NCBI GenBank assembly: GCA_035495255.1
Contig: DATJGD010000012.1
Location: 34,775 to 98,774, forward strand
DNA: 64,000 nt
From: Bacteroidota bacterium
Lineage (GTDB): Bacteria > Bacteroidota > Ignavibacteria > UBA10030 > SZUA-254
Direction: 5' to 3'
Numbering within the stretch: position 1 is the stretch's first letter; each line of letters opens with the position of its first letter. This document shows positions 1 to 64,000 of this stretch, in pieces. The notes under the pieces are model-generated. The model was not told where the DNA came from and searched no databases. It was given only the letters and a program-made list of their open reading frames with translations. A program made the position numbers and the translations under genes.

Positions 1-344
1 ATCCGACGGGGACGATCTGGGGATTCATTATAGGCTTAGCGTTCGACCTCGTCACGGGAAATTTCATCGGCCTTTCCGCTCTGACAAAAACCATTTGCGG
101 GTTCATCGCAGGATATTTCTACAACGAAAACAAAGAAGTCATCATCCTGCGCAGCTATCGCTTCATTGTGATCGTGCTGAGTGTTTCGTTCATTCAAAAC
201 GTTGTCTATTTTCTCATCTTCACGCAGGGAACCAACATCGGCATGACGCGCGCCATTTTTGAGTTCGGCCTCGTGACAACCCTCTACACAGCGATCATTT
301 CACTGATCCCCATGTTTATTTTCTCCCGCAAAACGAGTCGTTAA
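1..344 (+). CDS. mreD: rod shape-determining protein MreD, C-terminal fragment (5' end lies outside the window)
   Basis: Frame-3 translation (PTGTIWGFIIGLAFDLVTGNFIGLSALTKTICGFIAGYF...FSRKTSR) is a hydrophobic polytopic segment. It ends at TAA 342-344, 1 nt before the PBP2 start. The position matches the canonical mreBCD-mrdAB order. Not in the ORF track because it lacks a start inside the window. Confidence 0.55.
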   Translation, partial: PTGTIWGFIIGLAFDLVTGNFIGLSALTKTICGFIAGYFYNENKEVIILRSYRFIVIVLSVSFIQNVVYFLIFTQGTNIGMTRAIFEFGLVTTLYTAIISLIPMFIFSRKTSR

Positions 345-345
345 C

Positions 346-2163
346 ATGGCGCAGGATTCAGAACGTTCACCGCGGCGGAGGCTCTTTGTCGTACTGATCT
401 CGATCATGGCGCTGGTGTTTCTGGGCAGGCTCCTCCAGCTTCAGTTCCTCTACCAGGACGTCTACGGCAAAAAATCGGAAGAGAACAGCATACGCCCGAT
501 CGCCCATGATCCGATCCGCGGATACATGTACGACCGCAACGGATCGCTCATCGTCGACAACCGTCCTTCGTATACCGTGACGCTCACTCCCTTCGAAGTA
601 ACCCTGAAGACGATCAATTACCTGTCGGATATTCTCCAGCTCGATACCTCCTTTATTAAAGAGCGCCTTCGCAAGGGTATTATCTACAATAGATTCGCGC
701 CGATAAAACTTAAACGCGACATCACGTTCCGGGAGCTTTCGGCGATCGAAGAGCACCGTGGAGAACTGCCCGGAGTCGATTACCAGATCGAATCTAAGCG
801 ATTTTACCCGACGTCCGCCAAAGCACCCCATTTATTTGGCTACGTCAAAGAAGTTTCCGATCAGCAGATCGCGGACAATCCCGATTACCGGCCCGGCGAT
901 ATCACCGGAGCGACGGGACTCGAGGCCAAGTACGAGCAGGATCTTCGGGGCAAAAAGGGATATGAGTTTATTACGGTCAACGCCCGCGGTGAGCTTCTCG
1001 GCGCGTACAATAACGGCCAGAATGACGTCCCGCCAAAAGAAGGCAACGACCTCTACCTTGCCCTGGACGCCAAACTTCAGGCGTATGCCGAGTCTCTTAT
1101 GACGGAAAAACGCGGCGCGGTCGTCGCAATCGATCCCGATAACGGCGGCGTCCTTGCGATCGTCAGCAAACCCGATTATGACCTGACGATGTTCGGCAGC
1201 GTAACACCGGTCGATGTGTGGAACGCCCTGAACACCGACGAATCGAAGCCGCTGTTCAACCGCGCGACATTGACGCGCTACCCCCCCGGTTCGACCTTTA
1301 AGATGGTCCTCGCGGCCGCCGCGCTGCAGGAAGGGGTCATCAGTCCCGCCTGGAGCGTGAACTGCAACGGCGTCTTCCATTACGGCAATAAAATTTTTAA
1401 GGACCATATCCCTCATGGCACGACGAACTTTGTCGAATCGATTCAGCGGTCGTGCAACGTCTATTATTACCAGGTCATGCTGAAAGTCGGCCTGGAGAAG
1501 TGGTCGGAGTACGGCGCGGAGTTCGGATTTGGCTCTCCGACGGGGATCGACATCTTCGAGGAAAATCCCGGGCTGCTTCCCTCGGAAGATTACTACGACC
1601 GGACCTACGGCAAAGGACGCTGGACCCAGGGATACCTCGTCAGCCTCGCGATCGGCCAGGGAGAAGTCGGCGTCTCGCCGTTGCAGATGGCGTGCTATGC
1701 CGCTACCCTTGGCAACAAGGGTGAATATTTCACACCCCACGTCGTCCAGAAAATCCGGGACAAGGTGAGCGGGCAGATGTTTGATGTGCCGACTGAATCA
1801 CGGCAGGTCTCATTGTCCGACAATACGTGGAATCTCATCCGCGAAGGCATGCGACGGGCCGTCAACGTTGTAGGTGGAACCGCACTTACCGCACGTGTGC
1901 CGGGAATCGAAGTGTCGGGAAAAACGGGAACTGCGCAGAATCCACACGGAAAGGATCACGCCTGGTTCATCGGCTTTGCTCCCTTTGATCATCCCAGGAT
2001 CGCGATCTGCGTGCTGGTTGAAAATGCCGGGTTCGGCGGTGTCGCCGCCGCGCCGATCGCGGGAGCGTGTATCGAACAATATTTGTTTGGGAAAGTAACG
2101 AAGCGGGGGCCCGGGGGCCCTGTCACAACGTCCGCGCCTTCGGATTCCACGCAGCAAGACTGA
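346..2163 (+). CDS. mrdA: peptidoglycan D,D-transpeptidase PBP2 (elongasome)
   Basis: 605 aa with an N-terminal TM anchor, a PBP dimerisation domain and a transpeptidase domain (FNRATLTRYPPGSTFK with SxxK, SCN, KTGTA motifs). Followed by rodA with a TGATG stop/start overlap. Confidence 0.9.
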   Translation: MAQDSERSPRRRLFVVLISIMALVFLGRLLQLQFLYQDVYGKKSEENSIRPIAHDPIRGYMYDRNGSLIVDNRPSYTVTLTPFEVTLKTINYLSDILQLDTSFIKERLRKGIIYNRFAPIKLKRDITFRELSAIEEHRGELPGVDYQIESKRFYPTSAKAPHLFGYVKEVSDQQIADNPDYRPGDITGATGLEAKYEQDLRGKKGYEFITVNARGELLGAYNNGQNDVPPKEGNDLYLALDAKLQAYAESLMTEKRGAVVAIDPDNGGVLAIVSKPDYDLTMFGSVTPVDVWNALNTDESKPLFNRATLTRYPPGSTFKMVLAAAALQEGVISPAWSVNCNGVFHYGNKIFKDHIPHGTTNFVESIQRSCNVYYYQVMLKVGLEKWSEYGAEFGFGSPTGIDIFEENPGLLPSEDYYDRTYGKGRWTQGYLVSLAIGQGEVGVSPLQMACYAATLGNKGEYFTPHVVQKIRDKVSGQMFDVPTESRQVSLSDNTWNLIREGMRRAVNVVGGTALTARVPGIEVSGKTGTAQNPHGKDHAWFIGFAPFDHPRIAICVLVENAGFGGVAAAPIAGACIEQYLFGKVTKRGPGGPVTTSAPSDSTQQD

Positions 2164-3380
2164 TGAAGAACTGGTTAGCCGAACATATCGATTTCCTGGT
2201 GTTGTTTGTTGTCGGATGCCTTCTGACGATCGGCATCGTTTCGATCTACAGCGCGACGTACGATACCGGCTCGCGGGCATTCTTCCACAAACAGATGATC
2301 TTCGCGGGCATCGGGGCAATCTTCATGATCGTCATCATCGCGATGCCCTTCAGGACTCTTCAGCTCCTCTCGGTCGCGCTCTACGGAATTTCGATCATTA
2401 TGCTCGCGATGGTATTGATCGCCGGCAAAATCGTGGCAGGATCCAAGAGCTGGTTTGGCATCGGCGGCTTCGGCATGCAGCCTTCGGAGCTCGTGAAGAT
2501 CACGACGATCCTCGCGCTTGCCTCGTTCCTCTCTCAGCGCAACAGGAACCTCCGCCGATTCAAGGACATCGCCCTGGCGTTCGGCATAGCCCTCATACCG
2601 GTGTTTTTGATTTTGATGCAGCCGGACATGGGAACGGCGATCATTTACATGGGCACCCTTCTCCTGATACTCTATTGGGCCGGCGCCTCGAACTTTTTGC
2701 TGCTTACCCTTCTTGCGCCCGGCGCGGCGGCTCTCGCATCCCTTATAAGCACGACGGCATTTATTATCGTTATAGCCCTGACGTTAATTATTCTCTTTGT
2801 GCTGCGGGAAAACAGGCTCCTTGCGGCGATCACGTTTTCTCTCACCGTGCTCGTCGGTGCGTCGACGACGTTTATTTTTAACAAGCTCGCGCCGCACCAG
2901 CAAAAACGCATCCTGACGTTTCTCTATCCCGACGCCGACCCGCTGGGAGCGGGTTACAACGTCGCTCAATCTAAGATCGCGATCGGTTCCGGAGGGGTCT
3001 TTGGAAAAGGGTTTCTCCATGGGACGCAGACACAGTTGAATTTTCTTCCGGCGCAGTGGACCGACTTTATTTATTGCGTACCGAGCGAAGAGTTTGGCTT
3101 TCTTGGCGCGTTTCTCATACTGCTGCTGCTGACGATTCTTTTGCTCAGGGGGGTGAAGATCGCGTCGATGGTCAAGAGCCGCTACGCGAGCATCGTGGTC
3201 ATCGGCATCGTCTCGACGCTCGCCGTTCACACGACGATCAACATCGGCATGTCGATGGGAATGCTTCCCGTCATCGGCGTCCCGCTTCCATTTTTGAGTT
3301 ACGGCGGCTCGAATCTCATCACCAACATGATCATGGTCGGCCTGCTCCTTCACATGTACGCCAACAGAAAAGAGTACTAG
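2163..3380 (+). CDS. rodA: SEDS-family peptidoglycan glycosyltransferase RodA
   Basis: Start chosen at MKNWLAEHIDFLVLFVV..., overlapping the mrdA stop. Polytopic membrane protein whose C-terminal end (LPFLSYGGSNLITNMIMVGLLLHMYANRKEY) is SEDS-like (FtsW/RodA). The upstream extension in the ORF track (from 2067) is rejected. Confidence 0.9.
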   Translation: MKNWLAEHIDFLVLFVVGCLLTIGIVSIYSATYDTGSRAFFHKQMIFAGIGAIFMIVIIAMPFRTLQLLSVALYGISIIMLAMVLIAGKIVAGSKSWFGIGGFGMQPSELVKITTILALASFLSQRNRNLRRFKDIALAFGIALIPVFLILMQPDMGTAIIYMGTLLLILYWAGASNFLLLTLLAPGAAALASLISTTAFIIVIALTLIILFVLRENRLLAAITFSLTVLVGASTTFIFNKLAPHQQKRILTFLYPDADPLGAGYNVAQSKIAIGSGGVFGKGFLHGTQTQLNFLPAQWTDFIYCVPSEEFGFLGAFLILLLLTILLLRGVKIASMVKSRYASIVVIGIVSTLAVHTTINIGMSMGMLPVIGVPLPFLSYGGSNLITNMIMVGLLLHMYANRKEY

Positions 3381-3446
3381 GCAGGTAGTTGCCCCCATTT
3401 GCCATTGATGCGAAACGTTGTTATTATCTCCAACTGAACTTACGGC

Positions 3447-5894
3447 TTGAGGCAATTTATTTCTATGGGAAAATTAAAATCAAACCATGAAGTCCCGGCA
3501 GACCAGCTGCGCTGGCACTGCAACCCGAAGTACATCCCGGTAAAAACCACGAATGAAGTAAAACCGTCGAAGGAAATTATCGGCCAGGAGCGTGCGCTTC
3601 GGGCGCTTCGGCTCGGGCTCGAGATGAAGCATCCGGGGTACAACGTGTTCGTCACGGGTTTTTCCGGAACGGGGCGCATGACGACGATCAAACGGCTTCT
3701 CACTGAACTCGAGAACCGCGGGTCGAATCTGAACGACCTCTGCTACGTTCATAATTTCCGGAACACCGATCAGCCGACGCTTCTCGCGTTGCCCGTCGGC
3801 GAAGGATGCAAATTCTCCGACGATATGGAGATGCTCGTTCAGGATCTTATGAAAGATATTCCGGCGTCGTTTGAGACGAAACGGTTTAAGGATGAGCGCA
3901 AACGCCTCATGGAGCATTTTCAGGAACGCCAGCAGAGCGTCCTCAAGGAATTCGAGAAGCGGGTGAAGGAAAAGGGCTTTGAAGTCGTCCAGGTGCAGGT
4001 CGGTTCCGGCATGCGGCCTGACATCACTCCCGTGGTCAATAACAACCCGGTAAGTTTCGATCAGCTCGACAATTTGCTGAAAGAAGGCCAAGTCACGAAA
4101 GAGCAGATCGAGCAATTGTCAAAGGACCGTCTCGTCCTCGAAGGACAGATGGAAATCGTTCTCCGTGAGCTGCGGAACATCGAACGCAAGGCCAGGGAAT
4201 CGATGGATGAGCTTGCCGAGCGATTCATCCTTCCCATCGTACGGGACGAAATCGATCACATCCGGAAATCGTACAACAACGAAAAGCTCCACCGCTACCT
4301 CGACGACGTTCAGGAAAACATTATGGATGATCTGAACCGCTTTCGTCCCGCGGAAGAGCAGCAATCGCAGATCATGGGCATGCCGATGCCATCCCCGGAA
4401 GAAGACCGTTTTACCGAGTACCGCGTGAATGTCGTGGCCGACAATTCCGAGACAAAGGGCGTCCCGATTGTTATCGAAACAAATCCGAAATTCAAAAACA
4501 TCTTCGGAACGATCGACCGCGAGGTAGACCGGAATGGTGTTTGGCGGACCGATTTCACGCTCATCAAGGCGGGCTCCCTCCTCCACGCGAACGGCGGTTA
4601 TCTCGTCATCAACGCGCTCGACGCCCTTATCGAGCAGGGAGTCTGGCAGAATCTCAAACGAACCCTGCGCAACAACCTCCTCGAGATCCAGCCGATTGAA
4701 ACCGGCTTGTTCGGCGCATCCTCCGCGCTGAAGCCGGAACCCATCGACATCGACGTAAAAGTCGTCATGCTCGGCGACGCCTCGATTTACTTTATCCTCT
4801 ACGACCAGGACGACGATTTCAAAAAGATTTTCAAGGTTCGGGCGGATTTCGACACGGAGATGGCGAAGAAGCCGCAGACGATCAGGCACTATATTTCGTT
4901 CATCAAAATGATCTGCGACGACGAAAAACTGAAAGCGTTCAACAAGGCCGGAATCGCCGCCGTGATCGAATACGGGACGCGCCTCGCTGAGCGGCAGGAA
5001 AAGCTTTCGACGCGGTTTAATATAATCGCCGACATCCTTCGTGAATCAAACTACTGGGCGACGAAGGACGACGCCCTGCTTGTCAACGACCAGCACGTGC
5101 TGAAAGCCATCGACGAGCGGGTGGAGCGGGTAAAATTGATGGAGGAAAAGATTGAAGAGATGATTCTCAACGGCGAGATGATGATCGATACGGAGGGATC
5201 TGTCGTGGGACAGGTCAACGGCCTGACGATCTACGACGTGCGGGAGTACTCGTTCGGAAAACCTTCGCGTATCACGGCGAAGACCTCCATCGGCAACGCG
5301 GGTATCATCAATATCGAACGGGAATCCGAACTGAGCGGCCCGACCCACAACAAGGGAGTACTCATCCTCAGCGGTTATCTCCATGGAATGTACGCTCAGA
5401 AGAAGCCGCTCGCAATGACGGCAAGCCTGACATTCGAGCAGTCGTACGGGGGCGTCGACGGAGACAGCGCCTCATCGACTGAGATCTACGCTCTCCTGTC
5501 GAGCCTCTCAAAGCTTCCTCTCCGGCAGGACATTGCCGTTACAGGTTCGGTGAATCAAAATGGAGAGATTCAGCCGATTGGCGGCGTCAACCAGAAAGTC
5601 GAGGGGTTCTTCAGCGTGTGTAAAGCCCGGGGCCTTACCGGGAAACAGGGAGTCATCATTCCTCATCAGAACAAGAAAGACCTCATGCTGCGGCACGAAG
5701 TCGTGCACGCCGTCCGCCAGGGCAAGTTCCATGTCTACGCCATCGCGTCGATCGACGAAGGGATTGAGATTCTCACGGGGAAAAAAGCCGGAAAAAAATT
5801 ACGCAGCGGCGCGTTCGAGAAGGACTCCGTGCACCATCTCGTCGATCATACGCTCACCGAATACGCGAAGCACTGGAAGGAACTGAACCAGTAA
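3447..5894 (+). CDS. Lon-related ATP-dependent protease (AAA+ domain plus S16 Lon proteolytic domain; COG1067/LonB-like)
   Basis: 815 aa. N-terminal Walker A GFSGTGRMT, then a long helical insertion. C-terminal Lon-type protease core (GQVNGLTIY...GPSAG-like SYGGVDGDSASS...IAVTGSVNQNGEIQPIGGV) with the Ser-Lys dyad context. Confidence 0.75.
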   Translation: MRQFISMGKLKSNHEVPADQLRWHCNPKYIPVKTTNEVKPSKEIIGQERALRALRLGLEMKHPGYNVFVTGFSGTGRMTTIKRLLTELENRGSNLNDLCYVHNFRNTDQPTLLALPVGEGCKFSDDMEMLVQDLMKDIPASFETKRFKDERKRLMEHFQERQQSVLKEFEKRVKEKGFEVVQVQVGSGMRPDITPVVNNNPVSFDQLDNLLKEGQVTKEQIEQLSKDRLVLEGQMEIVLRELRNIERKARESMDELAERFILPIVRDEIDHIRKSYNNEKLHRYLDDVQENIMDDLNRFRPAEEQQSQIMGMPMPSPEEDRFTEYRVNVVADNSETKGVPIVIETNPKFKNIFGTIDREVDRNGVWRTDFTLIKAGSLLHANGGYLVINALDALIEQGVWQNLKRTLRNNLLEIQPIETGLFGASSALKPEPIDIDVKVVMLGDASIYFILYDQDDDFKKIFKVRADFDTEMAKKPQTIRHYISFIKMICDDEKLKAFNKAGIAAVIEYGTRLAERQEKLSTRFNIIADILRESNYWATKDDALLVNDQHVLKAIDERVERVKLMEEKIEEMILNGEMMIDTEGSVVGQVNGLTIYDVREYSFGKPSRITAKTSIGNAGIINIERESELSGPTHNKGVLILSGYLHGMYAQKKPLAMTASLTFEQSYGGVDGDSASSTEIYALLSSLSKLPLRQDIAVTGSVNQNGEIQPIGGVNQKVEGFFSVCKARGLTGKQGVIIPHQNKKDLMLRHEVVHAVRQGKFHVYAIASIDEGIEILTGKKAGKKLRSGAFEKDSVHHLVDHTLTEYAKHWKELNQ

Positions 5895-5985
5895 CTGCGG
5901 TCCCCCGCGTGGAATTGCTTCTCTAGCGGAATTTGCTAAATTAGGGAGGCGGCACGCGGCAATTCATCCCAATTCTTTCACATTC

Positions 5986-6522
5986 ATGATTCTCACGGAC
6001 GCGCAGATCCTCGAAGAAATGAGGAAGAAGACGATTGTCATCTCCCCCTTCAATCGAAAGTGTCTCGGCTCCAACAGCTACGATGTCCACCTCGGCAATT
6101 GGCTTGCGATGTACCGGGAAGAAATTCTCGACGCGCGCCGGCATAACCGTGTTCACTATTTCCGCATCCCAAGAGAAGGTCTCATCCTCGTTCCGAGCAA
6201 ATTGTATCTCGGAGTCACGGAGGAATACACCGAGACGCACCACCATGTTCCCTTCCTTGAGGGAAAGAGCAGCATCGGGCGGCTGGGAATCGACATACAC
6301 GCGACTGCAGGCAAAGGGGACATCGGATTCTGCAATACCTGGACCCTGGAAATTTCGGTGCGGCAGCCCGTGCGCATCTACGCCGGCATGCCGATCGGGC
6401 AATTGATCTATTTCGAAATTAATGGTGAAGTGGAAGTGCCGTACAACAGGAAAAAAAGCGCGAAATACAACAGGCGCACAGTGAAGCCGGTCGAATCTAT
6501 GATGTGGAAAAACTTTAAATGA
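5986..6522 (+). CDS. dcd: dCTP deaminase
   Basis: 178 aa. MILTD..IVISPF...GSNSYDVHLG...LEGKSSIGRLGI, the typical Dcd/dUTPase-fold signature. Confidence 0.9.
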   Translation: MILTDAQILEEMRKKTIVISPFNRKCLGSNSYDVHLGNWLAMYREEILDARRHNRVHYFRIPREGLILVPSKLYLGVTEEYTETHHHVPFLEGKSSIGRLGIDIHATAGKGDIGFCNTWTLEISVRQPVRIYAGMPIGQLIYFEINGEVEVPYNRKKSAKYNRRTVKPVESMMWKNFK

Positions 6523-6551
6523 TTACACAGAACCTGATGAAAGGACCTACC

Positions 6552-8630
6552 ATGAAATCAAGAAACTTGGCTGCAATTCTCTTTTGTTTGCTGCTTGTCG
6601 CTCCGTGTTCCTCCCTCCTCGCGCAAACGAAGCGCCCCATCGAGCTGGAAGACATGTTCCATATTAAGCGCGTCACCGATCCGCAGCTTTCTCCTGACGG
6701 AAAATGGGTCGCGTATGTCGTTACCGTCGTCGATAAGGCGGCAAACCGGACAAACAGCGATATCTGGATCGTGTCATCAAACGGCGGAGCCCCGCGTCAG
6801 CTTACAAATTCTCCCCGCCACGACCGGCATCCGCGCTGGTCACCCGACGGCAAGTCGATTCTCTTTGAATCGAACCGTAACGGCGCGTTTCAGTTGTATG
6901 TCGCACCCAGCGAAGGGGGCGATCCGCGGCAGCTGACGACGATTTCTACCGAAGCGAACTCGGGCGTCTGGTCACCCGACGGCAAATCGGTCGCGTTTGT
7001 CTCAGGCGTGTTTGCTGAATTCTCCGATAAGCCGTTTCAGGAAAGCGACGCATTAAATAAGAAAAAACAGGATGACCGCGACAACAGCAAAGTAAAGGCG
7101 CGTGTATTTACACAATTGCTGTATCGACACTGGGACAGCTGGGTAGACGACAAACGACAACACATCTTCGTTGTCCCGTCTGCGGGCGGTGAGCCGAAAG
7201 ATGTAACGCCCGGAGAGAATGACGCGCAGCCGACCTCTTCGACGTTTTCCGCCGGCGATGAATTCGACTTCTCACCCGACAGCAGGGAGATCGCATTTAC
7301 ATGCCCTCCCACCCCCACGCGCGAACAGGCATGGAGCACCAACCACGATATTTTCACCGTGAATCTTTCAACCGGAGAGCGAAAACAGCTTACCACTAAT
7401 CCGGCGGCCGACGGATTTCCCCGATACTCTCCGAACGGCAAGTACGTTGCATACCGCGCGCAATCGAAGCCAGGCTTCGAGGCAGACCGATGGCAGTTGA
7501 TGCTGTACGATCGCGAAACGGGGACAACGAGAAGTTTGTCGGAAGATTTTGATTCTAATGTGGAGGCCGTGGCCTGGAGCAATGACAGCAAGAAACTGTA
7601 CTTCGACGCGGAAGAGAAAGGGAATAAACCCCTGTGGTCCACTTCCTTAAGAAATAATGAAATGAACAAGCTTGTCGAGGCGGGCGTCAATGGCGACATT
7701 AGCTGTTCCCCCGGGGGGAAATTACTGGTGTATTCTCACCAATCGTTCACCCATCCGGTTGAGATCTATACCGCGGCCCTCGATGGAAAGAGCCAGAAGC
7801 AGTTAACACATGTCAATGATGAATTATTTTCCCAGCTTATGTTCACTGAGCCCGAATATGCTTGGTTCGACGGCGCGAATAAGACAAAGGTACAAATGTG
7901 GATCGCAAAACCGCCGACATTTACGGCTGGAAAAAAATATCCGCTCGTATTCTGGGTGCACGGCGGGCCGCAGACAGCGTTTCTTAACTCGTGGTCGTAC
8001 CGCTGGAACTCACAATTGTGGGCCGCACAGGGCTACGTCGTAACCCTCGCGAATCCCCGCGGCAGCACAGGCTTCGGACAGCAGTTCACCGATGAGATCA
8101 GCCACGATTGGGCCGGTAAAGTGTATGAGGATCTCATGAACGGCCTCAGTTATCTTGAATCGCAGCCGTACATCGATACAAGCAGAATGGCGGCGGCGGG
8201 CGCGTCGTTCGGCGGATATATGATGAACTGGTTCGAAGGACACACGGATAAGTTCAAGACAATCGTTTGCCATGACGGCGTATTCAATTTCTCGAGCATG
8301 TACGGCACCACCGAAGAAGTTTGGTTCGACGAATGGGAACACGGGAAGCCGTGGGAAAACCCGGGCGGGGATAAAGATTCTCCGAACCTGTATGCAAAGA
8401 ATTTCAAGACACCGATGCTGATCATCCACAGCGAGCTCGATTACCGCGTCCCGCTGAACGAAGGACAGCAGCTCTTCACGACTCTGCAGCGGCAGGGGGT
8501 TCCCTCGAAGTTCCTGTATTTCCCGGACGAGGGACACTGGGTGCTGAAGCCCGGAAACAGCGAGCTGTGGCATAAGACGATTTTTGAATGGCTCGCCGGT
8601 TATTTGAAGCCGGAAGTGGCAGTGAAGTAA
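6552..8630 (+). CDS. secreted S9-family serine peptidase (TolB-like beta-propeller plus prolyl-oligopeptidase alpha/beta-hydrolase domain)
   Basis: Signal peptide MKSRNLAAILFCLLLVAPCSSLLAQ. Repeated SPDGK propeller blades. C-terminal GASFGGYM (GxSxGG nucleophile elbow) with D and H downstream. Start moved from 6519 to the Met that begins the signal peptide. Confidence 0.8.
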   Translation: MKSRNLAAILFCLLLVAPCSSLLAQTKRPIELEDMFHIKRVTDPQLSPDGKWVAYVVTVVDKAANRTNSDIWIVSSNGGAPRQLTNSPRHDRHPRWSPDGKSILFESNRNGAFQLYVAPSEGGDPRQLTTISTEANSGVWSPDGKSVAFVSGVFAEFSDKPFQESDALNKKKQDDRDNSKVKARVFTQLLYRHWDSWVDDKRQHIFVVPSAGGEPKDVTPGENDAQPTSSTFSAGDEFDFSPDSREIAFTCPPTPTREQAWSTNHDIFTVNLSTGERKQLTTNPAADGFPRYSPNGKYVAYRAQSKPGFEADRWQLMLYDRETGTTRSLSEDFDSNVEAVAWSNDSKKLYFDAEEKGNKPLWSTSLRNNEMNKLVEAGVNGDISCSPGGKLLVYSHQSFTHPVEIYTAALDGKSQKQLTHVNDELFSQLMFTEPEYAWFDGANKTKVQMWIAKPPTFTAGKKYPLVFWVHGGPQTAFLNSWSYRWNSQLWAAQGYVVTLANPRGSTGFGQQFTDEISHDWAGKVYEDLMNGLSYLESQPYIDTSRMAAAGASFGGYMMNWFEGHTDKFKTIVCHDGVFNFSSMYGTTEEVWFDEWEHGKPWENPGGDKDSPNLYAKNFKTPMLIIHSELDYRVPLNEGQQLFTTLQRQGVPSKFLYFPDEGHWVLKPGNSELWHKTIFEWLAGYLKPEVAVK

Positions 8631-8665
8631 GAAGTACCGTGAGCCACAGGCCGCTTACGTTTCTC

Positions 8666-9022
8666 ATGGCAGCGTTGTTGGTTGGTTGCACTTCCACGAA
8701 TACATTTACCCGTGAAGAGCTTATCGCCGACCAAAGCCATAGCATCGTCGTTCACACGTATGACGGCAGAGTCATCCGGTTTTCTAAAGGCGACTACAGG
8801 ATCAGCCGTGTCGATCCCGGAAAGCTCGCGGGGAATGGAAAGCTGGTAGTAAATGAGACCTCCGGATCCGCCAGAGATTGGGAGGGAGATCTCACGTTCG
8901 ATGAAATTAAATCAATTTCGTACTCCGAACCGACGATCTTCGGAGCTGCTTCGGCTGTGTTCTTTATCGGTCTCGGCGCGCTGATCATATTGCTGGTTGC
9001 GTATCCGCCAAAAATGCATTGA
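8666..9022 (+). CDS. hypothetical lipoprotein with a C-terminal TM helix
   Basis: MAALLVGC lipobox, a soluble ~90-aa domain and a C-terminal hydrophobic helix. Start placed after the stop of the upstream S9 gene (the ORF track starts at 8588, inside that gene). Confidence 0.5.
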   Translation: MAALLVGCTSTNTFTREELIADQSHSIVVHTYDGRVIRFSKGDYRISRVDPGKLAGNGKLVVNETSGSARDWEGDLTFDEIKSISYSEPTIFGAASAVFFIGLGALIILLVAYPPKMH

Positions 9023-9034
9023 TGGAACAGGAAA

Positions 9035-9856
9035 ATGACCTTCATCCAAAAACTTCGTAACATCCAGCGCAAAAATAATTCATTGGTCTGCATCGGCCTC
9101 GACACCGATGTGACAAAGGTCCCCGAGTCGTTGTACCGTTGGGGTGATCCGCAATTTGAGTTCAACCGCCGGATCATCGACGCCACCAAAGATCTGGTTT
9201 GCGCCTACAAGCTGAATATTTCATTCTACGAGTCGGTCGGCGAGCACGGATGGTACACGGTGCACCAGACGCTTGCGCGCATTCCCGAAGAAATCGTGAC
9301 CATCGGGGACGGCAAGCGCGGCGACATCCCGAGCTCGGCCGAACGCCAGGCCCATCTCCTCTGCAACGATTGGGAATTTTCCGGAACGACGGTAAACCCC
9401 TACATGGGAGGCGATTCCGTCGAACCGTTTACCAGGAGACCCGAACAGTGCGCGTTCGTTCTTGCTGTCACGTCGAACAAGGGATCGAAGGATTTTCAAC
9501 ACCTCAAGGTCAACGGCAAGCCATTGTACGAGCACGTAGTCCGTACCGCGAAGAAGTGGAACAAGAAAAAGAATATCGGTCTCGTGGTCGGAGCGACACG
9601 CCCGGCGGAGCTGAAGCGCGTGAGATCGCTTGCGCCGGAGATGCCTATTCTCATCCCGGGCATCGGCGCACAAAAAGGAGATCTGGCCTCGACGGTTCGC
9701 TACGGCTGCGACAAGAACGGAGAGCTCGCGATCATCAACATCGGGCGCGCAATTATCAACGCCTCGACCGGCGACGATTTTGCGGAGAGGGCACGGGAAG
9801 CTACGATCCGGTACCGAAATCAGATCAACGAAATCCGCGAGAAATACTTCCGCTAG
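9035..9856 (+). CDS. pyrF: orotidine-5'-phosphate decarboxylase (long type-2 form)
   Basis: 273 aa. VCIGLDTD..., DGKRGDI, and a C-terminal IINIGRAI motif typical of OMP decarboxylase. Confidence 0.85.
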   Translation: MTFIQKLRNIQRKNNSLVCIGLDTDVTKVPESLYRWGDPQFEFNRRIIDATKDLVCAYKLNISFYESVGEHGWYTVHQTLARIPEEIVTIGDGKRGDIPSSAERQAHLLCNDWEFSGTTVNPYMGGDSVEPFTRRPEQCAFVLAVTSNKGSKDFQHLKVNGKPLYEHVVRTAKKWNKKKNIGLVVGATRPAELKRVRSLAPEMPILIPGIGAQKGDLASTVRYGCDKNGELAIINIGRAIINASTGDDFAERAREATIRYRNQINEIREKYFR

Positions 9857-9938
9857 TCGAAACTTTCCGTCGCGGATTCTTGCCGCGGCAGCCACCTCTC
9901 TTTATTCAAACTAATTTTTTCCCTATATTCAGTATCTA

Positions 9939-11096
9939 ATGAATTTAGGAACGTCTGTGTCACGCTCTCAACGCTGCATCGGAATCCTCGGGGGAGGCCA
10001 GCTCGCGCGCATGTCCGCGCTCGCCGCTTACGAACTTGGATTCACGGTGGCGATCGTCGACAGGGATTACGGTTCTCCCGCAGGCAAATTGACTCACCAC
10101 GAGTTCGTCGGTTCGTTTGACGACGACGAACTTCTGCAGCGATTCTGCCAGGTGTCGGACGTTGTCACGCTCGAGAACGAGTTTGTCGATTACCACCGTC
10201 TCGAACTGATCGAGAAAATGAAGAAGACGGTCTTCCCCTCGCCGAAAACCATTTCGCTGATCCAGGATAAGCTCCAGCAGAAAACCATACTGAGGAAAAA
10301 GGGAATACCGGTCGCCGACTTTCTTGAAGTCGGCAGCGCCAGCAATCTTCTTCCCATTATCCGCAAGCTGTCCATTCCGTTTGTCCTGAAATCGCGAAAG
10401 ATGGGATATGACGGGTATGGGAATGCCCTGGTTTCAAATAAAGTCGAGTTTGACGAAGCATACGGGACCCTCACCTCGAGGCATGCGAACCTTCTCGCAG
10501 AGAAGTTCATCGATTTTCAGATGGAGCTCGCGGTGATGGTCGCGCGCACTGCCAAGGAGATCCGCGTCTACCCGCTCGTCCAGACCATTCAGCGCAATCA
10601 TATCTGCCATACAGTCATCGCTCCCGCCCAGGTTGAGCCGCGTGTCCTCGCCGACGCGCAGGAAATCGCCGTCGAGGCGGTCAAAGCCGTCCAGGGATTC
10701 GGGCTGTTCGGTGTCGAATTCTTTCTCGTGAAAAACAACAAACTCCTTGTCAATGAAATGGCGCCGCGGCCGCACAATTCGGGCCATTACACGATCGAGA
10801 CATGCGTGACGTCGCAGTTCGAAAACCACGTTCGCGCAGTCCTGGGATTACCGCTCGGCTCGACCGAAATGGTTTGCCGGCATGCCGTGATGGTGAACTT
10901 ACTCGGTTCGAGAAAGCCCTCTTCAGGAATGAAAAACTACAACACCGCGCTCCGGCATCCGAACGCGCACCTTCACATCTACGGCAAGAACGAGTCCAGG
11001 GCCGGAAGAAAGATGGGACACATTACCCTCACGGGCGACTCGCTTCCGCCGCTCATACAACAGTCCAAAAAGCTCGAATCAAAAATTCTCATATGA
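9939..11096 (+). CDS. purK: N5-carboxyaminoimidazole ribonucleotide synthase
   Basis: 385 aa ATP-grasp. [13 protein letters not shown]-terminus and ...[13 protein letters not shown]. Overlaps purE by ATGA. Confidence 0.9.
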
Positions 11097-11587
11097 AAAA
11101 ACCTCTTGTCGGCATTATCATGGGGAGCAAATCCGATCTCGCGACGATGCAGGAAGCTGCCGCTGTCTGTGAAGAGCTGAAGATTCCATACGAGATACAA
11201 ATTGTGTCGGCGCACCGCACGCCGCGCCGCATGGCGGCGTTCGCGTCTGCCGCGCTCAAACGGGGTATTAAGGTGATCATCGCGGGAGCAGGGGGCGCGG
11301 CGCATCTTCCCGGGATGACGGCGTCGTACACTCCCCTTCCCGTCATCGGCGTTCCGATCAAGACATCAAGCCTTGACGGGCTCGATTCTCTTCTCTCGAT
11401 AGCTCAAATGCCTGCGGGAATACCGGTGGCGACGGTCGCGATCGGCAACGCAAAAAATGCGGGTTTGCTTGCTGCGGAAATTTTGGCGCTCCAGGACAGA
11501 GCGCTGCTTCGGAGGTTGGTGCGGTACAGAAAATCCATCGAACAAAAATCGGTCAGGGACAACAAGAACCTCGCGTCACGGCGCTGA
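11093..11587 (+). CDS. purE: N5-CAIR mutase
   Basis: [20 protein letters not shown]...[13 protein letters not shown]...PVIGVPI, the classic PurE. Start at the ATG overlapping the purK stop (the ORF track extends artificially to 10802). Confidence 0.9.
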
Positions 11588-11591
11588 CGCG

Positions 11592-14500
11592 TTATTGATC
11601 GACCTTCTCCTTCTCCAGCTGTTCGTAGTACTTCCGGATAAGTTCTTCGTAATCTTTTGAATATTTGCCTTCCCGGATCTTCAGCATCTCTTCGCGGAGC
11701 CTGTTCTTCCCCTCCTGCGTCGTGAGGTCGATATCGCCGGGGCTCAGGTGCGGATATGTTTTTCCGGCTTCGGCTTTTCTTCGTTTTTCAAAATCCTTTT
11801 CACGCGCCGAGCGTGAAGCGTCAAGGAGCCGGGAAAGAATGCGGTCCTGCTTTTCTATTGTTTGCGGATTCACTTCTCCCTGGTTGAGGTCGCCGACAAT
11901 TTCCTGCATGTCGTGCTGTACTCTGTCGAGATCTCCGAGGAGCTTGCTGAAATCGCCTGTATTCTTTGCTTCTTCGGACAAATCCTGCAGGGATTTTTGA
12001 ACCGTAGACTGCTGCTGCGCGAGGCGCTGGTATGCCGCCTGTTGCTGGGTCGACATCCCCTGTCCCTCGCTGCCGCCTTGGCCCATGGCTTGTTGGGTCC
12101 CGCTGTTAATGCCTTGCTGCTGGCCGGCCATCTGGCCCAGGCGTCCGAGAAGGCCCGACATTCCGCTTCCGCCTTTACCGCCCTGCGACATCGCGTTGAT
12201 CGCCGACTGCATCATTGAGGCGGCGCGGTTGAGCGCGCCCATCGATTCGCCCTGCTTCTGGGACGTGCCGTTGGGATTCCGCGTTTCCATATTTTGCATC
12301 GCATCCTGCATCCCCTTTTGCGCGTTGCCCAGTTCCCTGCTCATCTCGGGGCTCACGGCAAAGGTCTTCTTTGAAAGGTCTGCCATGGCGTTTGAAACTT
12401 TATCGAGGTCGCTCATGACCTCGTTCTGATTTTCCGCGCTCTGCCGGAAGCTCGGCGAATTCGGATCAAGATCCTTCGAGGTATTCTTCAACGCTTCTTC
12501 ATCCTTGGAAAGCTGGAGTACGTTCTGCAGCTGCTTCTTCATTTGATTGAGGACCTGCTTCGTCTGTTCGTCCTGCATCTGTTTCTGAACATCCGTCAGC
12601 TCCTGCTCCATTTCCCCGAGGTCTTTCTCCGACTCCTCCTGATCCTTCTGAGCCTCCTGCATGTTCCCGCTTTTCATTTGCTGCGACGCGCTGTTCATCT
12701 TCTTGCCCGTCTGCTTGTCTTTCATCGACTGCTCGGCCTTCGACATCTGCTCAAGCGGCATTTCCTTGGGAAACTCCTCCATCTTGTCCTTGAGCGCCGA
12801 CGTTTCTTTTTGCATCGATCCCATTTGTTTTTCGAGATCGTCCTGCTTCTTTGAAAGCTCATCCTGCTTCTTCTGATCGGAAGACTTGGACTGCGCCGTC
12901 TGCTGTTTCAAATCCTGCTGCTGCTTCTGCATCTCGTCGGCGCGCTTGACGAGCTCGTCGAGTTTCTGCTCGATCGCGATCCTCTTTAAAAGCTCGACAG
13001 TCCGCTCGAGGTTTTTCCGGAATTGATCTTCCGAGCCTTTGAGCTGTTCCATCGCGCGCTGCATCTCCTCGGGCGAAAGCTGTTTCATGGACTCCTGCAG
13101 CTTCTTGAGGGCCTGCTGAAGATCTGGGGATTTCAACTGGTCAAGAAGTTTCTGCAATTCCTGGAACTTTTCCATCGTCTGATTGGAGAGCAGCTTGTTG
13201 TCGTCCATCTTTTTCACCGCCTCGTCCATCTTTTGGGCGGTCTGGTCGAGGTTTTTCTTTAATTCGTCGTACCGCTTGAGAAGCTCTTCGGCTTTCTTTT
13301 GCTGCTGCCAGTCGGCTTTGTTCCGGTTCTTCTGGAGGTCGCGATGAAGCGACTCTATGTTCTTCTTCAATTCCTGCGCTTCCTTCGTCGCGTTCTCCAT
13401 CGACTCCATCGATTGCTGCTGCGACTGGCTTACGTCGCTGAACACTTCATCGAGTGAGGGAAGGCGGATCAGGTATGTTTCGCTGCGGCCTGATTTCGGC
13501 CCGTTGATATTGTCGTTATCAAACACTTCGGCATAGTACGCGACCGCGTCTTCCGGCACGAGACGGAGGGAGGTCAGATCCCAATGGTAGGATACGTCGT
13601 TCGCCTGCAGAGTTTTTGACGGGAGAGGAACCTCGACAAATGAATATTCTTCGCGAACCTGCTCGTAGCGTGATTGTGCGAGGCGGTACGCAATGCGCAG
13701 CTTCGAGAACCCGAAATCATCCTTCAGGCGCATGAACAGATCAACCGACTTTTGTTCCGTCAGATCGATATTTTTTCCCGGCGTGATGATCTCGACGGTC
13801 GGGTTTTCGTCATGAAGCAGTTTGACGCTGTATTCGACCGGATCGATGTTCGATAATCCGCTGAGATCCTTCAGTTCGAAATGATACGTGAGTTCTTTTT
13901 TCACGCTGGCGGTCCCGGTCGCGGCGCCATTTGAGATTGTCAAGGGGACCGTCGTGTGATCGCTCCACATCACAAGAGCGGAAGAGAGAGGCTTACTCGC
14001 ATCAAGCCGTACGCTGAGCCGGGATCCCGGATAGGCAGTAACGTCTCCCTGATTGTCTTCCAGTGTCCGCGACGGGATTTTTGTGTAGCCGGGAGACTCG
14101 ACCTGAATCCGGAACGACCGGATAAGAGGGCGGTCGAGAACGCTGATTTTATAGTTGTCGCTCTTGACGTCTTCGGCGGAGGCGTAATACTCCGTGGTCG
14201 TCCTGATGTTTGAAATCTCGGTTTCAAAGAGCCCCGCTGATTTGGGAACGAGATTGAGGGTCTCAAAATCTACCTGCCCCTCCTGCCGGGTCGACAGCGA
14301 AATCTGCCGCGGAGACTTGCCGCGGACACGAACGGTCACCGGCACGGATTGGCCGCGAACAGCGTCAATGTTGCCGGGTTCGACGGTGAGCTGAAGCGGC
14401 ATCGACGCCGCGAACGATGTTCCAAAATTGATGACTCTATAGAATGAATCGAACATCCCGAGCTGGGGAATCACGAAGACAAGCAGAATCAGCGCTGCGG

Positions 14501-15011
14501 CGTACAGAACGGTCTTCCGGATCTTCCGGACGCGCATGTCGCTGACGGCGTCGGTAAAGTTGAGGGGTTGCGCGTTTGTATATAAGTCGCTGAACGAAGC
14601 ATCGATGAGAGGCAGCGAATAGTGTCCGGTCAGCGCGTCTTTGTTCTCGTAGACCTGCATGGCATCGAGAAGGCGGTCCCGGACCTGAGGAAAATGTGAG
14701 CCTACTTTTTCCGCGAGAGCATGATGATCCTGCGATCTCGCCAACAGGGGCCGGACGAGGAGCCAGGCAGCCGCTGCTGCGACGACCGCGAGGGCGGCCG
14801 CGAAGAGGATCGTTCGCCCGATAACGCCGAAGGTGAAAACTTCTTCGAGCAGCGTCACGGCAAAGATCGCCGCAAACGCGATGAGCAGCGTCGCGAGCGT
14901 TCCATAGAGCACGCGCAACCGAAGCTCCCGGGTTCCGACGGCCTCAAGCCGGCGGAGGATCTCATTATAGGATGTTGATACGCCTGACATTATTAATGGG
15001 TCAACGCCCAT
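11592..15011 (-). CDS. giant membrane-anchored coiled-coil / Gln-Gly-rich low-complexity protein (architecture resembles the TIGR02302/DUF4175 family)
   Basis: 1139 aa. Three N-terminal TM helices, a ~400-aa beta-rich domain, a ~450-aa K/E/Q/M-rich coiled coil, a Gly/Gln-rich tract (GGKGGSGMSGLLGRLGQMAGQQQG...) and a conserved-looking C-terminus. An alternative start at M8 (14990) would abut the upstream gene's stop. The family name is from memory of that architecture, not a search. Confidence 0.75.
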   Translation of the reverse strand: MGVDPLIMSGVSTSYNEILRRLEAVGTRELRLRVLYGTLATLLIAFAAIFAVTLLEEVFTFGVIGRTILFAAALAVVAAAAAWLLVRPLLARSQDHHALAEKVGSHFPQVRDRLLDAMQVYENKDALTGHYSLPLIDASFSDLYTNAQPLNFTDAVSDMRVRKIRKTVLYAAALILLVFVIPQLGMFDSFYRVINFGTSFAASMPLQLTVEPGNIDAVRGQSVPVTVRVRGKSPRQISLSTRQEGQVDFETLNLVPKSAGLFETEISNIRTTTEYYASAEDVKSDNYKISVLDRPLIRSFRIQVESPGYTKIPSRTLEDNQGDVTAYPGSRLSVRLDASKPLSSALVMWSDHTTVPLTISNGAATGTASVKKELTYHFELKDLSGLSNIDPVEYSVKLLHDENPTVEIITPGKNIDLTEQKSVDLFMRLKDDFGFSKLRIAYRLAQSRYEQVREEYSFVEVPLPSKTLQANDVSYHWDLTSLRLVPEDAVAYYAEVFDNDNINGPKSGRSETYLIRLPSLDEVFSDVSQSQQQSMESMENATKEAQELKKNIESLHRDLQKNRNKADWQQQKKAEELLKRYDELKKNLDQTAQKMDEAVKKMDDNKLLSNQTMEKFQELQKLLDQLKSPDLQQALKKLQESMKQLSPEEMQRAMEQLKGSEDQFRKNLERTVELLKRIAIEQKLDELVKRADEMQKQQQDLKQQTAQSKSSDQKKQDELSKKQDDLEKQMGSMQKETSALKDKMEEFPKEMPLEQMSKAEQSMKDKQTGKKMNSASQQMKSGNMQEAQKDQEESEKDLGEMEQELTDVQKQMQDEQTKQVLNQMKKQLQNVLQLSKDEEALKNTSKDLDPNSPSFRQSAENQNEVMSDLDKVSNAMADLSKKTFAVSPEMSRELGNAQKGMQDAMQNMETRNPNGTSQKQGESMGALNRAASMMQSAINAMSQGGKGGSGMSGLLGRLGQMAGQQQGINSGTQQAMGQGGSEGQGMSTQQQAAYQRLAQQQSTVQKSLQDLSEEAKNTGDFSKLLGDLDRVQHDMQEIVGDLNQGEVNPQTIEKQDRILSRLLDASRSAREKDFEKRRKAEAGKTYPHLSPGDIDLTTQEGKNRLREEMLKIREGKYSKDYEELIRKYYEQLEKEKVDQ

Positions 15012-15697
15012 ACCACGATATTTGTTCCAAACTGAAGCGCCTCCTGGCGTTTCTCCGGTGAATCGCCATGCACTTCAGGGTCGTTCCAGGCGTCGCTGGG
15101 GTTCGACTCAAATGTATAATAGAGGACAAGCCTCCCGTTGTGAAAAAGCCCGAAGCCCTGCGGCGGCTTGCCGTCGTGCTCGTGCGTCTTTGGGGGGCCT
15201 TTCGGAAATTCAAACTGGCAGTGATAGAGGCCGTACGAGAACGGCAGCTCGACAAGATTCTGCGACGGGAAAATCTTCTTTACTTCGCGGCGGAACGCTT
15301 TGTCCATCCCGTAATCATCGTCGGCATACATGAACCCGCCGTTTTCAAGATATGCCCGGAGCCGCTGAATCTCGACGTCGGTGAACGAGATGTTGCCGTG
15401 GCCCGTCAAAAAGATAAAGGGATAGGAAAAAAACTTGTCGCTCATGATATCGACGAACTCGTACACCGGCTCAACCTGGACGAGCGTGTTCTGCCGGACA
15501 AAGTTCAGAAGGTTTACTTCACCCTGGGGATCATTGTACCAGTCTCCGCCCCCGGAGTATTTCAGGCGGGCAATCTTCAGTGAGCTGTTGACACCGGTCC
15601 CCTGGGGAAATGCAGCATAACAGATCAAAACCGTCAGCACAAAAGCGAACATAGTCCTCATCATACTATAAAAAGGTAACCAAGATAGGGAAAACAT
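14993..15697 (-). CDS. exported hypothetical protein (DUF4159-like), translationally coupled to the giant gene downstream
   Basis: 234 aa. Signal-peptide-like MMRTMFAFVLTVLICYAAFPQ. Its stop overlaps or abuts the start of the 1139-aa gene. The family assignment is tentative. Confidence 0.6.
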   Translation of the reverse strand: MFSLSWLPFYSMMRTMFAFVLTVLICYAAFPQGTGVNSSLKIARLKYSGGGDWYNDPQGEVNLLNFVRQNTLVQVEPVYEFVDIMSDKFFSYPFIFLTGHGNISFTDVEIQRLRAYLENGGFMYADDDYGMDKAFRREVKKIFPSQNLVELPFSYGLYHCQFEFPKGPPKTHEHDGKPPQGFGLFHNGRLVLYYTFESNPSDAWNDPEVHGDSPEKRQEALQFGTNIVVWALTH

Positions 15698-15808
15698 GCA
15701 ACCGGCGCCCTACCCCGTACGTTGAAAATCTGGCGATAATTGGTTATACTATGATAATACTCTACAAAACCCGTCTGTAATACTCGCAAACGAAAGGATT
15801 TTACGAAA

Positions 15809-17815
15809 ATGAGTGCTGTACACAGGGTGCTCGTCACCCTTTTCTTGTCTATGATGATCTATGCCTGCGCCCCAAAAACGTCGGACATTGTGGTTCTCGA
15901 AGTGGGCCCGTCGAAGGTCACCATGAGCGAATATGAGAGTTTCTTCACACGCAACAGCGGCGGCTGGGACGTCGCCAAGCAAAGCTCGATGGAGGAACGG
16001 GAAAGATTTCTCGATCTTCTCACAAACTACAAGCTGAAGCTCCGGGACGCGTACGACAAGAATCTTATCAATGATTCCGACATCGTTCGGGAGCTGCGGG
16101 AATACAGAACAAGCCTTGCCTCGACATATATTCTCGACCGCGAACTCACCGAGCCGGGCGTGAAGCTTCTGTACGAACGTCGCAAGGAGTACATTCGCCC
16201 GCAGCACATTCTCCTGTCGTTAAAACCGGATGCCTCCCCCGAAGAGACACTGAAAGCCTACTCGAAGGCGATGGAGATTATCCGCCTCGCGGCGTCGGGC
16301 CAGAGCTTTGATTCTCTCACGATGCAGTATTCGAGCGATCCCTCGACGAAGACGAATCGCGGAGACCTTTATTATATTACGACCGGAACGCTCGTGAAGC
16401 CGTTTGAAGACGCGATGTACAGCATTCCAAAAGGAAAGATCGGCAGCACGCCTGCCCGTTCATCGTTCGGCTATCATATCATCAAGATCCTCGACCGTGA
16501 GCCGACGCGCATCGTCAAGGCGCGTCATATCATGTCCCGTTTCAAATCGCAAACTCCCGACTCTTCAGAAGCCTCCGAAGCTCTTGCGCGCGTTCAGGGC
16601 TATGCGGACAGCCTAAAGAAGGGATGGGACTTCGCCAAGCTCGCGACGAAGGTTTCAGAGGATCCGGGAAGCGCGCCGAATGGCGGCGACCTTGGATGGT
16701 TTGAGCGGCGCCGGTGGGTTCTCCCGTTCGACGAAGCGGTCTTCAAACTTCGCCTCGGCGAAACGTCTTCGATCGTCCGGACTCCGTTCGGCTACCACAT
16801 TATCCGCATCGACAGTCAGAAATCGATTCCACCGTTTACGGACGCTGCGTTCAGAGATGAACTCAAGAAGATGTATCAGCAGCACCGCTACAGCGAAGAC
16901 TTCGCTGACTATGTCGCAAAAATGAAAACAGAATACGCGTTCGAGTTTAATGAGGAGGCGTTTAACGCTCTTGTGGCGCGCCTCGACTCCACAAAACTCA
17001 TCGGCGACAGCGCGTGGGACGACGGCATTCCTGCGGATGTCCGCGCTCTTCCTCTGCTGAAGATCAATCACAGATCGATCTCCGTCGATACGGTCGTCGC
17101 AGCCCTCGGCAACCGGGCGGAGTTCCGCAACACGTCCCTGCGGCGCGCGGACCTCAGGCCGCGCATTGACCGCATCGCCGAGTCGCTGCTTCTCGAAGCC
17201 AAGTCGGGGAAACTCGAGGCCCAGTATCCCGAGTTCGCCTCGTTAATGAAGGAGTATGACGACGGCGTTGTGCTGTATAAGGCGGAGCAAATGGAAGTGT
17301 GGAACAGAAACGTCGTTTCCGATTCGTCGCTGCGAAGCTACTACGAAGAGCACAAGGCCAAATTCATGTTCCCCGAAAAAGTCAACATCGCCGAAATCTT
17401 TGTCTCGACCGACACGATGGCCGCCAAGCTGTACGATTCGCTCTCCCGCGGCGCCGATTTTGCGACACTTGCGAAGCGGCATTCGGAAGATGTCGATCTC
17501 GGATCAAAGGGCGGCGAGCGGGGATTTCTTCCCGTCGACACCGATTCGCTCACAAAACTGGGAACGACGCTTCAGGCCGGCGAATACACTGAGCCGAAAC
17601 AGGTCGAAGAGGGCGGATTCGTCATCGTGAAATTGCTCGGGCGCCAGGCAGCCCGCCAGAAGACGTTCGACGAAGCGGGAGCCGAGTTATCAAACTCCTT
17701 CCAGGACACGAATTCAAAGCTCCTTGAACAGCAGTGGCTCGATCGTGTAAAAGGCCGCTATCCGGTGAAGCAATACAAGGAACGGCTGGTCGACGCCTTC
17801 AAAAAGGCACAATAA
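15809..17815 (+). CDS. periplasmic peptidyl-prolyl cis-trans isomerase, SurA/PpiD-like lipoprotein with two parvulin domains
   Basis: 668 aa. N-terminal signal/lipobox (..MMIYAC). Two PpiC/parvulin cores (SFGYHIIKILD and TPFGYHIIRIDS) separated by chaperone-like helical regions. Confidence 0.8.
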   Translation: MSAVHRVLVTLFLSMMIYACAPKTSDIVVLEVGPSKVTMSEYESFFTRNSGGWDVAKQSSMEERERFLDLLTNYKLKLRDAYDKNLINDSDIVRELREYRTSLASTYILDRELTEPGVKLLYERRKEYIRPQHILLSLKPDASPEETLKAYSKAMEIIRLAASGQSFDSLTMQYSSDPSTKTNRGDLYYITTGTLVKPFEDAMYSIPKGKIGSTPARSSFGYHIIKILDREPTRIVKARHIMSRFKSQTPDSSEASEALARVQGYADSLKKGWDFAKLATKVSEDPGSAPNGGDLGWFERRRWVLPFDEAVFKLRLGETSSIVRTPFGYHIIRIDSQKSIPPFTDAAFRDELKKMYQQHRYSEDFADYVAKMKTEYAFEFNEEAFNALVARLDSTKLIGDSAWDDGIPADVRALPLLKINHRSISVDTVVAALGNRAEFRNTSLRRADLRPRIDRIAESLLLEAKSGKLEAQYPEFASLMKEYDDGVVLYKAEQMEVWNRNVVSDSSLRSYYEEHKAKFMFPEKVNIAEIFVSTDTMAAKLYDSLSRGADFATLAKRHSEDVDLGSKGGERGFLPVDTDSLTKLGTTLQAGEYTEPKQVEEGGFVIVKLLGRQAARQKTFDEAGAELSNSFQDTNSKLLEQQWLDRVKGRYPVKQYKERLVDAFKKAQ

Positions 17816-17873
17816 GGACATCGGCGCGCGCAGTGAATGGCTCGCGGTGCCCCAAATTTCATAGAGCAACATA

Positions 17874-18734
17874 GTGCCGGCCCCAGCGTACTATAATAGT
17901 ATATGGCTCGCGGCACTCCTGCTTGTCGCCGCGTGCCGCGAAGAGAAACACGCGGACATCATTGCCCGCGTCGGAACCGTCGAGCTTACCCGGGCCGAGG
18001 CCTACGCGCATATCGATACGTCGGCATCCAGCATTGATCTCCAGCTTCAGGCGTACACGACATCCTGGATCAATTCGGAGTTGCTTCACCAGGAAGCAGA
18101 GCGCCAGAAGATCGAAGGATCGGACGAAGCCGAACGAAAGCTCTCGGACGCCCGGAAGCAGATGGTGAACCAGATGTTTCTCGATCACTATATGAAGTCT
18201 GATTCCGGAACGATTCACGAGCAGGAGCTCCACAATTATTATGACGCGCATGAGGCAGAATTTATCGCGCACGATCTCATGCTCAAACTGCGCATCGCGG
18301 TGTTCACTTCGCGGGATCGCGCGAGCGCATTCACAACAGGATTTATGAAAACGTCGAACTGGGACTCGGTCCTTGCTGAACCTTCCATCGCTTCGGGCCT
18401 GGTCCGCTCCTCGCTCCCCCAGTATTACTCTCAGCATACGCTGTTCCCGCCGGAGTTGTGGAGAATCGCGACAACGCTCTCGATCGACGACATCTCATTC
18501 CCGGTAAAAATATCCTCCGGATATGCCATCGTCCAGCCGATCGGAGCCGCGCGGGAGGGAAAACCGCTGCCGTTCGAACTGGTCCGCGATGAAATATATC
18601 AGCGGCTCCTCATCGAGCACCGCCGCACCAGGTACGACGCGCTGTTAGGAACCCTTCGACAGCGGTATGCTGTTGAAGTATTCACGGGTTCATTCCGGCA
18701 AGCAGATACGACACATCTTCAAACTCATGAATAA
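17874..18734 (+). CDS. SurA-N-terminal-domain chaperone-like lipoprotein with a degenerate parvulin-like C-terminus
   Basis: 286 aa. Lipobox LLLVAAC. Helical SurA_N-like region. C-terminal ..SSGYAIVQPI resembles a decayed parvulin core. Its stop overlaps the surA start. Confidence 0.6.
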   Translation: MPAPAYYNSIWLAALLLVAACREEKHADIIARVGTVELTRAEAYAHIDTSASSIDLQLQAYTTSWINSELLHQEAERQKIEGSDEAERKLSDARKQMVNQMFLDHYMKSDSGTIHEQELHNYYDAHEAEFIAHDLMLKLRIAVFTSRDRASAFTTGFMKTSNWDSVLAEPSIASGLVRSSLPQYYSQHTLFPPELWRIATTLSIDDISFPVKISSGYAIVQPIGAAREGKPLPFELVRDEIYQRLLIEHRRTRYDALLGTLRQRYAVEVFTGSFRQADTTHLQTHE

Positions 18735-20013
18735 ACAAACTCTCATTGCAGTCATCTGCCTCGCTGCTCTCCGTGTTCCGGACCGTGCGGCAGGCCAGTC
18801 GACCGTCGTCGACCGCATCGTCGCGGTGGTCGGGAGAGAATGCATTCTCCTCTCCGACGTCACCGCGCAGATCGATTTTTACACGCTCAACAATCACGTC
18901 GATCCTTCGACGCCGGGGCTGCGGGACCAGGTCCTCCAGGCAATGATCGACAAGAAACTCATGCTCTCGAAGGCCGCCGAAGACACGACGATCAACGTCC
19001 GCGAAGAAGACGTGACGAATCAGCTCGATGCCCTTGTCGCTCAACGCATACAGCAGGTCGGCTCCGAAAAGCGGCTTGAAGAGCTGTACGGAATGCCGAT
19101 CAGCAAGATGAAGCGCGAGTTCCGCGACGAGACGAGAAAAGAGCTCATGGTGCAGATGCTGCAGCAAAACAAATTCGGCGATGTTCAGGTCAGCCGCCGC
19201 GAGGTCGAGGAGTTTTACGCCACGTATAAGGACAGTTTGCCGAAAGTGCCGGAAGAACTGGAACTTTACCACATCTTCCGCCTGCCGAAGGTCAGCGAAT
19301 CCTCACGCGCGGCAACGATGGCAAAGGCGCAGAAGATTATCGATTCGATCAAGGCTGGAGGCGATTTTGCCGATTTCGCGCGCCGGTATTCTGAGGACAA
19401 GGGTACCGCGCAGTTCGGAGGCGACCTGGGGTTTGCCCGCCGCGGACAATTTCTCAGGGAATTCGAGGAAGCTGTTTTCTCCCTCAAGGAAAACCAGATC
19501 GCAAACATTGTTGAAACTCCGCTGGGACTTCACATCATGCAGCTGCTTGAACGGCGCGGCGAGTCCGTTCACGCCCGGCACATTCTTTTCAAAGTAGAGC
19601 GCACCGACGCCGATGCCGAATCGACGAAGGCATTTCTCCGTTCGCTGAAGGACAGCGTTCTCCGCGGGGGCGATTTTTCCGATCTCGCCAAACGGTATTC
19701 GGAAGACAAAGAATCGGGCCCGCAGGGGGGCCTCCTGGGAAGCTTTTCAACCTCGCAGTTTGACCAGTCGCTGCTCGATGTCGTGAAGGACATGAAGGAG
19801 GGCGATGTCAGCAATCCGGCGGAAGTGAACTACGGAACATCCAAGGGTTATCACATTATTTATCTCAAGAAACGAATTCCGGAACATACGATCAATATCA
19901 CCGACGACTGGAAGCGGCTCGAAGCGCTCGCCGTCAACGCGAAGCGAAACCAGCTCTACCTCGACTGGCTCAAGCAGCTGCGGTCGGAAATTTACTGGGA
20001 AACACGACTATAA
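18727..20013 (+). CDS. surA: periplasmic chaperone / PPIase SurA (two parvulin domains)
   Basis: Start at MNKQTLIAVICLAAL (signal peptide). SurA_N region followed by two parvulin domains (..TPLGLHIMQLLE.. and ..TSKGYHIIYLKK..). Confidence 0.8.
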   Translation: MNKQTLIAVICLAALRVPDRAAGQSTVVDRIVAVVGRECILLSDVTAQIDFYTLNNHVDPSTPGLRDQVLQAMIDKKLMLSKAAEDTTINVREEDVTNQLDALVAQRIQQVGSEKRLEELYGMPISKMKREFRDETRKELMVQMLQQNKFGDVQVSRREVEEFYATYKDSLPKVPEELELYHIFRLPKVSESSRAATMAKAQKIIDSIKAGGDFADFARRYSEDKGTAQFGGDLGFARRGQFLREFEEAVFSLKENQIANIVETPLGLHIMQLLERRGESVHARHILFKVERTDADAESTKAFLRSLKDSVLRGGDFSDLAKRYSEDKESGPQGGLLGSFSTSQFDQSLLDVVKDMKEGDVSNPAEVNYGTSKGYHIIYLKKRIPEHTINITDDWKRLEALAVNAKRNQLYLDWLKQLRSEIYWETRL

Positions 20014-20025
20014 TTACTTTCTTCC

Positions 20026-21018
20026 ATGGAAACCACAACCACTAACGACGTCGAATCCGTACAAGCTCTCAAAGCAAGCTTCGAGACGATCAAGAAAGAA
20101 ATCTCGAAGGTCATCGTCGGACAAGAGCCGATCATCGAGCAGTTGCTCATCTCGCTTCTTGCGCGTGGCCATTGCCTGCTGGTCGGAGTCCCCGGGCTCG
20201 CGAAAACGCTCCTGATCAAAACGCTCGCGGAGGTCATGGATCTCAAGTTCAGCAGAATCCAGTTCACACCTGACCTCATGCCGTCGGACATTACGGGGAC
20301 CGAAATCCTCGAAGACAACCGCACGACCGGAGAGAAATCGTTCAAGTTTATCCGCGGCCCTGTCTTCGCGAATATCCTGCTTGCCGACGAAATTAACAGG
20401 ACTCCACCGAAGACGCAGTCCGCGCTGCTCGAAGCCATGCAGGAACATCATGTCACCGCCGCCGGGCAGAAGTATACGCTCGAAGAGCCATTTTTTGTTC
20501 TCGCGACGCAGAACCCTATCGAACAGGAAGGAACGTATCCCCTTCCCGAGGCGCAGCTCGACCGTTTCATGTTCAACCTCTGGCTCGACTATCCGAGCGA
20601 GCGGGAAGAGCTGGAGATCGTGAAATCCACGACGAGCATGTACGTCCCGGAATTACGGCACGTCCTTCGCAAAGAAGAGATCCTGCACTATCAGAACCTG
20701 GTCCGAAGAGTCCCGGTTGCCGACAACGTCATCGCGTTCGCGGTGAACCTCGTCGGACGGACACGTCCCAAGTCGAACATGGCGCCGAAGTTCATCGGCG
20801 ACTGGCTCAGCTGGGGTGCGGGGCCCCGGGCGTCTCAATTCCTGATTCTTGGCGCGAAGACGCGCGCAATTCTTGAAGGCCGGCATACTCCCGACATTGA
20901 CGACGTGCGGCATGTCGTCGGCCCCGTCCTTCGTCATCGCATTGTGCCGAACTTTAACGCGGAAGCTGACGGGGTTACCGCCATGCAGATCATCGATAAA
21001 TTATTAGAAAATGATTGA
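20026..21018 (+). CDS. MoxR-family AAA+ ATPase
   Basis: 330 aa. Walker A GVPGLAKT, Walker B LLADEINR, sensor ...ATQNP..., typical MoxR length. 12 nt downstream of surA; overlaps the next gene. Confidence 0.9.
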   Translation: METTTTNDVESVQALKASFETIKKEISKVIVGQEPIIEQLLISLLARGHCLLVGVPGLAKTLLIKTLAEVMDLKFSRIQFTPDLMPSDITGTEILEDNRTTGEKSFKFIRGPVFANILLADEINRTPPKTQSALLEAMQEHHVTAAGQKYTLEEPFFVLATQNPIEQEGTYPLPEAQLDRFMFNLWLDYPSEREELEIVKSTTSMYVPELRHVLRKEEILHYQNLVRRVPVADNVIAFAVNLVGRTRPKSNMAPKFIGDWLSWGAGPRASQFLILGAKTRAILEGRHTPDIDDVRHVVGPVLRHRIVPNFNAEADGVTAMQIIDKLLEND

Positions 21019-23107
21019 GAGGCCCTCAATGATCAAACGAATACTGTTTTGGTCACTTTTCACGGTGGCTACGATCGCGCAGCTTGCCCCTGCGCAAACC
21101 GCGCGCAAGTATTGGGTGTACTTTACCGATAAAGGCCCCAGGTATCCTGCAACCGGAACGCTTTCAAAGAGTTCTCCGGGATATGAACGAGCCGTCAGCA
21201 GCATCACTCCGGCCGCACTCGCGCGGCGGGCGAAAGTACTTCCCGCGGGCGACGTTGTCGATGCGGGCGATCTTCCCCTCTACCAGCCCTATCTTCAGCG
21301 GATCGGACAAACAGGGGCAATTCGGCAGCGGGAATCGCGATGGTTGAATGCCGCAAGTTTCATCGCGACCGCCGATCAGCTTGCGATCATCTCAGGCTAT
21401 TCGTTCGTGAAGAGCGTAACATCTGTCAGGACGATGACAGTGCGAAGCAATTATCAACAGGAATTCCCGCCTGCGGTGCCCTTCGCCAAAACGGTCTCGC
21501 TCGATTACGGGCCTTCCGCAACTCAGAACCAGGTCATCAACACTCCGTCGCTCCACGAGCTCGGGATTACCGGACGCGGAGTCATCATCGGAATGCTCGA
21601 TACCGGTTTTCGCTGGAGAGCGCATGAGTCGCTGCAGTCGCGGTATGTCATCGCCGAACACGATTTTATTCAGAATGACGACACGACGGCAAACCAGGCC
21701 GGCGATTCGTTCAATCAGGATCAGCACGGGACCCTGACGTTTTCGACCATCGGCGGCTACATGCCGGGAAAGCTTATCGGGCCGGCGTTTAACGCGGGAT
21801 TTATTCTGGCAAAAACAGAGTACGTCCCTACCGAAACGAAAATAGAAGAAGACAATTGGGCGAACGCCATTGAGTGGATGGAAGGGCTCGGCGTAGATGT
21901 CGCGAGCAGCTCCCTCGGGTATGATAATTTTGATCCGCAGGGATCGCTTGATTCCAGCGATTACCGCTGGGTCGACGGCGACTTTAACGGCAGAACTTCC
22001 GTTACCGCGATCGCCGCGATCCATGCTGCGAGGCTCGGAGTAGTGGTTTGTAATGCGATGGGAAACGAAGGCAACGGGGATGGCGTCACCGCAACGATGC
22101 TGACGCCGGCCGATGCTGACAGCATTGTTTCAGTTGGAGCCGTGAATTTCTCGCGGGTGCTGGCCGGCTTCAGCTCGACCGGCCCCACGAATGACGGACG
22201 GACCAAGCCCGATGTCGTTGCTCCGGGGGTGAGCGTCTACTGTGCTTCCACCTCGGGGCCCGCTTCATATTTCAGCGTGAGCGGGACTTCGCTCGCGACT
22301 CCGCTGACCGGAGGAACTTCCGCGCTTATTCTCTCGGCACGGCCGGAGCTCACACCGATCCAGGTCCGCAATGCATTACATAACACCGCGATCCCGATTC
22401 TCGACAGCATCTATTATCCGTCGAGCCCGAATAATTTTACCGGTTGGGGGCTCATCGACGCGTTTAACGCGGCCCTTTCCTTCGGTCCGATCTTCAGCAA
22501 CCAGCCGCTGGTTGATTCCGTGAGCTCGGTAAGCATCGATATCGCGTCGAAGTTCGGGATTCGCCCGTCCGCCGTGTACTTTCATTACGCGATCGGCGGG
22601 AGCGCTGTCTACGATTCCATTCCTATGACGCTCGATTCTTCGATGTTCTTCCCGACCTCCGGCAGATACCGCGTCGCGGTTCCGCCGCAGGCAATCGGGA
22701 CTCTCGTTCACTTTTACATGACTGCGGCCGACAGCGCGTCGCTTTCGTATCAGAGTCCGGCTCCCGTGTTGAACAACGTCTGGCAGCTGAACTACGGAAC
22801 AACCGGCGTGAAGACCTCGTCTCAGTATCCGGCGGAGTACGCACTCCTTCAAAACTATCCCAATCCGTTTAATCCGTCGACCCGCATTTCCTACGATCTG
22901 CCGAAGCGGGAACACGTCCGCGTTCAGGTGTTTGACGTGCTCGGCCGGCTCATGGCAACTCTCGTCGACGAAGTGCAGGACGCGGGGAGCGGCGCATCGC
23001 GTTCTCCCGTCGTGTTCAACGCGGCCAACATGCCGAGCGGAATTTACTTTTACAGGATTACGACTCCATCGTTTACCTCGACGAAGAAGATGATGCTTGT
23101 TCGTTGA
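21011..23107 (+). CDS. secreted S8 subtilisin-like serine peptidase with a T9SS C-terminal sorting domain
   Basis: Signal peptide (MIKRILFWSLFTVATIAQLAPAQ), catalytic D (GMLDTGF), H (DQHGT) and S (SGTSLATP). The C-terminal ~80 aa (YPNPFNPSTRISYDL...IYFYRITT...KKMMLVR) is a Por/T9SS type-A CTD. Overlaps both neighbours. Confidence 0.85.
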   Translation: MIERPSMIKRILFWSLFTVATIAQLAPAQTARKYWVYFTDKGPRYPATGTLSKSSPGYERAVSSITPAALARRAKVLPAGDVVDAGDLPLYQPYLQRIGQTGAIRQRESRWLNAASFIATADQLAIISGYSFVKSVTSVRTMTVRSNYQQEFPPAVPFAKTVSLDYGPSATQNQVINTPSLHELGITGRGVIIGMLDTGFRWRAHESLQSRYVIAEHDFIQNDDTTANQAGDSFNQDQHGTLTFSTIGGYMPGKLIGPAFNAGFILAKTEYVPTETKIEEDNWANAIEWMEGLGVDVASSSLGYDNFDPQGSLDSSDYRWVDGDFNGRTSVTAIAAIHAARLGVVVCNAMGNEGNGDGVTATMLTPADADSIVSVGAVNFSRVLAGFSSTGPTNDGRTKPDVVAPGVSVYCASTSGPASYFSVSGTSLATPLTGGTSALILSARPELTPIQVRNALHNTAIPILDSIYYPSSPNNFTGWGLIDAFNAALSFGPIFSNQPLVDSVSSVSIDIASKFGIRPSAVYFHYAIGGSAVYDSIPMTLDSSMFFPTSGRYRVAVPPQAIGTLVHFYMTAADSASLSYQSPAPVLNNVWQLNYGTTGVKTSSQYPAEYALLQNYPNPFNPSTRISYDLPKREHVRVQVFDVLGRLMATLVDEVQDAGSGASRSPVVFNAANMPSGIYFYRITTPSFTSTKKMMLVR

Positions 23108-25283
23108 GGGTATGGCCATTGCGGAGATCTCCATATCGCTAGGGGGAAATGTCCTCGTTTTCCTGCTGTTCGGACTCGTCCTCGCCGCTCTTGCTCTTCT
23201 GTTCTACCGCTTCACGCTTCCGCCGCTTCCGCAGCGAACCCGATCCCTTCTTTCGCTGCTGCGGTCATTTGCCCTGATCTTTCTCCTCATGGCGCTGTTC
23301 GAGCCCGTGTCGCGCTTCGTCCGCCACACCGAACAACCCCCTGTCGTCGCCGTGCTTCTGGATAACTCCCAGAGCATGACGATCAACAGCTCTCCGGCGG
23401 CGCGCAAAAAGCAGGTTCAGGATCTCATCGGGCAGGGGCTGCTTCACAAGCTTCCTTCGGGCGCCCGGCTGCAGTATTACCCGTTCGACGCGAAAATGAA
23501 AACTGTCGCCGCCGCCAGCCCCGATTCGGTGACGTTCACGGGCGAAGTGACGAACATTTCGGATGCCTTCAGCGGCCTCAAGCCTCTGCTTGCGAAGGAA
23601 AACATACAGTCCGTTCTTCTCGTGAGCGACGGAAACTACACGGTCGGAAAGAACCCGTTGTATGATGCCGAAGGGCTGGGGATTCCCGTCTACACCGTCG
23701 GCGTCGGCGATACGAGCGAGCAGCAGGACATTGTCGTCGAGAAAACTACTACCAATGCCCTCGCGTACTCCGGCATGCGAACTCCGGTCGATGTCGTCAT
23801 CCGGAGCTCAGGGTACGACGGTACGAAGACGGAAGTGACATTATCCGAAAGCGGCACGGTGCTGGACCGCTCGGTAGTGACGCTTCAAAAAGGGACTCAT
23901 GAATATACCCTGAAGATGCATTTTCTTCCGATGGAGGAGGGAATAAAAAAACTTTTGGTAAACGTCACCCCCATTTCCGGTGAACTCACGACCCAAAACA
24001 ACAGCCGCTCGTTTTTTGTAAAAGTTCTGAAAAGCAAGCTCAATGTCGTTATTGTCGCAGGCGCTCCGAGCCCGGACCTCTCTGCGCTCCGGCAGGCGCT
24101 TGTTGAGGAGGGCCACTTCAGCATCCACTCTTTTGTGCAAAGGACCGCCGAAAGCTTTTACGAGGGCAGCCTTTCACAGGCGGCTCTCGACAGCGCCGAT
24201 TGTATGGTACTCATCGGTTTTCCCTCCCAGGCTTCAAACCCCTCTCTGATTCAGCGCTTACGGGACAACATCGTGCGGCGTAAACTCCCTCTCTTTTTTG
24301 TCGGCGGGAAAGGAATGAGCTACGGTAAGCTCCAGGCGTTGGAGGCGGTGCTGCCGTTCGGGTGGTCCGGCGAAAATCCGACCGAACTGCTCGTGAGCCC
24401 GATAGTTGAAGACCGGCAAAAGCATCATGCGCTGGTCGAACTCGAGAATAAATTTACATCCGAGAGCTGGCAGCAGCTTCCGCCCATTTATAAAGCACAG
24501 ACTATTTTTCACGGCCGCCCCGAGTCCGAGATACTCGTAACCGCGACGCTGCAGAGCATTAATCTGGGAGAACCTCTCGTCGTCATCCGGAAATCGTTAG
24601 GGCAGAAGTCTTTCGCAGTTACGGGTTACGGCATCTGGCGGTGGAGATTGTTGAGCGGCGACAACCAGCAGGCGAAGGAATTTCTTACCGACCTGGCTTC
24701 AAATGCCATCCGCTGGTTAACGACGCCGGAAGAGAACAAGCGGGTGAAGATCACGCCGAATCAGGAAGCGTTCACCACGGCAGACGAGGTCGGATTCAGC
24801 GGGCAGGTGTATGATGAGGAACTTCGGCCGGTCGATAACGCGGAGGTCGCCGTGCAGGTCACGCACGACGGTGAATCCATTCCCGTGGCTCTCACCGCTG
24901 TCGGCAACGGGTTGTACGAGGGTTCCGCCCAGGGATTACGGGCCGGAGACTATACCTTTTCCGGAGGCGCAACCCGCAACGGCATATCACTCGGAGAAGA
25001 CAAGGGAAAATTTTCTGTCGGCCAGGTAAGCGTGGAGTATATCGAGACAAAAATGAATAAGCAGCTTCTTGAACAGCTTGCGTACCGCACAGGCGGATCT
25101 TACAGAGACATTTCTTCCGCGGAAGCGATTACAGCTGACCTCCCCACGGGGACGGCATTCCGTTCGAGAGATCTCACCCAGGCGAGCGAGATCGAGCTGT
25201 GGAACTGGAAGTATCTTGCCGTCATCGTCATTGCACTGTTCTCCGCCGAATGGTTTGTGCGGAAAAGAAACGGAATGCTGTAA
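23097..25283 (+). CDS. membrane protein with an N-terminal double-TM domain, a vWA domain (BatA-like) and a C-terminal TM anchor
   Basis: 728 aa. Two N-terminal TM helices, then VVAVLLDNSQSM (MIDAS DxSxS) ... VSDGNY ... VGVGD, a large extracytoplasmic region and a terminal hydrophobic helix. Overlaps the S8 gene by 11 nt. Confidence 0.7.
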   Translation: MFVEGMAIAEISISLGGNVLVFLLFGLVLAALALLFYRFTLPPLPQRTRSLLSLLRSFALIFLLMALFEPVSRFVRHTEQPPVVAVLLDNSQSMTINSSPAARKKQVQDLIGQGLLHKLPSGARLQYYPFDAKMKTVAAASPDSVTFTGEVTNISDAFSGLKPLLAKENIQSVLLVSDGNYTVGKNPLYDAEGLGIPVYTVGVGDTSEQQDIVVEKTTTNALAYSGMRTPVDVVIRSSGYDGTKTEVTLSESGTVLDRSVVTLQKGTHEYTLKMHFLPMEEGIKKLLVNVTPISGELTTQNNSRSFFVKVLKSKLNVVIVAGAPSPDLSALRQALVEEGHFSIHSFVQRTAESFYEGSLSQAALDSADCMVLIGFPSQASNPSLIQRLRDNIVRRKLPLFFVGGKGMSYGKLQALEAVLPFGWSGENPTELLVSPIVEDRQKHHALVELENKFTSESWQQLPPIYKAQTIFHGRPESEILVTATLQSINLGEPLVVIRKSLGQKSFAVTGYGIWRWRLLSGDNQQAKEFLTDLASNAIRWLTTPEENKRVKITPNQEAFTTADEVGFSGQVYDEELRPVDNAEVAVQVTHDGESIPVALTAVGNGLYEGSAQGLRAGDYTFSGGATRNGISLGEDKGKFSVGQVSVEYIETKMNKQLLEQLAYRTGGSYRDISSAEAITADLPTGTAFRSRDLTQASEIELWNWKYLAVIVIALFSAEWFVRKRNGML

Positions 25284-25341
25284 CAGACATTCTGCACTCC
25301 ATATTCCGTCCGATGCCGCCCTTTTCCAATAGGGGCGTGGA

Positions 25342-25366
25342 GGCCGGAGCCAAAGAGGATCCGGCC
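25342..25366. terminator. candidate bidirectional hairpin between convergent genes (vWA gene and ftsZ)
   Basis: GGCCGGA-gccaaagagga-TCCGGCC inverted repeat in the 161-bp convergent gap. No clean T-tract. Confidence 0.35.
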
Positions 25367-25444
25367 GGCACGCCAAGGAGGAGAAACAATAGTTTTATGT
25401 AACGGGCGAACTTCCCCGTTCTTTCCTATCCGCACACTACCCTC

Positions 25445-26623
25445 TTAGTCCATGATCTTCCGCAGGAACGCAGGCTTCTCGGTATCGACGACATTCGTCT
25501 CCGTTCTGCCCTGTTCCGGCTCGTCGTTTTTATACGGGTTCACAGAGATATCGATTCCTTTTCTCATGAACGCCGGTTCATCGAGCTTCTGAAGATCGTG
25601 AAGCCCGACAGGTATTCTGTCGATGACTTTGGCCGTCGGTTTCGCGACACGCACTCCGGCCACTCCCCGCTTGTTGAATCCCGTCGCGATCACCGTGACG
25701 ATCATCTCTTCGCCGAGGTTTTCATCGATCACGGCGCCGAGGATGACATTGGCTTCCTCGCCTGCCGCTTCGTGAATGACGCTGACTGCTTCGTCGACTT
25801 CGACAAGCGACATCGTCGGTCCGCCGGTAACGTTCACGAGCACTCCCTGGGCGCCCGAGATCGAAACGCCTTCGAGGAGCGGGCTTGAGATTGCCGCGTG
25901 GGCCGATTCTATCGCGCGGTTTTCGCCGCTTGCGACGCCGGACCCCATGAGCGCATCGCCCATTTCTCTCATGATCGTTCGAACGTCCGCGAAGTCGACG
26001 TTAATGAGCCCCGGAATCGTAATGAGCTCCGAGATGCCGCGCGTGGCATTATACAGCACGTCGTTCGCCTTGTCGAACGCTTCCTGAAGAGGAGTATTTC
26101 TTTCTACGATTGAAAGAAGCTTCTGGTTCGGGATCATGATCAGCGTGTCGACATGCTTCTTCATTTCTTCGATTCCCGCTTCCGCCTGTCCAAGGCGCTT
26201 CTTGCCTTCGCACGTAAACGGTTTTGTAACAATGCCCACCACGAGCGCCCCTACGCTCTTGGCGATATTGGCAACCACCGGTGCGCCGCCCGTGCCGGTG
26301 CCGCCGCCCATCCCTGCGGTGATGAACACCATGTCGCTGCCGGCGAGGGAGCGGGCGATCTCGTCGCGGTCTTCTTCGACCGCGCGCTGGCCGATGGAAG
26401 GATCGGCTCCCGCACCCAGTCCGCGGGTGAGGTTCTTGCCGATCTGCACCTTGTTCGGCGCCTTGTTGCGTTCAAGCGCCTGCATGTCCGTGTTGATCGC
26501 AAAAAAGTCAACACCCTGCAATCGCTTGTCGATCATGCTGGTCACGGCATTTCCTCCGCCGCCTCCAACGCCTACCACACGGATCTTTGCTCCGTGCTCG
26601 AAGTAGTTATCGAGTTCTATCAC
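25445..26623 (-). CDS. ftsZ: cell division GTPase FtsZ
   Basis: GGGTGTG tubulin signature, the NTD motif and a conserved C-terminal tail (AFLRK). Confidence 0.95.
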   Translation of the reverse strand: MIELDNYFEHGAKIRVVGVGGGGGNAVTSMIDKRLQGVDFFAINTDMQALERNKAPNKVQIGKNLTRGLGAGADPSIGQRAVEEDRDEIARSLAGSDMVFITAGMGGGTGTGGAPVVANIAKSVGALVVGIVTKPFTCEGKKRLGQAEAGIEEMKKHVDTLIMIPNQKLLSIVERNTPLQEAFDKANDVLYNATRGISELITIPGLINVDFADVRTIMREMGDALMGSGVASGENRAIESAHAAISSPLLEGVSISGAQGVLVNVTGGPTMSLVEVDEAVSVIHEAAGEEANVILGAVIDENLGEEMIVTVIATGFNKRGVAGVRVAKPTAKVIDRIPVGLHDLQKLDEPAFMRKGIDISVNPYKNDEPEQGRTETNVVDTEKPAFLRKIMD

Positions 26624-26675
26624 TATTGTTTCTCCTTATGTTATTGTAATGGGGGTTTAGTTTTAATAATAAATT

Positions 26676-27926
26676 CTATAATTCGTCGAACCAGCTTTTC
26701 ATCTTGCCAAAAATCCTTTTGATATCCCTGTTGCCTTTACCGTTCCCGTTGCCGTTCGCAAAGTGGAGAGGCGTGACGTCTTTGTTTCGCAGGCCGTGCA
26801 GAACGAGCCCTACGCACGTTGCGTAGATAGGGTTCTCAATCTCACGTACAAGACCCGCGTTGAATCCCGCCGGAATGCCGATCTTTACCGGCATGCCCAG
26901 CACTTCGCGCGCGAGCTCGGCAACGCCTTTGATGAGCGATCCGCCGCCGGTCAGCACGACGCCCGCGGAGAGATGCCGTGAATATCCGGAACGTTTCACC
27001 TCCATTGCCGCGATCTCAAAGATTTCCTCCATCCTCGGCTGGATGATCTGCGCGAGAAGCTGCTTGTCGATCTCCAGGGGCGGCCTGCCGCCGATGCCCG
27101 GAAGCGTAATCGGTTCGCCGTCGATAACACTGGGGAGATACGCAAATCCGTGCTGGCATTTCAGCTTTTCTGCCTGCTCGGTAAGAACGCCGAGCCCTTT
27201 CCGAATGTCGTTGGTAACCTGGTTTCCCGCGACCGGGATGACGGCCGTATGCCGGATCGTCCGGTCTTCAAACACCGCCAGGTCGGTCGTGCCGCCTCCG
27301 ATGTCGAGAAGCGCGATGCCGACCTCTTTTTCTTCTTCTTCGAGGACGGCATAGCTCGAGGCGAGCGGCTCGAGCACCATGTCGCGGACCGTAAGGCCGG
27401 CGCGCTGCACGCATTTATAAATATTCTGCGCCGCGGTAACAAGCCCGGTGATGATATGAACATTCGCTTCCAGCCGCACTCCCGACATTCCGACGGGATC
27501 GCAGACTCCGTCCTGCCCGTCGATGATGAATTCCTGCGGGATGACATGGATGATCTTGCGGTCCGACGGCAGCGCGACGCGTTTCGTGTCCTCGATGAGG
27601 CGGTTGACATCGGCCTGCGATATTTCATTCTCGACCCCGGCAATGGCGATGACGCCGCGGCTTTGAAAACTCTGAATATGTTCTCCCGCGATGCCCACAA
27701 TGACTGATTGAATCTTAATCCCCGACCGCGATTCCGCTTCGGCGACGGCGCTTTGAATCGAGCGGACGGTCTTGTCGATATTCGTCACTACTCCGCGCGT
27801 GAGGCCGTCGGAGAGGCTTCTGCCGACGCCCAGCACATTGAATCTTCCGCCGTCGTCCGCCGCCGCCACAACGGCGCAGACTTTTGTAGTTCCGATATCG
27901 AGCCCGACAATAATTTCCTGTTCCAT
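26676..27926 (-). CDS. ftsA: cell division protein FtsA
   Basis: 416 aa actin-fold. VGLDIGTTKV, DIGGGTTD. Sits between ftsQ and ftsZ. Confidence 0.95.
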   Translation of the reverse strand: MEQEIIVGLDIGTTKVCAVVAAADDGGRFNVLGVGRSLSDGLTRGVVTNIDKTVRSIQSAVAEAESRSGIKIQSVIVGIAGEHIQSFQSRGVIAIAGVENEISQADVNRLIEDTKRVALPSDRKIIHVIPQEFIIDGQDGVCDPVGMSGVRLEANVHIITGLVTAAQNIYKCVQRAGLTVRDMVLEPLASSYAVLEEEEKEVGIALLDIGGGTTDLAVFEDRTIRHTAVIPVAGNQVTNDIRKGLGVLTEQAEKLKCQHGFAYLPSVIDGEPITLPGIGGRPPLEIDKQLLAQIIQPRMEEIFEIAAMEVKRSGYSRHLSAGVVLTGGGSLIKGVAELAREVLGMPVKIGIPAGFNAGLVREIENPIYATCVGLVLHGLRNKDVTPLHFANGNGNGKGNRDIKRIFGKMKSWFDEL

Positions 27927-27939
27927 GAACGATCCTTTG

Positions 27940-28755
27940 TTATGAGGAAGCTTTTTTAGTTTGCTGGGCCTGCTGCTGCGCCCATTTCACGACGACCTGG
28001 TCGCGAAACCGTAAATCGATGTACTTCATGCCCTCGACATCCTCCGGGTGGACATTTGCGCTCCAGAAATTTTCAAACATCAAAAGTTTCCGGGCAATGT
28101 CGTCGCGGCCGACGATCACGGGAACCCCCGCCTCGGATGAGTACAAGATAATGTCTCCGCCGTTATTCATATTGACTTCTGAAATCATATGATAAATCGA
28201 TGTGTCCAGCGCCTGCGCCGTCTGGCAGAGTTCGATCGCTTTCAGCAGCTCCTTGCTCATGAGGGCGGCGCCCGGCCGCGCGTTTTGCAATCCGTCGATG
28301 CCGCTGACGAGCGGCAGATCGAATTTTTTGTTCGATTCGTTATACGGCAGCAGGATTCCATCCTTATCTGTGTAGCACAGCTGGCCGCAATTGACCGCCG
28401 CGACCGGCACGCGCTCAACGACGTCGATTTCAACCGAGCCCGGGAACTGCCGGTACACGCTCGCGGAAAGAACGAACGGATGCCGCGCGATCCTGTCCCG
28501 TATCTCCGCGAGGTTCAGCGTATACAGGGGGGCGCGAGCCGAGATCTTTGTCATCGCGACGATATCCTTCACGGACACCGCGCTCGCGCCGTCCACAGAA
28601 ATATGCTGAACCCTCAGCGTCGACCGCCATTTCAATGAAAGTATGGACAACGCCGTGCCGAGGGCGAGAAGCAGCGCGAGGGTCAGGATGCCCCACTTTG
28701 AAGAGGTTGAAGAGGACCCCTTCCGTTTGCTCTTCATGTTCTCGTCGCCGTTCAT
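27940..28755 (-). CDS. ftsQ: cell division protein FtsQ/DivIB
   Basis: 271 aa. Single TM, then a POTRA-like domain. In the canonical position; its start overlaps the murB stop. Confidence 0.8.
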   Translation of the reverse strand: MNGDENMKSKRKGSSSTSSKWGILTLALLLALGTALSILSLKWRSTLRVQHISVDGASAVSVKDIVAMTKISARAPLYTLNLAEIRDRIARHPFVLSASVYRQFPGSVEIDVVERVPVAAVNCGQLCYTDKDGILLPYNESNKKFDLPLVSGIDGLQNARPGAALMSKELLKAIELCQTAQALDTSIYHMISEVNMNNGGDIILYSSEAGVPVIVGRDDIARKLLMFENFWSANVHPEDVEGMKYIDLRFRDQVVVKWAQQQAQQTKKASS

Positions 28756-29672
28756 TCGTACACCTGCCGTTCTACCTGTTCGTCGAATCCAACGAGCTTT
28801 ACTTCGAGCTCAAGATCGATGTTGAATTTCTTTGCCACGGTACTCTTCGCGAGCTCGATCAGGGACAACACTTCTTCGGCTGTCGCGTTTCCATGATTCA
28901 CAATAAAGTTCGCGTGCTTCTCCGAAATCTGCGCGTTGCCGATGCGCTTCCCTTTGAGCCCGGCCTCCTCGATGAGCTTCGCCGCGTACCCGCCTTTCGG
29001 ATTTTTGAACATACTGCCCGAGTTGGGAAAATTCACCGGCTGAGCGCGGTTGCGTTTGATGAGCAGGTCGCGGCGGTTCTTCATGATCTCCTGCTTGTCC
29101 CCCGCCGCCAGCTGAAACGTCGCGCCGAGGATGATATCGCCCTGAAAGTTCGAGTGCCGGTAGCTGAACCCGGAATCCTGCTTCGAAACCGTGGTGACGT
29201 TTCCTTTCCGCAGCACTTCGACGGTCACGAGGTGATCCGATATTTCCCCGCCGTATGCCCCCGCGTTCATCACGACCGCTCCTCCGATGGTCCCCGGTAT
29301 TCCGGGAAGCATTTCGACGCCCTGGAGGCTGTGATGAATACAAAAGTCGACGAACCGCGCCAGGCTTAATCCTGCTTCAGCGGTCACTACGTTTCCTGAA
29401 ACGCTGATGTGGCTGAGGCCGCTTTCCAGATTGATCACCGCGCCTCTGACCCCGTCGTCGCTCACGAGCATATTGCTCCCTTTTCCGAGTATGAGGTACG
29501 GAAGGCGCTGCTGTTGAAGATATGTGACGATCGCAACCACGTCCGCCTTGTCTGCGGGCTCCAGGTAAAAGTCCGCCGGGCCGCCGATTTGAAACGAGGT
29601 ATACTTGCCCAACGGCTCGTTGAGCGAAATGAACCCCCGGAAAAATTTCTTTATGTCGATAATGTCTACCAC
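28752..29672 (-). CDS. murB: UDP-N-acetylenolpyruvoylglucosamine reductase
   Basis: 306 aa FAD-binding MurB (GGPADFY, GKGSNML, ...GNAQISEKHANFIVN). Confidence 0.9.
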   Translation of the reverse strand: MVDIIDIKKFFRGFISLNEPLGKYTSFQIGGPADFYLEPADKADVVAIVTYLQQQRLPYLILGKGSNMLVSDDGVRGAVINLESGLSHISVSGNVVTAEAGLSLARFVDFCIHHSLQGVEMLPGIPGTIGGAVVMNAGAYGGEISDHLVTVEVLRKGNVTTVSKQDSGFSYRHSNFQGDIILGATFQLAAGDKQEIMKNRRDLLIKRNRAQPVNFPNSGSMFKNPKGGYAAKLIEEAGLKGKRIGNAQISEKHANFIVNHGNATAEEVLSLIELAKSTVAKKFNIDLELEVKLVGFDEQVERQVYE

Positions 29673-29676
29673 AGTA

Positions 29677-31062
29677 CTACTTCTTCGCCTTTAATGTTTT
29701 TAAAAATTCTTCGCCATATTTCCAGATATCGCCTGCGCCCATCGTGATGACGATGTCGTTTTCTTTCACCGTATTCATCAGCACGTCGACGACCTTCTTT
29801 TTGTCGGGGACATACCGGGCGTCCTTGTGCCCGTACTGTTTTGCCGCGTTCACGATGAGCTCACCTGTGACTCCCTGAATAGGCTCTTCGCGGGCCGGGT
29901 AAACGTCCGTGACAATGAGAAGATCCGAGAGCAGGAACGCTTTTCCGAAATCTTCGTAGAAATCCCGCGTCCGCGAATAGAGGTGCGGCTGGAAGACACA
30001 GACGACGCGCCTCCTCCAGCCCGCTTTCGCGCCCGAGAGCGTGGCACGGCATTCCGTGGGATGATGAGCGTAGTCGTCAAATACTTCGACGCCTTTCGCT
30101 TCTCCTTTTTTCTCCCACCGGCGGTAGACACCGCTGAACTTTTCAATCCCGGATTTAACCTTTGCAAACGGGACGCCAAGTTCGAGACCGACCGCGATGG
30201 CTGCCAGAGCGTTCTGGACGTTATGTTTGCCCGGGATTTGCAGCGTAACGATTCCTAACTCCTTCGCCCCCCGGACAATCGTACAGGTCGTCGTATTGTC
30301 CTTGTGTTGGAGATCCAGCGCCTGGATATCGGCCTGGGGGTTTAATCCATACGTGATGATTTTTTTCTTGTTGAGCTGCGGCATAATGTCCTGAAGCGCC
30401 GGCTCGTCGAGGCAGAGCACGACGAATCCGTAAAAAGGAACCCTGCTCGCGAACTGGACAAACGCCCCCTTGATATCGTCGAGGTCCCGGTAACAGTCGA
30501 GATGATCGGTCTCGAGCGTCGTGAGAACCGCGATCGTCGGCGTAAGGGAGAGAAACGACCGGTCGAATTCGTCCGCTTCGACGACGATAAAGTCGCCTTT
30601 GCCGAGACGCGCGTTCGTTCCGCCAAGGCCGCTGAGCTTGCCGCCGACGATAACTGTGGGATCGAGGCCCCCTTCCATCAGGACGAGGCTGATCATCGAT
30701 GTCGTCGTCGTTTTTCCGTGCGTGCCCGCGATGCCGATGCCATATTTTAACCGCATGACCTCGGCGAGCATCTCCGCGCGCCGGATAATCGGAATGCTTC
30801 TCCGCTGCGCTTCGACGACCTCCGGGTTATCGAGGCCAACGGCGGAAGAGTACACCAGCGCGTCGACGTCCGGCAGAACGTTCGCGGCTTTATGCCCCTC
30901 GAGAACCGCCGCACCGAGCTGCTGGAGACGCTCGGTCACTTCGCTCAACGCCCTGTCCGATCCGCTGACGCGAAATCCCTGGTCGAGCAGGATCTCGGCG
31001 ATGCCGCTCATGCCGATGCCGCCGATGCCCACAAAATGTATTTTTTTAATTGAGCTGAACAT
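29677..31062 (-). CDS. murC: UDP-N-acetylmuramate--L-alanine ligase
   Basis: 461 aa Mur ligase. IHFVGIGGIGMSGIA, GTHGKTTTTSM. Confidence 0.9.
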   Translation of the reverse strand: MFSSIKKIHFVGIGGIGMSGIAEILLDQGFRVSGSDRALSEVTERLQQLGAAVLEGHKAANVLPDVDALVYSSAVGLDNPEVVEAQRRSIPIIRRAEMLAEVMRLKYGIGIAGTHGKTTTTSMISLVLMEGGLDPTVIVGGKLSGLGGTNARLGKGDFIVVEADEFDRSFLSLTPTIAVLTTLETDHLDCYRDLDDIKGAFVQFASRVPFYGFVVLCLDEPALQDIMPQLNKKKIITYGLNPQADIQALDLQHKDNTTTCTIVRGAKELGIVTLQIPGKHNVQNALAAIAVGLELGVPFAKVKSGIEKFSGVYRRWEKKGEAKGVEVFDDYAHHPTECRATLSGAKAGWRRRVVCVFQPHLYSRTRDFYEDFGKAFLLSDLLIVTDVYPAREEPIQGVTGELIVNAAKQYGHKDARYVPDKKKVVDVLMNTVKENDIVITMGAGDIWKYGEEFLKTLKAKK

Positions 31063-31086
31063 TTAGACTACAACGTGTTTATGTGT

Positions 31087-31449
31087 CTACTTTCCAAACA
31101 TCATCTGTGCTGCGATCAAGAATAAGGCGCCGCCGAAAATTCGTTTCAACATGACATCCGGAAGCTGCGTTGCGATCGATCCCCCGAAATATCCGCCCAC
31201 GAGGAAGCCTACGCACATGAGCCCCGCGACTTTAATGTCGACATGGCCGGCCTGGTAATACTTAAGGGCTGCCAGGATGCCGATCGGCGGTATGAGCATT
31301 GCCAGCGTCGTTCCCTGCGCCATATGCTGCTGCCATCCGAAGATGTAGACGAGAGCGGGAATAATGAACACTGCGCCGCCGATTCCAAGGATTCCGGCAA
31401 GGACGCCTACCACAAGGCCCAATATGACATACCATATCTCCATATTCAT
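31087..31449 (-). CDS. half-size TauE/SafE (TSUP/DUF81) family membrane protein
   Basis: 120 aa with four predicted TM helices and Gly-rich motifs (GILGIGGAVFIIP ... GFLVGGYFGGS) typical of one 4-TM repeat of TSUP transporters. Inserted between murG and murC. Confidence 0.6.
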   Translation of the reverse strand: MNMEIWYVILGLVVGVLAGILGIGGAVFIIPALVYIFGWQQHMAQGTTLAMLIPPIGILAALKYYQAGHVDIKVAGLMCVGFLVGGYFGGSIATQLPDVMLKRIFGGALFLIAAQMMFGK

Positions 31450-31458
31450 CCTTTCAGA

Positions 31459-31974
31459 TTAACCCAGTGAACGTCGAAAACCCATGACCGGTTTTTTCGG
31501 TTTGGGAACAAGGCCCGAAATGCGATGCATCTCCGACAGCAGTTCTTTTTCGCGCTCGTATCTTCCGATGCGTATCCTGAACCATCGGCGGCGGTCGTGA
31601 GTTTTGAAGACGACCACCTGGGAACGGCCGGCGGTGCGCACGCCGCTTTCTCTTCCGATATGGAACCACTCGATATTTGCCAGCGAGATCCGCCGTTCAT
31701 GAAACTTGTTGTGAAATATAATTTCGTCCCCTGCCAGAATGAGCTTACGGTCGCGCGCCCGGTTCAGCATCAATACGATAAACGATATCGCCACAAACAA
31801 GATGATGATATAGAGTATCGGATCGGCAATGAGCGTCGGCATTCGATCGAACGTAATCGTGCCGCGGATCCCGCCATAAAATATCAGCGTGATCATATAC
31901 AGGAGCGCCTGCTGATAATAGAAATCAAGCTTGTATTTGAATACCCGCGCATCGTGTTGTAACGTTCCTTCCAT
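31459..31974 (-). CDS. hypothetical membrane protein: 2 TM helices plus a bacterial-PH-like (YdbS/DUF304-like) soluble domain
   Basis: 171 aa. Two hydrophobic helices followed by a ~90-aa basic domain. The architecture resembles bPH_2 proteins; the assignment is tentative. Immediately downstream of murG (3-nt gap). Confidence 0.5.
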   Translation of the reverse strand: MEGTLQHDARVFKYKLDFYYQQALLYMITLIFYGGIRGTITFDRMPTLIADPILYIIILFVAISFIVLMLNRARDRKLILAGDEIIFHNKFHERRISLANIEWFHIGRESGVRTAGRSQVVVFKTHDRRRWFRIRIGRYEREKELLSEMHRISGLVPKPKKPVMGFRRSLG

Positions 31975-31977
31975 ACT

Positions 31978-33078
31978 CTAGTTTCTTGCCGCCAGCGCGA
32001 TCGCCCTTTTCGCGATATCGCTTGCCGCGTCCGGCTTGCCCAGGCTCTTGCTCTTTTTTCCGATTTCGTTCAAACGTCCTTCGTCAAGCAGCGAAACGAC
32101 CATGTTCAACAGATCGTGCGAAGCCATCTTGTCGTCCAACACTTCTGCAGCTCCTTCAGCCTTGAGGGCAGAGGCATTCTCTGCCTGGTGATTCGCCGCC
32201 GCGTGCGGATATGGTATCAGCAATGCCGCTTTGCCAAGCCGCGTGAGCTCGGCGATCGTTGTCGCGCCGGCGCGGCACACAACGAGGTCGCTCACGGCAT
32301 ATGCGTAGTCCATACGGTCAAGAAACGCACCGACCCAAAAGTCGCTCGGCGGATAGCTCCCGCCGGCTTGCTGCGCGGCCGCAAAATCCTGTTCTCCTGT
32401 CTGCCAAATGAGGCGCAAGCCGGTATTCATAAGCTTTTCGAGATTAGACTGAACGGCAACATTTATCGAATGTGCGCCAAGACTTCCTCCGAACACGAGG
32501 AGCGTTTTTTTGGGCGCAGCCTCAAATCCGAAATACCGCAGCGCTTCGCCCCGGTCGGCGTGTTCAAGATCCGATCGCGTCGGATTTCCGGAAAGGATGA
32601 TATTGTCCTTGCGCTTGAAAAAGTCTCCCGAACCGGGAAACGAAACATGGACTTCGTTCGCTTTCATGGCAAGAATCCTGGTCGTCACGCCGGGAAAACT
32701 ATTCTGCTCCTGAATGATCGTCGGGATACCGCGCATCATCGCCGCGCGCAGAACGGGCCCCGACACGTAGCCGCCGGTCCCGATGACGACATCGGGCTTG
32801 AATTTCGCTATGATCGAATGTGCCTGTATCATTCCAATAACCAGTTTCAACGGGAAGAGCAGATTGCTGAGATGAAATCCGCGCCTGAATCCGCTGATCC
32901 AAATCGTCCTGAATTCATATCCGTGTTTCGGAACGACTCTCGCCTCCAGCTTATTTTTCGTTCCGACAAAAAGTATCTTCGCAGACGGTTCGAGCCTTCG
33001 TAGTTCAGCCGCGATCGCAATCGCGGGAAACAAGTGACCGCCTGTACCGCCTCCTGCAAACATGGCGCGTATCGGCAC
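31978..33078 (-). CDS. murG: undecaprenyldiphospho-muramoylpentapeptide beta-N-acetylglucosaminyltransferase
   Basis: 366 aa. GGTGGHLFPA N-terminus and a GT-B fold. Confidence 0.9.
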   Translation of the reverse strand: MPIRAMFAGGGTGGHLFPAIAIAAELRRLEPSAKILFVGTKNKLEARVVPKHGYEFRTIWISGFRRGFHLSNLLFPLKLVIGMIQAHSIIAKFKPDVVIGTGGYVSGPVLRAAMMRGIPTIIQEQNSFPGVTTRILAMKANEVHVSFPGSGDFFKRKDNIILSGNPTRSDLEHADRGEALRYFGFEAAPKKTLLVFGGSLGAHSINVAVQSNLEKLMNTGLRLIWQTGEQDFAAAQQAGGSYPPSDFWVGAFLDRMDYAYAVSDLVVCRAGATTIAELTRLGKAALLIPYPHAAANHQAENASALKAEGAAEVLDDKMASHDLLNMVVSLLDEGRLNEIGKKSKSLGKPDAASDIAKRAIALAARN

Positions 33079-33079
33079 A

Positions 33080-34258
33080 TCAATAGACCTTTCCTGCCAC
33101 GGCCTGGCCGATCACGACCGGCTGCGGAGCTTCTGCAGGCGCGCTTGTCCTCGCCCTCGGGTGCAGATCCGTCTGCGAAGAGATGTTCAGCAGTACGCCG
33201 ATCGCGCACGCGGAGAACACCATCGATGATCCGCCGTAGCTCACGAACGGCATCGGCAGCCCGGTTGTGGGAAGTATTCCCAGCGTCACGCCGGCATTGA
33301 TGAGCGCGTAGAGCGTGATCGCCGATGTTATCGCGATCGCGAGGTTTCTTCCGAACGAATCCGCCGCATATTTTGCGATCTTGAATCCGCGGATCATAAT
33401 GATCGCAAAGAGGGACATAAAGAACATTGTCCCGATGAAGCCGTATTCTTCTCCGACGATGGAGAAGACAAAATCGCCGTACGATTCCGGCAGGAAAAAG
33501 TCACGCTGCCTGCTTTCACCGGGGCCGACGCCGAAGATGCCGCCGTTCCCGAATCCCAGGATGCCCTGCCACAACTGGTAGTGGGACTTCCCTGCTCCGT
33601 TGCTGCCGCTCAAAAAGGCCATTATTCGCGCCCGGCGGTATTCAGCGCTCATCATATATAATAGTATGACGGGGACCAGCACCGCGAAGGTCAGGCCAAG
33701 GTGCGAAAGACGCGCGCGGCCCATGAACAGCATGACAAGGCTCAGCAAAAATATCATCGAGCCCATGCTGAAATTCGGCTGAAGCATCACGAGCAGCGTG
33801 ATGCTTCCGATCCAGACCATCATCGGAACGAAGCCGCGCCTGAAATCCTGGATGAGCTCGTCCTTGACAGCAATCAACGTACAGAGATGAAAGAGGAGCG
33901 CATACTTCGCGAATTCGGAGGGCTGAAACCCCAGGCTGCCGAACCGCAGCCAGCGCGTGGCCCCTTTTGCTTCGCCGCCGAGAACGAGTGTTATCATGAG
34001 CAATCCGACTGCTCCGATTACAGCAAGTTTTGTAAACCGCTGCACCTTGTGATAATCGATCCGCATCGCGACGAACATCCCGATGATCCCGAGGAGAACT
34101 TTCACGGCATGCGTGAGGAGCATCTTCTCGCTCTCGCCGTATTTCACAAAGGCATAGGACGAGGAGGCGCTGTAGACGATCCCGAGGCTCAGCAGCATCA
34201 GCGTGAGCACGGAGATCATAACGGCGACGTCGATATGGTTACGTTGCGTTGCGAACAT
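33080..34258 (-). CDS. ftsW: SEDS peptidoglycan glycosyltransferase FtsW
   Basis: 392 aa polytopic SEDS protein in the dcw position between murD and murG. Confidence 0.9.
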   Translation of the reverse strand: MFATQRNHIDVAVMISVLTLMLLSLGIVYSASSSYAFVKYGESEKMLLTHAVKVLLGIIGMFVAMRIDYHKVQRFTKLAVIGAVGLLMITLVLGGEAKGATRWLRFGSLGFQPSEFAKYALLFHLCTLIAVKDELIQDFRRGFVPMMVWIGSITLLVMLQPNFSMGSMIFLLSLVMLFMGRARLSHLGLTFAVLVPVILLYMMSAEYRRARIMAFLSGSNGAGKSHYQLWQGILGFGNGGIFGVGPGESRQRDFFLPESYGDFVFSIVGEEYGFIGTMFFMSLFAIIMIRGFKIAKYAADSFGRNLAIAITSAITLYALINAGVTLGILPTTGLPMPFVSYGGSSMVFSACAIGVLLNISSQTDLHPRARTSAPAEAPQPVVIGQAVAGKVY

Positions 34259-35651
34259 TTCCTAATTCATTGACAAGTTGTTTGAACACGCGCCCGCGGT
34301 GCTCGTAATTTTCGAACCAGTCGAACGATGCGCATGCCGGTGAAAGCAGGACGACATCTCCGCTCGCCGCGAGCGACGCCGCGCTCGTCACGGCTTCGGG
34401 CATCGAGCGGGCAATCACGACATTCCGAACCTTGCCGAATTCGCGCTCTACCGTTCCGGCCGATTCGCCGATTGCCACGATCGCCTTTACATGTTGCTCT
34501 ACGAGATCGTAGAGCCTCGTATAATCATTGCCTTTGTCGCGCCCGCCCAGAAGAAGCACGATAGGCTCCTTGAATGACTGAAGCGCGTACCAGACCGAGT
34601 CGACGTTCGTCGCTTTCGAATCGTTCACGTACTTCACGCCGTCGACTTCCCTGACAAATTCAAGCCTGTGCTCGACCCCTTTGAAATTCCTGAGTGTCGC
34701 ACGCGCCGATCCGGGAGTCACACCCATGATCTGGGCCGCGAGAACGGCCGCCATCGAATTGTACAAATTATGTACGCCCTTAATGCTGATTTCGTCGACT
34801 GGAACAATTTCGGTCCGCTTCCCAGCCAGCGAAGTCACGAGGTGACCGTCCTCGATAAAGGCCCCCTCTTCAAATCGTTCGGTCGCGCTGAACGGAACCG
34901 CGTGCACGTGCAGGCTCGCCATCCGCCGCGCGCATTCGCGCGTCTCTTCGTCATCGTACGAGTAAATAAGAAAATCGTCGGCCGTCTGGTTTTCGAAGAT
35001 TCTGCATTTTGACGCGATATACTTTTCCAATGAATGCTCGTACCGGTCGAGATGGTCCGGCGTGATGTTCAGGATGACGGACACCTTCGGATGAAACGAT
35101 TCAATGTCGTCGAGCTGAAAGCTGCTGACTTCAAGGACCGCGATCGATTCCGGCGTCATCTCCGGTATCGCCGAGGAAAATGCCTTGCCGATGTTCCCCG
35201 CAACGACAGGAGACTTTTTGGCGTCCTCGAGCAATCGTCCTGCCAGCGTCGTGGTCGTCGTCTTCCCGTTCGTACCGGTAATGGCGACGATCGGCGAAGG
35301 GCAATACCAGCTTGCCGCTTCGAGCTCGCTGACGATCCGGATTCCCCGGCCTTTGATACTCTGAACGATTTCCGCGGTCGAAGGAACTCCGGGGCTCAGC
35401 ACCACAAGGTCGGCGTCCAGCACGCGATTCGAATGCGATCCCACTTCGAACTCCACCCCGATGGATTCGAGATCCGGAATTTGCGCGCGCAGCTTCTCGC
35501 GTGAAGAGCTGTCGCTGACAAACACGTTCGCTCCGTGCGAGACCAGGAGCCGTGCTACGGCGATGCCGCTGCGGGCAGCGCCGATCACCGATATGTTCAT
35601 TCCCGCAACCGGGTTATTCGTACTCACTTCCTTTTCGTAAAGTATCTCCAC
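34239..35651 (-). CDS. murD: UDP-N-acetylmuramoylalanine--D-glutamate ligase
   Basis: 470 aa. GAARSG Rossmann N-terminus, GTNGKTTTT P-loop. Confidence 0.9.
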   Translation of the reverse strand: MEILYEKEVSTNNPVAGMNISVIGAARSGIAVARLLVSHGANVFVSDSSSREKLRAQIPDLESIGVEFEVGSHSNRVLDADLVVLSPGVPSTAEIVQSIKGRGIRIVSELEAASWYCPSPIVAITGTNGKTTTTTLAGRLLEDAKKSPVVAGNIGKAFSSAIPEMTPESIAVLEVSSFQLDDIESFHPKVSVILNITPDHLDRYEHSLEKYIASKCRIFENQTADDFLIYSYDDEETRECARRMASLHVHAVPFSATERFEEGAFIEDGHLVTSLAGKRTEIVPVDEISIKGVHNLYNSMAAVLAAQIMGVTPGSARATLRNFKGVEHRLEFVREVDGVKYVNDSKATNVDSVWYALQSFKEPIVLLLGGRDKGNDYTRLYDLVEQHVKAIVAIGESAGTVEREFGKVRNVVIARSMPEAVTSAASLAASGDVVLLSPACASFDWFENYEHRGRVFKQLVNELGNVRNAT

Positions 35652-35653
35652 TC

Positions 35654-36778
35654 TTACCGTACCTTAAACGTCGCCAGGCTGAGGATCATCAACAAGATCG
35701 CCGCGATATAAAACCGTGTAACGATCTTGGGCTCGGGCCATCCGCACATTTCAAAATGATGATGGAGCGGCGCCATTTTAAAAATCCGCCTTCCTTCTCC
35801 GTATTTCTTTTTTGTGTACTTAAAGTAGTACCGCTGAATGATGACGGAGACCGTTTCCATGAGAAACACGCCGCCAAGAATGGGCAGCATGAGTTCTTTT
35901 TTAATGAGGACGCAGAGAGCTCCGATCGCGCCGCCCAGCGCAAGAGATCCGGTGTCACCCATGAACACTTGCGCCGGGTAGGCGTTGAACCAGAGAAACC
36001 CGAGCGACGCTCCCACCAGCGCCGCGCAGTAGATGCTGAGCTCTCCGTTCCCTTTGAGAAAAGGAATGGTTAAATACTGGCTCACATCAAAACGTCCTGA
36101 CACATAACAGATAATCGCCAACGTCAACCCCACGATCCCGACCGTGCCCGCCGCCAACCCGTCGAGCCCGTCGGTAAGATTCACCGCGTTGCTCGTTGCC
36201 GTAATGACGAACACGACCATGGGCACGTAGAGCAGGCCAAAATCAAATACCCTGTTCTTGAAAAACGGGACAGTCGTGCTCGATTTATATTTCACCAGCG
36301 TCGCGTCGATCCACTCGGGATAAAAATAAATAACTCCGCCGACGATCAATCCGACAATGACCTGGCCGACGAGTTTGTACTCTTCGATAAGCCCTTTTCT
36401 TTTTTTCTTCACGACCTTCAGATAGTCGTCAAGAAATCCCACAGCCCCAAGCCACACCGTGACGAACAATATGAGAATGACATAGCCGTTCTTGATATCG
36501 GCCCAGAGCACCGCGGGTATCAATGTCGCGGAAAGCACGATCAGGCCGCCCATCGTCGGCGTGCCCGCTTTCGACAAATGCGATTTCGGGGCTTCGAGTT
36601 TCGCCGACTCGCCTATCTGAAGCCGTTTCAGGAGCCTGATGACTTTCGGCCCGAGCCAGAACGCGATGACCAGCGCCGTGAGAGCCGCAGCCCCCGCCCG
36701 GAACGTAATGTACCGGAACACTCCCACGCCGGGAATATGAAACTGACGCCTCAGATACTCGAAGAGATAAATGAACAT
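35654..36778 (-). CDS. mraY: phospho-N-acetylmuramoyl-pentapeptide transferase
   Basis: 374 aa polytopic membrane protein with NAVNLTDGLDGLA and the HHHFE motif. Confidence 0.95.
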   Translation of the reverse strand: MFIYLFEYLRRQFHIPGVGVFRYITFRAGAAALTALVIAFWLGPKVIRLLKRLQIGESAKLEAPKSHLSKAGTPTMGGLIVLSATLIPAVLWADIKNGYVILILFVTVWLGAVGFLDDYLKVVKKKRKGLIEEYKLVGQVIVGLIVGGVIYFYPEWIDATLVKYKSSTTVPFFKNRVFDFGLLYVPMVVFVITATSNAVNLTDGLDGLAAGTVGIVGLTLAIICYVSGRFDVSQYLTIPFLKGNGELSIYCAALVGASLGFLWFNAYPAQVFMGDTGSLALGGAIGALCVLIKKELMLPILGGVFLMETVSVIIQRYYFKYTKKKYGEGRRIFKMAPLHHHFEMCGWPEPKIVTRFYIAAILLMILSLATFKVR

Positions 36779-37285
36779 CTACCTGGCCCTGTGAAATACT
36801 CTGCGTTCGGTGTGCTTCTCTTTGCCTTCGGGCGTCTTCTGGAGGACCGATATCTGAAGCGTATTGGCGTCGGTTAATTCCCATGTATCCGATTGGGAAT
36901 ACTTTTCCAGTTCAGGAGTGCCGACATGCTGTTCGACCCTTGAATCAACCACAAAGTGCTTTCCGCCCGACTTCCACGACGCTTTGATCCACCGCGCCGA
37001 TTTGCGTGCGGTGTCCGCGCGAAATACTTCGTTTCCGTTCAGCGCGTATGCCGTAAACGGTAATTTGACATCCTGTCCCATTCCCTTCATCGAAGCGACG
37101 GTGACGATCGAGTCGCGGGTCTGGCGGATATTCATAATAAATGAGTCAATATTTTTGAACGATTCGGGAAGATTCTCGCTTTTCTTCAGATCCAATTGCC
37201 ATGCGCCGGAAAAATCGGCGTGCTTCAACGATTGAAACCCGAACAACGCTGCAGCGAGAACCGCAATGAATATTTTTATCTTCAT
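36779..37285 (-). CDS. secreted hypothetical protein, lipocalin-like (GxW N-terminal motif), embedded in the dcw operon
   Basis: 168 aa. Signal peptide MKIKIFIAVLAAALFGFQS, then FSGAWQLDLKKSEN (lipocalin-style GxW) and a beta-rich remainder. Its start overlaps the murF stop; its stop abuts the mraY start. Confidence 0.5.
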   Translation of the reverse strand: MKIKIFIAVLAAALFGFQSLKHADFSGAWQLDLKKSENLPESFKNIDSFIMNIRQTRDSIVTVASMKGMGQDVKLPFTAYALNGNEVFRADTARKSARWIKASWKSGGKHFVVDSRVEQHVGTPELEKYSQSDTWELTDANTLQISVLQKTPEGKEKHTERRVFHRAR

Positions 37286-38673
37286 TTTTTTACTCCTGAC
37301 ATTGTGTTCTGAACATACGCAACGACTTCTTCCATTTTCATTCCACGCGATCCCTTGACAAGCACGATATCGCCGGGAGAAAGCTTTGACGCCAGGTATC
37401 GTGAAAGCTCCTGTTTGTCGTTAAAGTGCATCCCATGTTGTACTCGCGCTCCTTTGCCGATCTCTTCGCCCATGCTTCCGAACGTGAGAAGGCGATCGAA
37501 GCCGAGCGCACGCACGGCGGAGCCTACCGTACGATGCTCCTCGGCCGAGGCGTCTCCGAGCTCGAGCATGTCGGCGAGTACGACGAATTTTGTTCCGCTC
37601 GTTTTCATCGCGGCGAGCGACTCCAGCGCTGAGACCACGGAGTCGGGGTTCGCGTTGTAGGTATCGTTGATAATCGTAACCCCGCCGGCGTTGACGATCT
37701 GCATCCGTTTTCCGACGGCCGTGAATTCTTTCAACCCTTTCTGTATGTTCCGGACTTCAACGCCCTGGGATAATCCTACCGTCGCCGCGGCGAGGGCATT
37801 CAGCGCCATATGTTTTCCGGGAACTGTGAGCTCAATAGTGAATTCAGGAACATTTTTTGAGCTTACGGAAATCGAAGTGCGTGCTTCCGGATCAATATTG
37901 ACGATCCTGCCGAAGACATCGGCTTCCTTCTGCGAGAAACCGTAGGTCACTTTCGTTCGGGGCTTTGACGCCTGCTTCTCCAGATGGCGGTCATCGGCGT
38001 TGACATAGGCGGTACCGCCGCTTGCCAATGCGTCAAAGAGCTCCCCCTCTGCCTGAGCTACGCCATCGAGGTTTTTGAAAAACTCCATGTGCTCGTGCCC
38101 GATGTTTGTAATAATACCGTGCGTCGGCTCAAGGATGCCGCAGAGATACCGCAGCTCGCCAAAATGGTTTGTCCCGATTTCGATCACAGCCTTCTCATGA
38201 TGTTGTTCAAGCTTCAACAGCGTTAACGGAACGCCGATATGATTATTGAGATTTCCTTCCGTGTTGAGCACGTCGTATTGAGTTCTGAGAACCGAAGAAA
38301 TCATTTCTTTTGTCGTCGTCTTTCCGTTGCTTCCCGCCACCGCGATGAACGGGATCTTAAATTTTTTCCGAACCACATTTGCCACGCGCCCCAGCGCTTT
38401 CGTCGTGTCGTTGACGATAAACAGCGGGTGCTTCGTGGCGGCTTCAAGATTCGCATTCTTGTCGACGACGGCGCCCAGGGCGCCCCTCGCCATTGCCGCA
38501 TCGACGAACCGGTGGCCGTCGAACGATTCGCCCCGCAGCGCAAAGAACAACTCACCCTGTCGTATCGTGCGGGAGTCGGTAGAAACTCCCGTCAATGCCA
38601 TGCCACGTGTCGCTTCAATATTCCGCGCATGAACATCGCCGATGCTCAGGAGATCATCGATCGTAACAGTCAT
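37282..38673 (-). CDS. murF: UDP-N-acetylmuramoyl-tripeptide--D-alanyl-D-alanine ligase
   Basis: 463 aa Mur ligase. GSNGKTTTKEM. Confidence 0.9.
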   Translation of the reverse strand: MTVTIDDLLSIGDVHARNIEATRGMALTGVSTDSRTIRQGELFFALRGESFDGHRFVDAAMARGALGAVVDKNANLEAATKHPLFIVNDTTKALGRVANVVRKKFKIPFIAVAGSNGKTTTKEMISSVLRTQYDVLNTEGNLNNHIGVPLTLLKLEQHHEKAVIEIGTNHFGELRYLCGILEPTHGIITNIGHEHMEFFKNLDGVAQAEGELFDALASGGTAYVNADDRHLEKQASKPRTKVTYGFSQKEADVFGRIVNIDPEARTSISVSSKNVPEFTIELTVPGKHMALNALAAATVGLSQGVEVRNIQKGLKEFTAVGKRMQIVNAGGVTIINDTYNANPDSVVSALESLAAMKTSGTKFVVLADMLELGDASAEEHRTVGSAVRALGFDRLLTFGSMGEEIGKGARVQHGMHFNDKQELSRYLASKLSPGDIVLVKGSRGMKMEEVVAYVQNTMSGVKK

Positions 38674-40223
38674 GCTGCCCGGCGAAGAAACTCCTCTACA
38701 ACTTCCCGGTCGCTGAAATGAATCTTCGTGTCGCCAATAACCTGGTAATCTTCGTGCCCTTTACCGGCGATGAGCACGACATCCTTGTCCCCTGCCGCGG
38801 ACAACGCCTGAACGATCGCCGTCCGGCGATCGGCTTCCCGGATCACGCGAGCGCCGGGTTTTACTCCTGCGAACACCTCGTCGAGAATGAGCTCGGGGTT
38901 CTCATGCCGCGGATTATCCGAGGTGAGCACCACAATGTCGCTGTACTCCGACGCGATGCGCCCCATTTGCGGGCGTTTCGTGCGGTCCCTGTTCCCGCCG
39001 CAGCCGAAGACGGTAATGAGTTTGCCGCGATTTCCTCCGTCAAAAATATCGCGCACCGCGGTAATTGCTTTCAGCAAGGCGTCAGGCGTGTGCGCATAAT
39101 CGACGACGGCTGTCCAGCCGCGGGGAGATTGAATTTGCTCGAAGCGGCCGCGCACGACCGGGGTCGAATGTATCGCTTCGCGAATGACATTTTTTTCTAT
39201 CCCCAGCGCCACACCGGTGGAGAATGCGGCAAGAATATTGCTCACGTTAAACCTGCCGATCAGAGAAGACTCGACTGCCGTCCGTTCGCTTCCATGAGAG
39301 ATAACGCACGACGTCGAATGCATCGAGAGCGACAGGTCCGTAGCGCGCACCTCTGCGGAGGCGGCAGTTCCATAGGAAATCTTCTGCGATCTTCCTATCG
39401 TCATCATTTTTTCGCCCCACGGGTCGTCGACGTTGATCACCGCGAACGCCGCGGCGGGCAATGATTCAAATAATATGCTCTTGGCATTAAAGTATTCCGG
39501 CATCGTGCCGTGATAGTCAAGATGATCCTGCGTAAGGTTCGTGAACACGCCGGCGCGAAATTCAATGCCTTCGACCCGGTGCTGATGCAGCGCGTGCGAC
39601 GATACTTCCATCACCGCGGCATCGCAATGCTGTTCCACCATCTTCGCCAGAAGTTCGTTCAGCTCGAGCGACTCCGGCGTCGTATGCGTTGCCGGGAGAA
39701 TCTGCTTGCCGATTTCATATTGTATGGTACCGATGAGGCCTGTCGTCATTCCCTTTGCGTTAAGCAGCGAGCGGATCAAATGCGTCGTCGTCGTCTTGCC
39801 GTTCGTCCCGGTCACGCCCACCATGAGGAGCTCCTTCGACGGATGGCGGAAGTAATTCGCCGAGATGCGCGCGAGCGCGACCCTCGTGTTCGCGACGACA
39901 ATCTTGACGACCCCGGCGTGCATGAAATAGGAATCCGGGAGAACGGAATCGTCTTCGATCACCACCACGGAGGCGCCGTTCGCGACCGCCTGGGAAACAA
40001 ACGCATGTCCGTCAAAGCCTGAGCCGCGGATCGCGATGAACAGATCTCCCCGCGCGACGCGCCGTGAATCGTAGCAGACGCGGTTCACCTGGATATCGTG
40101 TGTCACCACCATCCGACCGTATAATGTTTGAAACATCTTGCTGACGGAAACTCCGTCCAATAATCGTGATAATGTCATGAATGCCGGTTCAGGCGCGGGT
40201 TCTTCGATACATGCTTGTTCCAT
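38670..40223 (-). CDS. murE: UDP-N-acetylmuramoyl-L-alanyl-D-glutamate--2,6-diaminopimelate ligase
   Basis: 517 aa. GVTGTNGKTTTT, and a DNPR motif near the C-terminus consistent with a meso-DAP-adding enzyme. Confidence 0.9.
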   Translation of the reverse strand: MEQACIEEPAPEPAFMTLSRLLDGVSVSKMFQTLYGRMVVTHDIQVNRVCYDSRRVARGDLFIAIRGSGFDGHAFVSQAVANGASVVVIEDDSVLPDSYFMHAGVVKIVVANTRVALARISANYFRHPSKELLMVGVTGTNGKTTTTHLIRSLLNAKGMTTGLIGTIQYEIGKQILPATHTTPESLELNELLAKMVEQHCDAAVMEVSSHALHQHRVEGIEFRAGVFTNLTQDHLDYHGTMPEYFNAKSILFESLPAAAFAVINVDDPWGEKMMTIGRSQKISYGTAASAEVRATDLSLSMHSTSCVISHGSERTAVESSLIGRFNVSNILAAFSTGVALGIEKNVIREAIHSTPVVRGRFEQIQSPRGWTAVVDYAHTPDALLKAITAVRDIFDGGNRGKLITVFGCGGNRDRTKRPQMGRIASEYSDIVVLTSDNPRHENPELILDEVFAGVKPGARVIREADRRTAIVQALSAAGDKDVVLIAGKGHEDYQVIGDTKIHFSDREVVEEFLRRAA

Positions 40224-40253
40224 CGGCGCGCGCGTAAATACTCTCGTCCTCTG

Positions 40254-42350
40254 TTAGTTGGCGGATAACGACGTCAGTGATTTTTGCTGGCAGACGAGCA
40301 TGATCTTCGTTCCTGCCTTCAGCAACTGGCCGGCTCCCGGAGTTTGGGTCTTCACCGTTCCGGAACCGCTGACAACGGGATCAAGCTTTCTCATCCTCAG
40401 CATGTTGACGGCTTTTCGCACGCTCATCCCGCGGACATCGGGGATAACATTGGCCATGTCCGCCGGCGTTGATACCCCCGCGGACTTCGCGGAGGCTTTT
40501 TTCACCGGAGCACTCTTTACCGGAACATTGTTAACCTGGGTACTCTTTTCCGGCGCAGGTTCCGGCACGGCTCTCGGATTTTGCGGCGCTACAGACGCGA
40601 ACATTTCCGACGCCCCGATCACGCGCTCGGCAATCGCCTTAAAGACCGGCGCGCTCGTCGTGCCGCCGTAGTATGTCCCGGCCCGCGGGTTGTCGATCAT
40701 GACGAGGCAGACAACCTGCGGATCCTCCGAGGGATAGAATCCCACGAACGATGCCGTATAACTTCCGGGTTCATATTTTCCTTCGACAAATTTCTTCGAC
40801 GTTCCTGTTTTACCCGCGATGTCGATCCCTTCGACCGCCGCAGGTTTGCCGGTGCCGATCTTCACGACATCCTGAAAAAAATGCTTGAGCGTTTTTGCCG
40901 TCGCCTCGGAGATGACGCGGCGGATCATCTGCGGCTGAAAGTCGTTCACGACCTGTCCCTGCGCGTCGAGTTCCTGTTTGATGAGCATCGGTTTCATGAG
41001 CACGCCGTCGTTCGCCAGAGCGCAATACGCCGAAGCGATCTGCAGAGGGGTCACCTGGACTTCATAGCCGTATGCCATCGTGTTGAGCGTCGTGCCGGAC
41101 CACTCCGCAGGCTTTTTCAGGGTTCCGCGAACTTCACCGGGAAACTCGACATTTGTCGAGATGCCAAAGCCGTAGTCACGGGCCATTTTGTACAGACGCT
41201 CGCTTCCGATGACGTCGCTGGCTTTCGCCATCACGATGTTGCTCGAATACGCCATCGCCTCCTGGAACGTGATCCATCCGTATTCATGCGTGTCGACGAT
41301 GGGTTTGGGGCGGCCGGCGACATTATATTTTCCGTTCTCTGCAAAGAATTTCTGTTCCGGTTTGATGAGATGATTCTCAAGCGCCGCCGAAGCCGTGACG
41401 ATCTTAAATACCGAGCCGGGTTCGAAGACGTCGGTGACGGCGCGGAGTTTCTGATCTTCGGCTCCGTAACTTCCGAAGCGCGCCGGATCGACCGGCGGAT
41501 ATTGTCCCATCGCGAGAATTTCCCCGGTCCTGTTCTTCATCATAATAACAATGCCGCGGTCGGCCTTGTTCGTTTCAACCCCTTTCTGCAACTCCTTTTC
41601 TGCGATCGACTGGAGCTCCGCGTCGATGGTCAGCACGACGCTGTGGCCGTTGACCGGCTCGACACGGGGATAATCGACCGACGGACGGGCTTTCCCAAGT
41701 CCGTCCCGCTGAAGGACGACATATCCGTCGACGCCCTGGAGAAGCTTGTCGAATTCAAGCTCGGAGCCCGCAAGGCCGTTATTATCGATATCGGTAAATC
41801 CGATGAGCTGCCCTGCGACATGGTCGCTATGGTAGAGCCTTCTCGGTTCATAGAGGACGATAAGTCCTTCGAGCTTTGCCGCGTCCACCTTTTTGAGAAT
41901 ATCGGGGTTCACCAGCCGTTCCAGCCACACGAATCGCAGGTCGGAATCAAGCTTGTCGAGATAATATTTTTTGGGCTTGCCGAACAGCTGTGAAAACTTT
42001 GCCGCTATCGCGCGGGCATCCTCAGCCGCGACCTTGGGATCTGCTGCAAAGGAGACGAACATGGAATTCGACGCAAGCACCTCTTCGTTCCGGTCGTAAA
42101 TCACTCCCCGCGTTGCCGGGAGATCCATTCTTGTCTGGTATTGCCTCTTCGCAAGATCCCGGTACGTTCCGAAATTGACGATCTGGACCTGCGCGAGCCG
42201 CAGACAAACGACGACAAAGAAGAGTAGAATGCCGATCTGAAGATAACGCAGACGCTTCTGCGTGTTGTTCAGCCAGACAGGCTTCTGTTTCCCCGCGACG
42301 GTTGTCACGGCGGCCGCTTCAAGAAATTTTTTGAACAGTCTCCGGATCAC
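40254..42350 (-). CDS. ftsI: division transpeptidase FtsI (PBP3) with a C-terminal PASTA domain
   Basis: 698 aa. TM anchor, dimerisation domain, transpeptidase domain (STFK-like, SxN, KTGT). C-terminal ~60 aa (IPDVRGMSVRKAVNMLRMRKL...GTVKTQTPGAGQLLKAGTKIML) match a PASTA module. Confidence 0.9.
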   Translation of the reverse strand: MIRRLFKKFLEAAAVTTVAGKQKPVWLNNTQKRLRYLQIGILLFFVVVCLRLAQVQIVNFGTYRDLAKRQYQTRMDLPATRGVIYDRNEEVLASNSMFVSFAADPKVAAEDARAIAAKFSQLFGKPKKYYLDKLDSDLRFVWLERLVNPDILKKVDAAKLEGLIVLYEPRRLYHSDHVAGQLIGFTDIDNNGLAGSELEFDKLLQGVDGYVVLQRDGLGKARPSVDYPRVEPVNGHSVVLTIDAELQSIAEKELQKGVETNKADRGIVIMMKNRTGEILAMGQYPPVDPARFGSYGAEDQKLRAVTDVFEPGSVFKIVTASAALENHLIKPEQKFFAENGKYNVAGRPKPIVDTHEYGWITFQEAMAYSSNIVMAKASDVIGSERLYKMARDYGFGISTNVEFPGEVRGTLKKPAEWSGTTLNTMAYGYEVQVTPLQIASAYCALANDGVLMKPMLIKQELDAQGQVVNDFQPQMIRRVISEATAKTLKHFFQDVVKIGTGKPAAVEGIDIAGKTGTSKKFVEGKYEPGSYTASFVGFYPSEDPQVVCLVMIDNPRAGTYYGGTTSAPVFKAIAERVIGASEMFASVAPQNPRAVPEPAPEKSTQVNNVPVKSAPVKKASAKSAGVSTPADMANVIPDVRGMSVRKAVNMLRMRKLDPVVSGSGTVKTQTPGAGQLLKAGTKIMLVCQQKSLTSLSAN

Positions 42351-42781
42351 GGCTGAAGTTTTTCAAGACGCTGTTCGTCGATGTCCAACGGAACAGGCTG
42401 CGTTTTTGTATAGGTCATTCCGAGTTTATCGGTCGCAATTTTTCCGATGCGTTCAAGGCTCGACTTTCTGTTGACTTCCGCTCTGAGCACCTCGTTCGAA
42501 TACTGAACCTTCTGACACTGCATCTGGAGATCGTTAATCTCCATGGCCAACCTGTTCACGGTGAGCTTGTTCCAAACATAGAGAACGATGAGGATGGAGA
42601 CAAGCACCATCGCCAGAATCAAATTGAACGGTGACCGCCTTCGCCGTGTCACGGGGCGGTTGCCGCGGCGTATTTCCTCGCGCGCAGGCGGGGGACTCCC
42701 CCCTCCGTTGTAGACGTACCTTCGTTCTTTCGGCTCGGATGGCGGCGGTGCTACGTCGAGGTCTTCATCAAACGGCTTCAT
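42347..42781 (-). CDS. ftsL: cell division protein FtsL
   Basis: 144 aa. Basic/Pro-rich N-terminus, a single TM, then a coiled coil. In the canonical slot between rsmH and ftsI with overlapping stops and starts. Confidence 0.7.
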   Translation of the reverse strand: MKPFDEDLDVAPPPSEPKERRYVYNGGGSPPPAREEIRRGNRPVTRRRRSPFNLILAMVLVSILIVLYVWNKLTVNRLAMEINDLQMQCQKVQYSNEVLRAEVNRKSSLERIGKIATDKLGMTYTKTQPVPLDIDEQRLEKLQP

Positions 42782-43710
42782 GCTGCGACCTTCTCGATTG
42801 CGCGCAACTTTGCGCTTCGTGCGCGCGGGTTATTGGTGATTTCGTGTTCGCCCGGACTTACCGGCTTCTTTGTGAGGATCTTGACTCTCGCCTGCCGCGG
42901 AATATCGGGAAGCAATTTGTGCTCCGCTCGGATCGATGTTTTCGCTTCTTCAACGAAAAATGTTTTGACGATTCTGTCTTCCAGCGAGTGATACGATATC
43001 ACGACAAACCTGCCGCCGGCAGACAGGCAATCGAGCCCGGCGCGAAGCCCGTCATCCAGGCGGCCGAGTTCGTCATTCACTTCGATGCGGATCGCCTGAA
43101 AAATGCGCGCCAGGGACTTTTGCAGGAAGTGCTTGCCGGTAACGGATTCGACGATCGCTGCCAGGGCGCGGGTAGTTTCAATTGGCCCCTTCTTCCGTTC
43201 GTCGCCAATCCGGCGGGCAATTCTTGCGGCGTTCTTTTCTTCGCCGTAGACGCGAAAGATCTCCGTTAATCGTCCAGGCTCATAGGTATTGACGACTCGC
43301 ACGGCATCGAGCTTCTCCTGCTGGTTCATCCGCATATCCAGCCTGCCGTCGTGCTGGAAGCTGAACCCTCTCGTGCTCTCGTTCAACTGATGCGAAGAGA
43401 CGCCGAGGTCCAGGAGGATGCCGTCGACTGATTTGATATTCCGCTGCGCGAGCCGTGCTTTCATATTTGAAAAATTATCGTGGATGAACGTCACCCGGTC
43501 GCCGTACTGCCGCAAGCGCTCCTTCGCAACCGAAAGCGCCTGAACGTCCTGATCAAAACCGATGACCCTGCTCTTTGCGGCCGTCATCAGGATCTGCTCC
43601 GTGTGCCCGCCGCCGCCGAGCGTGCCGTCGACATACACGCCATCGGGAACGGCATGTAAGTAGGTGACAACTTCCTGCGCCAATACCGGTGAGTGAAACT
43701 CATGATGCAT
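42778..43710 (-). CDS. rsmH: 16S rRNA (cytosine1402-N4)-methyltransferase
   Basis: 310 aa MraW. VDGTLGGGGH SAM-binding motif. Confidence 0.9.
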   Translation of the reverse strand: MHHEFHSPVLAQEVVTYLHAVPDGVYVDGTLGGGGHTEQILMTAAKSRVIGFDQDVQALSVAKERLRQYGDRVTFIHDNFSNMKARLAQRNIKSVDGILLDLGVSSHQLNESTRGFSFQHDGRLDMRMNQQEKLDAVRVVNTYEPGRLTEIFRVYGEEKNAARIARRIGDERKKGPIETTRALAAIVESVTGKHFLQKSLARIFQAIRIEVNDELGRLDDGLRAGLDCLSAGGRFVVISYHSLEDRIVKTFFVEEAKTSIRAEHKLLPDIPRQARVKILTKKPVSPGEHEITNNPRARSAKLRAIEKVAA

Positions 43711-43756
43711 TTACGACAAAGCAAGGAAAGAGATGTTCTGAACATTCATGGATTGT

Positions 43757-44197
43757 TTACCGCATGACTTTCGCGGCGATATTCTCGTACGGCTCCTGCT
43801 GGTTCTTCTTGTAGTCCTCGTAGCTTCCGGGATCCCACAACTCAATTTTGTCCAGCGTTCCGATGATCCGGACCTCGTCGCCGATGTTTGCAAACTCGCG
43901 CAGCTCCTGGGGAATGGAAAGGCGCGCCTGGCCGTCGAGCTGGCTTTCCGACGCGAGCTCGAGCAATGCTCTGATAAGGCTTCGATGCTCCGGATTGTAG
44001 GAGGAGAGGTTGCGCAGGGTTTGTTCGAGCTTGTTCCATTCGTCGATTGGATAGACGAACAGGCACTTCTCAAATCCGCGCGTGATGACGAAGGTGTCGC
44101 TGCATTCCGGATTGACGTACTTCCGCAGCTTGGCAGGAAGATTTACTCTTCCTTTCTCATCGACGGCATACATATATGAGCCCTTAAATGACGACAT
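43757..44197 (-). CDS. mraZ: transcriptional regulator MraZ
   Basis: 146 aa, two-fold-repeat MraZ. First gene of the dcw cluster. Confidence 0.9.
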   Translation of the reverse strand: MSSFKGSYMYAVDEKGRVNLPAKLRKYVNPECSDTFVITRGFEKCLFVYPIDEWNKLEQTLRNLSSYNPEHRSLIRALLELASESQLDGQARLSIPQELREFANIGDEVRIIGTLDKIELWDPGSYEDYKKNQQEPYENIAAKVMR

Positions 44198-44237
44198 TAT
44201 TTTTTCATTTCCTGATCTTCGACAAAATCCTTTAAAT

Positions 44238-44270
44238 CAAAAAAAATTCCACACCATTATTCCCCACTTT
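44238..44270 (-). promoter_or_regulatory. candidate MraZ operator: direct repeats GTGGGGA-N3-GTGGGGA (10-bp period) plus a degenerate third repeat, 40-75 bp upstream of mraZ
   Basis: The plus strand reads ttCCACACcattatTCCCCACtttTCCCCACcgg. On the mraZ strand this is GTGGGGaaaaGTGGGGaataatGGTGTGG. MraZ proteins are known to bind 10-bp-spaced GTGG[GT] direct repeats in their own promoter region. Confidence 0.5.
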
Positions 44271-44431
44271 TCCCCACCGGTGAAACTCCAATTTAGGGTT
44301 TTTTGCTTAAAAGTCAAGTGTTTTTTGCGTTTTGGAGGGAATTACTGGGCTTTTGTGAAGCCGAACAACAACTCTGAAGAAAAACGGCTAAAACGGGCTA
44401 TTTTCGAGGGTGCCTAAGGGCTCAAAATGGA

Positions 44432-44558
44432 CCCAAAGTGGGTAAGAAGGGGACAAAAATTCTGACCGTTATGAGGGCCTGACATCGGGTCTCCTTCAGC
44501 CCGCCCGGAACCTCATGTCGCGCCGGTTGCCGTCGGCCCGAAGTGAGTAAGAACGGCG
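44432..44558. repeat. two imperfect 22-nt direct repeats (cccaAAGTGgGTAAGAAgGGg / cccgAAGTGaGTAAGAAcGGc) ~105 bp apart in the long mraZ/DUF1059 intergenic region
   Basis: Seen directly in the sequence. Both copies again contain a GTG(G/A)G core. Function unknown. Confidence 0.4.
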
Positions 44559-44742
44559 CAACGTTTTCAGAAATTCGTCCGGAAAAATGCTCTGCCTGTT
44601 ACGACAAATTTCTAAAAGTATTTTAGACGGCAAAAGGCATTGTATATTTTTTTTAATTGCCAACCTGAATCATTGGGGAGCACACAACGTTTTTATTAAT
44701 GTCATCGTCGAAAGATCATTCAACATTCATAAGGAGTCAGTC

Positions 44743-44883
44743 ATGGTACAACGAATTTTTCTTGCGGGCTTTGTTCTTGTCTTCGCGTTCTCATTTGTGA
44801 CACTGGCGATCGCCCAGGACACAATGAGGCGTGACACAACGGGGCATAATTATATGAAGCAGGACACAGCAGATGCGCCATGA
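44743..44883 (+). CDS. signal peptide plus Met/Asp-repeat N-terminal fragment of a DUF1059-like secreted protein (frame-disrupted relative to the downstream ORF)
   Basis: RBS AAGGAG 7 nt upstream. MVQRIFLAGFVLVFAFSFVTLAIAQ signal peptide. Ends at TGA 44881-44883, which overlaps the ATG of the next ORF. The paralogue at 61844-62182 carries the same signal peptide, repeat and domain in one frame. Confidence 0.5.
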   Translation: MVQRIFLAGFVLVFAFSFVTLAIAQDTMRRDTTGHNYMKQDTADAP

Positions 44884-45167
44884 ACCGGGACATGAAGAAC
44901 GGGGAAATGAATGACCGGGACACGTTCAATCGCGGCATGAAGGGGCAACGGGGAATGAACAACAACCAGGAAATGTCGGGCTCTCTCCAATCGGCCACAT
45001 GCGACATCTGCGGATTCATGGTCCGAAGCCACAACGAGAAAGAGATCGCTTCGATCATGAAAACACATCAAAAGAAATATCATCACAAGACCGTCTCCGA
45101 CAAGGACGTCAAGGACATGATTCGAAACGATCAGAGTCATTCGGAAAATGATATCAAGCAGCAATGA
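44880..45167 (+). CDS. DUF1059-like small metal-binding-type domain protein (C-terminal part; probably the frameshifted continuation of 44743-44883)
   Basis: Met-rich repeats (MNRDMKNGEMNDRD...GMKGQRGM), then CDICGFMVRSHNEKEIASIMKTHQKKYHHK, matching the CxxCGF....E.E......H....H pattern recalled for DUF1059 and the paralogue at 61844-62182. Confidence 0.6.
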   Translation: MNRDMKNGEMNDRDTFNRGMKGQRGMNNNQEMSGSLQSATCDICGFMVRSHNEKEIASIMKTHQKKYHHKTVSDKDVKDMIRNDQSHSENDIKQQ

Positions 45168-45194
45168 TGAATCTGACGTATCGCCAATAAAGAA

Positions 45195-45220
45195 CCCCGT
45201 CATCGACGGGGTTTTTTCTT
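45195..45220 (+). terminator. rho-independent terminator after the DUF1059-like gene
   Basis: CCCCGTC-atc-GACGGGG hairpin followed by TTTTTTCTT. Confidence 0.6.
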
Positions 45221-45283
45221 GGCGTACTGCAATCGTAAGCCATTGCCGCACAAGTACTTATATGATATTACAAATCGCACTCA

Positions 45284-48200
45284 TTATTGAGACACTCGCC
45301 GCGAAGCGTCTGCCATCTCGCCGATGACCTTTGCAGCTGCTGCCAATCGCAGTTGGGGATCCGCCGTCGCCGGCAGTGCGGTCTGCAGAGTGAGATCCTT
45401 TCCTTGCTGGCGGAGTTGAATGTTTTTCAGACTCTTGTCCGCTAACTTTCGCATGATCAATTGAAACGGAGACTCCGCGTCACTCTGTGTCCCGTAGAAT
45501 TTGTCATCGGAGGAATCCGGCAGGGTCACGACGAGGGTCTGACCTTTCAGGGAAACTTTTATGAAATTGCCGCCGGCCGCGATCAGCCGCAGCGTCATGA
45601 GCCCTGTGAGGTGTTCCACTTCTTCCGGGTACTGGCCAAACCGGTCGACAAGCTCTTCCCTGATATTTTTCAGCTCCGCTTCCGAGCGCACCTTGTAGAG
45701 GCGGCGATAAAGATCCAACCGTTCAGTATCTGATTCAACGTAAAAGTCCGGGATAAGTGCTTCAATGTCCGATTCTATGATTGTTTCCGGAAGATGCGGT
45801 TCTGCGCCGGACACCTGCGCGGTGAAGAGTTCTTTGAACTCTTCTTCCTTGAGCTCTTCGACCGCCTCTCTCACGATCCGCTCATACATTTCAAATCCCA
45901 TTTCCATGATGAATCCGGATTGCTCCGCGCCGAAGACATTTCCGGCGCCGCGAATTTCCAGGTCGCGCATCGCGAGATTGAAGCCGGAGCCGAGTTCCGA
46001 AAACTCTTCGATCGCCTGCAGGCGGCGGAGCGTCTGTTTCGGCAGAATGCCGAGCGGCGGGACGAGAAGATACGCGTAGGCCTGGATATTCGAACGCCCT
46101 ACCCTCCCACGGAGCTGGTAGAGCTCCGCGAGCCCAAACCGGTCAGCCCGGTTGATAATGATCGAATTCACGCTCGGAATATCGAGCCCGGATTCGATAA
46201 TCTTCGTGGCAACCAGCACGTCGAACTTTTTCTCCAGAAAGTCCATCATGGTCTGCTCGAGTTCGTGCCCTTTCATCTGGCCGTGCGCGGCGTGAACCCG
46301 GGCATGCGGTACATGCGTTTTGATCTGGCTTGTGATCGTGTCGATATTCTGCACCCGGTCGTGGACCACGTAGACCTGTCCTCCCCGGTGAAGCTCTTTC
46401 ATGATCGCTTCCCGGAATATATTCCAGTGCGCCTGGCGCCCTTCGGAGGCAGGAATAATTTCGGTGATGATGGGGAGTCTGTTTCTCGGCGGCGTGGAAA
46501 TAAGCGAGAGATCCCGCGCACCCATAAGAGAAAAATGGAGCGTTCTCGGAATCGGCGTGGCGGTAAGCGACAGCGTATCAACGGTCGCTTTCAGCTGGCG
46601 AAGTTTTTCTTTCGCGGCAACTCCGAACCTGTGCTCTTCGTCGATGATGAGAAGACCCAGGTCTTTGAACGCGATGTCTTTTGAAAGCAGCCTGTGCGTA
46701 CCGATGACAATGTCGACCGATCCGCCGCGCAGCGCCTCCACGACATTCTTCTGCTCCTTCTTCGACTTGAACCGTGTAAGGTGCTCTATGCGCGTAGCAT
46801 AGCGCGAGAGCCGGTCATGAAACGTATTGTAATGCTGGAGCGCGAGGATCGTCGTCGGCACGAGCAGTCCCACCTGCTTCCCATCCATGACGGCTTTGAA
46901 TGCCGCACGGACCGCGACCTCCGTCTTGCCAAAGCCGACGTCGCCGCAGATCAGCCGGTCCATCGGCGACGAGCTTTCCATATCCTGCTTAACTGCAAGC
47001 GTCGCGCTTGCCTGATCGGGAGTGTCTTCGTACATAAAGGACGCCTCAAGTTCCTTCTGCCAGTGGGAATCCGGGCTGAAGGCGGTGCCGTGTTCGTGCT
47101 TGCGGCGGGCATAGAGCTTCATGAGATCGCGCGCGATATCTTTGACCCGTTTTTTCGCGCGTGCTTTTGCTTTTTCCCACTCCGGCGTTCCGAGCTTGTT
47201 AAGAACCGGAGCATGTCCTTCCGCCGAAGAATATTTCTGAACGCGGTTGATGAAGTTCAGGTTCACGTAGAGGACGTCATCCTCCAGAAAATGCATTTTC
47301 ATGACTTCCTGTTCGATGCCGCCGACCGTCAGCTTCTTGAGGCCGTCGAACACGCCGATCCCGTGGTCCACGTGGACGACAAAGTCTCCGCGCCGAAGCT
47401 GCTGAACCTCTTTCTGAGAAAATCCTTTGAACCGCTTCCGCTTCGCAAGGCCTCTTCGCCTCAGCCGTCCGAAAATCTCATGCTCGGTAAATACGACGAG
47501 ACGTTCAGGATGGTAAATGAAACCGGAATGGATGGTTTCGGAAAGAAATTTCGGAGCAATCTTCTGCAACCGTGCTTCGTCAACCTCCTCCGGCTCGTTA
47601 TGTTCTTCTACCGAACCGTCACCGCCGGCGTGAAATCGGCCGCCCGGTTCAACTTCGGGGTTTCCGGACGGGGTTTCTTCAATGAGCTCTTTCAGCCGGT
47701 CAGATTCGGCTTTCATATCGCTCGTCAGCAGGACAGAATATCCTTCGGCCGTGAATTTCCTGAGTGCTTCTACTAATCTGCCGATGCTTCCGTTGAACGC
47801 GGGCTGGGGCGCCGCGGAGAACGTAAGATCCGAAGATTGATTACGGATCGGAGAGCTTTCAATGACCCGGAAGCGAGCGAGCTGGACGTTTATTTCCTCC
47901 GCTGAGAATAATCCGGCGGCTTCTTCCGCCAGCCGTTCAGTGATTTCCCGATCAATGCTTGCAGGATCATCCAGCACCACGAGGCTATTTTCCCCGATAT
48001 AATCGAGAAGCGAAGAGGTGCGCGCGGATGTGTCCGTGGCTTCCTTCTCTCCGGGAGCCGCCTGCCCTGTGCCCTCTTCCCCGGGCGCGCTTGATTGGAG
48101 AGCGGGGACAATGCTCGCAGATTTCATTTGGCGGATCGATCGCTGAGAGAGCGCGTCGAATTCCCGGATGGATTCGACAGTGTCGCCCCAGAATTCCAGC

Positions 48201-48796
48201 CGGAGAGGATTGTCTCCCGCATACGAGAACACATCGATAATGCCGCCGCGGACCGCAATGTCGCCGTAGCTTTCGACAAACTGTTTTCGTTCGAATCCCA
48301 GCGATTCAAGATTTTCGATGAGCTCCCGGAACTTGTACTGCTTGCCTGAATCAACTTCCACGATTCTTTTAGTGAAGGCGCGCGGCGGCGGCAGTTTTTC
48401 TGCGATCGATTGCGCCGACGCAACGACGATCAAACGTAGATCAGACGAAATCGATTTCAGCGTTTCTATTTGCGAAATCGAAGAGGTCATATCGAGCGTC
48501 TGCGCCGAGTGCGCCGGGCTGGATCCGAAGAACCGGACACGATCTTCTCCTGCGAGAATCGCACAATCGTCTCGAAGTTTTTCCGCGCGCTCCTGATCCG
48601 AACCGATGAGCAAAACATTTTTGACGCCCGGAGAAGTATCTCCTCCCTCTTCGAAGAGGTTGACCGCAACGAACGCGAGAAGAGATCCGGCGGCGCCGTC
48701 AACGACGAGCGGCTTCCCCGGGTGGAGTGATCCAGCCTTCTTCGCAAGGGCTTTGAACTCGGCCGAACGGTATATTTTTTCCTTGATTTCCTTCAA
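45284..48796 (-). CDS. mfd: transcription-repair coupling factor Mfd
   Basis: 1170 aa. UvrB-homology N-terminus, RNAP-interaction domain, superfamily-2 helicase motifs (GDVGFGKTEVA, DEEHRFG), TRG motif. Confidence 0.95.
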   Translation of the reverse strand: MKEIKEKIYRSAEFKALAKKAGSLHPGKPLVVDGAAGSLLAFVAVNLFEEGGDTSPGVKNVLLIGSDQERAEKLRDDCAILAGEDRVRFFGSSPAHSAQTLDMTSSISQIETLKSISSDLRLIVVASAQSIAEKLPPPRAFTKRIVEVDSGKQYKFRELIENLESLGFERKQFVESYGDIAVRGGIIDVFSYAGDNPLRLEFWGDTVESIREFDALSQRSIRQMKSASIVPALQSSAPGEEGTGQAAPGEKEATDTSARTSSLLDYIGENSLVVLDDPASIDREITERLAEEAAGLFSAEEINVQLARFRVIESSPIRNQSSDLTFSAAPQPAFNGSIGRLVEALRKFTAEGYSVLLTSDMKAESDRLKELIEETPSGNPEVEPGGRFHAGGDGSVEEHNEPEEVDEARLQKIAPKFLSETIHSGFIYHPERLVVFTEHEIFGRLRRRGLAKRKRFKGFSQKEVQQLRRGDFVVHVDHGIGVFDGLKKLTVGGIEQEVMKMHFLEDDVLYVNLNFINRVQKYSSAEGHAPVLNKLGTPEWEKAKARAKKRVKDIARDLMKLYARRKHEHGTAFSPDSHWQKELEASFMYEDTPDQASATLAVKQDMESSSPMDRLICGDVGFGKTEVAVRAAFKAVMDGKQVGLLVPTTILALQHYNTFHDRLSRYATRIEHLTRFKSKKEQKNVVEALRGGSVDIVIGTHRLLSKDIAFKDLGLLIIDEEHRFGVAAKEKLRQLKATVDTLSLTATPIPRTLHFSLMGARDLSLISTPPRNRLPIITEIIPASEGRQAHWNIFREAIMKELHRGGQVYVVHDRVQNIDTITSQIKTHVPHARVHAAHGQMKGHELEQTMMDFLEKKFDVLVATKIIESGLDIPSVNSIIINRADRFGLAELYQLRGRVGRSNIQAYAYLLVPPLGILPKQTLRRLQAIEEFSELGSGFNLAMRDLEIRGAGNVFGAEQSGFIMEMGFEMYERIVREAVEELKEEEFKELFTAQVSGAEPHLPETIIESDIEALIPDFYVESDTERLDLYRRLYKVRSEAELKNIREELVDRFGQYPEEVEHLTGLMTLRLIAAGGNFIKVSLKGQTLVVTLPDSSDDKFYGTQSDAESPFQLIMRKLADKSLKNIQLRQQGKDLTLQTALPATADPQLRLAAAAKVIGEMADASRRVSQ

Positions 48797-48979
48797 ATGT
48801 ATTTTTCGGAATTCGAATGGCGTTGCCTTCTTGGCGAAAACACTCTACCCCTACTCGCTCCGTTTGAGGGAAAAAGTAAGGGTTATCCATAAGTTACGCA
48901 TCGCCCCAGGGATTTGCAAAAAGAACTTGCAAGAAATACGCGCATTGTACATTAGTATTGTTGTGAATATATTGAGCCT

Positions 48980-49402
48980 ATGGACGATCCGATCAAAGTA
49001 ACGAGCCATTTGTCTATCCCACTGGGAGAATTAGAATTCCATTTCGCACGGAGCGGCGGTAAGGGAGGGCAAAACGTCAATAAGGTGGAAACGAAGGTCG
49101 AGCTGTTTTTCGATGTTGAGCATTCAGCGAGCCTTTCTGATCATCATCGCAACAAACTCATGTCGGAGCTGAGGTCCCGCCTCGACAGCCGGGGGATGCT
49201 GAGAATTGTCGCCCAGGACTCGCGAAGCCAGTGGCAAAACCGCGAGCTTGCGGTTGAGCGTTTGGTCGAAGTCCTGCAAGCTGCGCTCAAAACGAAGAAA
49301 AAGCGGGTTGCGACGAAAACGCCGGCCGCGGCGAAGGAGCGGCGGCTTGTGGAGAAGAAGCGGCGGGGAATCATCATTCGCTCCCGGAGAATCGAGGACT
49401 AG
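48980..49402 (+). CDS. arfB: alternative ribosome-rescue factor ArfB (peptidyl-tRNA hydrolase, RF-1 GGQ domain)
   Basis: 140 aa. SGGKGGQNVNKVETKV (GGQ motif) plus a basic C-terminal tail (KKKRVATKTPAAAKERR...). Confidence 0.85.
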   Translation: MDDPIKVTSHLSIPLGELEFHFARSGGKGGQNVNKVETKVELFFDVEHSASLSDHHRNKLMSELRSRLDSRGMLRIVAQDSRSQWQNRELAVERLVEVLQAALKTKKKRVATKTPAAAKERRLVEKKRRGIIIRSRRIED

Positions 49403-49428
49403 CCGGCTTTTGACTTTAGCAGAGTCCT

Positions 49429-49710
49429 TTAGGCAGCCGGTTTCCCGGCCTGCGGCGCTCCGAGAATCTTATTTGCCATCCACACCGACAGCAAGAAGAT
49501 GCCGAGAATTAATCCGAACGCGAGCAGCCATGAGAGATAAATTTCGAAAGCAATAAGGAAGGTAAGAACGATTGTAAGAATTCCGATATTGATCAGCTGC
49601 AGTAAAAAGGCGTTACGCCGCTTCTCATACTTGGGAATGATCCCAAGCCACTCCGATACCAGGGAGACCGCGATCGAGACTGCAATTATTTCGAGGGCAA
49701 AAAGAAACAT
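49429..49710 (-). CDS. small hypothetical membrane protein (3 TM)
   Basis: Start chosen at MFLFALEIIAVSIAV (M53 of the track ORF), which avoids overlap with the end of thyX. Purely hydrophobic. No recognisable family. Confidence 0.4.
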   Translation of the reverse strand: MFLFALEIIAVSIAVSLVSEWLGIIPKYEKRRNAFLLQLINIGILTIVLTFLIAFEIYLSWLLAFGLILGIFLLSVWMANKILGAPQAGKPAA

Positions 49711-49792
49711 ATCGTAATTGGTTTTCCTGTCTTTACGATATGATGGGTAGAAAGTTGGCGGAGGAGAGGGATGGCCCCGGTAAGCTCCAGAA

Positions 49793-50668
49793 TTAAGCCT
49801 TTTTCTCCGGATGAGCAGCCAGGCCTTCAAGTTTCTCCAGAAACTCTTCGGCTTCTCGTTTTCCAAATCCCTTCGATTCCAGATATTCCTGCGTGACCCC
49901 GTCCTTTGTAAGACGCTCGCCGATCACCGCCATCTCGAGACGTGAGAACTTCTGGCTCTTGAGAATATAATCCTCAAATGCTTCCCAGGCGAACGGCGCC
50001 ACGCATTTTGCGATCTCCGCCATTGCTTCTCCGTATACCCGGATCTCATACTGCGCGTGGGGATCGATGCGCAACCGCAGAAAATGGAAGAGATTGTGCA
50101 GATCGATCTTCCAGTACCATTCGGTGTACAGCGAGAGCGGAAGATTGATGCGGGCAAGCTCGCGGGCGATGTCGGATTCGAGCATCTGCTCGTACTCGCC
50201 GTATAATTTTTCCTGCGAAGAGGTTAAGATATGCAGCACGTTCATGCGCAAGTCGGCCGGCACATCCTCGTCGCGGCGCCCCTGCTTGTTCTGAAGGCTT
50301 TGGAAATGTATCGCGTGGTGCTCGGGAACGTAAAACTCATCTTTCATGACCGAATAGCGGCCCGAGTATTCGTTCACGTTCGCCGTGCGGTGGCGGATCC
50401 ATTGGCGGGCGACAAAGATCGGCAGCTTGATGTGGAACTTGAGCTCGACCATTTCGAACGGCGTCGTGTGAAGGTGCCGCATGAGGTAGCGGATGAGGCC
50501 GCGGTCCTCATTGACGGTCTTTGTTCCCTTCCCGTAGGAGACGCGCGCAGCCTGGACGATCGATTCGTCTCCACCCATAAAATCGACAAGGCGGACAAAG
50601 CCCGCGTTGAGACATTTGAACTCTTTATCTAAGACTGCTTCTGCCGCCGGGTTCGAAACGTGTGCCAT
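49793..50668 (-). CDS. thyX: flavin-dependent thymidylate synthase ThyX
   Basis: 291 aa. RHRTANVNEYSGRYS (the ThyX RHRxxxxxS motif). Confidence 0.9.
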   Translation of the reverse strand: MAHVSNPAAEAVLDKEFKCLNAGFVRLVDFMGGDESIVQAARVSYGKGTKTVNEDRGLIRYLMRHLHTTPFEMVELKFHIKLPIFVARQWIRHRTANVNEYSGRYSVMKDEFYVPEHHAIHFQSLQNKQGRRDEDVPADLRMNVLHILTSSQEKLYGEYEQMLESDIARELARINLPLSLYTEWYWKIDLHNLFHFLRLRIDPHAQYEIRVYGEAMAEIAKCVAPFAWEAFEDYILKSQKFSRLEMAVIGERLTKDGVTQEYLESKGFGKREAEEFLEKLEGLAAHPEKKA

Positions 50669-50787
50669 GGAGTGTTGGACTGTTGAGTGCGGTTCAATGT
50701 ACTAATTAGAGCGGAGAAAGCCAAGAGGAAAACGGCGGTCCCGCTCATCGCCGTTGTATCTTGTCCCGCCTTTGACTATCTTTTTCA

Positions 50788-51195
50788 ATGCAAAGAGTCG
50801 CGGTCGGAATTTTATTGAATAACGGCAAGATCCTCCTCTGCCAGCGGAAACGCACGGCGGCGAAGTACCCTCTGAAATGGGAATTCCCCGGAGGCAAAAT
50901 CGAAGAAGGGGAATCCGCCGAGCAATGCCTTCGCCGCGAGCTTGTGGAAGAATTGGGAATTCAGGCGAATGTCGGGCTCCTCTATCATCAGCAGCACGCG
51001 CTCTACTCCGACGGCAGGGAATACGACGTCTTCTATTATGTCGTTCCGAACTTTACCGGCGTCATGACGAATCATGTGTTTGAAGAGTATATCTGGATCC
51101 CGGTCCGGGAGTTTCCTTCGTACGATATTCTGGAAGGAAATAAGGATGTTATGAACAAACTGCTTGCGGACGATGATCTTCACCGACCGGGTTAA
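50788..51195 (+). CDS. Nudix hydrolase, MutT-like (8-oxo-dGTP diphosphatase candidate)
   Basis: 135 aa with an intact Nudix box GGKIEEGESAEQCLRRELVEELGI (Gx5Ex7REUxEExGU). Confidence 0.8.
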   Translation: MQRVAVGILLNNGKILLCQRKRTAAKYPLKWEFPGGKIEEGESAEQCLRRELVEELGIQANVGLLYHQQHALYSDGREYDVFYYVVPNFTGVMTNHVFEEYIWIPVREFPSYDILEGNKDVMNKLLADDDLHRPG

Positions 51196-52075
51196 GCTGC
51201 GGCGCCTGCACCGTTCAGTTGAATCGTGGTATCGCAATCATCGCCGGGACCTTCAATGGCGAACGACGCGGGACCCCTATGAGATTCTTGTGTCGGAGAT
51301 TATGCTGCAGCAGACGCAGGTCCGCCGCGTCCAGGAAAAACTCCCCATATTTTTGAAACGCTTTCCGGACTTTACGGCACTCGCCCGCTCACAAAAGAGC
51401 GACGTCATCCGGGCCTGGGAAGGGATGGGCTACAACAACCGGGCCGTCCGGCTCAATGAGCTCGCACGAATCATTGTGAAGGAACATCACTCCCGGCTTC
51501 CATCGGATATCGCGACGCTCCAGTCTCTTCCCGGCATCGGCCCATATACCGCGCACGCCTTGACATCGTTCGCATTCCGAAAACGCGTGCCTGTTGTCGA
51601 TGTGAATATCCGCCGCGTCTTCTCCCGAATTTTCACAACAGGAAAAATGTTGTCCGACCGGGATGCATGGAAACTTGCTGAGAAAGTATTGCCGGCATCC
51701 GCGTTTACATGGAACCAGGCGCTCATGGACCTGGGAGCCGTGATCTGCACGGCTCGCAAACCGGCGTGCCCATTGTGTCCCATTGCGCGATTGTGTTCGT
51801 CGCGATCGGTTATCAAGAGAATGCCGGCCGTAGCGAAGACGAATCCGGAACCTTCATATCACGGACTTCCCCGCCGCATCTGGCGCGGAAAGATTGTTCA
51901 AGCCCTGCGAAATTCTCCGCGCAAACAAGTCCGTCTCTCCTCGTTGGCCGGAGCAATTCGGCTTACGGCAGCAGATCAGCCATGGATCGGCGAGCTGGTC
52001 CGTCATCTCGAAAAAGACGGATTGATCGTCACCCGGAAAATTACAAATACAACATATGTCTCCCTCGCGGCATGA
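51164..52075 (+). CDS. HhH-GPD [4Fe-4S] DNA glycosylase of the MutY/Nth family lacking the MutY C-terminal Nudix-like domain
   Basis: HhH motif LPGIGPYTAHAL. Catalytic-Asp region. FeS loop CTARKPACPLCPIARLC (Cx6Cx2Cx5C). The C-terminal ~90 aa are unrelated to the MutT fold. Overlaps both neighbours. Confidence 0.75.
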   Translation: MRTMIFTDRVKLRRLHRSVESWYRNHRRDLQWRTTRDPYEILVSEIMLQQTQVRRVQEKLPIFLKRFPDFTALARSQKSDVIRAWEGMGYNNRAVRLNELARIIVKEHHSRLPSDIATLQSLPGIGPYTAHALTSFAFRKRVPVVDVNIRRVFSRIFTTGKMLSDRDAWKLAEKVLPASAFTWNQALMDLGAVICTARKPACPLCPIARLCSSRSVIKRMPAVAKTNPEPSYHGLPRRIWRGKIVQALRNSPRKQVRLSSLAGAIRLTAADQPWIGELVRHLEKDGLIVTRKITNTTYVSLAA

Positions 52076-52703
52076 CAAGGTCACCCTTGCGCAAGCGAAC
52101 ATCGTTCGCTTGTTCAACGAGCGGAGAGTCGCAATTCAAACGCGGCTTGAGGAATTCAAACAGGTCCCTTCTTCCGAATATTTTTACGAGCTCGTCTATT
52201 GTCTCCTGACCCCGCAGTCGAGCGCGGTGAACGCCGGCCTGGCCGTCGAACTGCTGCGGAGGCACGACCTGTTCGGTTCCGAAATCAACCCCGAACCCCT
52301 CCTCCACCAGAAAGAGTTTTACATCCGGTTTCATAAGACGAAGGCAAAACACCTGCTTGCCGTCAAGGAAGGCTATTCCGCCATTGCGGGGCAGCTCTCC
52401 AACGGGACAACCAGCGTGGAATTGCGGGAATGGCTCGTCGTGAATGTGAAAGGGCTGGGCTGGAAGGAGTCCTCGCATTTCCTCCGGAACATCGGTCACG
52501 AAGACCTCGCCATACTTGACCGGCATATCCTGAGAAATCTTGTGCGCTTAAAGGTCCTTCATCGCCTTCCGCCAACCCTTACAAAGAAGCGGTATTTGGC
52601 AATCGAGAAAAAATTTTTTAAGTTTGCACAGCAAATTGGCATCCCGATGGATGAGCTCGACCTCCTCTTCTGGAGCATGGAGACGGGCGAAATTCTTAAA
52701 TAG
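52056..52703 (+). CDS. Ogg2/archaeal-type 8-oxoguanine DNA glycosylase / AP lyase (N-glycosylase/DNA lyase)
   Basis: 215 aa. HhH-GPD motif ...VKGLGWKESSHFLRNIGHEDLAILDRHI with catalytic K and D, and the length of the Ogg2 family. Confidence 0.7.
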   Translation: MSPSRHDKVTLAQANIVRLFNERRVAIQTRLEEFKQVPSSEYFYELVYCLLTPQSSAVNAGLAVELLRRHDLFGSEINPEPLLHQKEFYIRFHKTKAKHLLAVKEGYSAIAGQLSNGTTSVELREWLVVNVKGLGWKESSHFLRNIGHEDLAILDRHILRNLVRLKVLHRLPPTLTKKRYLAIEKKFFKFAQQIGIPMDELDLLFWSMETGEILK

Positions 52704-52709
52704 AATACT

Positions 52710-53876
52710 ATGAAAGCACTTGTACTCGGAGCCGGAATGATGGGCAGCGCCATGGCGTACGACCTGGCCCATTCTCCCGGCGTTGAAAAGATCATCCTCG
52801 CGGACATCAATGAAGATGCCGCACGGTCAGTTGCGGTGAGAACTGCGAAGCACGTCGAGCCGCGGAAGCTCGATATCAATTATTTTGACGAGGTTGTCGA
52901 CCTTATGGGGGGCGTCGACGTCGCTCTTGGAGCGACAAGCTACACACACAATGTCCTTCTGACAAAAGCCGCGATCGAAGCGAAAGTCCATTTCACCGAT
53001 CTTGGCGGCAACATGGATGTCGTCTATAAACAGATGGCTTTCGACGCGCAGGCGCGCGCCGCAAATATTCTTATTCTCCCCAACTGCGGCCTTGCTCCGG
53101 GGATGGCGTGCGTTATTGCCGCCGGCGGCGCAAAGAAGTTCAGCGACGTGCGGGAAATTCACATACGGGTAGGGGGCCTTCCGCAGCATCCCCAGCCCCC
53201 GCTGAATTACCAGCTCGTCTTTTCTCCCGAAGGACTGATCAACGAATACATCGAACCCGCCGAAGTGATCCGGGCCGGCGAGCCGCTCACGGTTGAATCA
53301 ATGGTGGATCTTGAAGAGCTGGAGTTCCCGAAACCGTTCGGGAAAGTCGAAGCGTTCAACACCTCGGGCGGAACGTCGACCCTGACCCGGATGTTCAAGG
53401 GGAAAGTCAAAGAACTCGATTACAAGACGATCCGCTACAAAGGCCATTGCGAAAAATTCAAGACACTGCTGGATCTCGGATTCGGGAGCTCGGAACCGGT
53501 GACCGTCGGATCGCATGTGTTCACGGCCCGCGAGTACTTCGAGCATTTATTGAAAAAAAAGCTTCCGATGAACGGGCCCGACGTGGTGCTCACGCGCGTC
53601 ACGATAAAAGGCATAATGAACGGGGAAGGAAAGACCCTGAACTACGAAATGGTCGATTACTTCGACCAGGTCGCCGGGCTGACGTCCATGATGCGCACGA
53701 CCTCCTTTCCGACATCGATCATCGCACAGATGGCCGCGAACGGGACGATCACAACGCGCGGAGTCGCTCCGCCCGAACAGTGCGTTCCTCTCGATCCCTT
53801 CATCGCGGAGCTTAAGAAGAGAAATATTATTATAAAAGAAACCTCCTCAAAGATCCTTTCGTTCGGTGAGAAATGA
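52710..53876 (+). CDS. saccharopine dehydrogenase-family NAD(P)-dependent oxidoreductase
   Basis: 388 aa. N-terminal Rossmann MKALVLGAGMMGSAMAYDL, and a Sacchrp_dh_C-like C-terminal half. Confidence 0.75.
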   Translation: MKALVLGAGMMGSAMAYDLAHSPGVEKIILADINEDAARSVAVRTAKHVEPRKLDINYFDEVVDLMGGVDVALGATSYTHNVLLTKAAIEAKVHFTDLGGNMDVVYKQMAFDAQARAANILILPNCGLAPGMACVIAAGGAKKFSDVREIHIRVGGLPQHPQPPLNYQLVFSPEGLINEYIEPAEVIRAGEPLTVESMVDLEELEFPKPFGKVEAFNTSGGTSTLTRMFKGKVKELDYKTIRYKGHCEKFKTLLDLGFGSSEPVTVGSHVFTAREYFEHLLKKKLPMNGPDVVLTRVTIKGIMNGEGKTLNYEMVDYFDQVAGLTSMMRTTSFPTSIIAQMAANGTITTRGVAPPEQCVPLDPFIAELKKRNIIIKETSSKILSFGEK

Positions 53877-54020
53877 AACGGCCGCTCTCAGTGGTGATCA
53901 TATCGAAGAACCCGAAAACGATGCAGGAGACGCATAACCGGTTCGACACGCAAACGAGTTTTCCGAGGGTGCGGTTATTCTTTATATTCTTAAAGGCTTT
54001 TTTTACAGGACATTTCTGAA

Positions 54021-54518
54021 ATGGCAGATTCGTTTTCATTTGACATCGTATCGAAGGTCGACATGCAGGAGGTCGACAACGCGCTCAATCAGGCCCGCAA
54101 GGAGATCACACAGCGGTACGACTTCAAGGGATCCAAGACCTCGATCGATCTCAATCAGAAAGAATTCGAGATCGTCATTATCTCCGACGATGAATTCAGG
54201 ATGAAATCCGTCATCGACATCCTCCAGGGAAAGTTCGTGAAGCGAAATGTGCCGCTGAAGGCGCTCACCTACGGCGCCATAGAACAGGCGTCCGGAGGCA
54301 CGGTGCGTCAATCGATCAGGCTGCAGAACGGAATCGACAAAGAGAACGCGAAGCATATTACAAAAATGATCAAGGACTCGAAGCTGAAAGTCCAGGCGCA
54401 GATCATGGACGACCAGGTTCGGGTCACCAGCAAGAGCAAAGACGATCTGCAGTCTGTCATGGCGCTGGTGCGAGGGGCAGACCTGAAATTCGCGGTCCAG
54501 TTTGTCAATTACCGGTAA
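54021..54518 (+). CDS. yajQ: YajQ-family nucleotide-binding protein (UPF0234)
   Basis: 165 aa. [24 protein letters not shown]...YDFKGS, the hallmark YajQ N-terminus. Confidence 0.85.
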
Positions 54519-54519
54519 C

Positions 54520-56097
54520 ATGCGCTCGCTCAGACTTGGGCTATATTTCCTGCTGTTTACCTCGTTCGCCTTCGCGCAAAACTCTCTCCCGGTAACGTTT
54601 CTCCAGGCTCCTTCGCGCAACTCCCACATCGGCAAGTTTACGCGGAACGGAATGACCTACGGATCGCTCGACGATCTGGCGCGGGTGTTCGTCATTGATA
54701 CCTATGCCGATTCGGACGCCGCGAAAATGGAGTTGAGAACCGAAGCCTACACCATCACGGCGAGCGCCGGCAACCCCTTCATTGTATTGACCGACCTTCA
54801 GCACAATAGCAACGTCGTGCAGATGCCGGCCGAGGTCCGCTTCGCCGCAGGGAGCTATTTTGTTCCGCTCGAATCGTTTATCCCCATCCTGGATTATATC
54901 TCCCCGGAAGCGATCGCTTTCGACCGGGTGCGCACGGCTGTTATTGTCGGAACGGTGACTCCTGTTTCGCGCTTCGACGTCACCGGCGTGGATTTTGAGC
55001 AGAAAACCAACGGTTATCTGGTAAAAATTCACTGCGCGAAAAACCTGCCGGACTACGAGACATTTCTGAAGATCGACGGCGACGACACCTGGTTGTACGT
55101 CACGATCGCCGACGCGCGCGCCGACGAAGCGGCATTCAAACGAATACGCCCTTCCGGATTCGTGAAAAAAATTATGGTGTTCCAGTCCCCCACCTCCGTT
55201 CAGCTGACGATCCGCATCAAAGGCCAGATGGACAGCCATGAGCCAATCGCCTCTCCGGGCAGCAACGATATCTTCGTCGCGATCCGGCCTTCAACCGAAG
55301 AGCAGTCGGCAAAATATAAAGAACGCGAATACCAGCACAACCTCGAACGCGAGCGGAAACGGTGGAAGCTGGATGTCGTCGTCATCGACGCCGGCCACGG
55401 CGGGAAAGACCCCGGGACGATCGGCGTGACGAAGACGAAGGAAAAAGACGTGACGCTGGCGATCGCGCTCAAGCTGGGAAAGCTCCTTGAAAAGCAGCTC
55501 CCCGGCGTCCGTGTCGTCTACACGCGAAAGACCGATGAGTTTATTGAGCTGTACCGCCGCGGACAGATCGCCAATGAATCGGGCGGGAAGCTCTTCGTGA
55601 GCATTCACTGCAACGCCATGCCGCGGAAGCCGCGGTCGACGAGCGGATTTGAGATCTATCTCCTCCGTCCCGGTAAGACGGAGAAGGCGATCAGCATCGC
55701 TGAACGGGAAAACGCCGTCGTGAAAATGGAAGAAGGGTACGAGCAGCGGTACAAAGAGCTCACAGAGGATAATTTTATTCTCATGACGATGGCGCAAAGC
55801 GCCTATGTGAAGTACAGCGAACAGTTTGCGGATATCCTGCGGCAGGAAATGGGAAAGCGACTCGACCTCGACAACAACGGCACGAAGCAGGCAGGGTTTT
55901 ACGTACTTGTCGGGGCATCGATGCCGAACGTGCTTGTCGAAACAGGGTATCTGTCCAACACTCACGACGAAAAGATCCTCAAGAGCACGAAGGGACAGCA
56001 GAAAATTGCAGAATCGATTTTTTACGGAATCAAGAAGTACAAGACAGATTATGAGCGCTCGCTTCAGGAAGGCGCCTCCATCGGATCAACGAGATAA
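54520..56097 (+). CDS. N-acetylmuramoyl-L-alanine amidase (AmiC-like, with N-terminal AMIN-type domains)
   Basis: Signal peptide MRSLRLGLYFLLFTSFAFAQ, two beta-rich AMIN-like modules, then an Amidase_3 core (VVIDAGHGGKDPG...SIHCNA...E). Confidence 0.85.
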   Translation: MRSLRLGLYFLLFTSFAFAQNSLPVTFLQAPSRNSHIGKFTRNGMTYGSLDDLARVFVIDTYADSDAAKMELRTEAYTITASAGNPFIVLTDLQHNSNVVQMPAEVRFAAGSYFVPLESFIPILDYISPEAIAFDRVRTAVIVGTVTPVSRFDVTGVDFEQKTNGYLVKIHCAKNLPDYETFLKIDGDDTWLYVTIADARADEAAFKRIRPSGFVKKIMVFQSPTSVQLTIRIKGQMDSHEPIASPGSNDIFVAIRPSTEEQSAKYKEREYQHNLERERKRWKLDVVVIDAGHGGKDPGTIGVTKTKEKDVTLAIALKLGKLLEKQLPGVRVVYTRKTDEFIELYRRGQIANESGGKLFVSIHCNAMPRKPRSTSGFEIYLLRPGKTEKAISIAERENAVVKMEEGYEQRYKELTEDNFILMTMAQSAYVKYSEQFADILRQEMGKRLDLDNNGTKQAGFYVLVGASMPNVLVETGYLSNTHDEKILKSTKGQQKIAESIFYGIKKYKTDYERSLQEGASIGSTR

Positions 56098-57578
56098 TGT
56101 TAAAGAAGCTTCGCATATCGACAAAATTATTGCTGACGATCTTTCCGCTTCTTCTTCTGGGAATCGGGACGAGTATCTATCTCAATAACCGGTACCAGGA
56201 GCAGGAGATGCTCGCCCAGGCGCAGGCTTCCGCGCAAACTGCCGCGGACATCTTGCGCGAATCGCTCGTCAACATGATGACGACCCGGTTAAAGGTCGAC
56301 GACGGGTACCTCTCCCAGCTTGCTTCGATCCGCGATCTCCGGAACCTTCACATCCACTTCCGCACCGATAGCCTTCATCTGCGCGACATGTACCAGGATG
56401 ATGAGCGCATCGCCCGCCTGCGAAACCGCGAGCAGATGATTCCGCCCATCGAAGCGCATGAACGGGAAGTGTTCAGCACCGGAGAGCCGATGTGGCAGCG
56501 CAAGGGAGACATGTTCAACGCGATCATTCCCTTCAAGGCGGTCGAAAAATGCCAGACGTGTCATGAAGTCCCGCCGGGCTATGTCCTCGGCGCGGCGGAA
56601 ATGGATATTTCGCTCGAACGGATTTCTGCGGCCGTGAACAGTAATTGGACACGATCGCTCTGGATCTTCGGAATTTTTATGACGGCCGCACTGGTGCTCT
56701 GTCTTGTTGTCTACCACATCGTGGTGCATCAAAATATGCGGCACCTCGTGGACGCAACGATTGCGATAGGACGGGGGAATCTTACGGACGAGCATTTGAA
56801 GCAGATCCATTCCGGCGACGAGCTCGGCGATCTCGCCCGCGCGTTTGACATGATGCGCTCAGAGCTCAATAATGCGCAGCAGAAAGTCATCCATACCGAA
56901 CGCCTTTCAATGGTGGGCCAGATGGCGAGCTCGATCGTGCATGATTTCCGGACCCCGATGAGCACCATCAATCTCGCGATTGAATCGCTGCAGAAAGGGA
57001 TGAACTTCACGCCGGAAAAGACCCAGGAATGGTACCGGATGATACGCGACGCCGTTCAGCGTATGGTGACGATGGCCCAGGAGCTTCTGGATTTTTCACG
57101 CGGCGACGTCCGGCTCGAAAAAGTTGAATTCCCGATACCGGAGTTTACGCATTTGTTGGTTAAGAGCGTCAAGCCGAGCCTCGATCAGGCGCACATTAAA
57201 TTAAAGATAGAGGAAAAATACAGCGGGACAGCGCTGGTGGACCCCGAGCGGCTCCAGCGCGCCTTCATTAACATCATTAACAACGCGCAGGACGCTATGT
57301 CGTCGGGAGGAATTCTCAACATCGCCACCGGGAGAGACGACGGCCATGTAACATTTAGCATTGCCGACACGGGAAAAGGCATACCGCCCGAGATCAAAGA
57401 TACCATCTTCGACGCGTTTGTCACCGCGGGGAAAAAGAAAGGGACCGGCCTGGGGCTGGCTATTACAAAACGCATTGTTGATCAACACAGCGGGGAAATC
57501 TTCGTTGCCAGCGAGAGCGGAAAAGGGACGACCTTCACAATAAGAATACCGCTCGGAGATACCTCGGACGACGATTAA
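56097..57578 (+). CDS. sensor histidine kinase with a periplasmic domain carrying a CXXCH motif
   Basis: TM1, a ~150-aa periplasmic domain containing FKAVEKCQTCHEVPPG, TM2, HAMP, HisKA (HDFRTPM) and HATPase_c (GTGLGLAI). No response regulator adjacent. Confidence 0.85.
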   Translation: MLKKLRISTKLLLTIFPLLLLGIGTSIYLNNRYQEQEMLAQAQASAQTAADILRESLVNMMTTRLKVDDGYLSQLASIRDLRNLHIHFRTDSLHLRDMYQDDERIARLRNREQMIPPIEAHEREVFSTGEPMWQRKGDMFNAIIPFKAVEKCQTCHEVPPGYVLGAAEMDISLERISAAVNSNWTRSLWIFGIFMTAALVLCLVVYHIVVHQNMRHLVDATIAIGRGNLTDEHLKQIHSGDELGDLARAFDMMRSELNNAQQKVIHTERLSMVGQMASSIVHDFRTPMSTINLAIESLQKGMNFTPEKTQEWYRMIRDAVQRMVTMAQELLDFSRGDVRLEKVEFPIPEFTHLLVKSVKPSLDQAHIKLKIEEKYSGTALVDPERLQRAFINIINNAQDAMSSGGILNIATGRDDGHVTFSIADTGKGIPPEIKDTIFDAFVTAGKKKGTGLGLAITKRIVDQHSGEIFVASESGKGTTFTIRIPLGDTSDDD

Positions 57579-57610
57579 GACGCCGTCCTCCCTCCGCAAT
57601 CTGCCTCCTG

Positions 57611-59473
57611 CTATTGCACCACCAACACCGGGATCGAGAGTTTGTGCCGCACCTCTGATATCGAGGCTCCGAACAAAATATCTTTGATGCCCCTGTGTCT
57701 GTGGCCTCCCATCACCAAAATGTCAATGCCTGTTTCGCTGCAGAGTTTAACAATCTGTTCGGGCACATTTCCGTAGCCGAGCAGCGGCACAACATCGATA
57801 TTCAACGATCGCACATGTTGAGCGATTTCGATGAGCCTGCTGTTATCGGTGCGCGCTTCGTTATCGAACGCGTTTGTTCCGTACAACTGGCCGCTGACAC
57901 CTTCCACGATATGAAAGAGAAACATCGTCGCGCCGTGCTGCCTGGCGAGCGTCTGAGCGTGCGATAAGGCCTTGGCATCCATTTCGCCGTAATCGAGCGC
58001 GACGCCGACCTTCGTATACTTCTGCGGCGCAATGTCGTAACCCGACGGTGCGACGGGGGCGCTCTTCTGCTTCCTGAGCCATCTCCTTGGAATTGCAATG
58101 TACAGGAGAAGCAGCCCGCAGCCGGCCGCAACCGGGACGACGGTGCCCCAGATCCAGCCCGCGTGTTCGGCGGTGGCTATCCAATCTCCGATCGTGGAAA
58201 CGACCAGCTTCGCGTTGAGCCCGACAATGAGAACCGCCGTAATCCATGCCAGGATCTTGACCCATCGCTTGTTCACAAATTCCCCCATGCGCGATTTCTC
58301 GCTCGTGAACTGTATCAGCGGGATGACGGCGAACGGAAGCTGCAGGCTAAGTATAACCTGACTGAGGATCAGCAGCCCATACGATCCCTGCTCTCCCTGG
58401 ATCCCGATGACAAAGACGGCGGGGATGATGGCAATAAGCCGGGTAATGAGGCGCCGAAGCACCGGACGAATCTTAAATTGCAAAAATCCTTCCATGACAA
58501 TCTGGCCCGCAAGTGTTCCGGTGAGCGTCGAGCTTTGACCGGCGGAAAGAAGCGCCACCGCAAAGAGGGTGCTCGCCAGTGTCGTCCCCAGCAGTGGCGT
58601 AAGAAGCTCATGCGCCTGCTGGATTTCCGTCACGATAACATTATGCTTGAAGAAGACCGCAGCAGAGACAATAAGGATCGCCGCGTTGACGAAGAACGCC
58701 GCGTTCAGCGCGACAGCCGTGTCCACAAAATTCCATTTGCATGCCTGCCTCTTCCCCTCCGGTGATTCTTCGACCGCCCGGGTCTGGACTAACGCAGAAT
58801 GAAGGTAGAGATTATGCGGCATGACGGTGGCCCCCAGGATCCCGATCGCGATATACAGGCTTTCACTCGTGAGGTGGGGGGTGAACCCGGCGACGACATT
58901 TCCCCATTCGGGCCTCGACAAAAACACTTCTATCCCGAAGCAAATGCCGATCGTTCCGACGAGCATGAGGATAAACGCCTCCATCTTGCGAATGCCCAAC
59001 TGCTGAATCACCAGGAAGAGCATCGTATCAAAACCGGTGATGATGACGCCGTAGAGAAGAGGTACTTTAAAGAGGAGGTTGAGGCCGATCGCGGTGCCGA
59101 GCACTTCGGCAAGGTCGCACGCGGCAATTGCCACCTCGCAAAGGACCCAGAGAATGAACGCGACCGGTTTCGGATAATTCTCGCGGCACGCCTGCGCGAG
59201 GTCTCTTCCGGTGACGATCCCAAGCCTCGCGGAAAGTGTTTGCAGCAGCACTGCCATGAGATTCGACATCAGAAGCACCCAGATCAGCTGGTACCCGAAG
59301 CGCGCCCCGCCTTCGAGATCGGTCGCCCAGTTTCCGGGATCCATATACCCTACGCTCACCAGGTACGCGGGGCCCGCGAACGCCATCATGCGACGGAACG
59401 TGCCGGCGTTCTTCGGGATTGTGACCGAGCGGTGAACTTCCGATAACGATGTGGATGTCGATTCTGTTTTCAA
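57611..59473 (-). CDS. mntH: Nramp-family divalent metal (Mn2+/Fe2+) transporter MntH fused to a C-terminal universal-stress-protein (UspA) domain
   Basis: 620 aa. Nramp signature GYMDPGNWATD plus 11 TM helices, then a ~140-aa Usp-like alpha/beta domain (VGVALDYGEMD...ILVMGGHRHRGIKDILFGASISEVRHKLSIPVLVV). Confidence 0.85.
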   Translation of the reverse strand: MKTESTSTSLSEVHRSVTIPKNAGTFRRMMAFAGPAYLVSVGYMDPGNWATDLEGGARFGYQLIWVLLMSNLMAVLLQTLSARLGIVTGRDLAQACRENYPKPVAFILWVLCEVAIAACDLAEVLGTAIGLNLLFKVPLLYGVIITGFDTMLFLVIQQLGIRKMEAFILMLVGTIGICFGIEVFLSRPEWGNVVAGFTPHLTSESLYIAIGILGATVMPHNLYLHSALVQTRAVEESPEGKRQACKWNFVDTAVALNAAFFVNAAILIVSAAVFFKHNVIVTEIQQAHELLTPLLGTTLASTLFAVALLSAGQSSTLTGTLAGQIVMEGFLQFKIRPVLRRLITRLIAIIPAVFVIGIQGEQGSYGLLILSQVILSLQLPFAVIPLIQFTSEKSRMGEFVNKRWVKILAWITAVLIVGLNAKLVVSTIGDWIATAEHAGWIWGTVVPVAAGCGLLLLYIAIPRRWLRKQKSAPVAPSGYDIAPQKYTKVGVALDYGEMDAKALSHAQTLARQHGATMFLFHIVEGVSGQLYGTNAFDNEARTDNSRLIEIAQHVRSLNIDVVPLLGYGNVPEQIVKLCSETGIDILVMGGHRHRGIKDILFGASISEVRHKLSIPVLVVQ

Positions 59474-59474
59474 T

Positions 59475-60131
59475 CTACGCCTTTGTTACAAAGACCGCTT
59501 CAGCAAGTTTCTTGCTGATAAATTTCTTTTTGTTCCCAACCTTGACGGTCATCGATCCGTCGAAGTCGAGCTTTTCTTCAACGCGCAGCTTGGCGTTCAG
59601 CTCCAAGCCCAGCCGTGAGGCGTGCTGAAGCAGCGCGGAATCATCATCGTTAACGCGGGCGATCGCAACCCGGTCGCCGGTAGAAGAATCCGATAATTTC
59701 CGCAGCTCCTTCACCTCGAGGATCCCTTCTGCCGTCGGGATCGGATCTCCGTGAGGATCGACCTTCGGGTATCCGAGAGCCTTGTCGAGCCGTTGTTCCA
59801 TCTCGTCGGAGGTAACATGCTCAAGGAGCTCAGCTTCATCGTGGACTTCGTCCCACGAATACCCAAGGAATTTCACCAGCAGCATTTCCCACAACCGGTG
59901 GCGCCGCATCATTTTCAGGGCAAGGCGCTTCCCCTGTTCGGTCAATTCAACTCCGCGGTACGGAGTGTGCCACAGCAGCTTCCGCTCCGACAGCTTCTTC
60001 ACCATATCGGTGACCGATGCGTCGGTAATTTCGAGGTGTGCGGCCAATTCAGATGTCGACACCGTGCCGCCATCCTGCTGGAGTTTATAGATGCCTTTTA
60101 TATAGTCTTCGGTGCTTTGGTTGTGTTTCAT
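59475..60131 (-). CDS. mntR: DtxR/MntR-family metal-dependent transcriptional repressor with a C-terminal FeoA/SH3-like domain
   Basis: 218 aa. N-terminal wHTH (TSELAAHLEITDASVTDMVKKL), metal-site residues and dimerisation helix, C-terminal SH3-like domain. Immediately upstream of mntH (1-nt gap). Confidence 0.85.
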   Translation of the reverse strand: MKHNQSTEDYIKGIYKLQQDGGTVSTSELAAHLEITDASVTDMVKKLSERKLLWHTPYRGVELTEQGKRLALKMMRRHRLWEMLLVKFLGYSWDEVHDEAELLEHVTSDEMEQRLDKALGYPKVDPHGDPIPTAEGILEVKELRKLSDSSTGDRVAIARVNDDDSALLQHASRLGLELNAKLRVEEKLDFDGSMTVKVGNKKKFISKKLAEAVFVTKA

Positions 60132-60138
60132 GGCAAAG

Positions 60139-60154
60139 TTTAGGTATGCCTAAA
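60139..60154. promoter_or_regulatory. DtxR/MntR-type operator TTTAGGTATGCCTAAA overlapping the mntR promoter/5' UTR
   Basis: Inverted repeat TTTAGG-tatg-CCTAAA 8-24 nt upstream of the mntR start codon. Closely matches the DtxR consensus half TTAGGTTAGCCTAA. Confidence 0.5.
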
Positions 60155-60195
60155 TATATGATTTGGAGGGCATAAATCCAAATTCGTCCGAACGC

Positions 60196-60226
60196 CAAAT
60201 AAAAAGCCGGCTTCGAGGGCCGGCTT
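60196..60226 (-). terminator. rho-independent terminator downstream of the POT transporter gene
   Basis: GCCGGC-ttcgagg-GCCGGC hairpin followed, on the minus strand, by a T-tract (plus-strand AAATAAAAA). Confidence 0.5.
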
Positions 60227-60250
60227 CCGCAGAAATGTGTCGGGAAAATG

Positions 60251-61615
60251 TTAGTGTACGCCACCCATGAGTTTTCGTATCGGCTTTACAAAGATGAACA
60301 TCACCGCGGCAGTTACAAGCAGGATGACCGACACTTCGCCGAAGAGCTGACTGAGAGGCATCGTCGCAAAGAATCCCGCGGCCCACCCCGCCAGCTTGTT
60401 TCCGAAAGAGTTCGAGAGGAACCAGACACCCATCATGAGCCCGAGTATTCGCGGAGGAGCAAGTTTTGTGACCGCGCTGAGGCCGATCGGATAGAGACAA
60501 ATCTCTCCGAACTCCGAGATCGCGTACGAGAGCACCAGCCACCAGGGGCTTACCCGCGCGCCGGGCTCGCTCTGGGCATACGAACCTGCCGGAACGAGCA
60601 CGAGAAATGCGAGCGCCATAAAGAACACTCCGATCGCGAGTTTTGCGGGGACTGACGGCTCGCGCTTTCCGAGGCGCACCCAGAGCCAGGCAAAGAAAGG
60701 CGCCAGGATGATGACGAACACCGGCTGCACAGACTGAAACCATGACGACGGAAATGAAAAGCCGAACGCTTCAAGGCGTGTATACCGGTCCGCGAAGAGA
60801 TTGAGCGTTGTGCCTGCCTGCTCATACGCCCCCCAGAAAATAATTGCAACAATAAAGAAAATAAAGACAGCGCCGATGCGTTTCCATTCCTCGGCAGTAA
60901 ATCCGCCGCCTGTGTGCACGGCCTGTGTCGCCGTCTGTGCCTTCGATTCCTGGATTCGGTCGACCGCTTGCTGCAGGCGCTTTCTTCCCAGAACATACTG
61001 GATAAGCCCAAATGCCATTCCGACGCCGGCGCAGGCAAAACCAATATGCCAGTCCACTTTCTGCGCGAGGTAGCCTGCGATGAGCGGGCCGAACAGCGCG
61101 CCAAGATTAATTCCCATATAAAAGAGGGAAAACCCGGCGTCGCGTCGAGTGTCATCCTTCGGATATAACGAGCCGACAAGGGTGCTCGCGTTTGGTTTCA
61201 ATAATCCGGTTCCGATGATGATCATTCCAAGGCCGGCATAGAAAAAGGGGAGGTCTTTGAATACCAGCGTAAAATGTCCGAGCATGATGATAATACCGCC
61301 GACAAGAACGCTGCGGTATTGGCCGAGGAACCGGTCAGCGACAAACCCTCCGGCGATTGCGGCGCCCCATACGAGGCCGGTATACCAGCCGTAAATCGAT
61401 CCGGCATCCGCGTCCGTTAATCCCAAACCGCCCGCCGCCGCGGGTGCCACCATATAAAGAATGAGGAACGCGCGCATCCCGTAATAGCTGAACCGTTCCC
61501 ACATTTCGGTAAAGAACAATGTCGATAACCCGCCCGGGTGGCCCAGAAATGTTTTCTCCTGCGATCCGCCCATCGTTGATGCCGGTGAGGCAGCAGTCAT
61601 CGTTTCGTTTGCCAT
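60251..61615 (-). CDS. POT/PTR2-family proton-dependent di/tripeptide transporter (MFS)
   Basis: 454 aa. PTR2 signature FTEMWERFSYYGMRAFL and ~12 TM helices. Confidence 0.85.
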   Translation of the reverse strand: MANETMTAASPASTMGGSQEKTFLGHPGGLSTLFFTEMWERFSYYGMRAFLILYMVAPAAAGGLGLTDADAGSIYGWYTGLVWGAAIAGGFVADRFLGQYRSVLVGGIIIMLGHFTLVFKDLPFFYAGLGMIIIGTGLLKPNASTLVGSLYPKDDTRRDAGFSLFYMGINLGALFGPLIAGYLAQKVDWHIGFACAGVGMAFGLIQYVLGRKRLQQAVDRIQESKAQTATQAVHTGGGFTAEEWKRIGAVFIFFIVAIIFWGAYEQAGTTLNLFADRYTRLEAFGFSFPSSWFQSVQPVFVIILAPFFAWLWVRLGKREPSVPAKLAIGVFFMALAFLVLVPAGSYAQSEPGARVSPWWLVLSYAISEFGEICLYPIGLSAVTKLAPPRILGLMMGVWFLSNSFGNKLAGWAAGFFATMPLSQLFGEVSVILLVTAAVMFIFVKPIRKLMGGVH

Positions 61616-61778
61616 AGATTTCCTTCGCTGTGAATGATCGCGCCACGTACCTGGGTGCGTGGCATCCGGAGTGTAAAGTAGCGATTGCCCATGTGAGAAT
61701 CAAGGAATCTTGCGGGGCGAAACTTGTCCGGGGCAGCGAGGGGAGGCTGCCGGGACCGTTGATTAAGGCGTTGCCAGG

Positions 61779-61812
61779 AAAAAGAAAAGCCCCGTCCTTC
61801 AGGGGACGGGGC
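61779..61812 (-). terminator. rho-independent terminator after the DUF1059-like gene (minus strand)
   Basis: GCCCCGTCC-ttcagg-GGACGGGGC 9-bp stem followed on the minus strand by CTTTTCTTTT. Confidence 0.55.
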
Positions 61813-61843
61813 CGGTGCAACGGAACGATGAGAAAGCTTCGAA

Positions 61844-62182
61844 TTACTTGGTGGCTTCCTCGGTCTTCATCATTTCTTTGATCTTCGCGTCGGTCATGGT
61901 CATTTTGTGGACCATCTTCGCGTGCGTTTTGACCATCGAAATGATTTCTTTTTCGCTATGGCTTCGAACCATGAAGCCGCAGGTCGCGTCGCAGTTTACC
62001 GACTTCAACGGACCGGACATGCTCTCATCTTTTTTCATTTCCCCTTTGGCATCGTCCTTCTTCATCTCCATTTTCTTATCGTCCTTCTTCATCTCTTGTT
62101 TTGCGGCATCCTGGGCGAACGTGGCAAGGGAGAAGGAGAGTGTGAGCGCGAACAAGAACAATGCGGCAAAAATTCGTTTCAT
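61844..62182 (-). CDS. secreted DUF1059-like protein with a Met/Lys/Asp repeat linker (paralogue of 44743-45167)
   Basis: Start at MKRIFAALFLFALTLSFSLATFAQ with an RBS GGAG upstream. Repeat EMKKDDKKMEMKKDDAKGEMKKDESM. Then CDATCGFMVRSHSEKEIISMVKTHAKMVHKM. The ORF-track start at 62260 is rejected. Confidence 0.65.
   Translation of the reverse strand: MKRIFAALFLFALTLSFSLATFAQDAAKQEMKKDDKKMEMKKDDAKGEMKKDESMSGPLKSVNCDATCGFMVRSHSEKEIISMVKTHAKMVHKMTMTDAKIKEMMKTEEATK
62051..62095. repeat. intragenic tandem repeat (18-nt unit atcgtccttcttcatctc, 27-nt period) encoding the KKDD..MEM repeats
   Basis: Two identical copies at 62051-62068 and 62078-62095. Confidence 0.5.
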
Positions 62183-62349
62183 ATGAACTCCTTTCAGATG
62201 ATGTGAGTTGTGATTTGCTGCCCCCGGTTTGGCAATAGAAGGTACCCCTTTCAACGGCAAAAATCAATTCGGGAATCCGGCTTTTGTACCTCTCCCCATT
62301 TTTCCGTATCTTGAGTCCACTTTTCAAGGAAAAACGTCAAATTATCATT

Positions 62350-64000
62350 ATGTCTTCAGTTTCTACAATTCCGACGAACAATCAAAGGCTTATCACGTGG
62401 GTCGAGGAGATGAAATCCCTCTGCAAGCCCGACGCGGTCCATTGGTGCGACGGTTCGGAGGCGGAATACCAGAGGCTCTGCGATCAACTCGTCGCTTCCG
62501 GGACATTTATCAAGCTCAACGAGCAAAAGCGGCCGAACAGTTTTCTCTCGCGGTCAGATCCCGGAGACGTCGCCCGCGTCGAAGACCGGACGTTCATCTG
62601 CAGCGTTCGGAAAGACGACGCCGGGCCGATGAACAACTGGATCGCCCCGAAAGAAATGAAAGAAAACCTTACCAAACTGTTCAACGGCTGCATGCGAGGA
62701 AGGACGATGTACGTCATTCCCTTCAGCATGGGGCCGCTCGGTTCTCCCATTTCCCACATCGGCGTCCAGGTCACCGACTCGCCGTATGTCGTCGTGAGCA
62801 TGAAGATTATGACGCGCATGGGAAAGAAGGTGTTGGATGTTCTTGGCGCGGATGATTTCGTTCATTGCTTGCATTCGGTGGGAATGCCCCTCGCACAAGG
62901 CCAAAAGGATGTACCGTGGCCGTGCAATAAGGATCAAAAGTATATCGTCCACTTTCCGGAAGATCGAACCATCTGGTCGTTCGGAAGCGGATACGGCGGA
63001 AACGCGCTGCTGGGAAAAAAATGTTTCGCGCTTCGCATCGCGTCGACGATGGCGCGCGACGAGGGCTGGCTCGCCGAACACATGCTCATCCTCGGCGTGG
63101 AATCTCCCGACAAGGAAAAATCCTACATCGCCGCGGCGTTTCCCAGCGCCTGCGGAAAAACAAATTTTGCGATGCTCATCCCTCCGGCGGCGTTTAAAGG
63201 GTGGAAGGTGACGACAGTCGGCGATGACATTGCCTGGATCAAACAGGGAAGCGACGGGAAACTCTACGCGATCAACCCCGAAGCGGGCTATTTCGGAGTG
63301 GCACCGGGGACTTCGTACAAGACAAATCCGAACGCGATGGAGTGCATTAAGGCGAATACGATCTTTACGAACGTCGCGCTGACCCCCGACGGCGACGTTT
63401 GGTGGGAAGGAATGTCGAATCCTCCCGAGAAGCTTACCGACTGGCGGGGAAAAGAGTGGACTCCGAATTCTCCCGGGCCGGCGGCTCACCCGAACGCACG
63501 CTTCACCGCGCCGGCGCACCAGAACCCGATCATCGACCCTTCGTGGGAAGATCCTAGCGGCGTTCCGATCAGCGCGTTGATTTTCGGGGGAAGAAGAAGC
63601 ACAGTCGTCCCGCTGGTCCATCAGTCCGCGAACTGGAACTTCGGCGTCTACATGGCGGCGACGATGGGCTCCGAAACGACGGCTGCTGCGGCCGGCGAAG
63701 TCGGAAAAGTGCGCCGCGACCCGTTCGCGATGCTTCCGTTCTGCGGCTATCATATGGCCGATTATTTTAACCACTGGCTGCAGTTTGGCCGGAATCTTCC
63801 AAACCCGCCGAGAATCTTTGCCGTAAACTGGTTCCGGAAAGACGAGAACGGAAGATTCATTTGGCCGGGATACAGCGAGAACATGCGCGTCCTGAAATGG
63901 ATCGTCGACCGCGCGCGGGGCCGCGGGCACGCCATTGAAAGCCCGCTCGGCTGGATGCCGCTCTACGAGGATTTTATGTGGGAGGGTCTGGAGAGCTTCA
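62350..64000 (+). CDS. pckG: phosphoenolpyruvate carboxykinase (GTP), 3' end beyond the window
   Basis: Manual translation from ATG 62350: [36 protein letters not shown]... with [24 protein letters not shown] and [18 protein letters not shown] (GTP-PEPCK P-loop/kinase-1a). Absent from the ORF track because no stop occurs before the window end. The antisense ORF 62554-63930 is rejected. Confidence 0.9.

What the first reader, a model, noticed from the sequence alone, without database searches (positions are those of the whole stretch)
50788..52703. All three functions of the 8-oxoguanine (GO) repair system in one overlapping operon, with a domain-swapped MutY
A canonical-Nudix MutT-like hydrolase, a MutY/Nth-type FeS glycosylase that lacks MutY's C-terminal Nudix-like 8-oxoG-recognition domain and instead has a ~90-aa basic tail, and an Ogg2-type 8-oxoG glycosylase are encoded with 32-nt and 20-nt overlaps. 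These are unlinked in E. coli (mutT/mutY/mutM). The free-standing Nudix gene immediately upstream of the truncated MutY suggests a split or permuted arrangement, or a Mig/Nth-like enzyme recruited into a GO operon.
Basis: partly seen in the sequence, partly recalled or inferred. Interest (0 to 1): 0.55.

Follow-up and report, generated by a model that had tools for sequence, protein, structure and literature searches.

The report
8-oxoguanine repair operon, X-domain MutY
Three overlapping genes in an Ignavibacteria-like bacterium encode the predicted functions of the 8-oxoguanine defence, and its MutY keeps its iron-sulfur cluster but carries, instead of the usual MutT-like domain, the winged-helix 'X domain' so far reported only in cluster-less MutYX.

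Summary
Three overlapping + strand genes at 50788-52703 encode a Nudix hydrolase, an FeS HhH-GPD glycosylase and an Ogg2.

- **Nudix:** it belongs to the MutT/NudG clade, has an intact Nudix box, and keeps the Asn that matches MutT Asn119.
- **Glycosylase:** its core is MutY-type, not Nth or Mig. The ~80-aa "basic tail" is a folded winged helix. Profile links tie it to the X domain of MutYX (PDB 8UUC), which recognises 8-oxoG through Arg209. The aligned Arg235 is invariant here.
- **Novel point:** unlike MutYX, this protein keeps all four cluster cysteines. The MutYX paper reports the X domain only in cluster-less enzymes.
- **Ogg2:** it passes NCBIfam's equivalog cut-off and keeps the Lys/Asp pair.
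- **Operon evidence:** the trio, with its overlaps, is uninterrupted in every one of about 17 relatives with enough sequence, while the flanks vary. In four relatives the Nudix and MutY genes are fused into one ORF.

The "split MutY" and "Mig/Nth recruit" readings are not supported. All activities are inferred. I rate it a new variant of a known kind, of moderate interest.

The parts
50669..50787 (.). 119-nt divergent intergenic region between thyX (- strand) and the Nudix gene. It is the presumed promoter region of the operon.
   Evidence: This is inferred from gene layout only. The sigma-70 consensus scan found nothing above the shuffled background here, and that scan does not cover Bacteroidota-type promoters.
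50788..51195 (+). MutT/NudG-clade Nudix NTP pyrophosphohydrolase, 135 aa. The Nudix box is aa 36-58 (nt 50893-50961). Asn118 matches MutT Asn119.
   Evidence: Pfam NUDIX gives 83.5 bits. NCBIfam gives NudG 79.7 and mutT TIGR00586 78.9, both below their equivalog cut-offs. The best solved relatives are NudG 2rrk, 3ees and MutT. BLASTP to E. coli MutT gives 31% identity with Asn119 aligned. The Nudix box and the 'ILEGN' motif are conserved in 10 orthologues.
51173..52075 (+). [4Fe-4S] MutY-type adenine glycosylase with a C-terminal X-type winged-helix domain, 300 aa. An alternative TTG start lies at 51164.
   Evidence: TIGR01084 mutY scores 218 bits over profile positions 2-220 of 277, against 81 for nth. 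Foldseek places Gs, Ec and human MutY on top at 34-37% identity. The AF2 model has pLDDT 90. The family has about 300-330 aa and is annotated as A/G-specific adenine glycosylase in Ignavibacteria and Bacteroidota MAGs.
51296..51601 (+). Catalytic and lesion-contact residues of the MutY core: Glu42 (51296-51298), Gln47/Thr48, Tyr87, Tyr125, Asp143 (51599-51601), Asn145 and Arg148. Gln182 lies further downstream.
   Evidence: All are invariant in 24 family members. Their equivalence to Gs MutY E43, Q48, T49, Y88, Y126, D144, N146 and R149 and to Ec Q182 comes from motif alignment and my own knowledge of MutY. The OG-face residues are as listed in PMC12631127.
51746..51796 (+). [4Fe-4S] ligand motif: Cys192-x6-Cys199-x2-Cys202-x5-Cys208.
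   Evidence: All four Cys are invariant in 24 sequences. Pfam EndIII_4Fe-2S matches. The spacing is the one given for MutY in PMC12631127.
51842..52072 (+). X-type winged-helix domain, aa 224-300 (helix 234-247, helix 255-261, helix 266-281, beta hairpin 285-298). Invariant Glu226 (51848-51850) and Arg235 (51875-51877) align with MutYX Gln201 and Arg209.
   Evidence: The AF2 model of the tail alone has pLDDT 90.5. Foldseek finds ArsR, MarR and HlyU winged helices at TM about 0.65, and no Pfam family matches. hhalign of A2 against the actinobacterial/Chloroflexi tails A4 gives 94% probability, E 9e-8. The A4 profile hits 8uuc_A residues 199-269 as the top PDB hit, E 2e-5. The broad profile A5 hits 8uuc_A residues 201-269 at E 0.0024, rank 2.
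52056..52703 (+). Ogg2-type 8-oxoguanine DNA glycosylase/AP lyase, 215 aa. The catalytic residues are Lys137 and Asp155.
   Evidence: Pfam Ogg-HhH gives 162.9 bits. NCBIfam NF002305 gives 186.9 bits, above its cut-off of 183. The best solved relatives are M. jannaschii Ogg 3fhf and 3knt. The motifs GWKESSHFLRN and ILDRHI align with GYKEASHFLRN and IIDRHI.
52710..53876 (+). Saccharopine-dehydrogenase-like oxidoreductase. It starts 6 nt after the ogg stop and may be co-transcribed. It has no evident link to GO repair.
   Evidence: Pfam Sacchrp_dh_C and Sacchrp_dh_NADP match. The gene usually follows ogg in relatives, but it is absent or separated in L006, L096 and L105.

Best explanation
This is a co-transcribed, translationally coupled three-gene operon that carries the predicted functions of the 8-oxoguanine (GO) defence of an Ignavibacteria-like bacterium.

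1. **Nudix hydrolase.** A MutT/NudG-clade enzyme is predicted to hydrolyse oxidised (d)NTPs, most likely 8-oxo-dGTP, before they are incorporated.
2. **MutY-type glycosylase.** A [4Fe-4S] enzyme is predicted to flip out and excise adenine mispaired with 8-oxoG, using the canonical Glu42/Asp143 chemistry. In place of the usual dead-MutT C-terminal domain with its FSH loop, it reads the 8-oxoG through a winged-helix X domain of the kind solved in cluster-less MutYX. Invariant Arg235, at the start of the first helix, would contact the lesion. Invariant Glu226, in the linker, would support it. In MutYX these positions are Arg209 and Gln201.
3. **Ogg2 glycosylase/lyase.** With Lys137 and Asp155, it is predicted to remove 8-oxoG paired with C. 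That is the role Fpg/MutM plays in E. coli.

Coupled expression fixes the ratio of the three proteins. This makes sense because MutY acting without MutT can fix mutations when 8-oxo-dGMP has been inserted opposite template A.

**Shown:** the gene layout, the domain identities, the conserved residues, the fold of the tail, the profile link to the X domain, the conserved synteny and the fusions.
**Inferred:** every enzymatic activity, cluster binding, the role of Arg235 and co-transcription.
For: **Layout**
- Overlaps are 23 or 32 nt and 20 nt in the window.
- In orthologous loci the Nudix/MutY junction overlaps by 4-32 nt in 9 of 10 loci, with a 14-nt gap in L006. The MutY/ogg junction overlaps by 1-20 nt (4 nt in most) in 11 of 12 loci, with a 62-nt gap in L001.

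**Gene identities**
- The MutY core is supported by PDB sequence and fold searches and by invariant catalytic, OG-face and cluster residues.
- The Nudix box and the Asn119 equivalent are conserved.
- The Ogg2 score is above the curated cut-off, and the Lys/Asp pair aligns to MjaOgg.

**X domain**
- The tail is a winged helix with pLDDT about 90.
- The tails form a sequence continuum: Ignavibacteria 'EPxYxGIPRRIWRGK', then Chloroflexi 'FAGSxRYYRGR', then Actinomycetota 'FEGSDRQxRGR', then MutYX 'QSTFEGSRRQKRAELV'.
- hhalign between the first and third groups gives 94% probability, E 9e-8.
- The profiles hit the 8UUC X domain at E 2e-5 (rank 1) and E 0.0024 (rank 2).
- In the Foldseek list, MutYX has by far the longest alignment to the full model (297 columns). 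Canonical MutYs align over 217-250 columns.
- PMC12631127 shows experimentally that Arg209 and Gln201 of that domain confer OG:A specificity.
- In an NJ tree of 79 catalytic cores, all 25 X-type cores plus 3 core-only proteins separate from 51 canonical MutYs.

**Functional linkage**
- The trio is uninterrupted in about 17 loci, while insertions and rearrangements occur on both sides of it.
- Four diverged proteins fuse Nudix, MutY core and X domain in one ORF (46-59% identity to P0142), each followed by ogg where the DNA was read.
Against: - No activity, cofactor or transcript has been measured.
- The Nudix scores below the equivalog cut-offs for both MutT (78.9 against 97.9) and NudG (79.7 against 156). 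Its best solved relatives are NudG and a Bdellovibrio pyrophosphohydrolase rather than MutT. The substrate could therefore be another (d)NTP.
- The link from the window's own tail family to the 8UUC X domain is transitive. Neither a direct hhalign of the family profile against the single 8UUC sequence nor the A2 profile search of the PDB was significant.
- Winged helices are common, so independent acquisition is not strictly excluded.
- The position matching MutYX Gln201 is Glu here.
- The residue numbering of 8UUC against the paper rests on an assumed offset of 2.
- The interdomain geometry of the AF2 model is uncertain (pTM 0.67).
- Much of the wider 10-gene neighbourhood is also syntenic in these relatives. 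Conserved adjacency on its own is therefore weak evidence of coupling.
Confidence: 0.72

Rival explanations
1. Split or permuted MutY. The Nudix protein is the missing OG-recognition domain of MutY, supplied in trans (or in cis at the N-terminus in the fused relatives), and is not a nucleotide-pool sanitiser.
For: - The Nudix also matches Pfam NUDIX_4, the model built around MutY's C-terminal domain, at 44.4 bits against a cut-off of 35.
- It shares about 50% identity over its first 60 residues with the C-terminal domains of some canonical MutYs.
- The genes are translationally coupled.
- Four relatives fuse Nudix and MutY into one polypeptide.
Against: - All Nudix-box catalytic residues are invariant in 10 orthologues and in the fusions, which indicates selection for hydrolase activity.
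- There is no H-x-FSH-type loop. The matching stretch is MutT-like.
- The glycosylase already carries an X domain, with the Arg that recognises OG in MutYX.
- In the fusions the Nudix is N-terminal, not at the position of the canonical C-terminal domain.
Confidence: 0.08
2. The winged-helix tail was acquired independently of the MutYX X domain. It acts as a generic DNA-binding or protein-interaction module, for example for processivity or autoregulation of the operon, and not as an OG reader.
For: - A direct profile-to-sequence comparison with 8UUC is not significant.
- Foldseek of the tail lists many ArsR and MarR regulators at similar scores.
- No Pfam family matches.
Against: - The junction motif [EQ]-x2-[FY]-x-G-x(1,2)-x-R-x2-R-[GA] sits at the same place, directly after the MutY core, across Ignavibacteria, Chloroflexi, Actinomycetota and 8UUC.
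- There are significant profile-profile and profile-PDB links.
- The cores of X-type enzymes form one group in the NJ tree.
- The Arg that aligns with the MutYX OG contact is invariant.
Confidence: 0.12
3. The glycosylase is not an adenine glycosylase. It is a Mig-type T:G/U:G mismatch glycosylase or an Nth-like enzyme that happens to sit between two oxidative-damage genes.
For: - Mig.MthI (1kea) is a close structural and sequence match: 33% identity, TM similar to the MutY cores, and 184 bits against 218 for Gs MutY with the family profile.
- The protein is below the TIGR01084 cut-off.
Against: - The shortfall on TIGR01084 is explained by the missing C-terminal part of the profile (positions 221-277).
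- nth scores only 81 bits.
- The Nth lysine position is Tyr125.
- The two positions reported to switch Mig from T/G to A/G are already MutY-like, Val50 and Gln182. The Mig data are from my own recollection of the literature and were not checked here.
- The OG Watson-Crick-face residues Gln47/Thr48 and the intercalating Tyr87 are invariant.
Confidence: 0.05
4. The Nudix is a NudG-like or RppH-like house-cleaning enzyme acting on, for example, 5-methyl-dCTP, CTP or RNA 5' ends. The cluster is then a looser 'nucleic-acid hygiene' neighbourhood and not a dedicated GO system. The MutY and Ogg assignments stand.
For: - The best solved relatives are E. coli NudG (63 bits) and Bdellovibrio 3ees (60.6 bits), ahead of MutT (44 bits).
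- NCBIfam scores for NudG and MutT are equal and both sub-threshold.
- thyX and mfd are also nearby.
Against: - The Asn matching MutT Asn119 and the MutT-like 'LKWEFPGGK' segment are conserved.
- The gene is translationally coupled to, and in four cases fused with, an OG:A-type glycosylase, next to an OG glycosylase.
Confidence: 0.2

Closest known systems
MutYX (Eggerthella sp. cluster-less adenine glycosylase, PDB 8UUC; Trasvina-Arenas et al., NAR 2025, PMC12631127)
   Same: Both have a MutY-type catalytic core followed by a short three-helix plus beta-hairpin X domain (67-80 aa) instead of the MutT-like domain. The Arg at the start of the first helix, which recognises 8-oxoG in MutYX (Arg209), is invariant here as Arg235. 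The paper also places cluster-less MutYX forms in Chlorobi, the sister group of Ignavibacteria.
   Different: The window's enzyme keeps the canonical Cys-x6-Cys-x2-Cys-x5-Cys ligands, invariant across its family, whereas absence of the cluster is what defines MutYX. It has Glu where MutYX has Gln201. It keeps the catalytic Asp, whereas Eggerthella uses Glu. Sequence similarity of the X domains is detectable only through intermediate profiles.
Canonical MutY (E. coli; Geobacillus stearothermophilus, e.g. PDB 1RRQ, 6U7T; TIGR01084)
   Same: The catalytic Glu/Asp pair, the HhH-GPD fold, the [4Fe-4S] motif, the OG Watson-Crick-face residues and the intercalating Tyr are shared. Core identity is 34-37%.
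   Different: There is no MutT-like C-terminal domain and no FSH loop. The TIGR01084 score of 218 is below the cut-off of 286, and the match stops at profile position 220 of 277.
E. coli GO system (mutT, mutM/fpg, mutY)
   Same: By annotation-level evidence it has the same three lines of defence: pool sanitation, OG:C excision and adenine excision from OG:A.
   Different: The E. coli genes lie at distant loci in separate operons (PMC11078426). Here they overlap in one unit. The OG glycosylase is an archaeal-type Ogg2 rather than Fpg.
MutT / NudG Nudix hydrolases (PDB 1MUT, 2RRK)
   Same: Size (135 aa), Nudix box, 31% identity to MutT with Asn119 aligned, and top HMM and PDB hits.
   Different: It is below both equivalog cut-offs. 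The substrate is unassigned. In some relatives it is fused to the N-terminus of MutY.
Ogg2 family (M. jannaschii Ogg, PDB 3FHF/3KNT; NF002305)
   Same: It is a full-length match above the curated cut-off, with the Lys and Asp catalytic motifs conserved.
   Different: It is a bacterial member embedded in an operon with mutY and a mutT-like gene.
Mig.MthI thymine-DNA glycosylase (PDB 1KEA)
   Same: It is a core-only [4Fe-4S] HhH glycosylase of similar core sequence (33% identity).
   Different: Mig has no C-terminal domain. The window's protein carries MutY-type residues at the specificity positions and an extra X domain.

Membership tests
MutY (canonical, TIGR01084) | HhH-GPD core with the catalytic Glu (Gs E43) and Asp (Gs D144) | tested here: met
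   Glu42 in 'SEIMLQQTQV' and Asp143 in 'VVDVNIRRV' are invariant in 24 homologues. The core aligns to Gs, Ec and human MutY.
MutY (canonical, TIGR01084) | [4Fe-4S] ligands Cys-x6-Cys-x2-Cys-x5-Cys | tested here: met
   C192, C199, C202 and C208 are invariant. Pfam PF10576 matches. Actual cluster binding is not testable here.
MutY (canonical, TIGR01084) | C-terminal MutT-like (Nudix-fold) domain with the H-x-FSH OG-recognition loop | tested here: not met
   There is no NUDIX or NUDIX_4 hit in the glycosylase. The TIGR01084 match ends at position 220 of 277 and scores 218 against a cut-off of 286. The tail folds as a winged helix.
MutY (canonical, TIGR01084) | Adenine excision opposite 8-oxoG | not testable with these tools
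   This needs glycosylase assays.
MutYX (PMC12631127) | C-terminal X domain replacing the MutT-like domain | tested here: met
   The evidence combines fold and transitive profile links. A2 against A4 gives hhalign 94%, E 9e-8. A4 hits the 8uuc_A X domain at E 2e-5, rank 1. A5 hits it at E 0.0024, rank 2. The direct comparison was not significant.
MutYX (PMC12631127) | OG-recognition pair Gln201 / Arg209 | tested here: inconclusive
   The Arg is conserved (Arg235, invariant). The Gln position is an invariant Glu226. The mapping assumes a 2-residue offset between the chain and the paper's numbering.
MutYX (PMC12631127) | Absence of the [4Fe-4S] cluster, with compensating helix changes | tested here: not met
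   All four Cys ligands are present and invariant. The protein therefore works like MutYX in lesion reading but does not fit the cluster-less definition.
Endonuclease III (Nth) | Catalytic Lys in the HhH 'GVGxKTA' motif, and an equivalog-level score | tested here: not met
   The motif here is 'GIGPYTA', with Tyr125. TIGR01083 scores 81 against a cut-off of 211.7.
MutT 8-oxo-dGTPase (TIGR00586) | Nudix box G-x5-E-x7-REUxEExGU | tested here: met
   The box is aa 36-58 and is conserved in 10 orthologues.
MutT 8-oxo-dGTPase (TIGR00586) | Equivalog-level similarity | tested here: not met
   The score is 78.9 bits against a cut-off of 97.9. NudG scores equally, 79.7 against 156.
MutT 8-oxo-dGTPase (TIGR00586) | Asn119, the base-recognition residue of E. 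coli MutT (its role is from my own knowledge) | tested here: met
   Asn118 aligns with Asn119. It is invariant in the 'LEGN' motif of the orthologues.
Ogg2 (NF002305 / Pfam PF22175) | Score above the curated cut-off, plus the catalytic Lys and Asp | tested here: met
   The score is 186.9 against a cut-off of 183. Lys137 and Asp155 align with the MjaOgg motifs and have the same 18-residue spacing.
Operon (co-transcribed unit) | One transcript spanning the three genes | not testable with these tools
   There is only indirect evidence: overlapping reading frames, an uninterrupted trio in about 17 loci, and fusions. The promoter and terminator scan was uninformative.

The most novel reading that the evidence does not exclude
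The X-type MutY and its MutT-like neighbour form a physical complex, covalently joined in the four fused relatives. An active 8-oxo-dGTPase would then be tethered to the adenine glycosylase.

This clade also includes core-only glycosylases followed by free-standing Nudix genes (L024, L033). Elsewhere there are canonical-length MutYs whose C-terminal domain still has a perfect Nudix box (L015, L019, L073). Together these could preserve living stages of the gene fusion that is thought to have created MutY's dead-MutT domain.

On this reading the X domain with a cluster would be an old, widespread alternative solution to OG recognition, not a by-product of cluster loss.
Probability: 0.15. Interest if true: 0.8.

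Novelty: new variant of a known kind. Interest (0 to 1): 0.55.

Why it matters
MutYX was presented in 2025 as a case of 'devolution', in which loss of the [4Fe-4S] cluster went together with acquisition of a new OG-recognition domain. PSI-BLAST in that work found the X domain only in cluster-less enzymes (PMC12631127).

The family in this window carries an X-type domain together with a fully conserved cluster motif. Similar tails appear on cluster-bearing MutYs of Chloroflexi, Actinomycetota and other phyla. If this holds, domain replacement and cofactor loss were separate events, and Arg-based reading of 8-oxoG is much more widespread than one small clade.

The operon and the Nudix-MutY fusions also give a compact, clonable test bed. 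It could be used to ask whether MutT and MutY activities need to be stoichiometrically or physically coupled, and how MutY's C-terminal domain arose.

For genome annotation, these proteins are currently labelled plain 'A/G-specific adenine glycosylase' despite lacking the domain that defines MutY specificity.

Tried and rejected
- **Pfam on the tail alone at E up to 10.** Only noise came back (SWIRM, MarR, CodY at 13-14 bits), so there is no family assignment.
- **Ignavibacteria-type tail profile (A2) against the PDB.** 8UUC was not found and only weak MarR/PadR hits appeared. A direct hhalign of A2 against the 8UUC X-domain sequence was not significant. The link needed the intermediate Chloroflexi and Actinomycetota tails.
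- **Metagenome scan with the 22-sequence tail alignment.** The 8-sequence version returned only 21 loci.
- **Genome scan.** These were useful as an outgroup but give a biased sample.
- **Broad tail profile A5 against the representative library.** A2 was used instead.
- **Sigma-70 promoter and terminator scan.** Counts were at the shuffled background level, with nothing usable upstream of the Nudix.
- **Neighbours of distant X-type MutYs.** There is no recurrent partner. Only scattered pairs appeared (GreA, Fe/Mn SOD, Clp), and no Nudix or Ogg.
- **Literature searches.** I searched for a mutT-mutY-ogg operon, a winged-helix MutY, Ignavibacteria MutY and Nudix-MutY fusions. Nothing relevant turned up beyond the MutYX and Lost City papers.
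- **Supplement of the MutYX paper.** It is not held.
- **First NJ/bootstrap script.** It timed out and was rerun with a faster distance calculation.
- **tRNA and Rfam scans of the window.** Both were empty.


Full report
**What is there**

- a 135-aa Nudix protein at 50788-51195;
- a glycosylase at 51164-52075 from a TTG start, or 51173-52075 from the ATG start used by public gene calls (300 aa);
- a 215-aa protein at 52056-52703.

The overlaps are 32 nt (23 nt from the ATG start) and 20 nt. Upstream, thyX is transcribed divergently. Downstream, a saccharopine-dehydrogenase-like gene starts 6 nt after the third stop codon.

**The flanking enzymes**

*Nudix.* It has a perfect Nudix box at aa 36-58. 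Its best family matches are NudG (79.7 bits), MutT TIGR00586 (78.9 bits) and the MutT-like part of PRK08999 (83 bits). All are below the equivalog cut-offs. ADP-ribose pyrophosphatase models reach only about 18 bits.
- The best solved relatives are E. coli NudG (2rrk), a Bdellovibrio pyrophosphohydrolase (3ees) and several MutTs.
- Against E. coli MutT it is 31% identical over 123 residues, and Asn118 aligns with MutT Asn119. I validated my copy of the MutT sequence against 1mut.
- In ten orthologues taken from syntenic loci, the Nudix box, 'LKWEFPGGK' and the C-terminal 'ILEGN' are conserved.
- It is therefore an active hydrolase of the MutT/NudG clade. Its substrate is not settled by sequence.

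*Ogg.* The third protein is an Ogg2. Pfam Ogg-HhH gives 163 bits, and NCBIfam NF002305 gives 186.9 bits against a cut-off of 183. The best solved relative is M. jannaschii Ogg. GWK137ESSHFLRN and ILD155RHI align with its catalytic Lys and Asp motifs.

**The glycosylase core**

The core is MutY, not Nth or Mig.
- It scores 218 bits on TIGR01084 (mutY) against 81 on nth. The mutY match stops at profile position 220 of 277, which explains why it falls below the 286-bit cut-off.
- An AlphaFold model built on 24 homologues has mean pLDDT 90. Its best PDB matches are Gs, Ec, human and mouse MutY at 33-37% identity, followed by Mig.MthI at 33% and EndoIII at 20-25%.
- The invariant residues in the family include the catalytic Glu42 and Asp143, Asn145 and Arg148, Gln47/Thr48, Tyr87, Tyr125 at the position of the Nth lysine, Gln182, and Cys192-x6-Cys199-x2-Cys202-x5-Cys208.
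- In PMC12631127, Gln47/Thr48 are the residues that read the Watson-Crick face of 8-oxoG and Tyr87 is the intercalating tyrosine.
- From my own knowledge, the two positions that switch Mig from T/G to A/G are already MutY-like here (Val50 and Gln182).

**The tail**

Residues 224-300 are conserved across the family. Glu226, Arg235, Arg238, Gly239, Arg246, Trp271 and Leu279 are invariant.
- The tail folds with pLDDT about 90, both in the full model and alone, as helix-helix-helix-beta hairpin.
- Foldseek finds ArsR/SmtB, MarR and HlyU winged helices at TM about 0.65. No Pfam family matches.

The decisive lead came from the literature. MutYX, a cluster-less MutY from Eggerthella (PDB 8UUC), carries a 67-residue 'X domain' of three helices and three short strands in place of the MutT-like domain. 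It recognises 8-oxoG through Arg209, at the start of the first helix, helped by Gln201 in the linker (PMC12631127).

Tails of MutY homologues collected from other phyla form a graded series:
- Ignavibacteria type: 'EPxYxGIPRRIWRGKIV';
- Chloroflexi: 'FAGSxRYYRGRIV';
- Actinomycetota and Dormibacteraeota: 'FEGSDRQxRGRLV';
- MutYX: 'QSTFEGSRRQKRAELV'.

The statistical links are as follows:
- The window's family profile aligns to the actinobacterial/Chloroflexi profile with 94% probability, E 9e-8.
- That second profile finds the 8UUC X domain (residues 199-269) as the best hit in the whole PDB, E 2e-5.
- A combined 29-sequence profile finds it at rank 2, E 0.0024.
- In the Foldseek list, 8UUC has by far the longest alignment to the full model, 297 columns against 217-250 for canonical MutYs.
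- In these alignments, invariant Arg235 falls on MutYX Arg209 and invariant Glu226 falls on Gln201. This assumes a two-residue offset between the deposited chain and the paper's numbering. The 8-residue Q-to-R spacing fits that assumption.

**How this differs from MutYX**

MutYX is defined by the absence of the [4Fe-4S] cluster. Its authors report that PSI-BLAST with the X domain finds only cluster-less MutYs, in an actinobacterial clade and an Entamoeba/Chlorobi clade. The window's family keeps all four cysteines without exception. So do most of the Chloroflexi and Actinomycetota proteins with X-type tails.
- In an NJ tree of 79 catalytic cores, all 25 X-type proteins plus three core-only proteins fall on one side of a single split, and 51 canonical MutYs fall on the other. 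The best bipartition has F1 0.94, with a bootstrap mean of 0.95. The sample is biased towards relatives of the window.
- A profile search of 1.84 billion cluster representatives with the Ignavibacteria-type tail found 427 proteins at E up to 1e-3. Most listed hits place it at or near the C-terminus of roughly 300-aa proteins or fragments of them.
- A few metagenomic members with the same tail have a reduced ligand set, C-x9-C-x2-H-x(1-2)-[HC] (L094, L098, L100). They may be on the way to cluster loss.

**Is it an operon?**

- The Nudix-MutY-Ogg trio occurs in the same order and orientation in every related locus with enough sequence. The complete loci are L006, L081-L084, L086, L087, L089, L096, L106, L108 and L110. 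The partial loci L001, L002, L091, L097, L101 and L111 are consistent with it.
- Glycosylase identity in these loci is only 43-62%.
- Reading frames overlap by 4-32 nt at the first junction in 9 of 10 loci. At the second junction they overlap by 1-20 nt, most often 4 nt, in 11 of 12 loci.
- Much of the wider neighbourhood (mfd, an RF-1-domain gene, thyX, the trio, saccharopine dehydrogenase, yajQ, an amidase) is also syntenic. Adjacency alone therefore proves little.
- However, insertions and losses occur on both sides of the trio and never inside it. Between thyX and the Nudix they occur in L084 and L106. Between ogg and the dehydrogenase they occur in L105, L006 and L096.
- The strongest evidence is the fusions. 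Four diverged proteins (P0142, P0270, P0271 and P0174; 46-59% identity to P0142) fuse the Nudix, with its box intact, to the N-terminus of the X-type MutY. In the two loci read (L104 and L105), ogg follows directly.
- More distant X-type MutYs (Cryosericum, Ktedonobacter, Actinomycetota and several metagenomic ones) have no Nudix or Ogg neighbour and no other recurrent partner. The operon is therefore specific to this Ignavibacteria/Bacteroidota-labelled lineage.
- I found no paper describing such an operon or fusion. The Lost City MutY study states that the E. coli GO genes are at distant loci in separate operons (PMC11078426).

**Most likely mechanism**

The unit expresses, in fixed proportion, three predicted activities.
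1. The Nudix is a pool sanitiser.
2. The glycosylase is an OG:A adenine glycosylase. It uses MutY chemistry in the core and MutYX-style, arginine-based reading of the lesion in the X domain.
3. Ogg2 takes the Fpg role of removing 8-oxoG paired with C.

All activities, cluster binding and co-transcription are inferred.

The rival 'split MutY' reading has the Nudix acting as a trans-acting OG reader. It is disfavoured by the conserved catalytic residues, the lack of an FSH-type loop and the presence of the X domain. The fusions still leave room for a physical MutT-MutY partnership.

**Verdict**

A GO operon and a domain-replaced MutY are supported. A truncated or split MutY and a Mig/Nth recruit are not.
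- The item is a new variant of a known kind: an X-domain MutY that retains its iron-sulfur cluster, embedded in, and sometimes fused into, a GO operon.
- It would interest specialists because it separates X-domain acquisition from cluster loss and offers a natural system for testing MutT-MutY coupling.

Noticed in passing
L104:550-1827; L105:4001-5314; proteins P0270, P0271: These are single ORFs of 425-437 aa that fuse an intact-box Nudix domain to the N-terminus of the X-type MutY. In L104 and L105 each is followed directly by ogg. The three P0142-type fusions are 56-59% identical to P0142 and the fourth (P0174) is 46%, so they are not one sequencing artefact.
   Followed up: partly
L094, L098, L100 (glycosylase ORFs ending at about 5213, 5213 and 1083): These X-tailed MutY homologues have a reduced cluster motif in place of the four-Cys motif: 'C-x9-C-x2-H-x(1-2)-[H/C]'. 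An example is 'CTAKNPKADLCPLHHRH'. They could be cluster-less, or they could use a different metal site. They may resemble the Chlorobi/Entamoeba MutYX clade.
   Followed up: partly
L024:284-1057 plus a Nudix ORF ending at 1503; L033: ORF ending at 5715 plus a Nudix ORF ending at 6104: These are core-only FeS glycosylases, ending 15-27 aa after the cluster motif, that group with the X-type clade. Each is followed by a separate gene for a Nudix protein with an intact box. This is the canonical MutY domain order, but as two genes.
   Followed up: partly
L015:5923-7083, L019:5860-7125, L046, L068, L073: These are canonical-length MutYs (Anaerolineae and others). Their C-terminal domain keeps a complete Nudix box, for example 'GGKREKGESLEDCLRREICEELGI', together with an H-x-[FY]-T-H-F motif. 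They might be bifunctional, or transitional forms.
   Followed up: no
window 45284-50668: The upstream neighbourhood is conserved in relatives: Mfd transcription-repair coupling factor (45284-48796, -), an RF-1-domain (ArfB-like) protein (48980-49402, +) and ThyX (49793-50668, -). Together with the operon this makes a small genome-maintenance neighbourhood.
   Followed up: partly
window 52710-57578: This is a co-directional downstream run: saccharopine-dehydrogenase-like (52710-53876), YajQ (54021-54518), Amidase_3 protein (54502-56097) and a HAMP/HisKA kinase (56097-57578). Most of it is syntenic in relatives. A small 46-50-aa ORF is called between the dehydrogenase and yajQ in L081, L104, L108 and L110. 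It corresponds to about window 53873-54019.
   Followed up: no
L081-L110 compared with the window: Within the conserved neighbourhood the glycosylase is the fastest-evolving gene. It is 43-59% identical, against 51-73% for Ogg, 77-91% for ThyX and 65-87% for YajQ.
   Followed up: no
P0123 (1217 aa): This long protein matches the X-tail profile in 18 separate stretches, each covering only profile positions of about 30-56. It is probably an unrelated repeat protein.
   Followed up: no
window 12001-14000 and 44001-46000: There are two composition outliers. AT skew reaches -0.317 over the 1139-aa ORF on the - strand (11592-15011). GC dips to 0.489 around 44-46 kb, against about 0.55 elsewhere. No tRNA or Rfam family was found anywhere in the 64 kb.
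   Followed up: no
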